A stretch of 64,000 nt of DNA from Basidiobolus meristosporus CBS 931.73. Lineage: Eukaryota; Fungi; Basidiobolomycota. Both the position numbers and the translations under genes were made by a program. The notes beneath the pieces were generated by a model that did not search any database, had not been told where the DNA came from, and saw only the letters and a program-made list of their open reading frames with translations. This document shows, piece by piece, positions 1 to 64,000 of this stretch (the first letter of the stretch is position 1; the number at the start of each line of letters is the position of its first letter). The DNA is taken from the NCBI GenBank assembly GCA_002104905.1, contig MCFE01000031.1, positions 154,346 through 218,345 on the forward strand, given 5' to 3'.

Positions 1-94
1 ATGATTTAGGTAACATTGAATTCAAACCAATTTTATTTAGCATACATTCAAACTACGAGGAGAGCATGACTGCAGTCCACACAGTAGGTTCCAT

Positions 95-1702
95 TTAGGC
101 TCTACCAAGGCGTTTCTTGAGTTCCTGAATCATCTCGCTTCTAGAAATAGTGACACCACCGGCATTTTCTTGCTGTTTGGCTGACATATCTTTGATCTTA
201 ACGATTCCTTGCTCTAATTCATCCTTTCCAATAATAACTGCCCAGGGAATTCTGTCGCGATCACAGACGCTGAATTGTGCCTGGAGTTTGGGCTTGGCCT
301 TGTACATGTATTCTGCTTTAATGCCACTCTCCCAGAGTTCGGTGGCAATCTGCATACGCTCTTCAAGAAGACCATCACCGACTGCGATGACATATACTTC
401 GCACTCATTGGATTTAATGCTCTCCAATTGGCTTCTTCTCATGATGATGGAGAACACACGCTCGACACCAATGCTAAGTCCGACACAGGGGATGTTGCTC
501 TTTTTGCTACCACCGGCAAACATACCAACCAAGTTGTCGTAACGACCTCCGGCGGAAACGGATCCGATACGAGTTTGACTGTCATCATCACCAGCTTCCT
601 TGGCCTTCTTCTTCATTTCAGCGGTGATTTCTGGGAGAAGATTTTCTTCGACTACTGCCTCATAAATGACACCGGTATAGTAATCCAATCCTCTGGCAAG
701 ACTGAGATCAAAGGAGACATACTCCAAAACTTTGAAAATCTCAAGATATCTCAAGAATAGCTTCATGTCATTAAGACCAGCCTTGGCGCTAGCGTTGGCC
801 ATCAACACATCGTCTTGCTCCAATTTCTCCAAAAGATCCCGTCCACCCTTAAGTTTGACATATTCGCCAATCTTATCGGCAACAGCCCCATCGAGTCCCT
901 TATCTTGAGTCATCTCCTTACGGACATCAGCCCAAGGCATCTTATCCAACTTATCAACAGCAGAGGAGATGGTACGGATTTTGTCGGCGGGAACGCCACA
1001 AACTTCGAAGAGACCGTCGAGAATCTTTCTGTGGTTTACTTTAATGGTGAACTTTCCTACATCCAATGCGCTAAGGATCTCGACAACGATGCGGATGACC
1101 TCGGAATCAGGCACCATAGGCTCGTAGGTTCCGGCAATATCAAAATCGCACTGATAGAATTCTCTCATTCTACCCTTGGTCATAGCAGGCTGGTCACGAC
1201 GGTAGACCTTAGCAATTTGGTAGCGTTTGATGTTTTGGTAAGTAGTACCGTTCATTGCCAAGAAACGGGCAAAGGGAACAGTAAGGTCGTAACGAAGGGC
1301 ACATTTTTCACCACCTTGGTCTTCAAGATCGTAGATAAGTTTGCTATCTTCTCCGTATTTACCGGTCAAGATTTCTTTGAGCTCAAAGACTGGTGTATCA
1401 ATCGTGACACCACCGTGACGTTTGAAGACGTTGATGATGGTGGAGAAGATGTGTTCACGAATGGCCATTTCCTTGTCGTTGTAATCTTTGGTACCCTTGG
1501 GAGTCTTCAAAGTGAAGGCATTGCCCTTCTTCTTCTTGCCATCGGTGCTTTCACCTGTAAGTGCAGCAAGTTGCTTTTTCAAGCCCAGTAGGACGGCGAC
1601 TTCAGCATCAACCTCCGCCTTGTCAGCGTTTGAAATTTTGAGGGCACGTACTTTGTCCCCGACTTGGGTGATGGACTCTTTGAGGGATTCGACACTAGTC
1701 AT
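95..1702 (-). CDS. HTS1: Histidyl-tRNA synthetase (class II, N-terminal WHEP-like helix), intronless
   Basis: [56 protein letters not shown] motifs. First ATG is at 1702; the track start at 1726 is a TTG. Confidence 0.97.
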
Positions 1703-2008
1703 AACTGTAAGGCTACTTTGGGCCAAAGTGGCTTCTCACTGTATGGCCGCCTTCTAGGGGAATTTTTTTTCATTTTTTCGATTTTTTTAACACAACATAC
1801 ACTCCGATTACCTTGATCAATCGATTTGTGAAGTCGGATAGCGCTAATCAAGCGACTGATCCATCAATCTCGGCAGATATCTTGGGTTGCCACACAATGA
1901 GTAATAATGAGAAAGACAAGATTCGCTTCAAGTGACGAAGTGATTTATTGAAATCTGTACAAAATATACCATGTGAGGTGTAGAACCAAGGTGCCAATAA
2001 ATGCGCGC

Positions 2009-3355
2009 TTATTCACGTCCGGTGAGCTCTTTGGTTTCTTGAACAGTGGCTTCAAGATCTTCACTGACGTATTTATCGAAAAGATCCTGCTTTCTTCTTC
2101 GGACAAGAAAGCCCTCCACATCCTTCTGAGATGGAACATCCACGTGGGCAATAAACTTCACTTCGGAGTTATCCACATCGCCCTCAGCCACAGAAATGCT
2201 GGCTGGCTCTCGGGAGATGCTTCCTTCGCCTCCTTTCCTCTTCCTGCCCTTGGCGGTTCCTTGGTCATACTCCACCAGTATAAGGTCGTTGCTTTCTTCC
2301 AACCTAGCCCTCACTTGAAGGGAAAACCGGGTTCAGTACGGAGCCTGTTTCCGAAGGTAAACAAGGATACTTACGCTCTTTCTCTTGCTTTTCCTCGTAT
2401 TCCAATAAAATACCATCGTCTTCATCGCGATAGCCGTAATAGTCGGCATTGACATTCTTATACATCTCGTAGCGCGACTTGGATTCTACCTCTTGAGCGG
2501 CTGGATTCACCCGTAGCGAAGTTGGCCGTAAGTACGCTATTCACTGATTGGCCAGATAAATACGTTACCTTCCACTTCAAACAACTCCTTCACCCCAGGC
2601 AGCTCTCTCGCTCGACCAAAGTACCTAGAAAAGATGAAAAGTGAGGGGCAGTCCACCGGCAAGCCTTAATCTCGGAGATTTTACTTGTATCCACGGTTCC
2701 CAGGCACCGATTTGCCTTCATTGTCAATTATTCGCGGTGCTATTCTCTAATTACGCGAATTGAACGTGAGCTTATTCTGGTGTTGACGAACAGTCGACTC
2801 GACTGAACTATACCCTATAATCCGGACCGCCTAGATCTTTTATCTGTCTTTCCCAATGACCCTTCTCTCGAATGAGCTTGTTGATCTCGTCGTTCATATC
2901 TCTGACCTGATAATCCGAAAGTCCGGCTGTCAATGAAAGAGGTAAAAGTAAGTATACGGCATTATGGCGGCCTCACTCGATACACTCCAGCCAAACTAGT
3001 ACGATCCTACTAGATTTATACATACAGTTCTGGATCTGGGTCACTTTGCGAGAAATTTCGTTGATAATTTGACGTCTCCATTTCTCTGCTTCCGGTAAAC
3101 TACGGCACTCTGAGGCTAGATAAGGTCTGCGCTCATTCTTGTTGAATCCTAGTTCTGCGGCTCTGGCATCGCGGAACCGATGGAGCATAGATCTGGAAAA
3201 TAAATTACACGCTTTCTTAGTAAACAATGGTCGGAATGGGAGCCAAGGTGGGCGGGTATTACTGAGCCTTTTCTTCATTACGTGCCTAGATAGGGTTAGG
3301 TAGGTATGTTTAGAGACATGTTTGGGTGTAACGAGTAAAACGGAGAACATACCAT
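2009..3355 (-). CDS. ISY1: Pre-mRNA splicing factor Isy1 (multi-exon; ATG-only first exon)
   Basis: Spliced reading [84 protein letters not shown]; GT-AG introns. Confidence 0.93.
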
Positions 3356-3638
3356 CTCTACGATACAGGTTCGCTTGTACAAGCAACGGTGGAGGAAGTT
3401 GGATTAAAAGGGAGGTTTAATCAAAAACGGCAAGATATCCCGACTCGCAACAATCTAATCAACCTGCGAGCATTTCGTGACGACGGGCATCCCCTCCGAA
3501 ATTTTTGAATTTGAAATTTCCAAATCATGGGATTCCGAATTGGAAAAAAGATTTTGAATTTATTCGTCTAAGAAAAACTTTTGCTTAGTTGTGTTTGCCG
3601 AGACTCAAGCTTATCAGTACTTCGTCTTTATTTTGAAT

Positions 3639-4245
3639 ATGAGTTTCGTTAGCAGAGCATTCCAAGCGATAAATAGGGTTAAATGCGCCGGTTTCAGACC
3701 CAGAGGGATGGAGGAATTTTTCGAGGGTGGCATGGCCCTTCCCAAGGAGCAGCCCAAGACCGGTAAAGTCTTTCTCTCTCTTCCCAGACAACCAGACATC
3801 CTCCTAACCACCAGCGTTCAACATGTATAGGCCGCTCTTGGAGAGCCGGAGAGTTGCGTAACAAGAGTTTCGAAGACCTGCATAAGCTTTGGTATGTTGT
3901 GCTCAAGGAACGCAACATGTTGGCCAGTCAAAATGAAGAAGCCAAGCGTTGGGGAATCACCGAGCAATTCTTCACCAACAAGACCAGAGTCATTAAGGTT
4001 TGTTGAGTGGTTTATTTCCTTTGCAGGGTTTCCGTGTGAACTTCTGGCTCACCCGGTGCTTTCGCTTTCTCTAGTGCAAGAAGACCATGGCCAGAATCAA
4101 GTCGGTCCTCAACGAGCGTCGCATAGAATGGGAGAAGGCACAGAAAATCGTCAAGCAAAATGCCAAGGATGAAGCACCCACTGTTACTGAAACCACTGGC
4201 CGTAAGAGCTCCAAGAACAGAACTAAGGGCGCTAAGCATCAATAG
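3639..4245 (+). CDS. MRPL4: Mitochondrial ribosomal protein uL29m (MRPL47/Mrpl4 family), 2 introns
   Basis: Spliced [49 protein letters not shown]. Confidence 0.92.
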
Positions 4246-4312
4246 ACATCCCCTTCATTATACATATACACAGTGAGATAATAACAATAAACACATTCAT
4301 CATGCATATTTG

Positions 4313-5575
4313 TTATAAAGATCGGTTCCATTGGTATGGCGGAGGTGTATTTATGGTGCTCTGTAGTGTTGAAATCATTCCTACAAGTCCTGGTACACAA
4401 GCATTGACCTGTCGGAAAAAACCAGTTAGCATCTTACAATTCTGTGATTAAAGCTGGCTCTAACATTGCTTGGCAATAATTGTTTGGAATCTTGAAAAAG
4501 CAAAGAGTGCCCTTGAACCCCTGCTACAATCTCATATAACCATCTCTATGATACAGCCTTAGCTCTGGTTCTGTGCAATTCATGCATTCACTTGAACCTT
4601 AGGTAACTTATCCACTAGAAAAGTATCAATTCACCCATTTGCAATACTCCTAAACCAGGTGGACAGTATGTACTTTTCCGGATCCTCAATAAAGCTCATT
4701 AGATTACATTCTCTGGCTGGGCGACGATGGGAACAAATTCACTTACACCTCATGTCTAAATGTTTACCATATCCGCATACAAAGGACAGCGCATCCAAGG
4801 CTGCCGATTAATAATATTGAGTTGATTCCGTTTTCGTGGTTAATTAAAGCCAACGATTTTATGATGCATGAGGCTCTTATCATGCCGCCAAGTTGGTCTC
4901 CATCCCAAACAACCCGCCGAAATGAATTTGGCTACAGGGCCTCATCCATTAGTGGAATAAGGGGGATCCGACGCTACCAGTTTGGTAGAATGACAATGAT
5001 CAAATGTGGAGCTCCTATTAGTGCGGCATCCCTATTCATGAAGAAAAATCGAGTTAAACTTAGGCTGCATTTGAAGAAAAAATGTTCTCACCGTGTGGGA
5101 TAGGAGTACTCAGATGTAGATTACTGTTTGCTAGCCCATCACCGCGCTGCCAAATCCGACCGTAAACGGGTACATTCCCATCTTCCCTGTCACTGACGAA
5201 TCTATACAAGATCGATATCTAGGATGGCACATGCTATGGTCAACTGATGGAAAATGGGAAATGATTATCTCGAATGTGTGACCAGTGTCACTTTACGTAT
5301 ATGTTCAAAAATGTCATCTCTGATGTGAACTCCAGATAAACTTTCACACACCTGCGAGCATACTGTAAGCTCCATCGGTGAGAAAATGCTGAAATCCGGA
5401 AGGCTTGGGATTATCCTTGCCCATCCGAGAATCCCCGAGGTCCAGTTTAACCATATGACAGGATGCCCGACTGCTTTTATAACCGGCTGGGGGAAGATTA
5501 TTCGCATACTCTCACTTCCACATGAAAATACATGGCTTGGCCACCAAGATTGACTGCAATCAAGATTCTCGCCAT
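4313..5575 (-). CDS. Possible intron-rich gene of unknown function (not resolved by the ORF track)
   Basis: Series of short segments bounded by GT..AG at intron-like spacing. The last exons splice in frame (..SSECMNCTEPELRLYHRD-DSKQLLPSNVRASFNHRI-VNACVPGLVG..WNRSL*). Middle exons could not be phased unambiguously. Confidence 0.3.
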
Positions 5576-6614
5576 ATAAGGATGCCTCATTAGGAGTCAA
5601 CTGATTGTCACCAAAGTTTTGCATTCCAAAGTGAACCATGGACTGGGATCAATCGAAAATCTCATGTGGCCTGGCGCGTCGAAATGGCAGTGTAACGCAT
5701 TGTGTCATACATCCATCAGTCATCTAATGTCAGCATTGGCTAGCTGTCACTTGAGTACTTTGACATCTCGGGGGGTTTCGGAAAGCCCTTATCTCTTATC
5801 ACCCGTATCGTCAGGCTCAGAAATACTAGTAACCTGTGTAACACAGATGATCTATCCAAGCGGCGTCTAGTCTAACAGGTCGCCCACTGCGCACCATTCA
5901 ATTCATCCATAGCAGTCGCAGACACAGTCCAACCTTAAAAAAGCAAGTCTTGCAAAATCCCGATAAGTTCCACTTTGATACATCGTTAATCTCTTGATTA
6001 TTAAGACAATTAGCAGCGGGTGGCTAAATTAATTGAGTCGCCAGCATTCGAGGCCAGAACAGTAGATCCTTTGTCTATTTGATGTTACTTGTTTGTGCCG
6101 AAACGGTCGATGGAGGCTGGAGGTTTTAATTAAGGTGCGGGCTCCTGGCACGCAAGTGAGCAATTTAGTGAAATGAAATGTGTAGGGGGAGGTTGAGCTA
6201 GGCGAGTGAGCTAGGAGGTAGTTCAGTTACATCCAGGCAATCCAGGATAATCCTGCACTTATCGGCACGGAGATACATAGATTAGCCTCAGAATCGGCGG
6301 ATTCCCATGATTATCCACGCCCTTCGGAAGCGGTGATCAAGTGAGACCCTCATAATAGCTGTCAAACGGTTTGCTGGAACTAAATCAAGTAATGACAAAA
6401 CGATAGTAGCCGTTTAATGGTGACCAACCGAGTCTACAAATGGATCTGACCCTGGTGCTTGTGAACGACTTGATTAAAATACAGTACTAGTGGTGGACGG
6501 GGTGAGGCGAAAATATCAACATGCAAGGAGCGGATATCATTACATTAGTGGGGAGGAGCGGGAGTTGTACAAGAGGATGGAGAGGTGGGAATATTCAATA
6601 TTATAATGTAATCT

Positions 6615-7169
6615 CTAGTATAGCTTCTGCTTCTTCAGGTAGGAGGACTTCTTTGATAAAGATCCCGAAGAATATCTACGCTTGCTAGAGCTGGTTTCCT
6701 CTCTTTGGGCCTCTCCGGAGAATTGTATCAATTCCAGGTCGCAGCCCTGTCTTCCGAGCTCGCCATTTGCCTGGGCACTTTCGATCATGGGCTGCAGGAT
6801 TCTTCTGCGAGCGTTGATGAACCAGTTGCTGATCTGATTCATGGTGAGTTTGGTTTCCATTGCTAGGGAGATCTTTTCATCTTCAGTGGGATATGGGTGC
6901 TTCACGTGCTTGGCCAGCCATGATTTCAAAATAGCGGTGACTGCTTTGGGAAGGTTGCCCCGACGCTTCTTTTGGTTTGGTTTGGTAGGGGTGGTGATCT
7001 CGGAGCTGTTCTCAAACGAGGATGGTGCTTCAGCGTATGTGGGTGATGGGGATAGGGATGCGCTGGAGCACGATGAGTCGGAGCTTACGCTTTCCCTGTC
7101 GGCCTCATAGTGGACAGGCTCAGGGGCGTAGCTGTAGCCAGTCCATTCTTTGGCGTTGTGGAAGAGCAT
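6615..7169 (-). CDS. TALE-class (KN-type) homeobox transcription factor, Cup9/Tos8/TGIF-like
   Basis: [57 protein letters not shown]: PYP TALE loop and WFINARRR helix 3. Confidence 0.93.
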
Positions 7170-9778
7170 CTCTTCAATGCGCTCTTTGTGTCCGCCAATG
7201 TAGCTACGAGGTTGCTGATCATTATGAATGATGACGACAGGGCTAAATACTCGTGGCTATTGATGGAAGATGGATTAGATGGAATGTTTACATGCAGAGG
7301 AGTGTTTCATGCGAACCTTAGAATCAGGGTAAGAAAGGTGAACGGCCATGTCAAGTGTCAGTCAATAATACGATGGAACAGGTGCGATGACTATGTCGGT
7401 TGAGGAGGCACAAGAATATGGGCAGCCTAGGAACCAACGGGCCTTTTTATAGATTCCATAGCGATTGTTGATTGATGCGTGTAGTAATTCATCATTAAAA
7501 TCAGTGTAATGTGCCACAAGCATCTAAGGTGTTAAATGGTAATTACAAGGAAATGTGATAATCAGCACTCAACCGATCACAGCAACGGCTCAGTGTTTTG
7601 AGTGTTTCATTCATCGCTAGTTGTGCCTTCAGAAACCAAGTTAATAATTCAATGCTCATGCACACCACCTGAGGAATTAGGGCAAAAGGGGCATTTGGAT
7701 TGGGGTGATGTCAAAATGCGTTTGAGTTTGGACTAACTCGGTTGTTTCGCAATATTTCTGCATACAGGAGGACATGCATTAGTGAAGAATTTGTTTCAAT
7801 CGTGTAAATTCGGGTGAAATGAGCTTGAAAGGCGAGCCGTGTAACACAGCAAATTTGTTCAACTTCAGACCTGCTACGGATGATAATCTAGGTGGTGATC
7901 TCAATGTTGCATGCAATGATTTAGTCGAAAGGTATTTACAATGTAAACCGACATGTATCTACAATGCAGGCCAAACAAGTGCGTTGGAGCAACTCCCGGA
8001 TTTCTACGCTGTCCTCGAACCGGTTGGTTTGGGTTTCTCATGGCCAATTTAGTGGGAATGTTCATCACCCAAGAATGCACCACCCGTGCATTCTGCAAGG
8101 GACTGGAGGCGTGTTATGAAATTCAGCTCATCTGCCTGGTAACTGCTGCTAACCCATCGCTTCATCTTGGCTCTCTAGTCAGTGTGGTTAAGCTTTTCTC
8201 ATAGCACTTGGTTAACCAACCTTAAACGAGCCAGAACTAGGGAATTTTGAGGCGTGTGACTCCCTTCCTAAAGAGTAGCTCGTACACCCCACTGATATAA
8301 TTGATAGTGTCATTCATAAAAATTGTGGAGCGCTGAAACCTTATCAACGAAACAACCCTTTGTGGCTCTTTATCAAGCAAATCTATCCTCAGCTGATGAC
8401 TTCTTTATCGATGCAAATAAAATCACGGATAAATTAGTTTCTACGAAGCTTGAGCGCATCTCTCGCCCTCGCCCTCACCAGTATTGCATGACCAAAATAA
8501 TCAATTAGTATTATACGTGTTGTTATATTACTCCAACCTTCCCAAAGTGGTTCGGGTTGGTCGATGGTGTTCGATGACTACTATTGCGGCATTCCTCTTG
8601 AATGATGACAGTTTGCCATTTTGGAGTGACACCTGTCATTTCTTTCCGCTCCCCGACAATCTCCGATGGCTTTCTGGTTTGTAAGCCTTTCCTATCTACA
8701 CCATTGATGTTTTGTCCGTGGGTGAATCTTGGCCGGTTGACAAATGAACAATCTTCATCTCGCATCTCGCATGTATAGTACAACACAAGTAATTGGTGTG
8801 CAACAGAAGGGTCTTCAGTGAGTGAGGTTCCGGTGTAACGGCTTCAGGCCACGAGAGATGATGAGCCACTCGGCGGATTTAAGCTTCTATTTACATTGAT
8901 GCGGATAATCTTGAGTAGTTACCAAGCAGAGTGACCACTTTTGTCTGTCAAAGTGTGGGTTTATCTGCCCAGTCTGTCCACAAATCAGTGGTCAGGGTTC
9001 CGTGACCCGTATTATTTTCGGAGGCTACTGATGTGTACTCTACCGATGTGACTGCCATGGAAAAATACTACTGCTAAATGTGCAGCCCATATCTATAATT
9101 CCGTTGGCACGGCACGTGCTTGACAATTGGGGATGCAAGTTATCTCCAAATATTTTGATGGGGCTGTTTGGTAGTATGAAATGAGTAGATGCATGTTGCC
9201 CAAGTGGAACTGGTTCAGTTTGAAGGCTCTGGAGGGGCACTCCACATTGAACAAAGGATCTTCAGTACTCTATTCCCAGGCTATAACACCCACATTGCTG
9301 ATACTGATATGAATCCTATAGCATGACTGCCCTTCACTTGAGCAATGTGGCACATGCACTATCTAGTAGCATAGCTGCAAGAAATTCAGAGGATTCAAAT
9401 ATAGACCCTAAATAGTGGTCCAATATGACTGGGCAGTGCCCAAATAGCAGCAAAACAGCCAGTATGACCAGTGATTTGAGAGGAGGTTGCTTCGAAGATA
9501 GGGGTGAGAAGGGAGTAGTTACTCATACCTAATTAAAATTGGATCCATCGACTATATACTATAGGCTGTGTCATTGGCCCCTGATATCCCCTCCTCTCCC
9601 CCTAAACATGACTTGAGGGTGCGATATGTGCGTAGTGTATAAATACAAAGGAAAATGGAGAGAATTATTTGCGATTTGAGCTGGTGAATTTGACTTCTTT
9701 GGTGTGTAGGCTTCGCGAAACCCATCTTTTCTCCTCAAGTAATCAGTCAAAATTCCGACCAACACTCACAAAGATAGG

Positions 9779-10320
9779 ATGTCCCAACGCAGGACTGGGT
9801 ATTCCATTTGTTATAATTGTGGCGCTCCTGGACACCAAGCGAAACAGTGCAGTAAGGCAGAACCCGTCTGGTAATTAGTTAATTTTCTCTAGGCCAATAT
9901 CCCAATCGTAACCAATGAACATCTACTAGCTACAACTGCAACGAGACTGGCCACCTTAGCCGGGACTGTGACGAACCAGTTGCTACCAAAAAGTGTTATC
10001 GTTGCGAGTCGACTGAACATTTGTCGCGAGACTGCCCTGTAACTCTAGCCGACGGACCCGAGTGCTACAAGTGCGGCAAGTCTGGCCATTATGCAATTGG
10101 ATGCCCCGAAAATGTTGGCAAGTTCAACAAATCGTGCTTTACTTGTGGTGAGTTTGGCCACCGATCCAAGGATTGCACGAACGAAAGCAAATGCTACAGC
10201 TGCGGTAAGACCGGACATATCTCCACCGATTGCTCACAAGTAGGCCAAGTCTGCTATGGATGCGGTGAGAATGGTCACATCAAGAGTGACTGTCCTGATA
10301 GAATGGCTAAGGTCAACTAA
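9779..10320 (+). CDS. GIS2: CNBP/Gis2-like multi-CCHC zinc-knuckle RNA-binding protein, 1 intron
   Basis: Repeated CX2CX4HX4C knuckles (CYNCGAPGHQAKQC, CYNCNETGHLSRDC, CYKCGKSGHYAIGC, CFTCGEFGHRSKDC, etc.). Confidence 0.9.
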
Positions 10321-10515
10321 AAGCAATTTCCCACCAATCCTAGCCCATAATTTATTCTTTTACCCAAGAGCCTCTTCATAAATAAATACTGGTTGAACGT
10401 TACTGACATCAATTATTGGTCCCATGACGAATCCCTGATCTTTCCAATTTGATTAGAAATTCTCTCACCAAGGACTTTGGGCAGTATTGTGCTTTAGGCG
10501 CTCACCTCCGCCAGT

Positions 10516-11333
10516 ATGATAAAGTCAGTGCTGATATTCAATAATCACGGGAAGCCTCGGTTGATGAAATTCTACCAGCAGATCGTAAGAACACTGAGTC
10601 TACCTCGAGCATCTTTCGAAACCATCGGTTTACTTACATTGGTTTCCCTCTTAGGATGTTACTATTCAACAAAAGATTCTAGAGGAAATATTCAGTCTGG
10701 TCTCTGAAAGACTAGATACCGAGTGCAACTTTCTGGAGGGAAGCACGCTTTTGGGGGGACCTGACACTCGCATCATTTATCGAAACTACGCGACTTTGTA
10801 CTTTGTGTTTGTGGTGGATTCCTCGGAGAGCGAGCTCGGAATATTAGACCTGATTCAGGTAAGTAGGACCCCCCTGTCGCTACCATATCCTTTTACTTAT
10901 ATAGAGCACGAAACAGGTGTTTGTCGAAAGCTTGGACCGCTGTTTTGAGAATGTCTGCGAGCTCGACTTGGTATTTTAAACACGACTTTAAGTTATTCCT
11001 CCCCTCTTTCTAATAGCTTACATCCCCCCCCCCTACCTGTAGATTTTCCATTGGGAGGAGGTAATTAATGGCAGTTGATATTTCTGTTCAACCCTCACTT
11101 TCTAATTCTCTGGTTTAGATTCATCATATTTTAGCTGAAGTGGTCACCGGTGGTATGGTAAGTGCACAATATCAGACAACATGAATATAAGCTAACACTG
11201 CCCTGTGCAGGTTCTTGAGACGGACCTTGAGAAGATTACCCTAGCTATCCGGGAGGCAAACAAGTTGAAGAAGTCCAGTAGCTATACAATGTCTTCCATG
11301 AAACTAGATCAGCGTAGAAACTTCATTGGATAA
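10516..11333 (+). CDS. APS3: AP-3 adaptor complex sigma subunit, multi-exon
   Basis: MIKSVLIFNNHGKPRLMKFY..IIYRNYATLYFVFVVDSSESELGILDLIQVFVESLDRCFENVCELDLIFH. Confidence 0.93.
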
Positions 11334-11819
11334 ACACGACATCTTGTAAAATATTCAGCCACTCCTTTGAGATGTAAAGCTTTAATCACCTAGAGGGATG
11401 TTATGTAAATCTTTGGCGCACTTCACTTTCAGAAAGTATAGATCCATCAAAATAAATCAGCGTCACTGAAAAATTTTTGGTCTTCAATCATGCATCCTAT
11501 CACGTGGGAGGGTGGTGAACTCCAAAGTGCGATGAATTTAGGTTAAAATCCCAAGGACAGGATTCAACTTAGGCATACTGCTAAACAAAGCATTCATTTA
11601 TTTGTGGGATTTTTTTTTACTCTATTAAAGCTGCACCATTCCCTTCTTTCTTTTCCCAAGGGCAGCGAATATACACGAATACAAATATACCATATTTTAA
11701 GCTATTTGGTAAGCCCCTAGAGATAAACCCTTGGTTTTTTTTCTATTTTCCTCCGGCGGTATTTTTATGAAGCCAAGTTACGAGCCATTCTAATCTCTCT
11801 CACACTCGATCGGTAGATA

Positions 11820-12792
11820 ATGTCAGACCAAGAAAACCCCACCTCCAGCGATGTCAATGGAGTTGAACCTGCTCAAGAGACCCCCGAAAACAACGTCGAC
11901 GTCGACGTCGCCGATGTAGACGAAGTACAGTTCGATTAACTCGCTCGCCAACGCCCACCAGAACGTGTCTAATGCAATCTTGATTTTTCTTAGGAACTAG
12001 AGGCGATGAAGCAACGTGTTCAAGAAATGGAGCAGGAGGCTGCTAAGCTAAGAGAAATGCAGGCCCAAGTCGAGCAAGAAATGAACATGAACGCCTCCTC
12101 TGGTAAAGAAGTCTTCAGTTTGAGTTTGATTCTGCACATCTAACGACGCGATCTACTTGCATCCTTTCAGAGGATCAGGAAACTCTCGATTCTCGCTCAA
12201 TCTATGTTGGGAACGTAAGCGGATCCAGGGTTGTTTATTTATTGGTGATGCGCTTTTAGCTAAACACCTTCATGGTATTTAGGTTGACTATGGCTCCACT
12301 CCTGAAGAACTTCAAGCACATTTTCAGTCATGCGGCACCATCAACCGTATTACTATTATTTGTGATAAATGGAGCGGTCATCCCAAGGGGTATAGTGTGG
12401 CATATTTTAGACTGGAAAATTCGATCATCCATTAATATCAAATTTACTTAGTTATGCCTACATCGAGTTCGCTGATAACTCTTCAGTCACTAATGCAATG
12501 GTGCTAAACGAGTCACTGTTCCGAGGCCGTTTACTTAAGGTATGTGAACCTTACACTCGGTTAGCTGATCCCAGCTTGCTCATTGTACATAAATCAGGTT
12601 ACGCCGAAGCGAACCAACATCCCAGGTATGACTCGTGGTCGAGGTCGCGGTAGAGGATTCCGAGGCGGATTTAGAGGAGGCCGTGCCATGCATAGGTTTG
12701 TACATGGAATGCATACTGGACTTTGGTGATCGCCACTAACCACGCTTCTGCGGGCATCCAGGGGACGTCGCGGCTATTTCTCTCCTTATTAG
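11820..12792 (+). CDS. PABPN1: Nuclear poly(A)-binding protein (PABPN1/Pab2/Sgn1-like RRM), multi-exon
   Basis: [23 protein letters not shown] coiled coil; [48 protein letters not shown]; RGG tail ending YFSPY*. Confidence 0.93.
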
Positions 12793-13512
12793 GTACATTT
12801 GGTGTGGTTTCTGTGATTGCTTTTTGGAGAATATCAGCTCTCAAAATTGGTCCTTTCATTCAATATTTTCCTATATATATACTATTTAAAAATCCGGATA
12901 TTTTCCCAATATTTTTGCAACATTTAAAGAATATTTTAGACCACCAATGTTTGTTGTTCAGTTGTGTCAAAGGGGAGAGATGAACAGAAAGAAATGAGTA
13001 AAAACGCCAAGATTGACAAGTCCCAAGAAACCATGGGTTTGATAGATATTCGTCAAGATCGATTGTATATACACTCGCAATAAATCCCATCAATCAAGTT
13101 CAACATCCATGCAAGCCAGGTGGCATCTCACCTTAGATTGGGTCGCTTCCACTGGGATCGTTTTAGCCAGCTCAGCAATTATCGATCAACAATCTCTAAT
13201 TTTCTTTACTTGGAAATCGTTTTTCAAGCTGGTCGTGTGTTACTTAAACAGGCTTTATTGGAAGAGTTTCAAACGGGAAATACCTTTCCAGGCTGTTTAT
13301 GAGAAATTCCCTTATTCCAAAATGCCATATAGGGTAAGCTTGTAGAAGAATTACCAGTAAAGGAACCTGGATGTTTTAAAAGAACGAAATCGCTGTTTAT
13401 AGTCAACCCAACATCTAATTCTCTACGTATAAAAGCCTGCAGCAGGTGAAGGGCAAAGCCATTTTAGTGACCCCTCAAAGACCCTTCTAAGTGTTGTAAA
13501 TACTAAACAAAC

Positions 13513-14303
13513 ATGAGTATCTTCACCGCCAACTCACAACACGAAAACTGGCTCTTGTGGATGATGGCTGATTCTGCCTTGCCAACTGGTGGTTTCGTAG
13601 CTTCCTCTGGTCTTGAAGCCTCCGTCCAAGCTGGTTATGTCCATAACGAGGAGACCCTCCTGAAATTCATTTCTTCGAGTGTACATAATTACGCACTCTC
13701 TACCCTTCCTTTCGTTACCAAGGCATATGAGATTTCCCAGTCTGAAAGTACCGATGATGAGAAGGTGGAGCAGCTCATCAAGCTTGACGATTTCTATGAG
13801 GCTTCCACTTCCAATGCCATCACCAAAAGAGCCTCCAAAGCCCAAGGAACGGCCATGTTGATGTTGTTGAGCAAGAGTTTCGGACAACTTTCCAAATCTG
13901 TGGTGGGGACCAAGCTGAAGCTACAAGTCAGATTGGGAAGAATTGGTGGTCATCTTCCTGTCTGTTTTGGTATGGCTTGTCAGCACTTGAACGTCAGTCT
14001 GAGTAAGTTGGAAGCATTTTCTTTGTCAGCGAAACCCAACAAACTAACCCTCCTCTTCTAGGCAATACCCAGGAACTTTTCCTATTCTTGTTCGTACGCG
14101 CCATCATCTCTGCTGCCGTACGTCTCAACCTGGTTGGCCCATACTACGCTCAAACCCTTTTGGCTCAATGCCAGGAATTCACGGAAGAAGCCTGGAAGCT
14201 TGGCCGTGATGTTCAACCAGAAGATGCCGCACAGTCTTCACCATTATTAGATATCATTCAAGGAACCCATGACCACCTTTACTCTAGAATCTTCAACAGT
14301 TAG
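13513..14303 (+). CDS. ureF: Urease accessory protein UreF, 1 intron
   Basis: MADSALPTGGFVASSGLE N-terminal motif; ..AAVRLNLVGPY..QGTHDHLYSRIFNS C-terminus. Confidence 0.92.
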
Positions 14304-14821
14304 ATTAATGTTATCATACATGCCCTTCCAAGGAGGGATTTACGTAATTCGCTAATTGTATGTTATTAGAATTCGAGTACATATGTGTCTTTATCCAAAA
14401 CGTTTATTAAAGTTATCAACTGAACATTCGAGGTACATGATAATACCAACCGTTCTCTAAGCCTAAACCGCAAGCATCTAGCTAACCCCCTAGAGAAGAA
14501 ACTAGCCATATCGTCATATGAACCGGTCTCAGATACAGCATCCTACCATGTTGGCGAATGGCTCAGATCTGTAGTGGCAACCATGACACATTTGCCATAA
14601 TTGGAATTTTTCAAATTTCCCGTGTTGGGAATATTCTACTTGAAGCAACCTACGACGATCTAGTTAGAAATTCCATTGTTTTCGGATTTCCAAAATGATG
14701 GATATAGAAGGGAAGCTTTACCAGCAGATAGATGAGAATTGTGAGACCTTGTGGGTTCTATGAAGAACAGGGAAATGGGATGGGCTTTATTGAAAGTTGA
14801 AACTCAGCAGCTACAGCTCTA

Positions 14822-17370
14822 CTAGATCCCGCGAGTTGCAAGCCAGATCAATTTCGAATCCCCCATAGCCATCAAATACCAAGGCGTTATGGTGATACTT
14901 TTGTAAAGCTGTGTTATGGCTAACGGTGACACATGTGATCCAAGATCCTGGCATCTACGGAACAAGCGTTCTTCAGTTTTCGCATCTAGGGAGCTGGTAG
15001 CCTCATCAAGAACTGAAGGGAACATGGTTGGTCAAATGTTGGTCTGGGGATAAGGTAGAATGTCACTTACTAGCAAACCGAGGCCTCCAGTAAAACAGCC
15101 GCGCAAAAGATAGGCGCTGTTGCTGTCCGGGCGATAAGAGTTTGTCCCAATTTTGGCCAAAGTCTTTATCAAATCCAAGACTCTCCTCGAGGCCACTGAG
15201 GTCGACCTCTTTCAGTAGATTGCGAGCCTCACCATCGTCAACTACGTTTTCAGGAAATTTAGTGAATTTAGATCATTGAGTTATCCAGCGCATAACCTAC
15301 TTGATACTAGTCTTCCGTCAGGATGGCCAGGATACACCATCTGATCCTTCAAAGTTCCAAACGAGAGGTAAGGAATTTGAGGTAGGAACAACACATCCCG
15401 GGCATTCGTTAGCGGCGGTGTTGATATATGTCCTATGAGATTGTGTTCAATGCAAAATACAAAAGCCAAACCTGCCGAGAAATCATAAATACCCTCACTA
15501 CATGGCCACAGGCCACAAATCATTCTCAGTAGGGAGGTTTTCCCGCATCCGTTTGGACCGGTAATAAAGAGGCTCTCACCCTGGTGAACTTCGAAACTCA
15601 ATCCTGATAGAAAAGCGTCAGTCGACGAATGTTTGTATCGTGTCTACCAACGAAAATACCTGAATATAATTGCTTTCCAGCGGGTGTCGTGCAGTTGACA
15701 TTTTTCAAAACGATCGAGTCGGAGTTGCGTCTAAGGATTGCATCGTCAGCAAATGCCAACAACTGGTCAACAGAAGTAAATGCTCACTCGAGGGTTTCAT
15801 GGTAAGGATACTCGATATTTCGGTTTTCAAGCTCATTGTCGATATCGTTCATTACTTCAAACATCTGGCCAATACGCGCGGTGTAGCCAGCTAAATCAGT
15901 AAATCTCTTTGCTTGTTGTACGACGAGGGTGAATTTGTAGTTGAGATACATGATGAGAAAAGCGTTCTAAACAATAAGATTGTCAGCATGAAGACTGTTT
16001 CAACCAAGAGATTGATGTAGCATTACCTTGCTGATTAATGCGCTTAGATCGGCATTGTCTATGGAATCGTATTTGTGGGTAATGAATATGGGTATAGCGA
16101 TGACGATATAGCTCAGAATGGTGCCAAAGTATGAGTACAGCTGAGTGCCACCTTTGGAAATTACAAAGTTAGAGTCATGCTGAGGCCTAGAGGCTATGCT
16201 AGAAAACCTACTATCCAGGAAAAACTGTTTCCTGACGATTTTCAGTTGACAACGTATCAACGATGAAAGGGATTGATCCATATGCTTCTTCTCTTGGTTT
16301 TCACCTCCGTAGAAAGCGATGGACTCGGCCATGGTTCTTGCACGGACGTGCATGTATCTGATCGGATATCTTAGTACGCTAGGTCTTTGCCGCAACGCGG
16401 TAACCGTGTTTACCTATAGTTTCCTTCATAATTCTCTTTCAAGTAGATGAATTTGACGATTGGGTCGATCAGACACTTGTTGGCAATGGAGCTAATTACA
16501 AAATAAGAATAGACAGCGAGCGGGCCCACAAATCCAGAGATTGACCAGCACTTGTAGGTATAATATACAATCATGAATGGCGTGATGATCGTATTCTGGG
16601 CTATCTCACTCATTTCAAAGGCGAACTTGTCTACGTCCTGTGTAATCCGTTGATCACTACCAAGCATGTCAGTGACACTTCAAGAAGAGCAAATCCATGC
16701 GATACTTACGGGTTATCAACACGCTCGTCGCTAATTAGCTTGTAAAATATCGATGGCTGTATATATTTGTTCTGCAGTGTTCTCGATAAGAGCTGGCGGA
16801 CTTTGACTTGGAAGCAGTTTCCAACGAATATCATGCTACTCTTTCCCTATTTGTGTGAATAGCTGTAAGATACCTGGTCTGCTCTGCTTCAGTGAAGCTA
16901 TAGTTTTGGCTTACCAATGCTGAAAAGGTTAGCAGACACCCTGAGTACATCAGGAGTACAAGGAAGCCACCGTAATCACGCTTGCCGAGTTTCTCGTAAT
17001 AATGGCTGGTGAGAGTACCCGTGAAATAAACCACCACTTCATTCAGAGTACTGACTATCAGCAGCCCAAGGAACAGGCTGGTGGTTATGTTTGGGCGTGG
17101 GAAAGAGAAAATGATTCGTAGGATTTTCTTGAAGCGCCTGAAAAATTGCTTGTTGATTTTGGGCCTATTTTCTTTCATGTCGTCCTCCAGTTTGTTATCT
17201 TCCGGCCTGTGTCTAGAGCTTGTTCGTAGAGTAAATATGGGCAAAAGTTTTTATGAGAATTCCTCGACTTACTTCGACCGGTTTTGTTGATACCCGTGGT
17301 CTTCGTCGATATCCATGCTTTCGAAACCAGTCGTTGCTGAGCTCTGTAAAGGTTGATATGCAGCAACCAT
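14822..17370 (-). CDS. ABC transporter subfamily D half-transporter (ABCD4-like), multi-exon; apparent 1-bp frameshift near the C-terminus
   Basis: [13 protein letters not shown]-like region ([17 protein letters not shown]), Walker [27 protein letters not shown]. The ABCD-type tail [10 protein letters not shown] is in a shifted frame after about 14940. Confidence 0.88.
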
Positions 17371-17820
17371 ATTTGTCTGCGACTGCTGTCCGATATAAAC
17401 TGAAGTAGCAGGGGAGCACGTTATACGAACAGATTACTCACTATTGGTGTGGAAAAGTTGATATAAATTTGGTGAAACTGCTGAATCTGAAAGGTGGAAT
17501 AAGTGAAAACCGTTGGGATATATAACAGAAATCTACAATTTAAGCCAAGATCCATTCAAATAGCCACCATAAGGGTATATATACATATATACTGCCTTCC
17601 CCCTCAATAGGAAGGAGCTTGAATTATTCCACCATTTGACAATTCACCACACGTGTGTTGATTAGGTTGAGACAACGGTGGAAATCTACCAAGGAACAAT
17701 CTGGAACAGTTGGATTGCTTGCCATAAAAATGGTCTAATGAAGGGACAAGGCAGGATGTGTCAAAATAAGACTTTCACTTTATTGTGCTCATGAAAGAAT
17801 ACAGTTCTCGAACGTGCAAG

Positions 17821-18347
17821 TTAAACAACGGTACCAGAACTGGAGGCAATTCTGGGCCAGAGATCGGCGCATTCCTTACCAACAGGACCAGTAATGGCGG
17901 AGCCCTTCATTTCACCCTTGGGGTTAACGATGACACCAGCGTTATCTTCGAAGTAGAGGAAGACACCATCGCGTCTGCGCCAGGCCTTGCGTTGACGGAT
18001 GACAACGGCGGGCATAACCTTCTTACGAAGATCGGGCTTACCCTTCTTGACGGTGGCCATGACCATGTCTCCAACACCAGCAGCAGGAAGACGGTTCAAT
18101 CTACCCTTGATGCCGGTGACGGCAATAATGTAAAGGTTCTTGGCTCCAGAGTTATCGGCACAGTTGATGACGGCACCAACTGGGAGACCGAGAGACATAC
18201 GGAATTTGTTACCAGCAGCTCCTCCGCGTCCTTTGATACATAGGTAGGGTTAGTACATGACGCTGGGAATCTATTTATGCGTTGATTCATCCATCAACAT
18301 GTCGGATAGGATGCATGATGCAAAGACTACATACCGCGCTTAGACAT
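17821..18347 (-). CDS. RPL23: 60S ribosomal protein uL14 (L23), 1 intron
   Basis: MSKRG|[57 protein letters not shown]. Confidence 0.98.
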
Positions 18348-18737
18348 ATTGATACGATAGGTGGTGGAAAAAGAAGGAAGCTCCTACTCCATGGCCGTCA
18401 TTTTGTTCTTGTGTGGATCCAACCCTCAAAAATTTCCACTAGTCACGGGACAGAAATTTTTTTCGTTTGGTCGCATTAGATGGTCGAAATTTTTGATTTA
18501 TCACGATCCAGTCACTTCACTCGGTGCATGGAACATGGGATATTGTGAGTTGATACAGTAAGGTAGGGTGGTAGGATAGCAAGATAATGTTAGAGTTAGG
18601 ACTGTAGCGTAGGGTATTGGGTGCGAGTTGGGTGCGAGTTCATGGATTTTATTGTAGACTGATGATATCTATTGCATGCAGTTGGTTCATTACAGAGATG
18701 TGAGAAGGGGATTAATCAGCAACATGATTAAACTTGT

Positions 18738-20493
18738 TTACAAAATCATATTGATTGGGTTTTCCATGTAAAACTTGAACTTGTTCAAGAAGTCGCCAGC
18801 AATAGCTGCGTCAACAACACGGTCGTCGATGCTGAGGTTAACGGTCATGACTTGTCTGGTCTTCAGGTTGCCGTTAACTGGGGTATTGTAGGAGAACTTG
18901 GACTCACCAGAGAGATAATCAAATACATCTGGCTCGGCAACTGGCTCAACAGCGGCAACCTCGCTAGGTGTAATGAAGCTTTCATCTTCGATCACCTCGA
19001 TCTTGGTACCTCCGACGGCCATAATACAGGCCTGGGGTGGGTTAATGATGGCAGAGAATTGGCCAATTCCGAACATACCAAGGTTGGAGATACTGAAGGA
19101 ACCACCTTGGTATTCATTAGGCATCAACTTGCCAGCACGTGCCTTAGCTGCCAATTCTTTGACGGTCTTGGAAATGTCGGTCAAGCCGCGCTGGTCGGCA
19201 TTCTTGACGATGGGTGTAATAAGACCAGTTGGGGTAGCAACAGCAATGGAGATGTCGACGGAGTCGATGCTCTCGCCGGCTTCCTTGGCTGGGTTATAAC
19301 GAACATTAAGTTCAGGAACATCTCTCAAGGCAAGAGAGGTTGCGCGAACAATAAAGTCGTTGACAGATACGCTGATCTGATTATTCTCCTTCAATGTGCG
19401 TCTCAGCTTGTTGATCTCATCAACAACAATCTCTCTGGCTACGTATGAGTGGGGAACAGTGGATTTGGATTCAGAAAGGCGGGAGGCGATAATACGACGC
19501 ATGGTAGTAACGGGAATATCTTCATACTCGGCAGAAGAGCTGGGAGCTGGGGTTTGAGGAGCGTTAGAAGTGGCTGCTGAAGCCTTGGATTCGGCCTTAG
19601 GGGCTGGTGCACTCTTGATGAGACCAAGGTAGCCCAAGACATCTCCTTTAAGGATGCGTCCCTTGGGTCCAGTGGCAGGAACTTTGTTGATATCATCAAT
19701 CTTGTTGTTGCGAACAAGATGGGCAACAGCGGGACTAAGATAGTTATCACGATCAGCAGAGGCGGTGGCTGGGGTGCTAGCAGGGGCTAGATCGTTCAAG
19801 TATAGTGAATTAGAATCAAATCAAGTGAGCCGAGTCTAAAAACAATGTACCTTCACTTTGGACCGCGGGTTGCTCGGGGGCAGGTGTGGACGCAGGAGTA
19901 GCATCAGCAGGAACCTCAATGCTGCTGATATCGTCACCCTCCTCAGCCAGCAAAGCAATCAAGGAGTTGACAGCGACACCTTTAGTGCCGTTGGGAACCT
20001 ATTCCGAGCAATATCACTGTTCAGCAAACTCGCGAGGTTTAAAGCAACTCTTGGTAGTAACACGTACGATAATCTTGGCTAGAACACCGTCATCCTGGGC
20101 TTCAATTTCCATTTGAGCTTTGTCGGTTTCAATCTCAAGAATAATATCACCAGCTTCCAATTTATCGCCTGTAAGCAAGACAACATTCACGTGTTATCAC
20201 CCATTTCCGAGAAAGAGAGATAGCTTTTAAGCAAACCTTCGTTCTTCTTCCAGCTGGTAATGGTACCCTCAGTCATGGTGGGGGAAAGGGCTGGCATAAG
20301 CAACTTTGATACCGCATTACTAACTGACGAGTTGTGGAAGCCTATAAGAAGCGGTGGGGGAATAGTTAACGAAAGTGGTTGAGGAGGGGAAGCGTCTAAC
20401 TAGATTAGCACTATGGCACATACCACGTCTAAGAGCATTTCTGGGTACACCAGAGTTCAAAGAGCGGAAAACACCAGAACGAATACTGAACAT
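18738..20493 (-). CDS. PDX1: Pyruvate dehydrogenase E3-binding protein (PDHX/protein X-like): lipoyl domain, E3-binding domain and inactive acyltransferase-like domain
   Basis: [21 protein letters not shown] lipoyl motif; [14 protein letters not shown]; [10 protein letters not shown]. The catalytic DHRxxDG appears as DDRVVDA. Confidence 0.82.
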
Positions 20494-20983
20494 ATTGAGG
20501 AGGAAGCAAGAAAAGGCACTACTCGATCAAGCCAGGACGATTTTTTATTTCGAATAGATCCTCTACGAGGAAGCACCACAAGATAATCAAAATGGTTGGT
20601 CGCACTATATCTGTGATGTTGTCGTGTCTAGTCTACCCCACATCAACCGCCGCCATGATCTTATTTTTTTACCCAGCGGTGGTCAATTGGTGCCTTCAGC
20701 CTTTGAAAATCAATCCAGAAATGGAAATTAAATGGCAAAGTAATGGTTGATAACCGAAAGAATACCCACCGAGCCACAATTCAGTCAGAATTTCAAATCA
20801 TTCTCTGTGATTATCTGCCTCACAAAGGCCGAGCTGTTCCGAATAAGTAGTTTGATTCCTGTGGCTTGAGGGGGGATTTCGGATCTTGTGATGAAGCAAT
20901 ATAATCTAGGGAAAGATATTGGATTAAACCGCTTTGTGTTTAAACCGGGGTTTAAGTGTTTAGGATTAGGGTTAGGGGTTCTT

Positions 20984-21058
20984 TGCATGAATTGATCTTC
21001 TGGAATGCTTGGTTATTGGAGGTTTTCTGCATGAATTGATCTTCTGGAATGCTTGGTT
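20984..21058. repeat. 44-bp-period direct duplication in the PDHX/Hook divergent intergenic region
   Basis: TGCATGAATTGATCTTCTGGAATGCTTGGTT at 20984 and 21028. Confidence 0.9.
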
Positions 21059-21384
21059 GTTATGTGAGCTAGTTCAAGCTCAAGGCTATGGAGTTGGCTT
21101 CGTCGTGGTGTTGCACAAATTAGTGTCAAAAAACGTCTACGAGTAAATACATGCCAATCATCTTATTTCTTAATAATTCTTAATGATAAAGGCAGTCCCT
21201 CCTGAGTTTGCTACTGGATTTCTACTCGTAAGATTGAAACTTTCTATAATGAGCTAACTATGAGCTGACATGAATCAAATCAGGGAGGGCAGCATCAACT
21301 CCCTGAATAGGATAATACCAACACACTTTATTCAACCCAGCTATCTTCTTTCACTTGACCTCCACTCAACCATATTTATTAAGA

Positions 21385-24300
21385 ATGGACTTGGAGTCCA
21401 ACGCCGCTGGAATCATAGAATGGGTATGTTCTCACCGTCATCTAAATAACCTGTAGTCTTACATGTATCTTTCGCAGGTTAATACTTTCGGCTCTATTAC
21501 TCGTAAAGCTGAAACAATTGCCGATTTTTCTGATGGGATTCTCCTATGGGAGGTACTCGCTGAAATGTATGCTGTACTTCCAGGCTATTGCTTCTTCTCA
21601 CTACATGACCGGTTACTTATGCTTTGTTGAACGAACAGCGATCCTCAGTGGTTTAAACTCATTCGGTCTGCTGACGTTGGAGACAACTGGGTTCTAAAAT
21701 TCAATAACCTCAAAAAGCTATACAAATTAATTACCCGATACTACGAAGAAATCCTGGGCCACTCCTCAGACTTACTAGATGCACCCAACCTTACCTCCAT
21801 CGCCAAAGACGGGGAAATAAACGAAACCTTGAAGCTGGCTTCACTCATCGTTGCTTTGGCGGTCCAGTGCGAAAGCAACGCAATCTACATCGAGAAAATC
21901 CAATCTCTTACCCAGGAGGCTCAGCATGCTTTGATGTTGGCCATTGAACAGGTCATAGTTCTTTTTTGAATCGGGTCTGTTGACCACCGGCCACTAAACC
22001 GTTCTCTCGATAGGTCATGAGCAAACTTGGTGACGAACAAGCTGTGGAGAAAGTTGAGAATCCTCAGCTTATTGCGTAAGTAGTATTTGCGTGAAGTGAA
22101 GGTGGTGCGAGTTAACATGGTTGTGCCCGTATGTAGGGACCAGCAGATCCTTGAATTGGAGGCCGATAGGGCTCGTGTGATAAACGAGCATGAGGAGCTT
22201 AAGCATAACTACAACGAATTAATGGAGGACCATAAGCAGCTTGAGTACAAGATTGTCGGTATTCATTGGGATCTTTACGCAACTATTATTTATTCACATC
22301 CCTTATGATATTAGGAGGATTTAACGACCGAGAAATCCGACCTAACGAACAGACTACGGGATTTGGAGCAAGTAGTTGCGAGGGCTGACCAAACTGGCAA
22401 AGCAGATTTCTTGATGAGAACCGAAATTGACAATCTGAAGCAAGACTTGTATGGCTTTCTTAGTGACAGTCTAGATTGATTGAGTGCACCATACTTACTT
22501 CGTTCACTTCAGGGAACGGGCTGAGACTCAACGTCACGAGGCCGAGATGCTCTCCAGTCAACAGGAAGGCCTAATCAACGACCTTAACCGCAAGGTTCGC
22601 TTTTCTCAAAAACAATGGCATTCATGATTTCAGACTAACTTGTCAATCAGCTTGAGGATATTTCCAAGAAAGCCGATGAGGCGACAAAATTGAAGGATCA
22701 GTTGCAGGAATATAAGCACGCTGCTGAGAAGCTTCAAAAGACAGAGAATGTGATTGAGAAGTACAAAAAGAAGCTGGAAGAAAGCACCGATCTCCGCAAG
22801 CAAGTTAAGGTATGGGGCGTGGTAAAGCTGGGTTCGGGGCTCTGATATATACTAATGAGCCTATTAGACTCTGGAGGATCAAAACAAACAGTTGGTTGAG
22901 AGAAATCATCACATCGAAGAGGAGTATCGTAAAGTCAGCCAATTCAAGGCGTTAATGGATTCCTACAAAGATCAGATTGCGAATCTAGAAAGCAAAAACA
23001 ATCTTTTGGTGATCGAGAAAAACAAGCTGGAGTTTGAATTTGGAAAGCTCAAAGAGCAGTACGATATGCTTGAACTAGAGCGAAATAGCGACAACGAGCA
23101 ACTCCAAGTTCTTGAAGATCGCCTTCGTGAACTGGAGCTTGGCGGTAATTGTTTGTGAATAGTTTGCTGTACTCCTTGGTTTTAACGTTTAGTTCCCCAG
23201 GTGGAGGACTCGGTCTTGAGCTTAACAGAGCTCATAATGGAGATGGAGATTCTGAAGTTCCCAGCCAAGGTCTCAGTGAGGCGCTGGCGGAGTCTAGTGC
23301 CACAGAGCTGCAAGTATAGTACCGACTCCTTACTAACCGATAGTTGATAATAACTGGTGCATTTTTTCCAGGAAGCTCAAAGTAATGCGCCTGGAACGGG
23401 AAGTGCAGGCAATGCACCAGACAAGAAACGACCCTGGAAACGCCCAGCAAATAATTTTGTTGGAAAACCTATTGGAGGATTCCAACAGAATGAAAGGCAA
23501 ATTCGAGCAAGTATGTCACAGAATTCAGGCTTTTCGTTTACCAGCGTCCATACTAACCTGGCATTTTAGGACTATCTCAAAGCGCATCAGCAAAACCTTG
23601 TTCTTGAAAACGAAGTAGAGATGCTGAGAGCTGCTGCCTCCGGTGAAGATCCTGATCGGTATGACACAAGCTGAACCACCACTACAGACATCAGTAAGAT
23701 GCTGACACATTCCTGCATCTAGTGCCGCCAGCGATTTCGCCCTCACCCTGCGAATGAGACTGAATGATTCTGAGAAGGAGCTCTCTGAAGCGAAGGAGAA
23801 GCTTGCCGCAGCAGAGGCGAAGCTTGCAAGTGTTGAGAAAGAGCTGGTGATTTGTAAATCCGATCGTATCCTTTACACTACGAACCAGTGGTTTCACCAT
23901 CCAACCTGCATTCCTTGTTGTCCTTGATCGTATTTCACAGTGAACTTGGTCGGAAAAGACAAACTAGACGCTCTGGCGGCCATTCGCGAAGAGGCAGGTG
24001 CCGAGATCAACAAGCTTCAAAAAGAATACGATAGCTTGGTTAGTCGCAACCGCGAGCTCGACGCCGAAAACAAAAAGCAGATGCTCCAGATCAATGAGCT
24101 CCTCATCGAAAAGGATTCAGTTCAAACGCAGAACATCCAAAGCAAAGACATCTTGCTTGAAAAAGAGCGAATCAACAGGTATTGCTGAATTAGCCCGTCT
24201 CCAATTCTCCCTGCTGACTGATTACTGGGTTCCAAGTGAACTAAAGGCAACGCTTGCAGCATTGGAGAGTAAGAACAAGACAGGCGATGCGGAGCCTCTC

Positions 24301-24908
24301 AAGAACCAGCTGCTTACTGAATCCCAGAAAAATCTCAAGCTTCTCGAGGAGATTGATAAAAAGAACAATGACATCAACATGTTCTTGGCGAAGTTGAAAA
24401 AGGCCAAAGAGGTAGTTGTATGAGGCAAGTGCGTCCTGACGTTCATTTGCTTATTTCATTCGCTATAGTATATTCGCCATCAAGACTACAAGATGAAAAT
24501 GCTCAAGGAAAAGGCCGAAACAGTTCCCAAGGTTTGTATGAAGTGCCTTGGACCGAAGCCAGCCGGTACTCATCCTGCTGGATACATTTTCAGATGAATT
24601 ACGAGGAGGCTCTTACTTCTCTTCAAGCTGAACTCACCAATCGCGACAAAGAAGTGGGCAGATTAAAGGTAAGTCAAACTCGAAGCGTTCGCGTAATAGA
24701 GCGGTAGGCTAATCGAGAAATTTGCTTCCAGGCACTGGTCAACGAAACCCGCGTGCAGGCAAAGAGAGAGCAACAACTAATCATCTCTGCCTGGTACGAC
24801 TTGGCCAGACGCGTTCAGCGAGATGTAGCGGCACCGCAGAGAAATGGGCCGACTTCGTGGCTAGGTCAGCAGAGGCGTACACTGGATATCCCATTGAAAA
24901 GACGTTAG
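21385..24908 (+). CDS. HOK1: Hook-family dynein cargo adaptor (Hok1/HookA-like), many exons
   Basis: N-terminal Hook domain (FSDGILLWEVLAEIDPQWF..NWVLKFNNLKKLYKLI..LAVQCE..YIEKIQSL..QHALMLAIEQ), long coiled coil, C-terminal REQQLIISAWY..SWLGQQR. Confidence 0.9.
23310..23371 (+). other. GC-AG intron in the Hook gene
   Basis: Only the donor CT|GCAAGT joined to TTCCAG|G gives the coiled-coil frame TELKLKVMRLERE. Confidence 0.7.
23866..23940 (+). other. U12-type (minor) GT-AG intron in the Hook gene
   Basis: 5' site GTATCCTTT; branch-like TCCTTGAT 12 nt before the intron 3' end (..CACAG); splicing gives KSD-L-NLVGKDKL. Confidence 0.8.
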
Positions 24909-25166
24909 CTCGCATCGTTTATTCACACAACCAATTAGTTATAGTTGGACTTATACCTCTGTAGCATAATAGCCTCAATTACATCCAGTTGAAGATCCAA
25001 ACTTGATGTCGGTTTATTCCTCAAGTCTATTTAATCCAATTCCAAATATAATGATGTTCTTGACTAGGGTGCTGTGACTGCATTGATGTGTAGGGGTGGG
25101 TATATGGAGATGAATTGGGTGGGAGTATGCAAATGGAAAGGAGTTGGAAGGGCAACAATCAAAAGA

Positions 25167-26690
25167 CTATGCGTTAACGGCTTGGAGCATCTCTTCAACG
25201 GAGGTCAATTTCTCACGGGGCTTGCCACGGGCAGCTCCCAAGTCAAACTCGAGCTTCTCGATGTTCTTCCAATCTTTATAAGAGACGGCACGAACGTTTC
25301 TCTCCTTCAAGAGGTTGGGTATGTCCCGGGAAGACTTTGTAGGCTGAAGAAAAGGTTTTCCGTTCTTGATGTCGGCAGCGATCGCGCCGGCAGTCTCGAA
25401 AGCGTCTTGCATGGTGGACACAATCACTCCAGAAGGGCCTCTCTTCAACCAACCGGAAGTGTACATTCCGTCCAAAACCTGCTCACCATCCATGATTCTT
25501 CCGCATACGTTTGGAACCACTCCTCTTCTGGCATCGAATGGAATTCCCTCGATAGGCGTGCTCTTGTATCCAATGCTTCTGAATACCAAGCCTGATTCTA
25601 TCTCTTCGTAAGACCCAGTGCCTAAAGCAACTTGCGAGTCGGTTGGGCCTTCCAAGGTATTGATCTCCATCTTGACGGCTTTGACTCGATTGCTTTCGGA
25701 AATAATTTCGACTGGGCTTCTCAAGAACTTCAATGACCAGAACTTCTCGGCGTCCTTGATGGCATCGGTTGGGATCTCCTTTTCGAGGACTCCTAGCAGG
25801 CGTTTCAATGCGCGATTTTTCAACAATAGAGATTGGCCGTGGGCAAGCTGATCCTTGAACAATTCTGTATCGATCTCCAGTTTGGTGTTGGGTAAGGCAA
25901 ACATCTCCCGCAGTTCTTTGGTAGTGAAGGAAACCTACGTGACTTTCTTGTTAGAAAAGGCCATCGAAAAGATGCCGAAAATGGCTCTTTGTACCTGAAG
26001 TGGCCCTCTTCTTCCGACAATATGAACACGCTTGATTCGGCTTCTGGATAGAGCCTCTAAGGCATGTTCGGTAATATCGGTCTTTCTAAGCTCATCGATG
26101 GGACTAAGCAACACTCTAGCCACGTCTAAAGCCACATTTCCTTGGCCAACAACCATGGCAGTATCGGTGGAGGTCAAGTCGAGGCCAATTTCACGATGTT
26201 CCGGATGTCCGTTGTACCAACCAACAAAAGAACGTGCTGAATATACACCCTCCACATGCTCATTCTTGATGTTGAGAACTCTGTCCTCACTTGCGCCATA
26301 AGAAAGCACGACCCCATCATATGTGTCTTTAAGTTCGTCTACAGAGATGTCCTTTCCGACAGTCACGTTCCCGAAAAATCGAAAATCAGGGGACTCCGCC
26401 ACTTCATCAAAACGATTCATCACTAGCTACAGTCAGGGAGTTCAATACGGTTCAATTTAGTGTGACATTCCCTGCAAAGAAACAATAGAGTTTACCTTGA
26501 CTTCGGGGTGGTCTGGGGCAACACCGAAGCGAACCAAACCATGTGGAACAGGGAGCGCTTCAAACATATCAACCTTAGTTCCGGGAAGCAGCTGCATAAC
26601 CTTGGCAGCTGTGTAAAAACCACCAGGTCCGCTGCCAACGATAGCAAGTGAAGGCGTTCTAGCAGCCTGAGTAACTAAAGTTCTAAACAT
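25167..26690 (-). CDS. ARH1: NADPH:adrenodoxin (ferredoxin) oxidoreductase, 2 introns
   Basis: IVGSGPGGFY, GLVRFGVAPDHPEVK, VGQGNVALDVAR, VGRRGPLQ, GWLKRGPSGVI. Confidence 0.95.
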
Positions 26691-27037
26691 CGCCAGCCTC
26701 GAGGAATTCAGATACCGATTAACCGTAAAGGTGAGAGTATTTATAGTTACCCAACCCTTTCTCGAGAATTATCACATCAAATCACAGATTCTACCTCATT
26801 CATCACTGCCAATGTATTCCCGTGGCACCAAGTCAGGATCAATATAAGCACCATAAACGATTTTTCTGTGTACCCCTCGGCGTACCTATTTGGAAGACCG
26901 TAGCAAGCTGTCATCAAATATGCCGATTTATTACTAATGATAGCTCAGTGGATAGACTAGTTGAGATGATACAATTGGATTAAACACTGATTTAAGTAAA
27001 GTCCCTTAGTTTCAGTATGTTCCCTCTACCTTGTATT

Positions 27038-28169
27038 ATGTTCAAGATTACATTAAAAGGCAAAGACAGTCAGCCAACCTCGTCCAATTCCACCTCCAAC
27101 AAGTTCAGCTTACTGAAAGCAAAAAACAAACCAAAGCCACGACAACCGGAGATCGCAAAGAAGAGTGCCTTTGGTGAAGAAAGCAACAAACGCGAAAGAG
27201 ACGAAAATGAGATCGAATATGTGACCGGGCTTGAAGAGAACCAAATCACAAGGTATTTTCAACCAAGTGGCTTCCATCGTATTTCCGGTGCTAATACACT
27301 CTTTGATAAGTCTGAATCCCAAAGATACTGGCCCTTTGGTCATTCCCAAGCTAGAGAACGAGACTTTTGGCCGGAACAAGAAAAGGGCTCACTATATACC
27401 AGAGCAAGAACAGAAAAACAGCGATTCTGTGGAGGTCACCCTCTTGAACAACAAGCCTACCACATACGGTCTGCAGATCCCAACAAAAGCTTCAGCGGAA
27501 TCTAGCAAGAACACAACTGATCAAAACACCGCGACCGATGTCACAAAGGATGCCACTACCACACCGGAAGAAAAACCCGCTGTCAATGCTAATCCTGAAG
27601 AAGATTTAACTACTCAAGCCATAAAGGAACTAACTGGAGGTAGGCTTCCATAAAGCGAATCTACTTGAAGTACCTTAGAGTCTGATTGCTTCGATATATC
27701 TAGGAACATCAGAGGAAGGTGCAAGTTCGGAACAGAGAGTATTGCCAGCATTGGAATCCAACGACAGAGTTACCGAGGGAGAGCTATTTCGACAGGATGT
27801 CGCATCTAGGCCGAGAGAGGTAAGCTGGAGCATACGCGTACCAAACATGTCAACAACGCTCACACTTTTTTGTGGCTAGTGTACCCTCGAAGAATACGAG
27901 AACGTTCCAGTTGAGGAATTCGGGGCTGCTTTACTTCGTGGAATGGGCTGGAAAGATGGCCAAGCAATCGGTAAATCGCGAAAGAATGGGTACGTAACAA
28001 TGCTTAAAGCTACACTGGATGTTTTCACAGTTGTTCTAACCTCGATCCTCACAGAATGCTGAAGCCAATCGAATTCGCCCCACGCCCAAGTTTGCTCGGA
28101 TTAGGCGCTCGTCCAAAGCCACCGGAGTTGGATAACAAGAACAAGGGGCGTCGCAGGGTAATTGAGTAA
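27038..28169 (+). CDS. SPP2: Spp2/MOS2-like G-patch splicing factor, multi-exon
   Basis: EEYENVPVEEFGAALLRGMGWKDGQAIG..RPSLLGLGA G-patch. Confidence 0.85.
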
Positions 28170-28399
28170 CCGATAGCTCTCTCGATAGGCGAAGCACTAA
28201 CCACGCTTTACGCTCCCATCTAGCCATAGAGATAACCAAGCAGCATGTAAATGAATTCGTCTACCCGGAGTTATTGTGAATCTTAATATATTTCTACTTC
28301 AATACACAGAAGCCATTTCTATAGAATACGATTCAAAAAGAACTGAGCTGTTGTTGCGACGCATGGAAACAATAATATTACAGAGTGATTATAGGTGGA

Positions 28400-30761
28400 C
28401 TACATCTGATTGGTCTCAGGAATAATGGAGTTTGAGATGTCAAGCAATGCCTCGATTGACGGTTGCAGTTGACCTTGATTAGCTTGTAGAATTAATTCGC
28501 ATATGTCAGCCTCAATATTGGGAAACATGTCTCTTAGTGTAGACAGTGCTTGGCTATATTCCTGGTATTGCTGTTCTTGCATCATGGCGTTATGTTGTCT
28601 TTGTATTTGGCTGAGGGCACCCGGATATGCTGGGTTGGTGGATGGATTGGGAGGGCTGGACTGTACTTGTGATCTGAGATACCCGCTGTTAGCGGACTGT
28701 CTGTGGTTTTGCTCATACTCATCATCAAAATCGGATCCAATGTCTGAGCCAACCGAGTCTCTAGCTTGAGGATGCAGATGGTTTTGCTCGGATTGGCCAG
28801 GGCGGAGAGTATCATCAAAGCTGCGAGATCTAGCCATAGGCTCTGAGGAGCATTGCTTCCGTGCAATTTCCTCGACTGCTTTATCGATATTTCTAATAGA
28901 AAATTGTTAGAGCAGAGATGTGTTGGACTGTACGTCGTACGTTGCGCTTGCCTGTTAAACTCTTCCTCAGAAATAGAAAGCTGCTTGTAGTCCATATTCT
29001 CGATGAAAGAGATAGCCCCCATCTATTCAAGGTTGGTTTCTATCAGTTAGAGCAATGAAACCAGTGCCAGGGTTCGATGTCTCTTACTAGGTTTGTCAAG
29101 TAGTACTCCGACTCGGCATGGAGCTTCTCAGGTCTTCTAAACCGTGATATGTACCTAAGGATAGCTAGTATCAGCACCGGGATAGTATAAGCCCCCCTCA
29201 TCGCCACTTACTGAACATTTGATACAAGTCGCTCCGGATTAGCGCGTAACACTACGAAGATCAGGATCGGAAGAAACTTATCGGCACCTGCTTCAGCATC
29301 CACATGCTTCAAAAAACGTGAGTCAAAGTTAAGGATACAACATATGACCACAACCAAGTCACACTAAGCACTGAAGGCAAAAGGATATCAAAGATCACAA
29401 TGCAACAATTCAGAATGCAGATAAGTTTGTCGCGAGGAGCCTTGTATGTATTTATCTTCGCGAGTTCTGATGATTATGGTGTTCGGATTAATACAACAGC
29501 TCCATGTATATAGTTTCGCTGATGATAGCTACATACCAGCTTGAGCAAAGCCCAGGAATGACTCGTTGTGCTTGTTTACGGGAATATCCAGATGCTCCTC
29601 TTTTATCCAGCGATAAAGCTGGACTTTCTGGTTAAGGATGTCGTCTTTCTCCACGTCGTCAGCAGTGAGAGGGCAGAAAGTGCTAGGGTAAGAAGGGAGC
29701 ATGAGAAAGAGCTTCTAGCCACTCGGAATAAAACCCAATATCTACTATTTATAGAGCTTGTTCATAATTAACTTTTCCATTCCCTCCAACGCATTTTCAA
29801 AGTCAACTTCGGAACATCTGGCCCAGACTTCACAGTTCCGCATATCGTACGCGATATCCTATTCACAGGTAGGTTTTAGCAAGGTGTTTGCTTTGTGCTG
29901 AAACGGGTCACTTACGTTCAAGAAGCCATGGATAGCTTGAATTTGCTCGTTTACAGTGTATGGTTTACGTTGAAAACTAGCCAGAAATCTAACCAAGTTT
30001 TAGCACTCGATTGTTATGGAACTGGTGGAAAGTGTAGTCACCTTTTTAGACTGCGTGCAACAGGAACGGCACTTCTATGTCGGATTTGGTCCAAAAAGCG
30101 ATGATACTCGAATTGGTCGGTTTTTTGAGTATTCTCCGGGCTGTCCGGTGCATTGAGAGCCTTATCATGTTGCATACCAGAAGTCGAGCTAGGCGTACCA
30201 CCGTAGGAGATTGATTTCTGTAAACTTTCGCCTCGAATTCTTCTTTTAGCAGCTGTTTTACTCTTGGCTTTTGTTGATTGCTCGTCTGATACTTCGGTAG
30301 GAAGAGTTATTGAGTCCTCCGAACTCGCTTGGATCGTAGGTTTTTCTGATGGATGATGGGTTATTAACAAAGGAGAGGGAGCTGAATACGCAAAGAGAAG
30401 AATCTCAACCATTTTCCAGATTGTTGAGTGGATCGAATTCAGCCACCAGGTCGTTTCTCGCCTTATGGCCGGAGCCAGATGATGGAGATTTCTGTTGGTC
30501 GAAATCATCTGGAATGTCAGGGAAGGCCTCTATATATATTTTCGGCGTCAAAGCTTGACCATCTCTGGAGGAATTCAAAATGAATGCGAGTTTTCTCAAA
30601 TAAATGCTGAGAGGAAATACTAACTGCATAGTGCTCTCGTTAGAATCATCAGTCTCCTGGGGTAGCAAAGTATCCTGCCCCGTATTCAGTTGGAGTTTCT
30701 CTTTTAGTTCGGCAGATACACCGTTATCCTCAAAGCTTTCGGGTTGCACACTCGACTCCAT
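28400..30761 (-). CDS. VPS9: Rab5 GEF Vps9 (VPS9 domain plus C-terminal CUE domain), multi-exon
   Basis: [94 protein letters not shown]. Confidence 0.92.
29318..29388 (-). other. U12-type AT-AC intron in VPS9
   Basis: 5' ATATCCTTTT; branch TATCCTTAAC ending 10 nt before the intron 3' end; 3' ..CTCAC. Removal restores VIF-G-FLKH. Confidence 0.93.
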
Positions 30762-31119
30762 ACTAATAATTCCTAAGACTCCTGAGCATAAAGCTCTGAC
30801 TTCAATAAAAATGAAGTCTGGACGATGAAATTGGATAATTTACGTGTTGGATTTTCCCTAATCTTGATTAGACGTGCTGACGAACTCCTAGTTTGTGACA
30901 GTTTTAATGGGTAAATGTAATTCAAGTTTTCACCGATAATAATCAAGTTAAGTTGTGACTTGATATCTATTCCAGACGAATATGTTCCGAATAGTTTCGC
31001 AAAGAACATGAAAAAAAGATTGCTAAAAAAAATACCGTTCGAAGAATCGTGATTCAAGGTAATATACACTAGTAAGTTCGGTGTATTGGAGTATCGCAGC
31101 GTGACAATAGATAAGAGAC

Positions 31120-33996
31120 ATGTCGAACTCGGAGCGTATACTGGTCGAACACGCAAAGCTTCTGAATTCCCTGATAAACCATTATTTATCGACGGAAACC
31201 GCCGTTGGTACCCATGTACCATACATTCTAGAGACTATCACCTACCATGGCTTACTTGAAAATGACAGAAACGACGAATTAGACGAGGCGATTCATAAAT
31301 GGGAAACTCGTGTTACCTCCCTCCTGCAATCCAAAATTGCTAGCGCCAGATGGGCTGGTGTTTCGTTCGTGAAGATTAGTTTGGACAATAACGAGCTCTA
31401 TAATCAAAATGTTACTCACTGGGTATCCGCATTGTTATCTTCAGTGATGGTTAGTGCTTTTGAATCCCTCGGAATTGATGTATTGTACTGTTGACACATA
31501 TTTACCGCAGAGGCCCGAGCCCACCCCAGTACTCGAGAGTATTATCACTACTCTCTCCGAGCTTTTTAAACGTACGGCTCGCAAACCGGAATTCCAACGC
31601 GAAGTTACCACCGCATTTTTGCCCCGCTTTAACGTATGCTTATTGAGCCTGTCCGAAAACCAAGAGTTGCTTGTTCGTACTTTAAAATTATGAGGACCAT
31701 ATTCAGCGCGACTAACGAAAGCATTGCTACCTTAATCTAGCCTTGCATCCTCCGCACACTGCGCACTTCCGTTGAAACGTTCCCCTCTATATTCAAACCG
31801 TCCATCGACAAGACGCAAGCTCTTTGCTTGAGACATTTGGATGGTAGTATGGACAGTCAGAGTGCTATTGTAGCGGCTGCCAGCGCTTGCTTGGTTTCAC
31901 TGCATAATGCAAGCGGAAAAGTCAACTCTGTAGATGCTTGGAGAGCGACCAATGTTAGATTGATTGGTTCCATCCACCAAGCATTAGATTTGCTATTTGA
32001 CAGTGTAGAAGAAGGTGAGATGCAGCAAGCTTTTAATAGAGAATTGGTTGTTAACCGAGTGTTTATTGTAGATTATCAGAAGAAGGATAATTTGCTCAGT
32101 TATGATTTCATGGAGCTGCCCTCGGATTACGTCCAGAAGTTCCCTCTCTTATTCAACAGGGTTAAGGCTCTACTCCGCTCCTTGAGTGCTTCATTGAGGT
32201 AGCTACATGTTGCATTATCTAATATCCATGTTTATCGCAATGTAGTAACTGTGTTGATCATAGCTGCAAAGCTGAAAGACCAGTTAGCATTCCGGTTAGC
32301 TCTTTGATCGATTTGTTCTGCAGGATTTACAATGTATCCGATAGCTCAGTCGTAAGTTCAGAAGCCTACAATTCTATACATTTTCGGTTACTTACCTGCT
32401 TGGTGTAGATGAGCGAAGATAAAGACAAGAGCGAATTCCATGCGTTAATGGCTGGTATCCCCAGCTTACATGTGTCAACCACGTCTACTTTGGAGAGCCT
32501 TGTTACTGCGTAAGTATTAGCCAGAAGCCTACATAGCTGCACGAATATTCAATTTGATTTCACATGACAGCGCAGGCGATCATCTACTTTGTTACTCCAA
32601 TACCTTATCAAGTATGATCCTCAAATCCCTCAATCAGCACAAAGGAAAAGAGTAAGTGATTTGCCAACGAGCTACGATGGCTTGTAGATCTAATGGCATG
32701 CGACCCTAGGTTTGCTCGTGTCTCGGCATATGGCTTGGCTACAGTGTGCATCGAGACCTTTGGATTCGGATTTTCTTCGATCATAGACGCCTCAATCATC
32801 AAGATCATTCTCCAAGATACCAAAGCGTTAGAATTGAAGGCCGAAGATATTTTAAGTAAGAAGGAGAATAACACCAGCAAAGTATGGCTTACCGACACCT
32901 ACATTGCCCTGCATCCGTACTTATTAATGATTATCCTACCACAGAAGCAGCCCAAGAGACGCAAGGCCAACGTTACCAATTCCGATGCTCTTACTGCCCA
33001 GCACAAGATAGTGATCCCTTCTTCTGCACTTCAGCATGCTGCTCTGAGAAGTAAGTCGCTCAAATGTCAAATCCTAGCCGCCGATTGTATTGACACTTGG
33101 CCCTGTTTAGCTTTGAAAGCTGTAATCATTTCGTCAGGATCGTCGATTGCTCCTCAGCTGCGCACTGCAATCGAGTCCACCTTGATCTCCCATATCTTAA
33201 CCATAGCTCAAGAGCCATCAGAAAGCGCGAACGAAAACATTGAGAAATTCAAGCTCTCTTTATACGACTGTCTTCTCAGCGTGGTTATTTCTCCAGCTCA
33301 ACAGATCCCCTTAGTTCTACCTTACGCTCTCAAGCTGTTCAACCAAGGCTTGAACGACAGTAGCTATATGGTAAACAGTTTCTTGTTGCAAGCTCGATTC
33401 TCCTGGAATGGCTACTTACATTACTGCTCCATAGATCCGTGCTTTTTGCTCAAACGCTGTCTTGCTGTGTGATCTGATTATTCACCCTAGATTGCCACCC
33501 ACCCTAAAATCCCCTCCTAAGGACGATAAGCCTCCCAACGGGCTGCAACCGTCTCTGGAACATAGGCCAGCAGCCACTGATTTTGGCCAGAGCAGCTTTG
33601 TTGAATTTGCACAAACCAAGGCTGAGCCTGCTATACCAGAATCGGTCTCCTCTGTTAAGGAAGTATCCACTCCGTTTGGAAATGAAACCACGAATCAAAC
33701 ACCGGTGTTGCAAGCCACTATGAGCCAAACAACCAAGCCCTCTGCACCGTTAGCACCTGTCGCGGCGAACAACGTAAAGCTAATATGAGATTAAGTTAGA
33801 TGCTGCATGACTGACATTCTCCCTCCTATAGAAACAACCCACGCCACCCAGATCAGTCAAGCGCCCATCCTCCGAAGAGCCAGAGCAGCCTACCAAGCGA
33901 TTACAACCAACCCTGCCAGTTCCCAAGCCGGCAGAGGTAGATTCGGACGACGAGGAGATTCCTGAGATTGATTTGGAGGGATCAGAAAGCGAATAG
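31120..33996 (+). CDS. RIX1: Rix1/PELP1-like pre-60S processing factor, multi-exon
   Basis: HKWETRVTSLLQSK..RWAGVSFVK, PEFQREVTTAFLP; Pro-rich C-terminus ending EIPEIDLEGSESE*. Confidence 0.82.
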
Positions 33997-34258
33997 CCAA
34001 GCGAATAGCCAAGCGCGTATTCCACCTGCCTAGGTTGATGCAGATCGTGTTCAAATAATTAAATAACATTCCATATAATAGAATAAACGAATTTTCGATC
34101 AAATGTAGCGCGACTCTAATTGTTTCAATTGTGTAAGCATAGATTCGTCTAAACGCGATGAAGTTTCGAGTCATGACGTGGTTGTTTCGTATCTATTCTA
34201 CAGAGCAGTGTATCCTAGAAGGAAACCAATGCTGTCAAACATGCGCACAAAAACAATC

Positions 34259-34302
34259 TGTGGTGAATTTGTGGTGAATTTGTGGCGAATTTGTGGCGAA
34301 TT
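34259..34302. repeat. 11-bp tandem repeat x4 (TGTGGYGAATT)
   Basis: Read directly: TGTGGTGAATT x2 then TGTGGCGAATT x2. Confidence 0.9.
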
Positions 34303-34743
34303 CGTAGCAGTATGTAAGTTACTGTCTTTGCCCTATAGCTGCCTACATTTTTTGTTTAGTTTCATGTTCTTCAATGGGTTGATCGATTCGATTCCACGAG
34401 CTATGGTTGTAGCCCCTTCAAGATGGTGTTCCGTGAGTTAAAGATAAGCACTACATTTATATACCAAGAGTTCAAAATAAGCATGAAGTGCTTAGATACA
34501 CACTAAATGGGGAAGTCTGCTCGATAACCCACGAGCCGAATATACAATGCGCGACAACAACCGCCTGCATGTAAATAAGACTGGTTGAGTATTTTACCAA
34601 CACTCACTATCATTACAGTCATAAATGATATCAACGTGAGTTTCATTCCCGTTTCATCATACAAGTTGGTTGGAGATATAAACCGACCCTCCCCCATTGA
34701 GCATACTGCAAAGGAGTTTGTTCTGAGTGTATACAGCTTTATC

Positions 34744-36148
34744 ATGTCGAATAGAATCTTATTTCTCGGTGAGGTTGAGTTTGCAAACAGTTACGTCGAG
34801 GAGCTACGCAGTAAACATAAGCATGACTTGATGGTAAACCACGGTTCTCTAGACCCTTTCTCGAGCTAGAATTGACTCTGTCTTTGCCAACTGCAGATTG
34901 TCCTTCCCCGTAGCCGACAGGATTTTCTGAGAAAGCTCAAAGAGGGCGAGTTCGGAGAGTGTGCCGGAGTTGTTCTATCCTGGGCATTTAAATTGGTACC
35001 TTTTGGATGAGCATCGATTTGTTAAATGATAATAATATTAATAACTCGCCTAGGCTTGTGGACGATTCGATACCCAGGTGATTGACCTGTTTGGTCCCTC
35101 ACTCAAGATTATATCTAGCACTGGTGCAGGCTATGATGCTGTCGATGTCGAGCATGCAACCAAGAGAGGTACGGTGCATTATGCATATTTGAAAGTTGGA
35201 CGATACTGGAATGTCATCATTACAGGCATCTGGGTTTCAAATACTCCCGGAGTTGGGGATGACGCGACTGCCGATATAGCAATGCTCCTGATTCTCAGCA
35301 CCACCAGAGATATCTACGAAGCTCAGCAATCATTGAGACAAGGTGAGGGTTTTCTATGCTCCCAGTATAAACTGTATATTAACTGACCATTAGGCAATTG
35401 GAAGGGCGATCTCCCTCTGGGCATTGACTCTAGAAGGTTAAAACTTGGCATATTAGGCTTGGGAGGGATCGGAAAGGTAGCCAACATACATCATGGTTTC
35501 GTGATTTCGTATTCATCATGTGCTCCTTTTAAGGCCTTGGCTCAACGTGCACATGCATTTGGCATGGAATTGTATTATCACAATCGTAATCCTGTACCAA
35601 ATGAGGGTGAGCTTGGATAGGTTGTCCTCTAATGCACTGTTTATTCACTAATGTTCTCTTTAGTTGCCAATGCATACCATATCAGCTATCTGCCATTTGA
35701 CGATCTACTTAACACTGTGGATGTTCTTTCGATCCATGTACCTCTCTCCAGCGTCACTACCAAATTGATTGGAGCCAAAGAGTTCGCCAAAATGAAGGAT
35801 GGCTCCATTCTGATAAATACTGCCCGGGGTCCTGTGGTTGACGAAGATGCGTTGGTGGAGGCGCTTGATTCCGGGAAGCTGAAATCTGCTGGGTTGGACG
35901 TGTATCAGAACGAACCAGAGATTCATCCCGGGCTACTACGAAACACGAAGGTACAATTGCTACCACATATTGGGTCCTGTACCAAGGGTACCTTCGAGAA
36001 TATTGAGGTAATTAAGAAACTCTAATGAAAAGCAATTGAACACCCACTGAAGAATCCTTTCTAATAGCTTTTGGCCTTGGAAAATTGTCACTTGACCATT
36101 GTCCAAGGCAAACCGAGAACCCCGGTAAATGACTTGATGCTGCCCTAA
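34744..36148 (+). CDS. D-isomer-specific 2-hydroxyacid dehydrogenase (glyoxylate reductase-like), multi-exon
   Basis: GAGYDAVDV, SNTPG, GILGLGGIG, LINTARGPVVDE, AGLDVYQNEP, LLPHIGS. Confidence 0.92.
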
Positions 36149-36732
36149 GTCCCTCTTCCATACATATCCACTGAAGTCAATGCGCAGAAATTTTACTATT
36201 AAACATACATGAAATGTGATAGAAATATCATGTGTGCCCCCGTGTCTACTATACAACGATCTCAAGGTGATATTTTGCATAGCATCGGGGATTTTACTGT
36301 TTGATGTGCTTCATGTATGTTATCGAGATGGGATCACATTTCCTTTAATATTCTTACCCTCTCCGGCTACTATGCATACCGTGACTGTTGGCATGATTAC
36401 CACATGGTCCAAGTCAAGTCTGGGGCTGGTTACAGCAGCCAATGTGCCCATGGTAGCTAATTAGATAAATGAGAAAGCCATGGAATTAGTCACAAGATTG
36501 GCACAAAAGCCCGAGCGATTAATACTAAAGTAAATTGACGAGGTTTTCGAATTAAGAATTAAACTAATTGATCGATTTGTGCTTACATCGCATCCTTTTT
36601 TTGCTTCCATAAAATTGATACTAAAAAAAATCATCAACGAGACTGCTCATCAATTGACATTCACTTGGACTTTTTCTCTTCAGCAAATCTTCTCGTAGGA
36701 GACGTTCGATACAGTAGTCAACCTCTTTCACC

Positions 36733-37645
36733 ATGTCGGATAACACCGCCATACTAACAGCTGGTGCACGCGTATACTCACAAAAGAGAAAGAAGAGGAA
36801 GGAACAGATTCCCGAGATCCTTTTTGATGAGGATTCTAGAAGGTGATCATCCTGTTTTTTTCTCTTGAATAGCACGCTACATCGGCCAAGAGCTTTAGAT
36901 TTTGTACACGCTAGTTTCCGTAATCTCGAGTTAACCCTGGGCCTATATTTCTTAGAGATTATCTGACGGGCTTCCATAAACGTAAACTCGAAAGAAGAGC
37001 CAAAGCTCAGGAAATCGCTAAGGCCAAGGCTCACGAAGCAAAACTTGAGGCTAGAAAAGAGGTACTCGTACTGTCTGGATCACCTAGAAAGAACAGCTCA
37101 GCTTACCAGAATGTTTTGGTCATTAGAGACGTCAAGCAGCTAGAGATTTGGCAGAAGAGAAGTTGAGGCAATTTAATGCCAGCTTTAATGTTGGTAAGTT
37201 TGTTTAGAGTATTGTATGGACAGCCCGATGGCATATATTAAAATCACTCGACAGTGCAAGACGCTGATGACTTGGAAGATGGAAATGAAGAAGAGGAAGA
37301 CGATAACGAGACCAACACACAATCCGAGTATCGTACACCCAGCACTTTAACTACCGTTACGGTGATCACTGAAATGGATTCGGATACGGAGGAGCCTGCA
37401 CCTGCACCTAAAGTACCAAAGGTACTATTCAAGATGCTATGTTCATAGTTGCGCCAGGCTTCGATTTCTAAAACAGGGTGATTCTATAGGTAGAGACTCC
37501 AGAAGCTACTACAGCTAAACCAGCTAGACTTCCTAAGCCAAAGCCAAAGAAATTCCGTTATGAGAGCAAAAGGGCTCGAAAGGTTGAACAAGCCAAGACC
37601 AAGAAACATAAATTGGCCGCGGCGGCCAGAAGAAAGAAAAACTAG
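36733..37645 (+). CDS. RRP17: Nucleolar protein Rrp17/Nop25 (NOL12) family, multi-exon
   Basis: FDEDSRRDYLTGFHKRKLERR; TTVTVITE; KPKKFRYESK. Confidence 0.85.
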
Positions 37646-37972
37646 ACTATATATAGAATGTATTTGTTTGAATTGATCTTTCCTGTAGTGCCGTCAAATT
37701 TGTAATTTAATAAAAATACGAGTCCACAGTTGCTACATTTGTGGTGTTGCGAAATAACTGCACGTGTACACCTCTGCTACTGACCTCGAAGTTGGATATA
37801 GTTCCTGGCCAGATGCTATAATGTCGGTAACATTGCCTTTTTTAGTCAATGTCGCAGATATCGGCTATGTGAAAATCAATTGCCGACTGTGCGGCAATGG
37901 AAAATTTGTTTCTTCCCACACAAACTGGAGAAGCATCTTTTCAGTAAGACCACCTCTCGAGAGTATTCCCTG

Positions 37973-39458
37973 ATGTCTTTCTTCAACTGTGCACGTTCGT
38001 TACGCCCAGCTTATTTAGCCGGTAGACTGCAACCAATCCCGTCAGTGTTAACACGAGGCTTGGTTCCCGGAAGCAAGGTACTACCATTGCGTGCCTTTCA
38101 CCAAAGAGCTTTGCTCTCGAAATTCTCTTCCGGCCTATCTACTATACGCCCTCATGTGTTTACAAAGAGCCGGCCTGCATTCACCCAATGCTTGACTTTT
38201 TCGACCAAAACCAGCACGGAACAGGAACAACCTGAGGCACAGCCGAAGAAAAATGTGTACTCCACTTGGATTGACCGCTTACCAAGTTCTATTGCACCCT
38301 ATGCCTACTTGACTCGAATTGACAAGCCCATTGGAACTTGGTTGCTTTATTGGCCTTGTAGTAAGTGTTTACTCTTTGTTTTCTTCTGGTAACAAAGGTT
38401 CTGATGGAGTCTATAGCTTGGAGTATTTCGATGGCCACCTTCGCTCACAATTTACCAATCCAAGACTCACTTAAAATGATGGCATTATTTGGTATTGGAG
38501 CAGTGATTATGCGTGGTGCTGGATGCACAATCAATGATATGTGGGATAAAGACTTCGATAACAGGGTAAGAATAAGATGCACTTCCTCATAACTGATTGG
38601 AGTGAGGTAGCTAATGCGCTGCAGGTCGAACGAACCAAAACAAGACCAATTGCGTCAGGGGATGTTACCCAGTTCCAAGCATTGTGTTTCCTTGGTTTAC
38701 AGCTTAGTGCGGGATTGGGTGTCCTCACCCAGCTCAACATGTACAGGTTAGCCATTCAGACACAAAATAGCTTGCTACATGCCAGCCTAGAGCTTTTGTC
38801 AGTATCCTTTTAGGTGCTTCCTCGATGGGACTGGTTATCACTTATCCGCTTATGAAACGAGTTACCTATTGGCCACAGGTGGTTCTTGGTATGTATCCAA
38901 CCTTTCCGCCCAAAGTGAAAATACATTAATGCGTCGCCTTTTTCCCAGGACTCGCCTTCAATTGGGGAGCCTTACTTGGCTGGTCAGCTATGGTTGGAAG
39001 CAGCAACTGGGAAGTTACTCTGCCGCTCTATGTCTCAGGAGTGTATTGGACCCTGTTCTATGACACCATTTATGCGCATCAAGTCAGTATTTTATACCGA
39101 AATGTCGCGAGTTGGTGGACTGATGCTTAATGTTGATCGTTAGGATAAAAAAGACGATATTCAGATTGGAGTGAAAAGCACAGCACTTCGGTTCGGAGAA
39201 AAGACTCCCGAATGGCTGACCGGGTTCGCGGTCAGCAGTGTGGGTTTGCTAGGATTGGCCGGCTATATGAACGGGCACGGACTTCCATTCTACATGGGCT
39301 TATCGGCAGCGGCTGCTCACTATGCTTGGCAATTGAAGACTGTGGATTACAATAGCACCCAGAGCTGTTGGGCCAAATTTACATCGAATACGCAGCTTGG
39401 TGGATTGATATTCGCCGGTATCTGGGGAGACATATTGTTGCAAAGAATTTGCGCCTAA
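37973..39458 (+). CDS. COQ2: 4-hydroxybenzoate polyprenyltransferase, multi-exon
   Basis: [73 protein letters not shown]. Confidence 0.96.
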
Positions 39459-39607
39459 TGCAAGCATCATCATTCTCAGGAAAAGCCTCTAGATTTATTG
39501 ATAAGATTGCGTATTTAATTAAATGTACAAAGCCAGTGAATTGATTTTCCAGAATCTATAGCAAACACGAGGAAGGCAAAGAAAAGGTTGGCCAGTGATA
39601 CAACCGA

Positions 39608-40828
<1,221 letters not shown>

Positions 40829-41692
40829 TTCAAACTTTACGAGATAACGTAGGTATTAAGAAAATCGAGGTGTGTTATCGAACCAAAATATCACAACTAA
40901 ATTACTTTGACAGGACACCAGGGACCGAGGCTCTTGGGAGGTATTTTATAAACGAGAGAAACCTCACACCACAAAAACTACCGATTAGCAACTGTTTATC
41001 ACTTTTTCACATAGCTGACAGAACACCAATCATCTAGCGAGCCCCGATAAGATTGATCCAAATGCCTAAAATAGCATTAGAGCCACAGATTATTTCCTGA
41101 TTGTATAAATGTATTGCTTCTTACACGGAACTCGGGCATAACATGAGTACGCTTTAACCACGTTCAACTAGCTTCCAGCGACAACGGATGGGATCCATTG
41201 CTTGCTTCCGATGGATATCCAAATCGGGCCACCCACACCATGCCAATACGCTTGCCAAAACCATTTAAAACCCGATGAAGAGCGCAAATAATTCACATTC
41301 AATGGGAGATCTTGTGCTGCATATGCGACAAATGTAACATGGATGGATGGTGAATTAGTCATACGCTTGGGTTAGGGCTACCATCGTTTCAAGGGTTGAT
41401 GCTTGGGTTAGGGTTGCCGTTGTTTCATGTCTGTTTCTTGGCCTCCAATCGTCATCCATCCCCCTAGACTGATGCAATATGGACAATGAGCCTACTATAC
41501 ATGATTAAGGTTACCCTACTGCTACAATGCCTTCATGTGATTCCGATGATTTAGCAGTCCTCTAGTTATTTCAAGTTGACAATGAATTCTCTCACTGATT
41601 ATGTAGACTTTCTCATATCTCCTTCACCCCCGCATACTCTCTTTTACTATTGTTCCGCCGTCGACTTTGTACAGAAGCCTTCTCTTGCAAAT

Positions 41693-42680
41693 ATGACCAC
41701 GGCACATATCCACAGTGATAATTCAAGCTCGGCATCTGCTCATAAATCAAAGCTTTCTAGACGGGAGGCACTACGTTTAGTGGAGGAGATCCTGGCTGAA
41801 AGTAATCTCTACACGATCCTTGGTGTAGTAAACACCGCTTCCACAGAGGAAATCCGCAGAGCATATATTTCCAGGAGTAGAATATGCCATCCTGACAAAC
41901 TCCCAGGAATTTCCAAGGCTACTGAAGCATTTCAAAGTAGGTGAACCTCTCCAAGCCACTTGGTTTGCTCTATCCTAACATTGGACCACCTAGAAATCTC
42001 AACCGCCTACGAGACATTATCGAATTCCAACAGCAGAAGAAGTTACGACCAGAATGGAACAAAGATTAACAGCCTGAGCAGTGACGAGACTCTGATTAGT
42101 GCGCTGCTTCAGATATTCAATGAGTTTATGGACGGAGATTTTGAGCATTTGCTCTCAATCGTAGGTAAAGTATTGTATCGGTATCCAGTCTGCTGATAAT
42201 GCCACTAATCAAACATACCAGAATTCATAAACATCCAAAACCCAGATCTCAATATTGACAAGGAGAAAGCCAATCAGCTCTTTGCCCAAGTGAGGGAAGG
42301 GTTCTTAGGTGATTACGGTTGTGTTGTGTGGTGCTGAATATCCGTTTACTCACATCGCATTTGATGCTATAGTTGCCGGGAAGTACCTCAATGAGGTCAA
42401 GTTCGAGGTGATGAAGATCTACGAGATCCAGAGCGAGCTTCGTACTCTTTCGTACTTTGATGTGTTTGGCCGACTTCGGCTCAGTATTCAGCTGAGTAGG
42501 ATCTTCTTCAGCATCCCCGTCAAAATGAACAACGTCGCGGCCGACAAACAGATCGTCAATAACCAGCTGTTTAGGCTTTTGAGTGAGTTGACTGGCCTGT
42601 TGGAGTTTTCCGAGCATACCGTTGGAAAAGTGGATACCTGGGTGGCAAATTGCTGGAGAACCTTGCCCTTAAGTAGCTGA
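41693..42680 (+). CDS. J-domain (DnaJ) protein, multi-exon
   Basis: LYTILGV..EEIRRAY..CHPDKL..AFQKISTAYETLS; HPD motif. Confidence 0.85.
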
Positions 42681-43026
42681 TGTTGTTTACCCACCAGCAC
42701 AATTGATACGATCTACCGTTACTATGAGCTCTTTATATATTTCCTCCTACTTTGATAATGTATATAATTAACCATCTGTGTATTTCACCGGATGTGTCGC
42801 TACTGAAATTCCCCTCAATATATCGAAGTGCAACCAGAAATCTGGCATTCTTTAGTTTGTACAATTTACTTTATTTACATCCAGAAGCATTCATAGGAAA
42901 TGTACCTGGAAGTAATGGAACTGAAGCTAAAGAGAATGAAGTAGTTGGACTGACATAACTAAACAGAAGAATTCAGTGAAATTAGAAATGGCCCGCAAAG
43001 TATTTAACAGGGAGGGTGCATGCGAT

Positions 43027-43338
43027 TTAATGATTTTGAAGTCTAGGTTGAGTAATCTTTTCTCTGGCCTGGTTCTTCGGAGGTGCTACTGGAGTTCGGT
43101 TCTGCTCCAGTTGGTGGGCTCTCTGGCCCGCCGCGATTTGCGCCTCGAGCTCATGTTCGCGTAGACTTTTCCGGCGTTGATGTTGGACCTCTTCGTCGTC
43201 GAAGCTGTTCTGCGAAGAGTCTATTCTCTGATGGTCGTTCTTCTTAAGAGGGGCAGGGGTTTCTTTACCTTCCTTATGTCTGACACCGGCGGCCTTGGTG
43301 GCTGGGGGGTGTCCTGCTTTGAGTTCTGTGGAATTCAT
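43027..43338 (-). CDS. DAP1/DAPL1 (death-associated protein)-like 103-aa disordered protein
   Basis: N-terminal ELKAGHPPATKAAGVR and C-terminal KITQPR match the two DAP-family motifs (KAGHPPAVKAGGMR .. IQQPRK). Confidence 0.75.
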   Translation of the reverse strand: MNSTELKAGHPPATKAAGVRHKEGKETPAPLKKNDHQRIDSSQNSFDDEEVQHQRRKSLREHELEAQIAAGQRAHQLEQNRTPVAPPKNQAREKITQPRLQNH

Positions 43339-43836
43339 GAAAATAACGAGTATGAAGATTTGACCAGTCAACATCAACTTTTATATTGTTCGTACACTTT
43401 CGTCATCTGGTACCGTGACGCATGTGTGCTGTCCATAACAGTGGTCCAGGCAGATGTGGCTGAGAATACCAGTGCACCCTCGTGACTAGGTACCCATATA
43501 TTCTAGGCACTATTGGTGCTTATCAAATTAAATTGCTGTCATTTGCAATAGCACTAAACTCGGCTCATTTATCGAAGCCACTGGTAAACCAACCAAATGG
43601 TAATATATTATCGTACAGTAAGTGTTAATGACCGCATATTTCGATATATCCTTAATAAAATGTTCCATTTCGACTGGGATAATATATATTTAGTCCTAAT
43701 GAGGGTTAGGGTTAGCTACCCCAGCAGATCCACCGCTGAGCAAGGGCATCCACGTGATTTTTTTCGATCGGTTTCCCGAGGAATATTCGAACATAAAACT
43801 ATCATCCTTCGGAAAAAACACCTTCTCTCTTCGTGA

Positions 43837-44470
<634 letters not shown>

Positions 44471-44956
44471 TTGACATTGTATGTATTTTTTATCAATAAA
44501 CTGAACCATCGTAGATATTATAATACATCATTCATTGTATCAGTCTGCTTTGAGATATTTGCTTGTCCGTAATGTGCCTAGATGTGTTCATGCAAGTTGG
44601 ACGTGGCTGTCAGTTTGATTAGCATTACTCCAATCGTTGGGATTTGAGGGGAATTTATTGGCCAATGGGAGGTCGAGTAGAATCATCGTAGATGAATTTG
44701 ATTGAGCTACGTAAAATTGATGCTCCGAGTATTGATGTGAAAAATCTTTGATGACGGGAACACCGCATGGAATATAGACATCCACAAAATAGCCTTCATT
44801 CTTTCTACTCACTTAGCATTATCAGCCAAGGGAATTACTAGTAAGTAATCTCGATATTTTTCTTTCTGTTTTACGCAGAGATGGATGGATCTCGAATACA
44901 ATGGATGCCATCAACCTTTGTCACGATGCATATTTTAATTTTCTTCTGTCTTAGAA

Positions 44957-45511
44957 ATGGCCACTACTGAACAGCAACCTACCGTCGAAGAAGTCGTTGA
45001 GGACGTCAAGGTCGAGGAAATCGACAGTGATGTTGAGGGTGAAACCAACGCCGATCAAACCATCCACAGCCGTACCGAGAAGAAGGCCCGTAAGGCCATG
45101 GCTAAGCTCGGCTTGAAGCCTGTCGACGGTATCAACCGTGTCACTTTCTGCCGCCCCAGAAACATTTTGTTCGTTATTGCCCAACCCGAGGTCTACAAGA
45201 GCGGAAACTCCGACACCTATGTTGTTTTCGGTGAGTGCAAGATCGAAGATCTCAATGCTGCTGCCAAGGCCGCCGCTGCTCAACAACTCGCCGCTGAACA
45301 AGCTGCTGCTGCCCAAGCTGAAACTGCCGTTGAAGCCGCTCCCGCTGCTGAGGAAGCCGAGGAGGAGGAAGATGTTGATGAGGAAGGTGTTGAAGCCAAG
45401 GACATTGAACTTGTTATGCAACAAGCCAACGTTTCTCGTGGTAAGGCTGTCAAGGCTCTTAAGGCCAACAAGGGTGATATCGTCAACGCTATTATGGAAC
45501 TCACCATGTAA
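44957..45511 (+). CDS. EGD2: Nascent polypeptide-associated complex alpha subunit
   Basis: [38 protein letters not shown]; UBA domain [24 protein letters not shown]. Confidence 0.96.
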
Positions 45512-45753
45512 AGTTGCCATATAACGCCACAGTATACCCCAAAACTCCTGTTTGGTCTTTCATAACTAATAAATACAAGTCCTCGACACTTTTGTTCTTA
45601 ATTTTATGATGGTTTGTCAAGTGGGTGAGCTCATCGTGGTCTGAAGTATTAGAATGATCATATTATTTATGCTATTGCTGGATGATAGTTTAGAAGAAAA
45701 TCCCAGTTTTGGGTTTATGGAAATGTTTATACGAACGTTCGGGAAAATACAAA

Positions 45754-46382
45754 TCATTTTGACGAACCGCCACGAACATATTGGGCGACAATACTGGTGA
45801 AGTACTCTCCTTGATGAACAGCTACCTCCAATTCCTTGGCTGATGGCATTCTGGAGCCATCTCCATTAGTGATGGTTCCAGCACCATAAGCACTTCCACC
45901 AATCACCTCGCTGTTGTCACTCAGGTGTGGTGAGGTGAAGCCCAATGGCACGTAGATGATCCCATGGTGGGTAAGGGTGGTGAGGGAGGTCAAGGCTGTG
46001 GTCTCTTGCCACCGTGTTGGGATGCGGTGGAGAAGAAGAAGGTGGCCATCTTCTTGGCGTAGGCACCGCGAGCCCAGAAGGCACCAGTAGCATCCCAGAA
46101 TGCTCTCCATTGGCCTGGCATGGCTCCGTATCTGGTGGGTATACCGAAGATGAGGCCATCAGCCTCCTCCATGAGCTCTGGTGTGATCACTGGAATGTCG
46201 GGCTTGGGTGGAGCATGCATCTTGTCAAGAATCTCCTGCGACAGGGTCTCGGGCACCTGGAAGATTGACACCTCCACATTGTCGACCTTCTCAACACCCT
46301 CCTTGATGGCAAGGGCGAGTTTGTAGATGTGATGGTAGACGGTGTGGATGATGATGAAGATCTTTGTCTTTTGGGAAGCCAT
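45754..46382 (-). pseudogene. Flavodoxin-like NAD(P)H:quinone oxidoreductase (WrbA/Pst2-like), copy 1, with a 1-bp deletion at about 46008 (pseudogene or assembly error)
   Basis: Near-identical to 46984-47607 but reads GGTGGCAAGAG instead of GGTGGCCAAGAG; span is 629 nt. Confidence 0.85.
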
Positions 46383-47600
46383 GATGCAGAGTGATGGTTG
46401 AGAGAGTAGTAGTGAGAGATGCGCCACTTGTTTGATAGTGTTTGGTGATACTACTTGACATGCTTTATATTGTCAAATCTGAATCCGAATATTCGTGCCC
46501 CGGAGCATTATCCCAATTGACAGGATGTGATCGGATATTACACCTGTATGGGGAAATCGTCAGATAGCATTTGAAATTAATCCCAAAAAATACGTACCAA
46601 TGCGTTTGTCGCCATGTCAACCTATACACCAAATGTACCTGACATCAAGTGACATTGCTGTGTGTGACTACTTCTGAAATGTATATCACATCAGAGTGCG
46701 ACTTGAATCTGGTTAATACAGAGCTCATAATACTCCTTAGGTTGCTGCTTAATGCTGCTATGCGATTTTGCAAATTATGTAATACAATATCATGAAATTA
46801 ATCGCAATTTATCCGAATTCACCCGACATAATCCGTTGGAAAGCTTAGAAATAGAGAAATACTCCGATGGAGGAGCGCTCAAACTCTGAGTGCCTATATA
46901 AAGCATGCCAAGAAGCGTCACCAAACACTATCAAACAAGTGGCGCATCTCTCACTACTACTCTCTCAACCATCACTCTGCATCATGGCTTCCCAAAAGAC
47001 AAAGGTCTTCATCATCATCCACACCGTCTACCATCACATCTACAAACTCGCCCTTGCCATCAAGGAGGGTGTTGAGAAGGTCGACAATGTGGAGGTGTCA
47101 ATCTTCCAGGTGCCCGAGACCCTGTCGCAGGAGATTCTTGACAAGATGCATGCTCCACCCAAGCCCGACATTCCAGTGATCACACCAGAGCTCATGGAGG
47201 AGGCTGATGGCCTCATCTTCGGTATACCCACCAGATACGGAGCCATGCCAGGCCAATGGAGAGCATTCTGGGATGCTACTGGTGCCTTCTGGGCTCGCGG
47301 TGCCTACGCCAAGAAGATGGCCACCTTCTTCTTCTCCACCGCATCCCAACACGGTGGCCAAGAGACCACAGCCTTGACCTCCCTCACCACCCTTACCCAC
47401 CATGGGATCATCTACGTGCCATTGGGCTTCACCTCACCACACCTGAGTGACAACAGCGAGGTGATTGGTGGAAGTGCTTATGGTGCCGGGACCATTGCCA
47501 ATGGAGATGGCTCAAGAATGCCATCCGCCAAGGAATTGGAGGTAGCTGTTCACCAGGGAGAGTACTTCACCAGTATTGTTGCTCAGTATGTTCGTGGTAG
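45760..47600. repeat. Large inverted repeat: arms about 45760-46470 and 46897-47600, spacer about 426 bp
   Basis: Arms match from the TATAAAGC box through the coding sequence. Confidence 0.95.
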
Positions 47601-47607
47601 AGAATAA
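46984..47607 (+). CDS. Flavodoxin-like NAD(P)H:quinone oxidoreductase (WrbA/Pst2-like), copy 2, intact
   Basis: FGIPTRYG, FWDATG, FFSTASQHGGQETT, HHGIIYVPLG, GGSAYGAGTIA..DGSRMPS..EL. Confidence 0.95.
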   Translation: MASQKTKVFIIIHTVYHHIYKLALAIKEGVEKVDNVEVSIFQVPETLSQEILDKMHAPPKPDIPVITPELMEEADGLIFGIPTRYGAMPGQWRAFWDATGAFWARGAYAKKMATFFFSTASQHGGQETTALTSLTTLTHHGIIYVPLGFTSPHLSDNSEVIGGSAYGAGTIANGDGSRMPSAKELEVAVHQGEYFTSIVAQYVRGRE

Positions 47608-47718
47608 GCAACTATTCATGTTACTCCATCTTGTAATTTAAATGCCCTGTGTGACTTAGAGCTCTTGATAATACTTTCTCCATGCAATAAATATACTTTT
47701 CTCGAGTGATCTCCTTTT

Positions 47719-50700
47719 TGTTGTAAAAATTCGGAATTCCACCTAAATATTCACCTAACTTAGTCACTTAGATCTTTACCTTCAAATCCCAGAGAAAACT
47801 GACCAAATTCCTTGTCAGGATTTACTTGGAATATTTACCCAGAACATGAAAATTCTCAAAGTTGTCCAAACAGCCCCAAACTTTGCACACATGTTCTTGG
47901 GACCTTCCTTAACCTATTCTATGTGTTTGTTATGCCAAGACCATGTAAAAGTATAAATACTACTTTTACATTCAATAAATTGCTAAGTGAAAACCACATA
48001 ATCTACTTGTTCTCCCAATCACTTCCAATATCTCCAAGACTCCTACTACAGATTATGAGCCCCGAGCTGGCACTATCTGCAATGACTACTACTGCTATTA
48101 CTGGAAGTTTCCCCTCTGCTGAAATTTTGGATGGATCTAACTACCAAGTGTGGAAGGTGAAGATGAAGATGCTGCTACAAGAAAGAGGCCTTTGGGATAT
48201 TGTCTTGGGAGAAGAATGCCCTCCTAAAAATGCGGGAGAGGAAGCCTTAAAGTACCAGAAGAAAGAACAAAGTGCCTTTAACTGCATTTGCCTTAATGTT
48301 AAGGACAAATTACTAATTCAATGCTCAAGAGCAAAAACAGCAAAGAATGCCTGGAAGGCATTAGAAGACACCTACCAGTCATGTTCAGCTACTAAGAGAA
48401 TGTATCTGAAACAAAAATTCTTTACTACAAAGATGCTGCCAGGAGAAGAAATGAAAATCTATTTAACAGAATTACCCCACTGGTAGATGAGATGGAATCT
48501 GTGGGCGTACCAACTACTGATGAGGATGTGATAGTTACCATCCTGAATAGCCTGACAGACAAGTTTCAGGGCCTTGTATCAGCCCTAGAGTCCAGAACTG
48601 AAGATTTGACCTTAACTTACATATATGGAGGCTCCTGGATGAAGAATTAAGAAAATCAAGCGCCAATAAGAAGGAAGAAGAAAATGCTTTAATAAGCAAT
48701 GATAACCAACAAAGGAGGTACCTAAGACCTTACAAAGGCAACAGCAACCTGTTTTGCAACTACTGAAAAAGGAAAGGACACACATTGGATTGGTGCCTCA
48801 AAAAGAGAGATAGTCAGCAGAAAAAGCCTGAGTATGGAAATGCTGCAACAACTGAAGATAGACTACTCATATCAGCACTAAATATGACCACAAACAAGAA
48901 TTCTCAGACATGGTGTATTGACTCTGGAGCATCTCAACATTTTACATACCAAAAAGAACTTTTTACCCAATATCAAGAAATCCCAATTAAGAAGGTATTC
49001 ATGGGTGACAATAGACCACTTAATGCAGTGGGAGAAGGACCTATCCAAGTAAACCTAAGAAGCAGTGAAGGAAGCCATACACTGACCTTTAAAGAAGTAC
49101 TTTATGTACCAGAAATAGCCAAGAACCTACTATCTGTAAGCAAGGCCACAGCAGAAGGACTCTGTTTGAGCTTTGACATTTCTGGATGTAAGATCACTGA
49201 TCAAAATGGTGTCCATATTGCTTCAGGTATCAGAGATCTGAATCTATACAAGCTGACTTATATTCCATCATGTCTGGAAGCCAGTATAAGTAACTTAAAT
49301 GAAGAAATACCAATGCTTTGGCACAGGAGATTTGGGCACATCAATTTTGATTATTTGTGCAAAATGATCAAAGATCAGCTAATTTCCAGAGTAAAAATTG
49401 ATCCCCCAGCTAGTTTGGAGCACTGTGAAGCCTGCATATATGGGAAACAAGCCAGACAGCTGTTCAAGAGCTCTTGATTAATCAAAACTAAGAAAAACTA
49501 GATCTAATTCACTCAGATCTGTGCAGGCCTATGCACAATTTATCCTTAGGTGGAATGAAGTATTTAATCACTTTTATTGATGATTATACAAGATACCTGT
49601 GGGTTTACTTCATGGAGAGAAAGGAAGAAGCTCTGTCTAAGTTCAGGGAGTTCAAAGCCATGGTGGAGAGAGAAACTGGTGAAAAAATCAAGAAAATATG
49701 CTCTGACAATGGTGGAGAATATACCTCAAAACTCTTTATCCACTTCTGCAAAATTCATGGGATAAAGCAAGAGACTACTGTGCCATACTCCCCACAGCAA
49801 AATCAAGTAGTAGAAAGTGATAACAGATCAATAATTAGCATGGCCAGATCTATGATCCATGATCAAGAATTATCCTATGAATTTTGGGTGGAACCAGTTG
49901 CCACAGCTTTACACCTTAAAAATAGGAGTTATAGCGTAATACTTTGTGATACTACTTTATTTGAAGCATGGTATGGATACAGACCAAGTGCAGAACATCT
50001 AAGAATATCTGGGTGTGCAGCATATGCCCTGAAATCAGTCAAAATTTGAGCCAAAAAATGTAAAATGCATATTTTTGGGCTACTGCAATGAGAGTAAAGC
50101 ATACAGACTCTACAATACCAAAGCAAAGAAGCTAATCAAGTCCTGGGATGTGTTGTTTGATCAAGATTCCAAATTTTCACAAAAAATGACATCAGATGAT
50201 GACAAGAATCTGATCCCAAGTCCACCAATTGTCAGGATTGAATCAGAGCAAAACAATGAAGATTTTTTCACTCCAGAGGACTCCACAACCATGGTTCTGC
50301 CAGAATCAGTGCCCAGGAATATCCCAGAAGTGATCATTCCAGTGTCAAATGCCTGGAGATCCAATCAGACAAGAAATAGCCCAAATTACAATATCAATGA
50401 GGGTACAAACTTAGCCTATGCTTATTCAGTCCATATTGATGAGCCTTAGACTGTAAAAGAGGCCCCAAATAGCCCTCAGAAATAGTTTTAGAGATCTGCA
50501 ATGACTGAGGAATATTAGGCCATGATGGAAAATCAAACCTGGGACTTAGTCAATTACCAATCAACCAAAAATCAGTTGGATGCAGATGGGTCTGCAAGAC
50601 AAATACAAGGCTGATGGTACAATTGAAAGTTACAAAGCAAGACTTGTGGCCAAGGGATACTCTCAAACAAAAGGACTTGACTATACCGAGACCTTTGCAC

Positions 50701-50805
50701 TGGTAGCCAAGTTTAATTCCATCAGATTGATATTGGCAATTGCAGCCAAATACAAGTTTTTTATACATCAAATGGAAGTAAAAGCTGCATTTTTAAATAG
50801 AGAAC
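47719..50805 (+). mobile_element. Ty1/copia LTR retrotransposon, degraded copy 1 (5' LTR 47719-48050, gag-pol with stops and frameshifts, truncated in RT)
   Basis: LTR starts TGTTGTAAAA; degenerate PBS GATTATGAGCCC; [34 protein letters not shown]. Ends at a CTAGGGGGG junction. Confidence 0.96.
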
Positions 50806-51746
50806 CTAGGGGGGAGACAGTCACCAACAGGTGATATCTTTATTTCAGTTGAAACATAGAAGTCAGCACTACTTTTATAGCTTTGATACTGTTGTAAGAG
50901 TCTTGGAGATATTGGAAGTGATTTGGAGAACAAGTAGATTATGTGGTCTTCACTTAATGATTTATTGAATGTAAAAATAATATTTATACTTTTACATGGT
51001 CTTGGCATTACACACATGTAGAATAGGTTAAGGAAGGTCCCAAGAACATGTGTGCAAAGTTTGGGGCTGCTTGGACCACTTTGAGAATTCTCATGTTTTG
51101 GGTACCTGGTATTTTGGTGAAAATATTCTAAGTAAATCCCGATAAGGAATTTGGTCAGTATTCTCTAGGATTTGAAGGTGATGATCTAAGTGACTAAGTT
51201 AGGTGAATATTTAGGTGGAAATACAAACTTTACAACAGATACAAGAGTGTGTGGCTGAGGGGAATATGTAGGTAAGTTAACAAGAAGTGATGATAGTTCT
51301 TCAGTGCTCAAGACACTGTTCAGTGGGAAGGGGGGTAGCAAGAGGGGTAAGAATGATTTGTGAGCAACATTAATGAGGGGAATAAGATAAGGATTGATAT
51401 TTATCATAAAGGGAGTGTGCTGCTTCAGATATTGCTGCCAAAGGTCTGTCAAGTACTTCAGGTAGGCCAGCTTGGGTTTTTCTGACTGCAGAATATAGCA
51501 AACTTCTTGACTTCAGGATTGCCAAGTATAGTTCTCCAGCAGGAGTCAGGTGTAGTGTGGTGTGTTCTCTTCCAGGCCTTGATTAGTGGGTTGTTGCAGT
51601 GGTGAAGTCTGAGATATAATCCAGTTCTAAGGTACAGAAGTCTGATCTTATAGGGCATAAACCCAAAAGCACCAAGAATAGCATGTCTGTAGGGGCATTC
51701 AGGCAGATGAGGCACCAGGGATGTAATGCACCAGACTGCAAACTTG
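50806..51746 (-). mobile_element. Telomere-type non-LTR unit, family B, copy 1 (3' part of RT ORF, degraded), interrupted by a solo LTR
   Basis: Aligns with 56131-56725; PHLPECPYRHAILGAFGFMPYKIRLLY; terminal TCACC-AACA-GGTGA hairpin. Confidence 0.88.
50890..51237 (-). mobile_element. Solo copia LTR (348 bp) with 5-bp target-site duplication GATAC
   Basis: Reverse complement of the LTR at 57291-57638; TGTTGTAA..TTACAACA termini; GATAC at 50885-50889 and 51238-51242. Confidence 0.96.
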
Positions 51747-54700
51747 TTAGGGTGTAGGTGTTATAGTAAGGGCTAGGAAAAGGTTAGAAGAGCAGGGGGT
51801 CTGGAAGAAACAGTCCCCTAGAGCATAAAAAAGCAAGGGGTTTGGGGGATGCAATCCCCCATACTGCTCCCATACTTTTTAAATTCCCTTTGGATTACTT
51901 TTCTCTCATTCTTAGTTCTGGTCCCTTAGGGTTAGAATTCCTCCTCATAACCCTTATCACCCTAACCATAAATATTTTTACCCTTGTTGTATCCAAGAGA
52001 AAGTGTAATAAAACTCTTGAATGATTTAACTGAACCAAAGGGACAATTAAGTGCAGAATCTTAGAATTGTCAGAGAGTGGCGGAAATATTAGCAGAAAGA
52101 TTCTGATCTAATATTGGTCTTGGATATAGCTGGGTTGGCTATAAAGGCAATGATATTTGTTTGCTAGGCAGGCTAGGCTTGGTGTTCTTTGGAGTGCTAG
52201 ATATACTAGGCTTGGATAGAAACTAGAACGGAATTGTTGGATTCTTATTTTTGCTGAGACAGAATCTTAATTTCGTTGAGACACACACTAAACCAAAAGG
52301 TTCAGTAAACTTTATTTATACTTTTCTGATCAAGTTGAATTAGTCAGCGCCAAGGGACTGGATTGATTGAAATCAATTTGGGTGTTCATAGGTGCATAAG
52401 ATAAATGAAAATTACATCATCAATCAACTGATGTCTTGGCAACTGCACAGTGGTTGGATAGATCTCAGATGACTAATCACCTGGGAAGGCTTGGCAGATA
52501 GGTTGATAACGTAATGACCATTTGGAAATAGATCAGGTGTGATAGCTAAAAATAGATTCTGAGGTGGGATAAAATAAACTGTAACTGGGATTTGTTATGT
52601 TTGGGTTAGGGAAAATCAGTTAGGGTACTAGATTTTCAAACGGAGTAAAATTGGCTAAGTTTTAAATGTTGATGCACAACAACCCTACAATTGGCACATT
52701 GTCTGCTCATATAGTGGGCAAGTCTAGGCCAATATTTATCTCCCTGTACTGTCCATATGCTCTGTATAAATCTTAATGACTGTTTAATTAATAAATTGTT
52801 ACTTTTAATGTATATCTAATAATTAATGGGAATCATCCCAAACTGGCCACAATCCCATATTTTGATAAGCTTTGGGCACCATAAATTGCACGGCCCTAAT
52901 ATGATAAAAAATTCATGGCCAATACAAATTTTCTGTAACCCAATTGCTTTTACCAAATATAAAGTGTATCCCAAAGTTCAATATATATTATGGCTATAAT
53001 AGAAACTTTATTTGACACCATTGCAACTACTACTTGTGTTCTATGTGCACATGTATCCTGCAGGAATCGTAAAACTTAGCCACATAGTACAAAAGTGTTT
53101 TTATTTTTCATCATGATAGTTTTACATGAGTTCCTAACGCACTTTGGAAGTACACAGTAGCCATACCCCAACAGGTTTTAAGGATGTCCACTAGCTACGT
53201 CTACTTGTGTCTAACAAGAGCCATCAATCATCAGCTGTGTGATACTGAAATGCTTTTATTTTTCATCATACTAGTTTTGTATGAATCCCTAACGCACTTT
53301 CATAGTGCACGGTAACCATACCCCAACAGGTTTTAAGGATACCCACTTGCTATGTTTACTTGTGTCTAGCAGGAGTCATCAATCATCAGCTGTGCGGTAA
53401 TAAAGTGCTTTTATTTTTCATCACAATAGTTTTACATGAGTCCCTAACGCACTTTCATAGTGTGCGGTAACCATACCCCCAGAAAGTAGTGTGGATGCTT
53501 ACTTTAAACGCTCACTTGTGTATTGTAGGGACTATCAACAAACAGCCGTGTGGGAATGGAACATCATAGAAAAGTATTGCTTTGTTGTTAGCAAGTATTG
53601 ATGCGCAAATATTGGTACAATGTGAATTATTGAGTAACTATTTACTTTAGTTGGTTCCATGATATTCCTAGACAATATGCTCAAAATCAATATTAGCATC
53701 AATAGCTTGCTCTTTGATCACTAAACCACCGCACCCAATATGTGGTGGTCTTGGTTTTGTCTAGCCATCAAGGAATGAAACCAGAGTACAGTCACAAGAG
53801 AGGCAAAAGTGAAATGTGATGAAGTAAGTGTATATGAAAGTAATATAAATCTACAGGACAGAAGAGAACAACTAGTAGTTGAACAGCACTCACTGACACT
53901 CCACCAAGTAGAGCACCAACACGGACAATAAATAAGCCATGAGGGGAAAGCTTAAGGACCGCTACTTGGGGATCAAGACCAAAAGAGGAAGCTGCCTCTA
54001 CCATAGCAGTCCTTGTGCTCCAAAGGAAGACCAAGAGTCTACTATAGACAAAGATTGTGGCAAGAAGAGCAGTACAATTACCAGTCTGGTAGTGGTACCT
54101 TTGGAAGTCCCAAATACCTGGAGAAAACTTGGAAAAAATTGGCAGATGACTCAGTTGCCCTGAGGAGAAAACAAACCAATGCAATTGAGCAGTTCCAAAA
54201 TGAACTTCAGCTTAGTTCTTCTTTGCCTCACTATAAAGTACTCCAAGTGGCTTATTTGGATTATAAGCGTATGAAGGAGAATCAGGCAGAGACTGATAAA
54301 TTAAGTGATAGTCAATTGCATCACTTCTTAGATCAGGTAGAGAAACAGTTGCACAGCCAAGAGACGGAACAAGAATTGACAATTACAGAAACTAAATAAT
54401 TTTGCCAATGTAGTTTTGCATATTAATAAAATAAAAGGGTGTTAATAAGAACAGAATAAAGTTAACTATGTGTACATCAAATGATTCAAATACTGGCTAG
54501 ATGGATGTTACATAGGAGCAAGAAGCTCAGTAACCTCAAAGGAAAGATATGATAAATGGGCCACCAACATCATCCAAATGAGTATAAAAGTGGAGAAAGT
54601 AGACATAATCCTTCATAAAAAACAAGAAGCATGGAAGCAGGCAGTAGCCAGGTAGATGCCAGGAGTGAAGGTAGAGTACAAAGAGAGCAAGGAAGGGGAC

Positions 54701-55068
54701 AAGGATGTGGAAGAGGACGCAGAACTGGGCGCAAAAGAGGAAGAGGGCAAGGAAGTGGCCAAATCCAAGAGGAGTGTGAAGGAGGTGTTGCAGCAAATGT
54801 GAATGATGCTGAGCAAGTTGCTGTTGTCACTACCAGGCAGCCGGTTAACCAAGTTTCCCAAGCATTATCAAAGGTTTGACAAGAGCTTCTGGAATATAGG
54901 ACAACATTGCACCATGAGATATTGCAACATATGTGCCAGGAGATTAAGCAGAGGAGGGGTGATATTGTAAAGCTAAATCAGGATATTGCTGGACTTCAAG
55001 CCCAGATTGATTTCAGTTTCCACCATTCTACTGAGGCATTAGTGGCACAAATGGTGGAAAAGTTTGCC
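51747..55068. other. Unassigned 3.3-kb segment D, bounded by TTAGGG junctions; decayed ORFs, GC hairpins and a tandem repeat
   Basis: Its first 39 bp or so recur at 56094-56134; hairpins GGGGGATGCAATCCCCC near 51845; no recognisable protein family. Confidence 0.5.
53092..53480. repeat. Tandem repeat, 155-bp period, about 2.5 copies
   Basis: TG(T/C)TTTTATTTTTCATC recurs at 53096, 53251 and 53406 with matching intervening sequence. Confidence 0.9.
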
Positions 55069-55107
55069 TTAGGGTTAGGGGGGAGACAGTCACCAACAGG
55101 TGAGATC
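55069..55107 (-). mobile_element. 39-bp stub of a family B 3' end (telomeric repeats plus first hairpin only)
   Basis: TTAGGGTTAGGGGGGAGACAGTCACCAACAGGTGAGATC followed immediately by another TTAGGGTTAGGG. Confidence 0.85.
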
Positions 55108-55363
55108 TTAGGGTTAGGGGGGAGGGAAAGTCACCAAGTTGGTGAAATCTTTATTTGAGTTAAGAACTAATCTAAGTACAAATAGAGAAGCCAATTTAGA
55201 GGTCTAGAATCTCTCTAATAAGTAATCTAATTTATGTTTTGTTTCATCTCTAATGTTTGTTTCAATAGAGTAAAGCTCATCAGGGGTAAATATAAAATTC
55301 AGGAGTTTTGGGGGAAGTACAAATTGTAGATGTTTCTGATCAATATAATCCAAGACTGGAACC
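55108..55363 (-). mobile_element. 256-bp 3' stub of a family A unit
   Basis: Near-identical to 60742-60990; truncated at GGAACC|TTAGGG. Confidence 0.9.
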
Positions 55364-56090
55364 TTAGGGTTAGGGGGGGGATGATAATCACCACAGGGTG
55401 AAATCTTTATTTAAATCATAAATAAAGAAGCCAAATTTGAATAAGAATAGTTGAGATGCAGAAAGCCTACAAGATAAACTTGGACTTTGCTGTATCCCAA
55501 ATATCCTCAATATTGAAGTCTAGAGGAGAATGTAGCAAAACTGCTTGTTCACTGTAGTATTTCTTGAGGAAGTTTGTGACTTGAAGGTAAGGAGAGTTTT
55601 TCAACAAGCTGGTAAACCTTTTGAGGAGTTCTTTCTCCAGAGAGAATGGTACAAAGAGTGGAATGTCCAAATGATGTCTGAATATATGCTCTGAGAGCTC
55701 CCAATCCAGCATATTTTTGACTTCTTCTGTAAAATCTTCAACAATATCTTTGTCAAGAATAACTTCCAAGAGATCCCTGGCAATGTACTGAATGTTAATA
55801 ATCTTAGGCATATGAATACCTAGGACCTTGAGGTAATTTTGTTGTTCTGAAATTGGGAGATAGCCAGCATTTCTGAAATAGCAAACAGCCCAATTGGCAG
55901 TGGGAGGAGTATCAGGGCTGACAGGGAATCTTCTTCTAGCTTTAGGGTGCACTGGCTTAGGTGACTGTCTTGTTGAAAGGGCAGCTGGCTTTGGATGAGC
56001 TTGAAGTGCTTGGGAGTATGTCAGAGTATGAATGGCAGGAGTTGCTGGTTGCTGACAGTGGTCAGATTGACTGGAAGAAGAGCTGGTTGA
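55364..56090 (-). mobile_element. Family C1 unit: 5'-truncated ORF1/Gag-like-only element (ORF open 56087 to 55467)
   Basis: TYSQAL..WAVCYFRNAGYLPISEQ..LEVILDK..LLHSPL; homologous to 62952-63654; ends in the shared double hairpin and CCCTAA. Confidence 0.82.
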
Positions 56091-56130
56091 GGGTTAGGGT
56101 GTAGGTGTTATAGTAAGGGCTAGGAAAAGG
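56091..56130 (-). mobile_element. About 40-bp stub of the segment D terminus
   Basis: TTAGGGTGTAGGTGTTATAGTAAGGGCTAGGAAAAGGTTAG is identical to 51747-51787. Confidence 0.8.
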
Positions 56131-57290
56131 TTAGGGGGGAGACAGTCACCAACAGGTGAAATCTTTATTTCAGTTGAAACAAAGAAGCCAGTACTACTGT
56201 TGTAGCTTTGATACAAGAGTGTGTAGCTGAGGGGAATTAGTAGGTAAGTTAATAAGAAGTGATGATAGTTCTTCAGTGCTCAAGACACTGTTCAGTGGGA
56301 AGGGGGGTAGCAAGAGAGGTAAGAATGACTTGTGAACAACATTAATGAGGGGAATGTGATAAGGGTTGACATTCATCATAAAGGGAGTGTGCTGCTGCAG
56401 ATATTGCTGCCAAAGGTCTGTCAAGTACTTCAGGTGGGCCAGCTTGGGTTTTTCGGACTGCAGAATAAATTCAGCAAACTTCTTGACTTCAGGATCTCCA
56501 AGTATAGTTCTCCAGCAGGAGCCAGGTGTAGTGTGGTGTGTTCTCTTCCAGGCCTTAATCAGTGGGTTGTTGCAGTTGTGAAGTCTGAGGTATAATCTGG
56601 TTCCAAGGTAGAGAAGTCTGATCTTATAGGGCATAAACCCAAAAGCACCAAGAATAGCATGTCTGTAGGGGCATTCAGGCAAATGAGGCACCAAGGAGGT
56701 AATGCACCATACTGCAAACTTGTCAAGCTTAGTGCAGTCTCTAGAAGTAAGAGAGAGAAGTGGTAAGCCAAATTCCAGGACAGGGAAGACAAACGGCTTG
56801 AGTAGAAGAAGGCAGCTGGGAGCTGAAGTTGTAGGAGGAGTAACAGCCAGTAGCTTGTGGAGTGCCTGTCTTGCCAGGATAATTCTCTTCTTCAGGTGTG
56901 CTCCAGAGTCTAGTCCAGTAGAAAGGAAAGGAAAGCCAAGATATGTAGAAGAAACCTGAGCAGGTAGAGTGGAGTTCTCCAAGTTGATGGGAGAGCCCAA
57001 AGGAACTGTCTTTGCAATGGAAAGCTGGAGATTATTCTTCTGCAGATACTGGTGGATGGTCTGGGAGTCTTGTTGCACATTGGAGGAGGATATTCTGATG
57101 TCATCAGCAAAGAGAGTAACCAGGCAGTCAGCTGAGAGTCTTGGGAAATCATTCAGGAAGATGGCAAACAGTATAGGACCAAGCACAGAGCCTTAAACCA
57201 CTCCATTAGGAACTGAGAACACAGCTGATTGCTCACTTGGGTGCAGAATTCTTGCTTGTGGATCCAGAAACAGAGACCTGACAAGGAGGG
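56131..57290 (-). mobile_element. Telomere-type non-LTR unit, family B, copy 2 (RT palm to C-terminus; nonsense codon in the QG motif)
   Basis: NGVV*GSVLGPILF..TLFADD..YLG..VLEFGL; 5' side cut by copia insertion at 57291. Confidence 0.92.
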
Positions 57291-60200
57291 TGTTGTAAAA
57301 ATTTGTAATTCCACCTAAATATTCACCTAACTTAGTCACTTAGATCATTTCCCTCAAATTCTAGAGAATACTGACCAAATTCCTTGTCGGGATTTACTTA
57401 GAATATTTTCACCAAAATACCAGGTACCCAGAACATGAAAATTCTCAAAGTTGTCCAAACAGCCCCAAACTTGCACACATGTTCTTGGGACCTTCCTTAA
57501 CCTATTCTACGTGTTTGTTATGCCAAGACCATGTAAAAGTATAAATACTACTTTTACATTCAATAAATCATTAAGTGAAAACCACATAATCTACTTGTTC
57601 TCCCAATCACTTCCAATATCTCCAAGACTCTTACAACAGGTTATGAGCCCCGAGCTGTCACTCTCTGCAATGTCTACTACTGCTATTACTGGAATTTTTC
57701 CCTCTGCTGGAAAGTTGGATGGATCCAACTACCAAGTGTGGAAGGTGAAGATGAAGATGCTGTTGCAAGAAAGAGGCCTTTGGGATATTGTCATGGGAGA
57801 AGAATGCCCTCCTAAAAACGTGGGAGAGGAAGCCTTAAAGTACCAGAAGAAAGAACAAAGTGCCTTTAACTGCATTTGCCTTAATGTCAAGGACAAATTG
57901 CTAATTCAATGCTCAAGAGCAAAAACGGCAAAGAATGCCTGGAAAGCATTAGAAGACACCTACCAGTCATGTTCAGCTGCCAAGAAAATGTATCTGAGAA
58001 GAAAATTCTTTACTACAAAGATGCTGCCAGGAGAAGAAATGAAAAATCTAATTATCAGAATTACCCTGCTGGTAGATGAGATGGAATCGGTGGGCGTACC
58101 AACTACTGATGAGGATGTGATAGTTACCATCCTGAATAGCCTGACAGACAAGTTTCAGGGCCTTGTATCAGCCCTAGAGTCCAGAACTGAAGATTTGACC
58201 TTAAATTATGTATATGGAAGGCTCCTGGATGAAGAATTAAGCAAATCAAGCGCCAATAAGAAGGAAGAAGAAAATGCTTTAATAAGCAATGATAACCAAC
58301 AAAGGAGGTACCCAAGACCCTACAAAGGCAACAGCAACCTATTTTGCAACTACTGCAAAAGGAAAGGACACACATCAGACCGGTGTTTCAAAAAGAGAGA
58401 TTATCAGCAAAAGAAGCCTGAATATGGAAATGCTGCAACAACTGAAGATAGACTATTCATATCTGCACTAAATATGACCACAAACAAGGATTCTCAGACG
58501 TGGTATATTGACTCTGGAGCTTCTCAACACTTTACACACCAAAAAGAACTTTTTACCCAATATCAAGAAATTCCAATTAAGAAGGTTTTCATGGGTGACA
58601 ATAGAACACTTGATGCAGTGGGAGAAGGAACTATCCAAGTAAACCTTAGAAGCAGTGAAGGAAGCCATACACTGACCTTTAAAGAAGTACTCTATGTACC
58701 AGAAATAGCCAAGAACCTACTCTCTGTAAGCAAGGCCACAGCAGAAGGACTCAGTTTCAGTTTTGACAATTCTGGATGCAGGATCACTGATCAAAATGGT
58801 GCCCATATTGCTTCGAGCATCAGAGATCAGAATCTATACAAGTTGACTTATATTCCATCATATCTGGAAGCCAATATAAGTAACTTAAATGAAGAAACAC
58901 CAATGCTTTGGCACAGGAGATTTGGACACATCAATTTTGATTATTTGCGTAAAATGATCAAAGATCAGCTAATTTCTGGAGTGAAAATTGATCCCCCAGC
59001 TAATTTGGAGCACTGTGAAGCCTGCATATATGGGAAACAAGCCAGACAACCGTTCAAGAGCTCTGGGTTAATCAAAACTAAGAAAAAATTAGATCTAATT
59101 CACTCAGATCTGTGTGGACCTATACAAAATTTATCCTTAGGCGGGATGAAGTATTTAATCACTTTTATTGATGATTATACAAGATACACATGGGTCTACT
59201 TCATGGAGAGAAAGGAAGAAGCTCTGTCTAAGCTCAGGGAGTTTAAAGCCATGGTGGAGAGAGAAACTGGTGAAAAAATCAAGAAAATACGCTCTGACAA
59301 TGGAGGAGAATATACCTCAAAACTTTTCATTCACTTCTGCAAAATTCATGGGATAAAGCAAGAGACTACTGTACCATACTCCCCACAGCAAAATGGAGTA
59401 GCAGAACAAGCTAACAGATCAATAATTGATATGGCAAGATCTATGATCCATGATCAAAAATTATCCTATGATTTTTGGGCGGAATCAGTTGCCACTGCTG
59501 TATATCTTAAAAATAGGAGTTATAACAGAATACTTCGTGATTCTACTCCATTTGAAGCATGGTATGGATACAGACCAAGTGCAGAACATCTAAGAATATT
59601 TGGGTGTACAGCATATGCCAAAAAACTGGCCGGAAATCAGTCAAAATTTGAGCCAAAAAGTGTAAAATGCATATTTTTGGGCTACTGCAATGAGAGTAAG
59701 GCATACAGACTCTACAATACCGAAGCAAAGAAGCTGATCAAGTCCAGGGATGTGTTGTTTGATGAAAATTCAAAATTTTCACAAAAAATGACATCAGATG
59801 ATGACAAAAATTTGATCTCAAGTCCACCAATTGTCAGGATTGAATCAGAGCAAAACAATGAAAATTTTTTCACTCCAGAGGACTCTACAACCGTGGTTCA
59901 GCCAGAATCAGTGCCCAGGAATATCCCAGAAGTGATCATTCCAGTATCAAATGCCCGGAGATCAAATCGGACAAGAAATAGCCCAAATTACTATATTAAT
60001 GAGGGTACAAACTTAGCCTATGCCTATTCAGTCCATATTGATGAACCCCAGACTGTAAAAGAGGCCCTAAATAGCCCTCAGACGAAGTTTTGGAGATCTG
60101 CAATGACTGAGGAATATCAGGCCCTGATGGAAAATCAAACTTGGGACTTAGTCAAATTACCAATCAACCGAAAATCAATTGGATGCAGATGGGTCTTCAA

Positions 60201-60741
60201 GACAAAGTACAAGGCTGATGGTACAATTGAAAGATACAAAGCAAGACTTGTAGCCAAAGGATACTCTCAAACAAAAGGACTTGACTATACTGAGACCTTT
60301 GCACCGGTAGCCAAGTTTAATTCCATCAGATTAATATTGGCTATTGCAGCCAAATATAAGTTTTTTATTCATCAAATGGATGTAAAAACTGCATTTTTGA
60401 ATGGAGAACTTGCTGAGGACGTGTATATGGACCAGCCTGATGGGTTTGTTGACCAAGATAACCCCCATTTGGTCTGCAAGCTTAAAAAGTCACTATATGG
60501 TCTCAAACAATCACCAAGAGCCTGGAATTGCAAGATAGATTCTTATTTGGAATCTTTGAGTTTCAAAAGGAGTAATGCTGACTATAGTATATACTATAAG
60601 CCAGATAGAGCCAATCCAGTTCTATTAGCTCTATATGTGGATGATCTTATTATAGCCACCAATAACCTAGAAACATTGGAAGAAACTAAATCCAGCCTAT
60701 CTAAGGAGTTCAAGATGTCCAATCTAGGAGAACTTAGTTAC
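57291..60741 (+). mobile_element. Ty1/copia LTR retrotransposon copy 2 (5' LTR 57291-57638, PBS 57639-57650, open gag-pol truncated after RT YVDD; no RNase H or 3' LTR)
   Basis: CNYCKRKGHTSDRC knuckle, WYIDSGASQH protease, HSDLCGP/DDYTR/SDNGGEY/NGVAEQ integrase before RT (copia domain order), LYVDDLII. Confidence 0.98.
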
Positions 60742-62813
60742 TTAGGGGAGGGAAAGTCACCAAGTTGGTGAAATCTTTATTTGAGTTAAGAACTAATCTA
60801 GGTACAAATAAAGAAGCCAATTAAGAGGTCTAGAACCTCTCTAATAAATAATCTAATTTATGTTTTGTTTCATCTCTAATGTTTGTTTCAATAAAGTAAA
60901 GCTCATCAGGGGTAAATATAAAATTCAGGGGTTTTGGGGGAAGTACAAATTGTAGATGTTTCTGATCAATATAATCCAAGACTGGAACCCAGCCTGGGAT
61001 TAGGTGTAGTAGGAAAGGTGTGTGGACTTGTAAGTAGCTCTGCCACATAGATCTTAGATGGTCCTGAGCCAGTAGTCTTGGTTTCTCAGCTTTTTGAAGT
61101 TTTGAAGCAAGCTCTGTTACTACAGCAGAGCCAACCAGGGTGTGCCAGCAAGAAGATTTCAGGGAGGAGTTAGATTGAAGCCATTGTTTGATGGAGGGGT
61201 TATGTGATTTCTGAAGTTTGACTAGGAAGGAAGCACGGAGATAGACCATTTGGATTTGGTATGGGTAGAAGCCAAAGGCTCCATTAGTTGCATGGATATA
61301 GGGAGATACTGGAAGATAAGGTACCAAGGATCTGATACACTGATGGAGAAATTTATCCAGGCGGTGAAGTTCTCTGGAGGTTAGGGGTATAATGTGGAGA
61401 CCAAACTCAAGTACCGGCAGTACATACTGCTTCAGAAGTATAGGGATCTTTTGAAATGGAGTGTCTGGAGTGACTACTACCAGAAGCTTTTTGAGAGCCT
61501 GTTGAGCAAGACGGATCCTATTATTCAGGTGGAGCTTTGAGTCAATCCCATGTTGACAAAATGGCAGACCTAGATATATTGCAGTTTGTTGTGGCAGAAT
61601 GGTAGTGTTCTGTATAGTTGTAGTGCATCCAATTGGGACTGTCTTGGAAATTGAGAGTGAGAGGTTGTTGGCAGCCAAGTACTTCTCAATGATGGCAGTG
61701 TCTGCTATGGGATTAGGAGTAGCAATCTTGATATCATCCGCATAGAGAGTTAGTAGTGGATAGGGAGAGTCTGGTGAGGGGCCTTTTGGAAATAAAGGAA
61801 AGTCATGTAGGAATATCACAAATAGTAAGGGACCTAGTACAGATCCTTGGACTACTCCATTTGGAACCTCATAAGTCTCTGATGTACAACTTGGATGCAA
61901 AATTTTGGCTGAGTTCTCACAAAATAGAGAACGTACAAGAAGGGTCATTGGTAGTGTGGTAACTGCTAATAGCTTTCTCCAAAGCAGAGCTCTGTCCACA
62001 GAGTCAAAGGCTTTAGTAATGTCAAACAGAATGGTTGGCAATGAGAATTGAAGTGAATGATCATGGCTTAGCACTACAGCCATATCCAAGGAGAGTTTGG
62101 GCAAGAAGCCAAACTGAGAAGGATGGAATGGATATAGTTGAGATTGCAAGGATCTTGCAATTATAAGCTCAAAGATTTTCCGGCAGGTTGGCAGGAGTGA
62201 AACTGGCCGGTAAGAACCTGGGAGTGAGTGTTTCCCCTTCCCTTTGTATAAGGGTATTACATTTGCCTGTGACCAGGCCTTTGGGGTAGTCAATTGTTGG
62301 GCACAGATAGAGTAGAATGGGAGAAGTAAGTGACTCATTTTGGAGTAGCACACCCGGAGTAGATCGCAGGTAATCAAGTCATGTCCAGGTGCAGTATTTG
62401 CAGGAAGCTTCTTTAAAATTTTCTCCAGAAGCTTTGCTGAAGCCAAAATTGGAGATGTTGGACTGCTAGATATGTTACCAGTATGGTAGAAAGGAGGAGT
62501 GGGATGCACGGTTGAATCAAAGAATATAGGGGCCAGTTTGTCTGGTGATGGTATACTCCTTGCTTGGGGTCTCATGGCTTTATATACTCTTGATATGGAC
62601 CTTGTGGTGGCATTCATATTTACTAAGGGCAAGGTATCCATGATATGAGCCCATAATCTAGTATGCTCAGTGATCTGTAGTGACTTGGAGTAGGAGATTG
62701 CGCTTTCCAGGAGGTTCTGTGTTTTTGGGTTAGGGAAACATAGGTAGCTGGAATTTAAGGCAGAAATGATGGATTTCCATTTAAGTTGGTTTGCAGATGG
62801 CTTTTGGTAGGAC
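60742..62813 (-). mobile_element. Telomere-type non-LTR unit, family A: 5'-truncated but uninterrupted RT ORF (about 660 aa, stop at 60830)
   Basis: APGHD, YRPVSLL, QFGF, FDITKAFDSVDR, GVVQGSVLGPLLF, LYADD, YLG; no zinc knuckle or nuclease motif C-terminal to RT. Confidence 0.95.
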
Positions 62814-63654
62814 TTAGGGGTTAGGGGAGGGAAAGTCACCAAGGTAGGTGAAATCTTTATTTGATTTCAGACAAGTCTAACTACAAATAAAGAAGCCAGT
62901 TGGGAATAGAAGATTCCCAAAGTATAAACACTAAGTTGAATATGAATAAATCTAAGCTAAAGTTAAGGCAGTATCCCAGAGTACACTGGAGTTCAGGTTC
63001 ATGGGGGAGTGAAGTAGATAAGCTTGAGAGATATAATAATCTTTGAGGAAGTGGGTAACAGCAGGTGAAGGGGAGTTTTTGATAAGTAAAGTGAATCTTG
63101 AGAGCAGAGATTCCTCTAAGGAGAAGGTCTTGTAAACCGGAGAATCAGGAAACTCTTTAAAGGCATGGTCAGTAGGTTCCCAGTAAAGCTGGTCAGAGAC
63201 ATTTTGAGAGAACTCTTTAGCAATACTTTTGTCAAGTACTACCTCCAGAGTATGATGGTTGATAAATCTCATGTTAACAATCTTGGATAAGTTGTAACCT
63301 TGTTGCTTGAGATACATCCTATGCTCAGATATAGGAATAAACTCCACATTGGCAAAGTAGCAGACAGCCCAGTCAGTAGCAGGAGGCAAATTGGAAGTGG
63401 CAGGAAACTTTCTTTTAGTCTTGGGAGGAGCAGCAGGATGTCTTGAGGAAGCAGGAACAGGCTTTTTGACAGCTTCAGAGTAGGAAGAGTGAGCAGGAGC
63501 AAATGATTCTTGGGGAGTCTTGTTGACAGGAAGAGCTGGCACAGGGACAATAGATTCTTGCAGATCAGAAAAGGCAGAAAACAGCTTTTGAACTTGTTTC
63601 TTGAGTAAAGCATTTTCAGCTTCAACAAGTGCAAGCCTTTCCTCAAGGAAGGAG
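62814..63654 (-). mobile_element. Family C2 unit a: 5'-truncated ORF1/Gag-like-only element (ORF stop at 62952)
   Basis: Coiled coil (EERLALVEAENALLKKQVQKL), SYSEAV, Pro-rich linker, WAVCYF domain; shared 3' structure. Confidence 0.85.
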
Positions 63655-64000
63655 GTTAGGGGAGGGAAAGTCACCAAAGTAGGTGAAATCTTTATTTGAT
63701 TTCAGACAAGTATAACTACAAATAAAGAAGCCAGCTGGGAATAGAAGATTCCCAAAGTAAACACTAAGTTGAATATGAATAAATCTAAGCTAAAGTTAAG
63801 GCAGTATCCCAGAGTACACTGGAGTTCAGGTTCATAGGGGAGTGAAGTAGATAAGCTTGAGAGATATAATAATCTTTGAGGAAGTGGGTAACAGCAGGTG
63901 AAGGGGAGTTTTTGATAAGTGAAGTGAATCTTGAGAGCAGAGATTCCTCTAATGAGAAGGTCTTGTAAACTGGAGAATCAGGAAACTCTTTGAAGGCATG
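63655..64000 (-). mobile_element. Family C2 unit b: tandem near-identical copy, runs off the window
   Basis: Repeats 62819-63170 at an offset of about 835 bp; ORF stop at 63785. Confidence 0.9.

What the first reader, a model, noticed from the sequence alone, without database searches (positions are those of the whole stretch)
50806..64000. HeT-A/TART-like chain of telomere-primed retroelement units: candidate undescribed chromosome-end maintenance system
Seen: ten junctions (50806, 51747, 55069, 55108, 55364, 56094, 56131, 60742, 62814, 63656), each starting with TTAGGG or a close variant on the + strand (CTAGGG at 50806). The units are head-to-tail, and the eight A/B/C units are all sense on the minus strand, 3' end to the left and 5'-truncated at variable points. 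No poly(A) tail or target-site duplication is visible. At least four sequence families (A, B, C1, C2) share the same terminus. Known: Drosophila HeT-A/TART, Athena/Coprina Penelope-like elements and Magnaporthe MoTeRs form polarised terminal arrays. Inference: RNAs ending in CCCUAA anneal to the G-rich 3' chromosome end and are reverse-transcribed onto it, so the telomere lies to the right. The RT is LINE-like rather than Penelope-like and has no C-terminal REL domain, which fits none of those systems exactly.
Basis: partly seen in the sequence, partly recalled or inferred. Interest (0 to 1): 0.93.

Follow-up and report, generated by a model that had tools for sequence, protein, structure and literature searches.

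The report
Telomere-capping retrotransposon arrays in a fungus
The right end of this contig is a one-way chain of truncated LINE-type retrotransposons and their non-autonomous partners, each joined to the next through one or two TTAGGG repeats, and the same chains lie just inside the telomere caps of every other sampled chromosome end in this (probably Basidiobolus) fungus, a fungal counterpart of the fly HeT-A/TART telomere.

Summary
All ten junctions exist. Eight share a conserved 3' module: two stem-loops, a C-run, then TAA(CCCTAA). All eight are sense on the minus strand.

Genome-wide the terminus motif occurs 1406 times forward and 119 reverse. Listed copies lie within about 22 kb of the contig end they point to. 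In 9 of 12 sampled contig ends the last truncated unit is capped directly by about 200 bp of (TTAGGG)n. The window itself stops at its contig's end, inside a unit.

There are two autonomous LINE families (ORF1 plus APE-endonuclease/RT ORF2, many intact), two ORF1-only families and a ~530-bp SINE-like family. All carry the same 3' module.

Junction tracts are only 6-27 nt and show microhomology to the broken parent sequence. Proximal units are older than distal ones. Two copia elements are cut off exactly at junctions. This fits repeated reverse transcription onto eroded chromosome ends.

No description was found in the literature searched. This scan flagged the same thing on at least eight other pieces of this genome. 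Verdict: a new variant of a known kind (telomeric retrotransposon arrays).

The parts
47721..50805 (+). Copia-type LTR retrotransposon (5' LTR, gag, protease, integrase, part of RT). It is cut off inside RT exactly where the array begins and forms the proximal boundary of the array.
   Evidence: 92.3% identical to positions 1-3117 of the copia at 57293-60741; ORFs.
50806..51747 (-). Unit of autonomous LINE family A: the 3' ~0.6 kb (end of ORF2 plus 3' module), 5'-truncated. It is the oldest unit in the array (about 92-94% identical to an intact copy). Junction reads CTAGGGGGG.
   Evidence: BLAST to A reference positions 3386-3977; terminus found.
50889..51235 (-). Solo copia LTR nested inside the first A unit, in inverted orientation.
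   Evidence: 94.3% identical to positions 1-347 of the copia, reversed.
51748..55068 (+). 'B': a ~0.94-kb LTR-like repeat (TGTAGG...CCTACA) plus an internal region with plus-strand ORFs, truncated at 55068. Not a member of the telomeric LINE group. Its left end abuts TTAGGG.
   Evidence: The LTR part is dispersed in both orientations, often as pairs 5.2 kb apart. Ends read. In other loci the internal part carries an SNF2-like ORF.
55069..55107 (-). 39-nt stub of family A: telomeric tract plus the second stem-loop only.
55108..55363 (-). 256-nt stub of autonomous family C1 (3' UTR).
   Evidence: 96.5% identical to C1 reference positions 3978-4229.
55364..56093 (-). Unit of ORF1-only family D (161-208 codon Gag-like ORF), 5'-truncated.
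   Evidence: 92.9% identical to D reference positions 232-949. The ORF is homologous to the C-terminal half of A ORF1 (E=1e-16).
56094..56128 (+). 35-nt stub of the B LTR left end. It is preceded by GGGTTAGGG and is cut at its own internal GGTTAG, where the next A unit starts.
   Evidence: (7 nt shared with the parent sequence)
56129..57292 (-). Family A unit, 1.16 kb (C-terminal 330 codons of ORF2 including part of RT, plus the 3' module). Interrupted at 57292 by the copia insertion.
   Evidence: 97.8% identical to A reference positions 2817-3980; partial RVT_1 hit.
57293..60741 (+). Copia-type LTR retrotransposon inserted into the A unit, later cut off inside RT at a site where the parent sequence reads ...GTTAC TAC TTAGGG ATT.
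   Evidence: 1106-codon ORF. Parent continuation seen (loose end at 60742).
60742..62813 (-). Family C1 unit, 2.07 kb: 670-codon 5'-truncated ORF2 (RT with YADD motif, C-terminal region) plus the 3' module. Young copy (99.4% identical to an intact copy).
62814..63655 (-). Unit of ORF1-only family C2, 842 nt, with a 241-codon Gag-like ORF (coiled coil, RRM-like domain, helical C-terminal domain).
63656..64000 (-). Second C2 unit, cut by the end of the contig.
   Evidence: 97.1% identical to the previous unit; contig ends at window position 64000.

Best explanation
Window 50806-64000 is the inner part of a chromosome-end array. It was built by repeated reverse transcription of a small consortium of non-LTR retroelements onto the receding 3' end of the G-rich strand.

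The consortium has five families:
- Two autonomous LINEs, A and C1. ORF1 has a zinc-finger-like motif, a coiled coil, an RRM-like domain and a C-terminal domain. ORF2 is an APE-fold endonuclease plus RT.
- Two ORF1-only families, C2 and D, which are HeT-A-like.
- A ~530-bp non-coding SINE-like family, E.

All five carry the same 3' module: a 10-bp A/U-rich stem, a 5-bp UCACC/GGUGA stem, a short spacer, and C4-10 UAA(CCCUAA).

Proposed cycle. Steps 2-4 are inferred.
1. A telomere cap of about 200 bp TTAGGG is lost, or the end breaks, exposing arbitrary sequence.
2. The exposed 3' end, sometimes after a few telomerase-added bases, pairs over a few bases with the CCCUAA stretch at the 3' end of an element RNA that ORF2p holds by the stem-loop module.
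3. RT extends the chromosome end. It often aborts or switches to another RNA, giving 5'-truncated units and 33-50 nt stubs.
4. Telomerase re-caps the new end.

So the elements act as an end-healing and end-extension layer beneath a conventional TTAGGG cap.
For: Shown:
- The window ends at the contig end.
- The terminus motif occurs 1406 times forward and 119 reverse. (TTAGGG)4 occurs 7604 times forward and 81 reverse, the same bias, so the polarity relative to the telomere is fixed.
- On 10 contigs of 169-345 kb, all 34 listed termini lie within 22.2 kb of the end they point to.
- 82/82 termini and 64/64 BLAST matches in 13 arrays have the same orientation.
- In 9 of 12 sampled ends the last unit, truncated at varying points, is capped directly by about 200 bp of (TTAGGG)n.
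- Junction tracts are only 6-27 nt. The counts of 0/1/2/3/4 repeat units are 5/52/21/3/1. Insertion at random places in 200-bp caps would not give this.
- The sequences left of junctions are non-telomeric: unit bodies, copia, an SNF2 gene fragment. Of 27 independent junctions, 21 share at least 1 nt and 14 share at least 2 nt with the telomeric register, against about 44% and 16% expected.
- Two copia elements and B are cut off exactly at junctions, and their missing parts do not follow.
- There is an age gradient. Family A divergence rises with distance from the end: Spearman 0.75, p=8e-6, n=27.
- Dozens of intact 922- and 949-codon ORF2s exist, with the YADD motif intact.
- The 3' module is shared by all five families and by a relative with 50% ORF2 identity from another sample, which also ends in CCCCCTAACCCTAACC.
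- Short-read unitigs from the same sample show many further joints between a truncation point and a terminus.
Against: - Full-length copies keep an APE-fold endonuclease with the catalytic positions conserved, apart from a family-wide E-to-D change. A nicking step therefore cannot be excluded.
- No RNA data were available. Transcript 3' ends and the pairing step are unobserved.
- TERT could not be searched for.
- Only 13 arrays were read in full. Some identical junctions on different contigs (for example L022 and L024) show that recombination or duplication also spreads array segments.
- The contig carrying the window has no assembled cap.
Confidence: 0.68

Rival explanations
1. Endonuclease-dependent, telomere-repeat-specific insertion of the TRAS/SART or MoTeR type. 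The APE domain nicks the G-strand of duplex TTAGGG repeats. Ordinary target-primed reverse transcription then inserts the element inside the telomere tract, and the terminal CCCUAA only helps register.
For: The APE fold is kept and its catalytic positions are invariant across families that are only 36-55% identical. Structural matches include R1Bm EN (Z 20.4) and TRAS1 EN (Z 19.8). Orientation relative to the repeat is fixed.
Against: - Left flanks of junctions are non-telomeric, with only 0-7 nt of shared register.
- Tracts between units are at most 27 nt in 82/82 junctions, although caps are about 200 bp.
- Truncated copia and B elements lack their distal halves.
- The age gradient points to addition at the tip.
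Confidence: 0.2
2. The arrays are mostly relics spread by recombination between chromosome ends (break-induced replication, unequal exchange, subtelomere duplication). Retrotransposition is rare, and the junction pattern is largely inherited.
For: Identical terminal junctions occur on different contigs (L022 and L024). Runs such as E-E-E recur. The assembly holds very many similar ends.
Against: - More than 27 different breakpoints were seen in only 13 arrays, and many more in unitigs.
- Dozens of intact ORF2 copies are about 98-99% identical to each other.
- The order and content of units differ in every array read.
Confidence: 0.1
3. Assembly artefact: chimeric joins of repeats at contig ends.
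For: The contig ends inside a repeat. The assembly shows an odd orientation bias.
Against: The same junction grammar appears in dozens of contigs and independently in short-read unitigs. Junctions are precise to the base and have conserved structure.
Confidence: 0.02

Closest known systems
Drosophila HeT-A / TART / TAHRE (Jockey-clade telomeric LINEs)
   Same: Polar head-to-tail terminal arrays with the 3' end towards the centromere and variable 5' truncation. A consortium of pol-encoding elements and a Gag-only partner. The endonuclease domain is retained in the pol element although the additions are terminal (PMC5537684).
   Different: Here a TTAGGG cap is present, whereas flies have no telomerase repeats. 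The 3' end is CCCTAA, not oligo(A). ORF1 gave no zf-CCHC hit in Pfam. A SINE-like partner exists. The RT clade was not determined. The host is a fungus.
Bombyx/Tribolium TRAS and SART (R1-clade, APE endonuclease, telomere-repeat specific)
   Same: APE-type LINEs confined to telomeres that keep telomerase-type repeats. The predicted EN fold matches TRAS1 EN (Z 19.8).
   Different: TRAS and SART insert at a fixed nucleotide inside long repeat tracts and carry poly(A) (PMC5537684). Here the flanks are non-telomeric, the tracts are at most 27 nt, and there is no poly(A).
Athena / Coprina endonuclease-deficient Penelope-like elements
   Same: Short reverse-complement telomeric repeats at the 3' end, thought to pair with the G-rich overhang. 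Restricted to chromosome termini (PMC8557442).
   Different: Those have a PLE/TERT-like RT, no endonuclease and hammerhead ribozymes. Here the elements have a LINE RT (best solved relative is L1 ORF2p), an APE domain and ORF1. No Rfam hit, hammerhead included, was found in window 50000-64000.
Fungal MoTeR / FoTeR / Cnl1 (CRE-clade)
   Same: Fungal, telomere-associated, in a fixed orientation in or next to TTAGGG repeats (PMC12857005, PMC1635262).
   Different: Those have a single ORF with a C-terminal REL endonuclease. Here there are two ORFs, an N-terminal APE domain and no REL domain.
Giardia GilM/GilT, Chlorella Zepp, and endonuclease-independent L1 insertion at dysfunctional mammalian telomeres
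   Same: LINE-like elements that accumulate at, or are added to, chromosome ends (PMC10088271, PMC5537684).
   Different: From my own recall of those systems, not checked against the papers read here: none is described with a shared stem-loop/CCCTAA 3' module used by autonomous, ORF1-only and SINE-like partners together.

Membership tests
APE-type non-LTR (LINE) retrotransposon | Reverse transcriptase domain with the YxDD catalytic motif | tested here: met
   RVT_1 at E=8e-21. YADD aligned to L1 ORF2p.
APE-type non-LTR (LINE) retrotransposon | N-terminal apurinic/apyrimidinic-type endonuclease | tested here: met
   Absent from the truncated window copies and present in full-length genomic copies. 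AF2 model pLDDT 80.6. Foldseek to APE1/ExoA at E about 1e-11. VIA Z about 20 to R1Bm and TRAS1 EN. Catalytic N, D/N, H, D and SDH are kept; the metal-binding E is replaced by D in all copies. Pfam score is borderline, 21-27.5 bits.
APE-type non-LTR (LINE) retrotransposon | Target-site duplications and a poly(A) or simple-repeat tail | tested here: not met
   No TSD and no poly(A). The tail is C-run + TAA(CCCTAA). This is expected if additions are terminal.
Drosophila HTT-type telomeric arrays | Exclusive polar head-to-tail arrays at chromosome ends | tested here: met
Drosophila HTT-type telomeric arrays | Arrays replace telomerase repeats | tested here: not met
Drosophila HTT-type telomeric arrays | Jockey-clade RT | not tested
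TRAS/SART-type telomere-repeat-specific LINE | Insertion at a fixed position inside telomeric repeat tracts, with telomeric DNA on both flanks | tested here: not met
   Upstream flanks are non-telomeric and tracts are 6-27 nt.
Athena/Coprina EN-deficient PLE | PLE-type RT, no endonuclease, hammerhead ribozyme | tested here: not met
   LINE RT. APE domain present. No Rfam hit in window 50000-64000.
Athena/Coprina EN-deficient PLE | Reverse-complement telomeric repeats at the element's 3' end | tested here: met
MoTeR/FoTeR/Cnl1 (CRE clade) | Single ORF with a C-terminal REL endonuclease | tested here: not met
   Two ORFs. The C-terminal region of ORF2 has no Pfam domain, and the endonuclease is N-terminal and APE-type.
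tRNA-derived SINE (for family E) | tRNA-like head with A and B boxes, plus a LINE-derived tail | tested here: inconclusive
   A shared LINE 3' module and a recurrent defined 5' end (9 times) were seen. The A-box-like and GGTTCAAATCC motifs were seen by eye only. ARAGORN and Rfam find no tRNA.

The most novel reading that the evidence does not exclude
The consortium is a host-integrated, HTT-like end-maintenance system that runs alongside telomerase. Every critically short or broken end in a fungus with several hundred chromosome ends is healed by element addition. The abundant ORF1-only families supply the telomere-targeting Gag, as HeT-A does, and the conserved E-to-D endonuclease has been repurposed, for example to process the end rather than choose the site. 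That would be an independent fungal origin of retrotransposon-assisted telomeres in a culturable organism.
Probability: 0.2. Interest if true: 0.85.

Novelty: new variant of a known kind. Interest (0 to 1): 0.64.

Why it matters
Telomeric retrotransposon arrays are the main argument that telomerase and retroelements are interchangeable solutions to the end-replication problem. Well-studied cases are few: flies, silkworm, rotifers, Giardia and Magnaporthe/Fusarium.

This one combines features that are otherwise seen separately:
- an APE-type LINE with ORF1 and ORF2;
- a Gag-only partner, as in flies;
- a CCCTAA 3' end, as in endonuclease-free Penelope-like elements;
- a SINE-like passenger;
- conventional TTAGGG caps.

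It occurs at what looks like hundreds of ends in an early-diverging fungus that can be grown in culture. That would allow direct tests of whether end-priming needs the endonuclease, and of whether such elements buffer telomere loss.

Tried and rejected
Positional statistics therefore rest on 20 contigs of known length and 13 arrays read in full.
- tRNA origin of family E: ARAGORN and Rfam were negative.
- Hammerhead or other known RNAs in the array: none found.
- The Gag-like protein gave no Pfam family and no significant Foldseek match. VIA gives only weak RRM-type matches, Z 4-6.3, so 'L1-type ORF1p' remains a resemblance.
- The EN profile found only 9 proteins among 1.8 billion. The domain is very diverged, but all distant hits are LINE endonucleases.
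- No RNA runs were found, so expression and transcript ends are untested.
- The poly(A) signal reading of AATAAA was set aside. It forms one arm of the first conserved stem and no A-tails are present.
- Plain TTAGGG enrichment in the window is not significant. Only the composite terminus is.
- RT clade assignment was not attempted for lack of labelled references.


Full report
**Where the window lies**

The window is G000:C602:154346-218345. The contig has 218,345 bases, so window position 64000 is the right end of the contig.

The assembly has 89.5 Mb in 1366 contigs. The only named close relative of the element RT is a protein of Basidiobolus meristosporus CBS 931.73. The host is therefore probably a Basidiobolus, an early-diverging fungus. 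This is inference, not proof.

**The observation**

All ten junctions are present.

Eight of them share a composite terminus on the plus strand:
- 0.5-2.5 TTAGGG-like units;
- a G-run;
- a 5-8 nt family-specific spacer;
- [A/G]TCACCA-loop-GGTGAAATCTTTATTT.

Plain TTAGGG is not enriched in the window: 37 found against 29.8 expected. The composite terminus occurs 1525 times in the genome, against 0 for the reversed control.

BLAST with full-length reference copies shows that every unit is sense on the minus strand and 5'-truncated at a different point. No copy exists in the proximal 50.8 kb of the window.

Unit map:

| Coordinates | Unit |
|---|---|
| 50806-51747 | A, with an inverted solo copia LTR nested at 50889-51235 |
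| 51748-55068 | B |
| 55069-55107 | A stub |
| 55108-55363 | C1 stub |
| 55364-56093 | D |
| 56094-56128 | B stub |
| 56129-57292 | A |
| 57293-60741 | copia |
| 60742-62813 | C1 |
| 62814-63655 | C2 |
| 63656-64000 | C2, cut by the contig end |

**Genome context**

The terminus motif occurs 1406 times forward and 119 reverse. (TTAGGG)4 occurs 7604 times forward and 81 reverse. The two share the same bias, so the elements have one polarity relative to the telomere repeat.

On the ten contigs of 169-345 kb whose lengths I obtained, all 34 listed termini lie within 22.2 kb of the end they point to. Forward copies are near right ends, and the two reverse copies on C80 are near its left end.

I read 12 further contig ends in full:
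- 82 of 82 termini and 64 of 64 BLAST matches have the same orientation.
- Nine of the 12 ends finish in about 200 bp of near-perfect (TTAGGG)n joined directly to the last, variably truncated unit.

The window's own contig simply stops before its cap.

**The elements**

Full-length copies elsewhere in the genome show two autonomous families.

Family A is about 4.6-4.7 kb:
- ORF1 is about 500 codons, with a CPNC...C-x-C zinc-finger-like motif, a coiled coil and a conserved C-terminal half.
- ORF2 is 922 codons.

Family C1 has an ORF1 of at least 428 codons and an ORF2 of 949 codons. A single stop codon separates the two ORFs.

Dozens of ORF2 copies are intact. The RT has YADD, and its best solved relative is L1 ORF2p.

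The first ~215 residues of ORF2 are a very diverged endonuclease domain:
- Pfam scores are borderline.
- A profile of the domain finds only nine proteins among 1.8 billion, and the distant ones are all LINE Exo_endo_phos domains.
- A structure model (pLDDT 80.6, pTM 0.80) matches APE1/ExoIII-type nucleases: Foldseek E about 1e-11, and VIA Z 20.4 to R1Bm EN and 19.8 to TRAS1 EN over about 200 residues.
- Aligned with canonical LINE endonucleases, the catalytic N, D-x-N, H, D and S-D-H positions are kept. The metal-binding Glu of the 'QET' motif is Asp in every copy.

Families C2 and D are 0.85-0.95 kb and encode only a 240-285 codon protein. That protein is 25-28% identical to the C-terminal half of A and C1 ORF1 (E=7e-13 and 1e-16). 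C2 and D are 49% identical to each other. The protein's model shows an N-terminal coiled coil, a beta-alpha-beta-beta-alpha-beta domain with weak RRM matches, and a helical tail.

Family E is about 528 bp and non-coding, with the same 5' end in nine copies. By eye it has A-box-like and B-box-like motifs, but ARAGORN and Rfam see no tRNA.

All five families share a 3' module:
- a 10-bp stem, UCUUUAUUU...AAAUAAAGA, with a family-specific tip;
- two U residues;
- a 5-bp UCACC/GGUGA stem;
- a spacer;
- C4-10 UAA, with or without one more CCCUAA.

The module is also present in a relative with 50% ORF2 identity from another sequencing sample. That relative ends AATAAAGATTACACCTGCTGGTGG...CCCCCTAACCCTAACC.

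**How units were added**

Junction telomeric tracts are 6-27 nt. The counts of 0, 1, 2, 3 and 4 repeat units are 5, 52, 21, 3 and 1. The caps are about 200 bp. Insertion at random positions in caps of that length would leave a tract of 27 nt or less only about one time in seven. All 82 junctions doing so is not credible (inference).

The DNA to the left of junctions is ordinary sequence: element bodies, copia, B, and an SNF2 gene fragment. Where the unbroken parent sequence is known, 21 of 27 junctions share at least 1 nt with the telomeric register and 14 of 27 share at least 2 nt. A blunt-join null gives roughly 44% and 16%.

At 60742 the parent copia reads ...GTTAC TAC TTAGGG ATT. The new unit therefore started at, or within 3 nt of, an internal TTAGGG.

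Both copia elements and B lack their distal parts. This is what erosion or breakage followed by healing would leave, and not what an internal insertion would leave.

Within family A, divergence from an intact copy rises with distance from the contig end: Spearman 0.75, p=8e-6, n=27. Median divergence is 1.45% within 3 kb of the end and 2.2% beyond. In the window, unit identity to intact copies generally rises outward, from about 92-94% at the proximal A unit to 99.4% at the distal C1 unit.

Very short units of 33-50 nt that stop just past the second stem suggest abortive synthesis or template switching.

Short-read unitigs from the same sample contain many further joints between a truncation point and a terminus. 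An assembly artefact is therefore unlikely.

**Mechanism**

The best reading is terminal target-primed reverse transcription. An uncapped 3' end pairs over a few bases with the CCCUAA stretch of an RNA that ORF2p holds through the shared stem-loop module, and the end is extended. Telomerase then re-caps it.

Shown: location, polarity, junction anatomy, age gradient and coding capacity.

Inferred: the pairing step, recognition of the 3' module, and the role of telomerase.

The conserved endonuclease means an endonuclease-assisted step cannot be ruled out. The same puzzle exists for TART (PMC5537684).

**Family B**

B starts with TGTAGG and ends with CCTACA about 0.94 kb later. This LTR-like part is dispersed in both orientations, often as pairs 5.2 kb apart. 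In other loci its internal part carries plus-strand ORFs, including an SNF2-like helicase fragment. It is not a minus-strand retro-unit.

In all five array copies that I could read, its left end is preceded by (TT)AGGG and lies in the same orientation. Two or three further copies are stubs of 8-46 nt (L027).

I cannot explain this. Possibilities are integration into junction repeats, capture of its DNA at ends, or copying of read-through array transcripts.

**Comparison and novelty**

- The arrays behave like HeT-A/TART/TAHRE, but telomerase repeats are present, there is no oligo(A), and ORF1 gave no zf-CCHC hit in Pfam.
- The elements share an APE endonuclease with TRAS/SART, but fail the defining feature of insertion inside long repeat tracts.
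- They share the reverse-complement telomeric 3' end with Athena/Coprina (PMC8557442), but are LINEs with an endonuclease and no hammerhead.
- The known fungal telomeric elements MoTeR, FoTeR and Cnl1 are single-ORF REL-endonuclease elements (PMC12857005).

Full-text searches found no paper on Basidiobolus or Zoopagomycota telomeric retroelements. First readers of this scan flagged the same kind of array on at least eight other pieces of this genome. Those are unchecked notes and did not change my reading.

I file this as a new variant of a known kind.

Noticed in passing
whole assembly: Nearly all telomere tracts (7604 forward, 81 reverse) and element termini (1406 forward, 119 reverse) are oriented so that the telomere sits at the right end of its contig. 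97 of 100 ORF2 hits are on the minus strand. Contig orientation should be arbitrary, so this is probably a property of the assembler or of curation. It also means almost no contig carries a cap at its left end.
   Followed up: no
whole assembly: 7685 matches to (TTAGGG)4, at about 30 overlapping matches per 200-bp cap, imply roughly 250 capped contig ends in 89 Mb. This points to a very large number of small chromosomes or a highly fragmented polyploid assembly.
   Followed up: no
window 51748-55068 and 56094-56128; L014:2503 and 7003; L015:5370: The LTR-like element B always has (TT)AGGG at its left end inside arrays. It lies in one orientation and is often reduced to stubs of 8-46 nt. In other loci its interior carries an SNF2-type helicase ORF, reminiscent of subtelomeric helicase elements such as yeast Y'.
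   Followed up: partly
L012:7433-7720 (5' UTR of family A, minus strand): The 5' UTR of full-length A has a ~108-bp tandem duplication and an internal CCCTAACCCTAA just upstream of ORF1. A complete cDNA therefore carries a built-in TTAGGGTTAGGG seed about 280 nt from its distal end.
   Followed up: no
L004:1703-3289 and other arrays: Family E (~528 bp, non-coding) has a fixed 5' end and A/B-box-like motifs (including GGTTCAAATCC). It looks like a telomere-restricted SINE that uses the LINE 3' module. tRNA finders do not confirm a tRNA origin.
   Followed up: partly
L035 (Logan ERR14127551), L033 (ERR14042384), L034 (ENA ERZ27274739): Relatives with 48-67% ORF2 identity occur in other public samples. 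L035 keeps the two-stem module and the CCCCCTAACCCTAACC end, so the system is older than this strain or species.
   Followed up: partly
ORF2 residues ~30-35 of all copies (alignment A2): The metal-binding Glu of the LINE endonuclease 'QET' motif is Asp (L-I-D-V) in every member of this group, while the other catalytic residues are kept.
   Followed up: partly
window 20966-20977: An isolated interstitial TTAGGGTTAGGGG lies about 30 kb inside the array boundary, with no element sequence beside it.
   Followed up: no
L014:5730-7004, L016:2-1207: SNF2-family helicase gene fragments lie inside arrays on two other contigs. One is cut off at a TTAGGG junction.
   Followed up: no

Follow-up and report, generated by a model that had tools for sequence, protein, structure and literature searches.

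The window analysed here is a stretch of 64,000 nt from contig MCFE01000031.1 of Basidiobolus meristosporus CBS 931.73 (positions 154,346-218,345, forward strand), and all coordinates below are positions within it unless another contig is named. It contains eight copies of a short structured module, six of them intact, one decayed and one partial, all of which lie on the minus strand together with the open reading frames (ORFs) that they adjoin (Table 1). A combined pattern of hairpin 1 and the first arm of hairpin 2 has six exact matches on the plus strand, at 55131, 55388, 56146, 60757, 62836 and 63671, and no matches (zero expected) in 100 shuffles of the sequence.

On the plus strand, each copy in the window is preceded by one or two TTAGGG repeats and then a run of G. 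The copy at 55364-55433 illustrates the layout: two TTAGGG, the G-run and a short linker, and then TCACC-ACAG-GGTGA, AA, an AT-rich inverted repeat of 10 bp whose loop is 5 nt, and AGCCA. In the sense RNA the order is UGGCU, stem-loop 2, UU, stem-loop 1, a linker of consensus YUNUCH, a run of four to nine C, and one to three CCCUAA units, for an overall tail length of 60-85 nt. Stem-loop 2 consists of a 10-bp AU-rich stem, with the sequence AAUAAA in its 3' arm, and a free apical part; stem-loop 1 has a CACC/GGUG core. The loops vary freely in sequence and in length, from 3 to approximately 26 nt, while the stems hold. Families A and C2 possess a common apical insertion in hairpin 2.

Much of this layout had been described in the original prediction, which was based on the plus strand of the window. 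The hairpin 1 loops that it listed (AACA in family B, AAGTT in A, ACAG in C1, and AAGGTA or AAAGTA in C2) are all present, as are the inner pairs of hairpin 2 (G-C in A at 60774 and in C2 at 62854, A-T in C1 at 55404, and C-G in B at 56162). It correctly placed the module at the extreme 3' end, directly 5' of the C-run and CCCUAA tail, and correctly saw AAUAAA as buried, the hexamer lying in the 3' arm of hairpin 2. The mismatch that it noted in family B exists as A·C on the plus strand, but it is no mismatch in the sense RNA, where the pair is G·U. The AGCCA that it called invariant is only nearly so, because UGACU and UAGCU are found besides UGGCU in the RNA.

Table 1. Modules, adjoining ORFs and relics in the window.
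Feature	Position	Strand	Description
C1 telomere-complement tail	55364..55380	-	Two CCCUAA units (RNA sense) and eight C
C1 linker	55381..55387	-	Pyrimidine-rich, single-stranded, consensus YUNUCH, between hairpin 1 and C-run
C1 hairpin 1	55388..55401	-	Invariant CACC/GGUG core, closing pair U-A, 4-nt loop
C1 hairpin 2	55404..55428	-	10-bp AU-rich stem, 5-nt loop, AAUAAA in 3' arm (RNA sense)
C1 UGGCU	55429..55433	-	5' boundary of module, nearly invariant
C1 body	55467..55952	-	ORF homologous to C-terminal part of ORF1 of full-length relatives; ORF1-only, 5'-truncated
Family A module	60742..60823	-	Long apical insertion in hairpin 2; abuts copia truncated inside its RT
Family A ORF2	60830..62842	-	RVT_1; 5'-truncated, without the endonuclease part present in 67%-identical P0001
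Family B module	56129..56194 (layout seen at 56131)	-	G·U at pair 6, C-G at top pair
Family B ORF2	56194..57186	-	C-terminal part, 75% identical to P0002
Family C2 module	62817..62902 (layout seen at 62814)	-	
C2 body	62952..63653	-	ORF1-like C-terminal ORF
Second C2 module	63654..63737 (layout seen at 63656)	-	Unit 97% identical
Module of family A relic	55111..55197 (layout seen at 55108)	-	245-nt relic; one C·A mismatch acquired in stem 2
Family B relic	55069..55107	-	~30 nt: tail and hairpin 1 only, then new TTAGGG joint
Decayed family B module	50805..50875	-	Caps second truncated copia

Elements that carry the module

The ORF adjoining the family A module encodes a reverse transcriptase (RT) of the RVT_1 family, and the ORF adjoining the family B module encodes the C-terminal part of another, 45% identical to it. 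The ORFs of C1 and C2, whose ORF1-like products are 49% identical to each other, match only ORF1, over its C-terminal third (25-35% identity) and running to the ORF1 end. Judged by these homologies, A and B are 5'-truncated ORF2 copies from one LINE clade, and C1 and C2 are non-autonomous, ORF1-only partners; the module does not belong to four unrelated 3' UTRs, as had been supposed, but to this clade and its ORF1-only derivatives.

ORF2 has few close relatives, P0001-P0006, of which one is annotated in Basidiobolus meristosporus. After these the score drops sharply, and the next matches are ordinary LINEs with APE endonuclease domains. Relatives of the RT outside its clade are all distant (23-36% identical) and of LINE type, and the best matches of the RT among solved structures are to LINE-1 ORF2p. 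The clade was found only in Basidiobolus genomes and a few uncharacterised assemblies. The contigs of full-length relatives encode a coiled-coil ORF1 of 430-500 aa and an ORF2 of 820-920 aa that combines RVT_1 with an Exo_endo_phos domain at the N-terminus; Pfam matches to Exo_endo_phos or Exo_endo_phos_2 plus RVT_1 were obtained for P0001, P0003, P0004, P0005 and L003. Across the clade the endonuclease motifs GDLN..HPEN, CVDW and SDH do not vary, and from this motif conservation the clade is predicted to keep an active APE endonuclease. Because full-length relatives carry this endonuclease, copy A is a 5'-truncated element and not one of an endonuclease-less type.

In every ORF2-bearing relative the module starts 3-12 nt past the ORF2 stop codon, and the 3' UTR of the autonomous elements consists of little else. 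Between families, identity over the last 300 nt of ORF2 is approximately 59%; the paired core of the module is almost invariant.

A conserved leader (CATC repeats ... AAAAGCAGTC) is common to the full-length elements P3 and P4, at positions 1-135 of L005 and at 1-63 and 5046-5075 of L007. It reaches beyond the 5' end of the element in L006, which places the true 5' end further upstream. L007 looks like a tandem assembly.

The next-best RT relative, P0121, is a distantly related LINE-like RT encoded in a tandem array with a period of approximately 3.87 kb (L132; GCA_032884065.1, CM065067.1) on a 42.8-Mb chromosome of another organism, where the array is annotated as a single 1996-aa protein. 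This locus was rejected as a carrier: it has no module, and its CCCTAA strings are coding sequence.

Further copies and families

Further copies of the module were found in the B. meristosporus contigs L002 and L133 and in several Logan/ENA contigs. A covariance model built from 18 sequences gave 29 full matches, none of them in unrelated loci. The model finds seven copies in the window and 17 in the six loci aligned, with further copies in other loci. The alignment analysed below comprises 24 sequences, and 11 sequence families are distinguished (A, B, C1, C2, P1-P4, X, Y and E). In the Logan DNA contigs of one sample, one run yields 3619 matching contig pieces, and there are many alternative joints, which shows that the families are highly repeated in that DNA sample; with thousands of matching DNA pieces, a large copy set for R-scape therefore exists.

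Contigs L134-L138, which contain ORF1 homologues, added no new module family because they either end inside ORF2 or repeat family P3. A scan of metagenomes with a 19-base pattern returned at least 120 matches, none of them with a full module, and these were set aside as chance matches. Rfam covariance models (hammerheads included), run over 54000-64000 at E values up to 1, gave no match on any module; the only matches in this interval are three inside the copia element, below gathering scores.

Selection for the fold in the sense RNA

Standard pairs occupy 97% of cells in the 24-sequence alignment, compared with 39-57% when the 3' partners are slid by one to three columns. Both sides have changed at four of the 15 pairs, a count that was reached by 0-2 of 500 shuffles, and none of the 500 matched either the paired fraction or the covariation score. 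Three of the compensated pairs are in stem 2, where family Y has A-U in place of C-G at pair 2, family P3 has A-U in place of U-A at pair 9, and the top pair takes five pair types; the fourth closes hairpin 1 and is A-U instead of U-A in family Y. Independent compensatory events are few, approximately one each at three of the pairs. The covariation first reported from the window concerned a single pair, and its extension to four came with the addition of relatives.

RNAalifold, to which the helices were not supplied, predicted the same two helices, and the minimum-energy fold of each family is identical in layout. Six wobbles are present at the family level; every one reads G·U on the sense strand, where the antisense strand would have A·C. 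Folding z-scores range from -3.3 to -4.2 for the sense strand and from -0.9 to -2.3 for the antisense strand. The slid-partner control, the shuffles, RNAalifold and the sense-only G·U pairs thus agree with the selected structure that was originally proposed, and these comparative data show that the fold is selected and belongs to the sense RNA of the element.

Seven of the 15 pairs are without any variation among the 24 copies. At the stem positions that never vary, which are the majority, structure is inseparable from direct sequence readout. In the middle of stem 2, families P1 and E have G·A and A·A mismatches, and in family E a different helix replaces the upper half of this stem. A search by eye for a pseudoknot partner of UGGCU or of the loops found none.

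Joints and array organisation

Twenty-six joints were compiled from the window and from contigs L002, L003, L005-L007 and L133. The sense tail at these joints consists of C(4-9), followed by zero to two full UAACCC units and a partial unit; 15 of the 26 tails stop exactly after UAA, and joint phase is otherwise variable. Of the 15 UAA ends, 12 have a G directly after them and five have GG, the G content of the sense strand being 0.165, and on the plus strand the same bias appears as C or CC immediately before TTAGGG. This bias could be due to a templated RNA end, a nick-site preference or microhomology. No A-tract is present at any of the 26 joints, and therefore a poly(A) tail, if one is added to the RNA, is not copied. 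Wherever the parent sequence is available, the break in the preceding element falls at an arbitrary position, and the microhomology is 0-2 nt. Joints carry only zero to three telomere repeats.

The arrays are head-to-tail and of the same polarity, their units being linked by short TTAGGG tracts with the 3' ends toward the contig interior; the 5' ends point to the contig end in L002 and L133, and to the right end in the window. Neither the window nor L002 shows a long terminal TTAGGG tract. In two copia copies the sequence breaks off inside RT and a unit follows. The joints fit equally well with direct priming on chromosome ends and with repeated endonuclease-dependent insertion into regenerated TTAGGG, which has been proposed for MoTeR arrays (PMC8381367).

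The family B relic at 55069-55107 ends past hairpin 1 and before stem 2, and the next TTAGGG joint shares TT with it; it is the sole case of cDNA synthesis stopping between the hairpins. Exactly at the joint of unit A, the copia frame (60733-60748) reads Tyr-Leu-Gly (TAC TTA GGG), so that copia may have contained a native TTAGGG, which would have been the target or the microhomology for unit A.

Proposed function of the module

The best reading of the module is that it is a structured 3' tail of an APE-type LINE clade, of the stringent type, fused to a C-run and a CCCUAA priming sequence. The tail is common to RT-encoding and non-RT elements, as are the RT-recognition tails of stringent LINEs and of SART1, and by analogy with these the two hairpins are probably the handle by which ORF2p selects its template. 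ORF2p would bind both hairpins of the RNA that encodes it (in cis) and of the RNAs of ORF1-only partners (in trans), and the single-stranded end, consisting of the C-run and CCCUAA, would anneal to a TTAGGG-bearing 3'-OH, provided either by a nick of the element's endonuclease or by a natural or eroded chromosome end. Reverse transcription would start there, run through the hairpins and often abort early, which would give rise to the relics of 30 nt to 2 kb.

The AAUAAA hexamer in the 3' arm of stem 2 may have a further role. It is identical in all 24 copies and all 11 families, while its pairing partners vary, three families having G for A and P1 and E having mismatches. The columns directly flanking it (48, 49 and 56) also show changes, and an A-to-G change inside the hexamer, which would retain U·G pairing, was never observed. 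Because AAUAAA is invariant while its partners change, the pattern hints at a second, sequence-specific role, as a poly(A) signal or a protein contact, and suggests that at least part of the conservation is for 3'-end formation and not for RT binding.

Such a role could be extended to the whole module, which would then serve mainly in 3'-end formation: hairpin 2 would present or mask AAUAAA, cleavage would be directed to the C-run or to the first UAA, approximately 30 nt further downstream, hairpin 1 would set the spacing, and each element of an array would be given its own defined RNA end, RT recognition being secondary or absent. The behaviour of the hexamer agrees with this, as do its distance of approximately 30-32 nt from the first UAA in A, B and C1 and the frequency with which tails at joints stop exactly after UAA. 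However, the DNA joints are devoid of A-tracts, and a poly(A) signal alone has no need of hairpin 1, the linker or a covarying top pair, which makes it unlikely that 3'-end formation is the main role of the module.

A telomerase-like mode of action, with the CCCUAA end aligned on a G-overhang without any endonuclease, the hairpins serving as a boundary or anchor helix and the arrays constituting a system of end maintenance or healing, is quite unlikely. It is in keeping with the uniform polarity and inward 3' ends of the window and two B. meristosporus contigs, with the two copia copies that are interrupted within RT and followed by a unit, and with the few repeats, arbitrary cut points and scant microhomology at joints, and it has a precedent in endonuclease-less Penelope-like elements with telomere-complement 3' ends (PMC8557442). 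On the other hand, endonuclease-dependent insertion into regenerated TTAGGG, on the model of MoTeR arrays, would give the same joints, and the window and L002 lack a terminal telomere tract. Since the clade retains a conserved APE endonuclease, endonuclease-free priming on chromosome ends is not required. The template-boundary helix of telomerase, which is 5' of the template, stops reverse transcription. The likeness to such a helix that was drawn in the original prediction does not hold for the Basidiobolus module, where both hairpins, with sequence upstream of them, are present in all DNA copies except one relic and are thus read through by the RT.

Conservation at the level of DNA or primary sequence, as a protein-binding palindrome, as a second-strand fold-back, or as homogenisation by template switching or gene conversion between neighbours, could explain the unvarying pairs and the apical insertion common to A and C2 (a possible 3'-end exchange), but is very improbable in view of the compensatory changes at four pairs, the strand-specific G·U pairs and the free variation of loops between stems that hold, and recent homogenisation fails as an explanation because the families span different samples and ORF2 lineages only 45-75% identical.

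The tail may also make the LINE RT a backup telomerase: CCCUAA(G) would align on eroded or broken chromosome ends, and RT-encoding and ORF1-only elements would be added head-to-tail. This proposal is possible but doubtful; if true, Basidiobolus would have end healing of the HeT-A/TART kind beside ordinary TTAGGG telomeres.

Comparison with known retroelements

In stringent LINEs such as UnaL2 of eel and ZfL2-1 and ZfL2-2 of zebrafish, ORF2p binds a 3' stem-loop that is shared with SINE partners, by means of a region between EN and RT (PMC4176376, PMC1636434). The Basidiobolus elements resemble these in having a stem-loop at the very 3' end, short terminal repeats in place of poly(A), and non-autonomous partners that share the tail. 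They differ in possessing two hairpins, a C-run, and a terminal repeat that is the complement of the host telomere; moreover, their partners are ORF1-only elements instead of SINEs, and their host is a zygomycete fungus.

Like the TRAS1 and SART1 elements of Bombyx, the Basidiobolus elements are LINEs with ORF1, APE endonuclease and RT that reside in telomeric repeats in a single orientation. SART1 proteins recognise the SART1 3' UTR in trans and mobilise a reporter that carries it, and short telomere-like stretches of SART1 RNA have been proposed to anneal to the target (PMC7265360). Whereas SART1 has a 3' UTR of several hundred nucleotides and needs a poly(A) end for accurate initiation, the Basidiobolus tail is 60-85 nt long, has no A-tract and ends in CCCUAA. 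The fixed repeat position and poly(A) joint of the TRAS/SART type are not found in Basidiobolus, where joint phase is variable and the 26 joints are free of A-tracts.

The HeT-A, TART and TAHRE elements of Drosophila are arranged head-to-tail with their 3' ends centromere-ward, are frequently 5'-truncated, and include a gag-only partner, HeT-A (PMC5537684, PMC2173066). Array polarity, 5' truncation and the presence of a gag-only partner beside RT-encoding elements are thus common to both systems. In contrast, the Drosophila joins are poly(A) and the host lacks telomerase repeats, whereas TTAGGG is found at every joint in Basidiobolus. To our knowledge, no shared short structured tail of this kind has been described for HeT-A, TART or TAHRE.

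The 3' ends of Athena and Coprina elements include short telomere-complement stretches that are thought to pair with G-overhangs (PMC8557442, PMC3846280). These resemble the ends of the Basidiobolus elements, but Athena and Coprina have a Penelope/TERT-like RT and no endonuclease, in contrast to the LINE-type RVT_1 and APE domain of the Basidiobolus clade. A Penelope-like or hammerhead identity was considered and rejected: the RT is of LINE type with APE, its best structural matches are to LINE-1 ORF2p, and no Rfam hammerhead falls on the modules.

The fungal elements MoTeR, FoTeR and Cnl1 are similar in being non-LTR elements stacked at chromosome ends, with short telomere tracts between them and very short 5'-truncated relics (PMC8381367, PMC12857005). 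They belong to the CRE/SLACS clade and have a single ORF with a C-terminal restriction-enzyme-like endonuclease (PMC12857005), whereas in the Basidiobolus clade the endonuclease is of APE type and N-terminal, and ORF1 is separate. Because the known fungal telomeric retroelements belong to a different clade, the Basidiobolus elements point to an independent origin of telomere-associated retrotransposition.

The Basidiobolus retrotransposon group is apparently undescribed, and a search of one literature collection for Basidiobolus telomere-associated retrotransposons found nothing relevant. LINE RTs that recognise structured 3' tails and LINEs that live in telomeres were already known separately, and the group combines such known parts (a stringent 3' tail, telomere association, a gag-only partner and a telomere-complement end); it is the arrangement and the host that are new. 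The system occurs in an early-diverging fungus, with both a gag-only partner and an APE endonuclease. Its two covarying hairpins, invariant AAUAAA and telomere-complement priming end constitute a testable model for the coupling of template recognition with primer alignment, and provide a small RNA for probing the step from retrotransposon RT to telomerase-like priming.

Other repeats and telomere-like motifs in the window

An identical 42-nt degenerate telomere-like tract is present at two joints (51746-51787 and 56093-56134). After the first of these, at 51787-51870, there is a different repeat with G/C-rich hairpins, which may be the 3' end of another element family without the double hairpin. 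The junction between the tract and this repeat recurs in several DNA contigs, among the loose ends at 56134.

Outside the array, isolated double TTAGGG motifs are found at 20960-20977 and 43700-43713, one of them approximately 160 nt upstream of a ubiquitin coding start. These look like promoter sites of the telobox type and not like element joints.

The decayed family B copy contains a 349-bp insertion (50889-51237), the reverse complement, at 94% identity, of 57291-57639, which is located just upstream of the long copia ORF. From its sequence and position, this insertion is probably a solo LTR of that copia.
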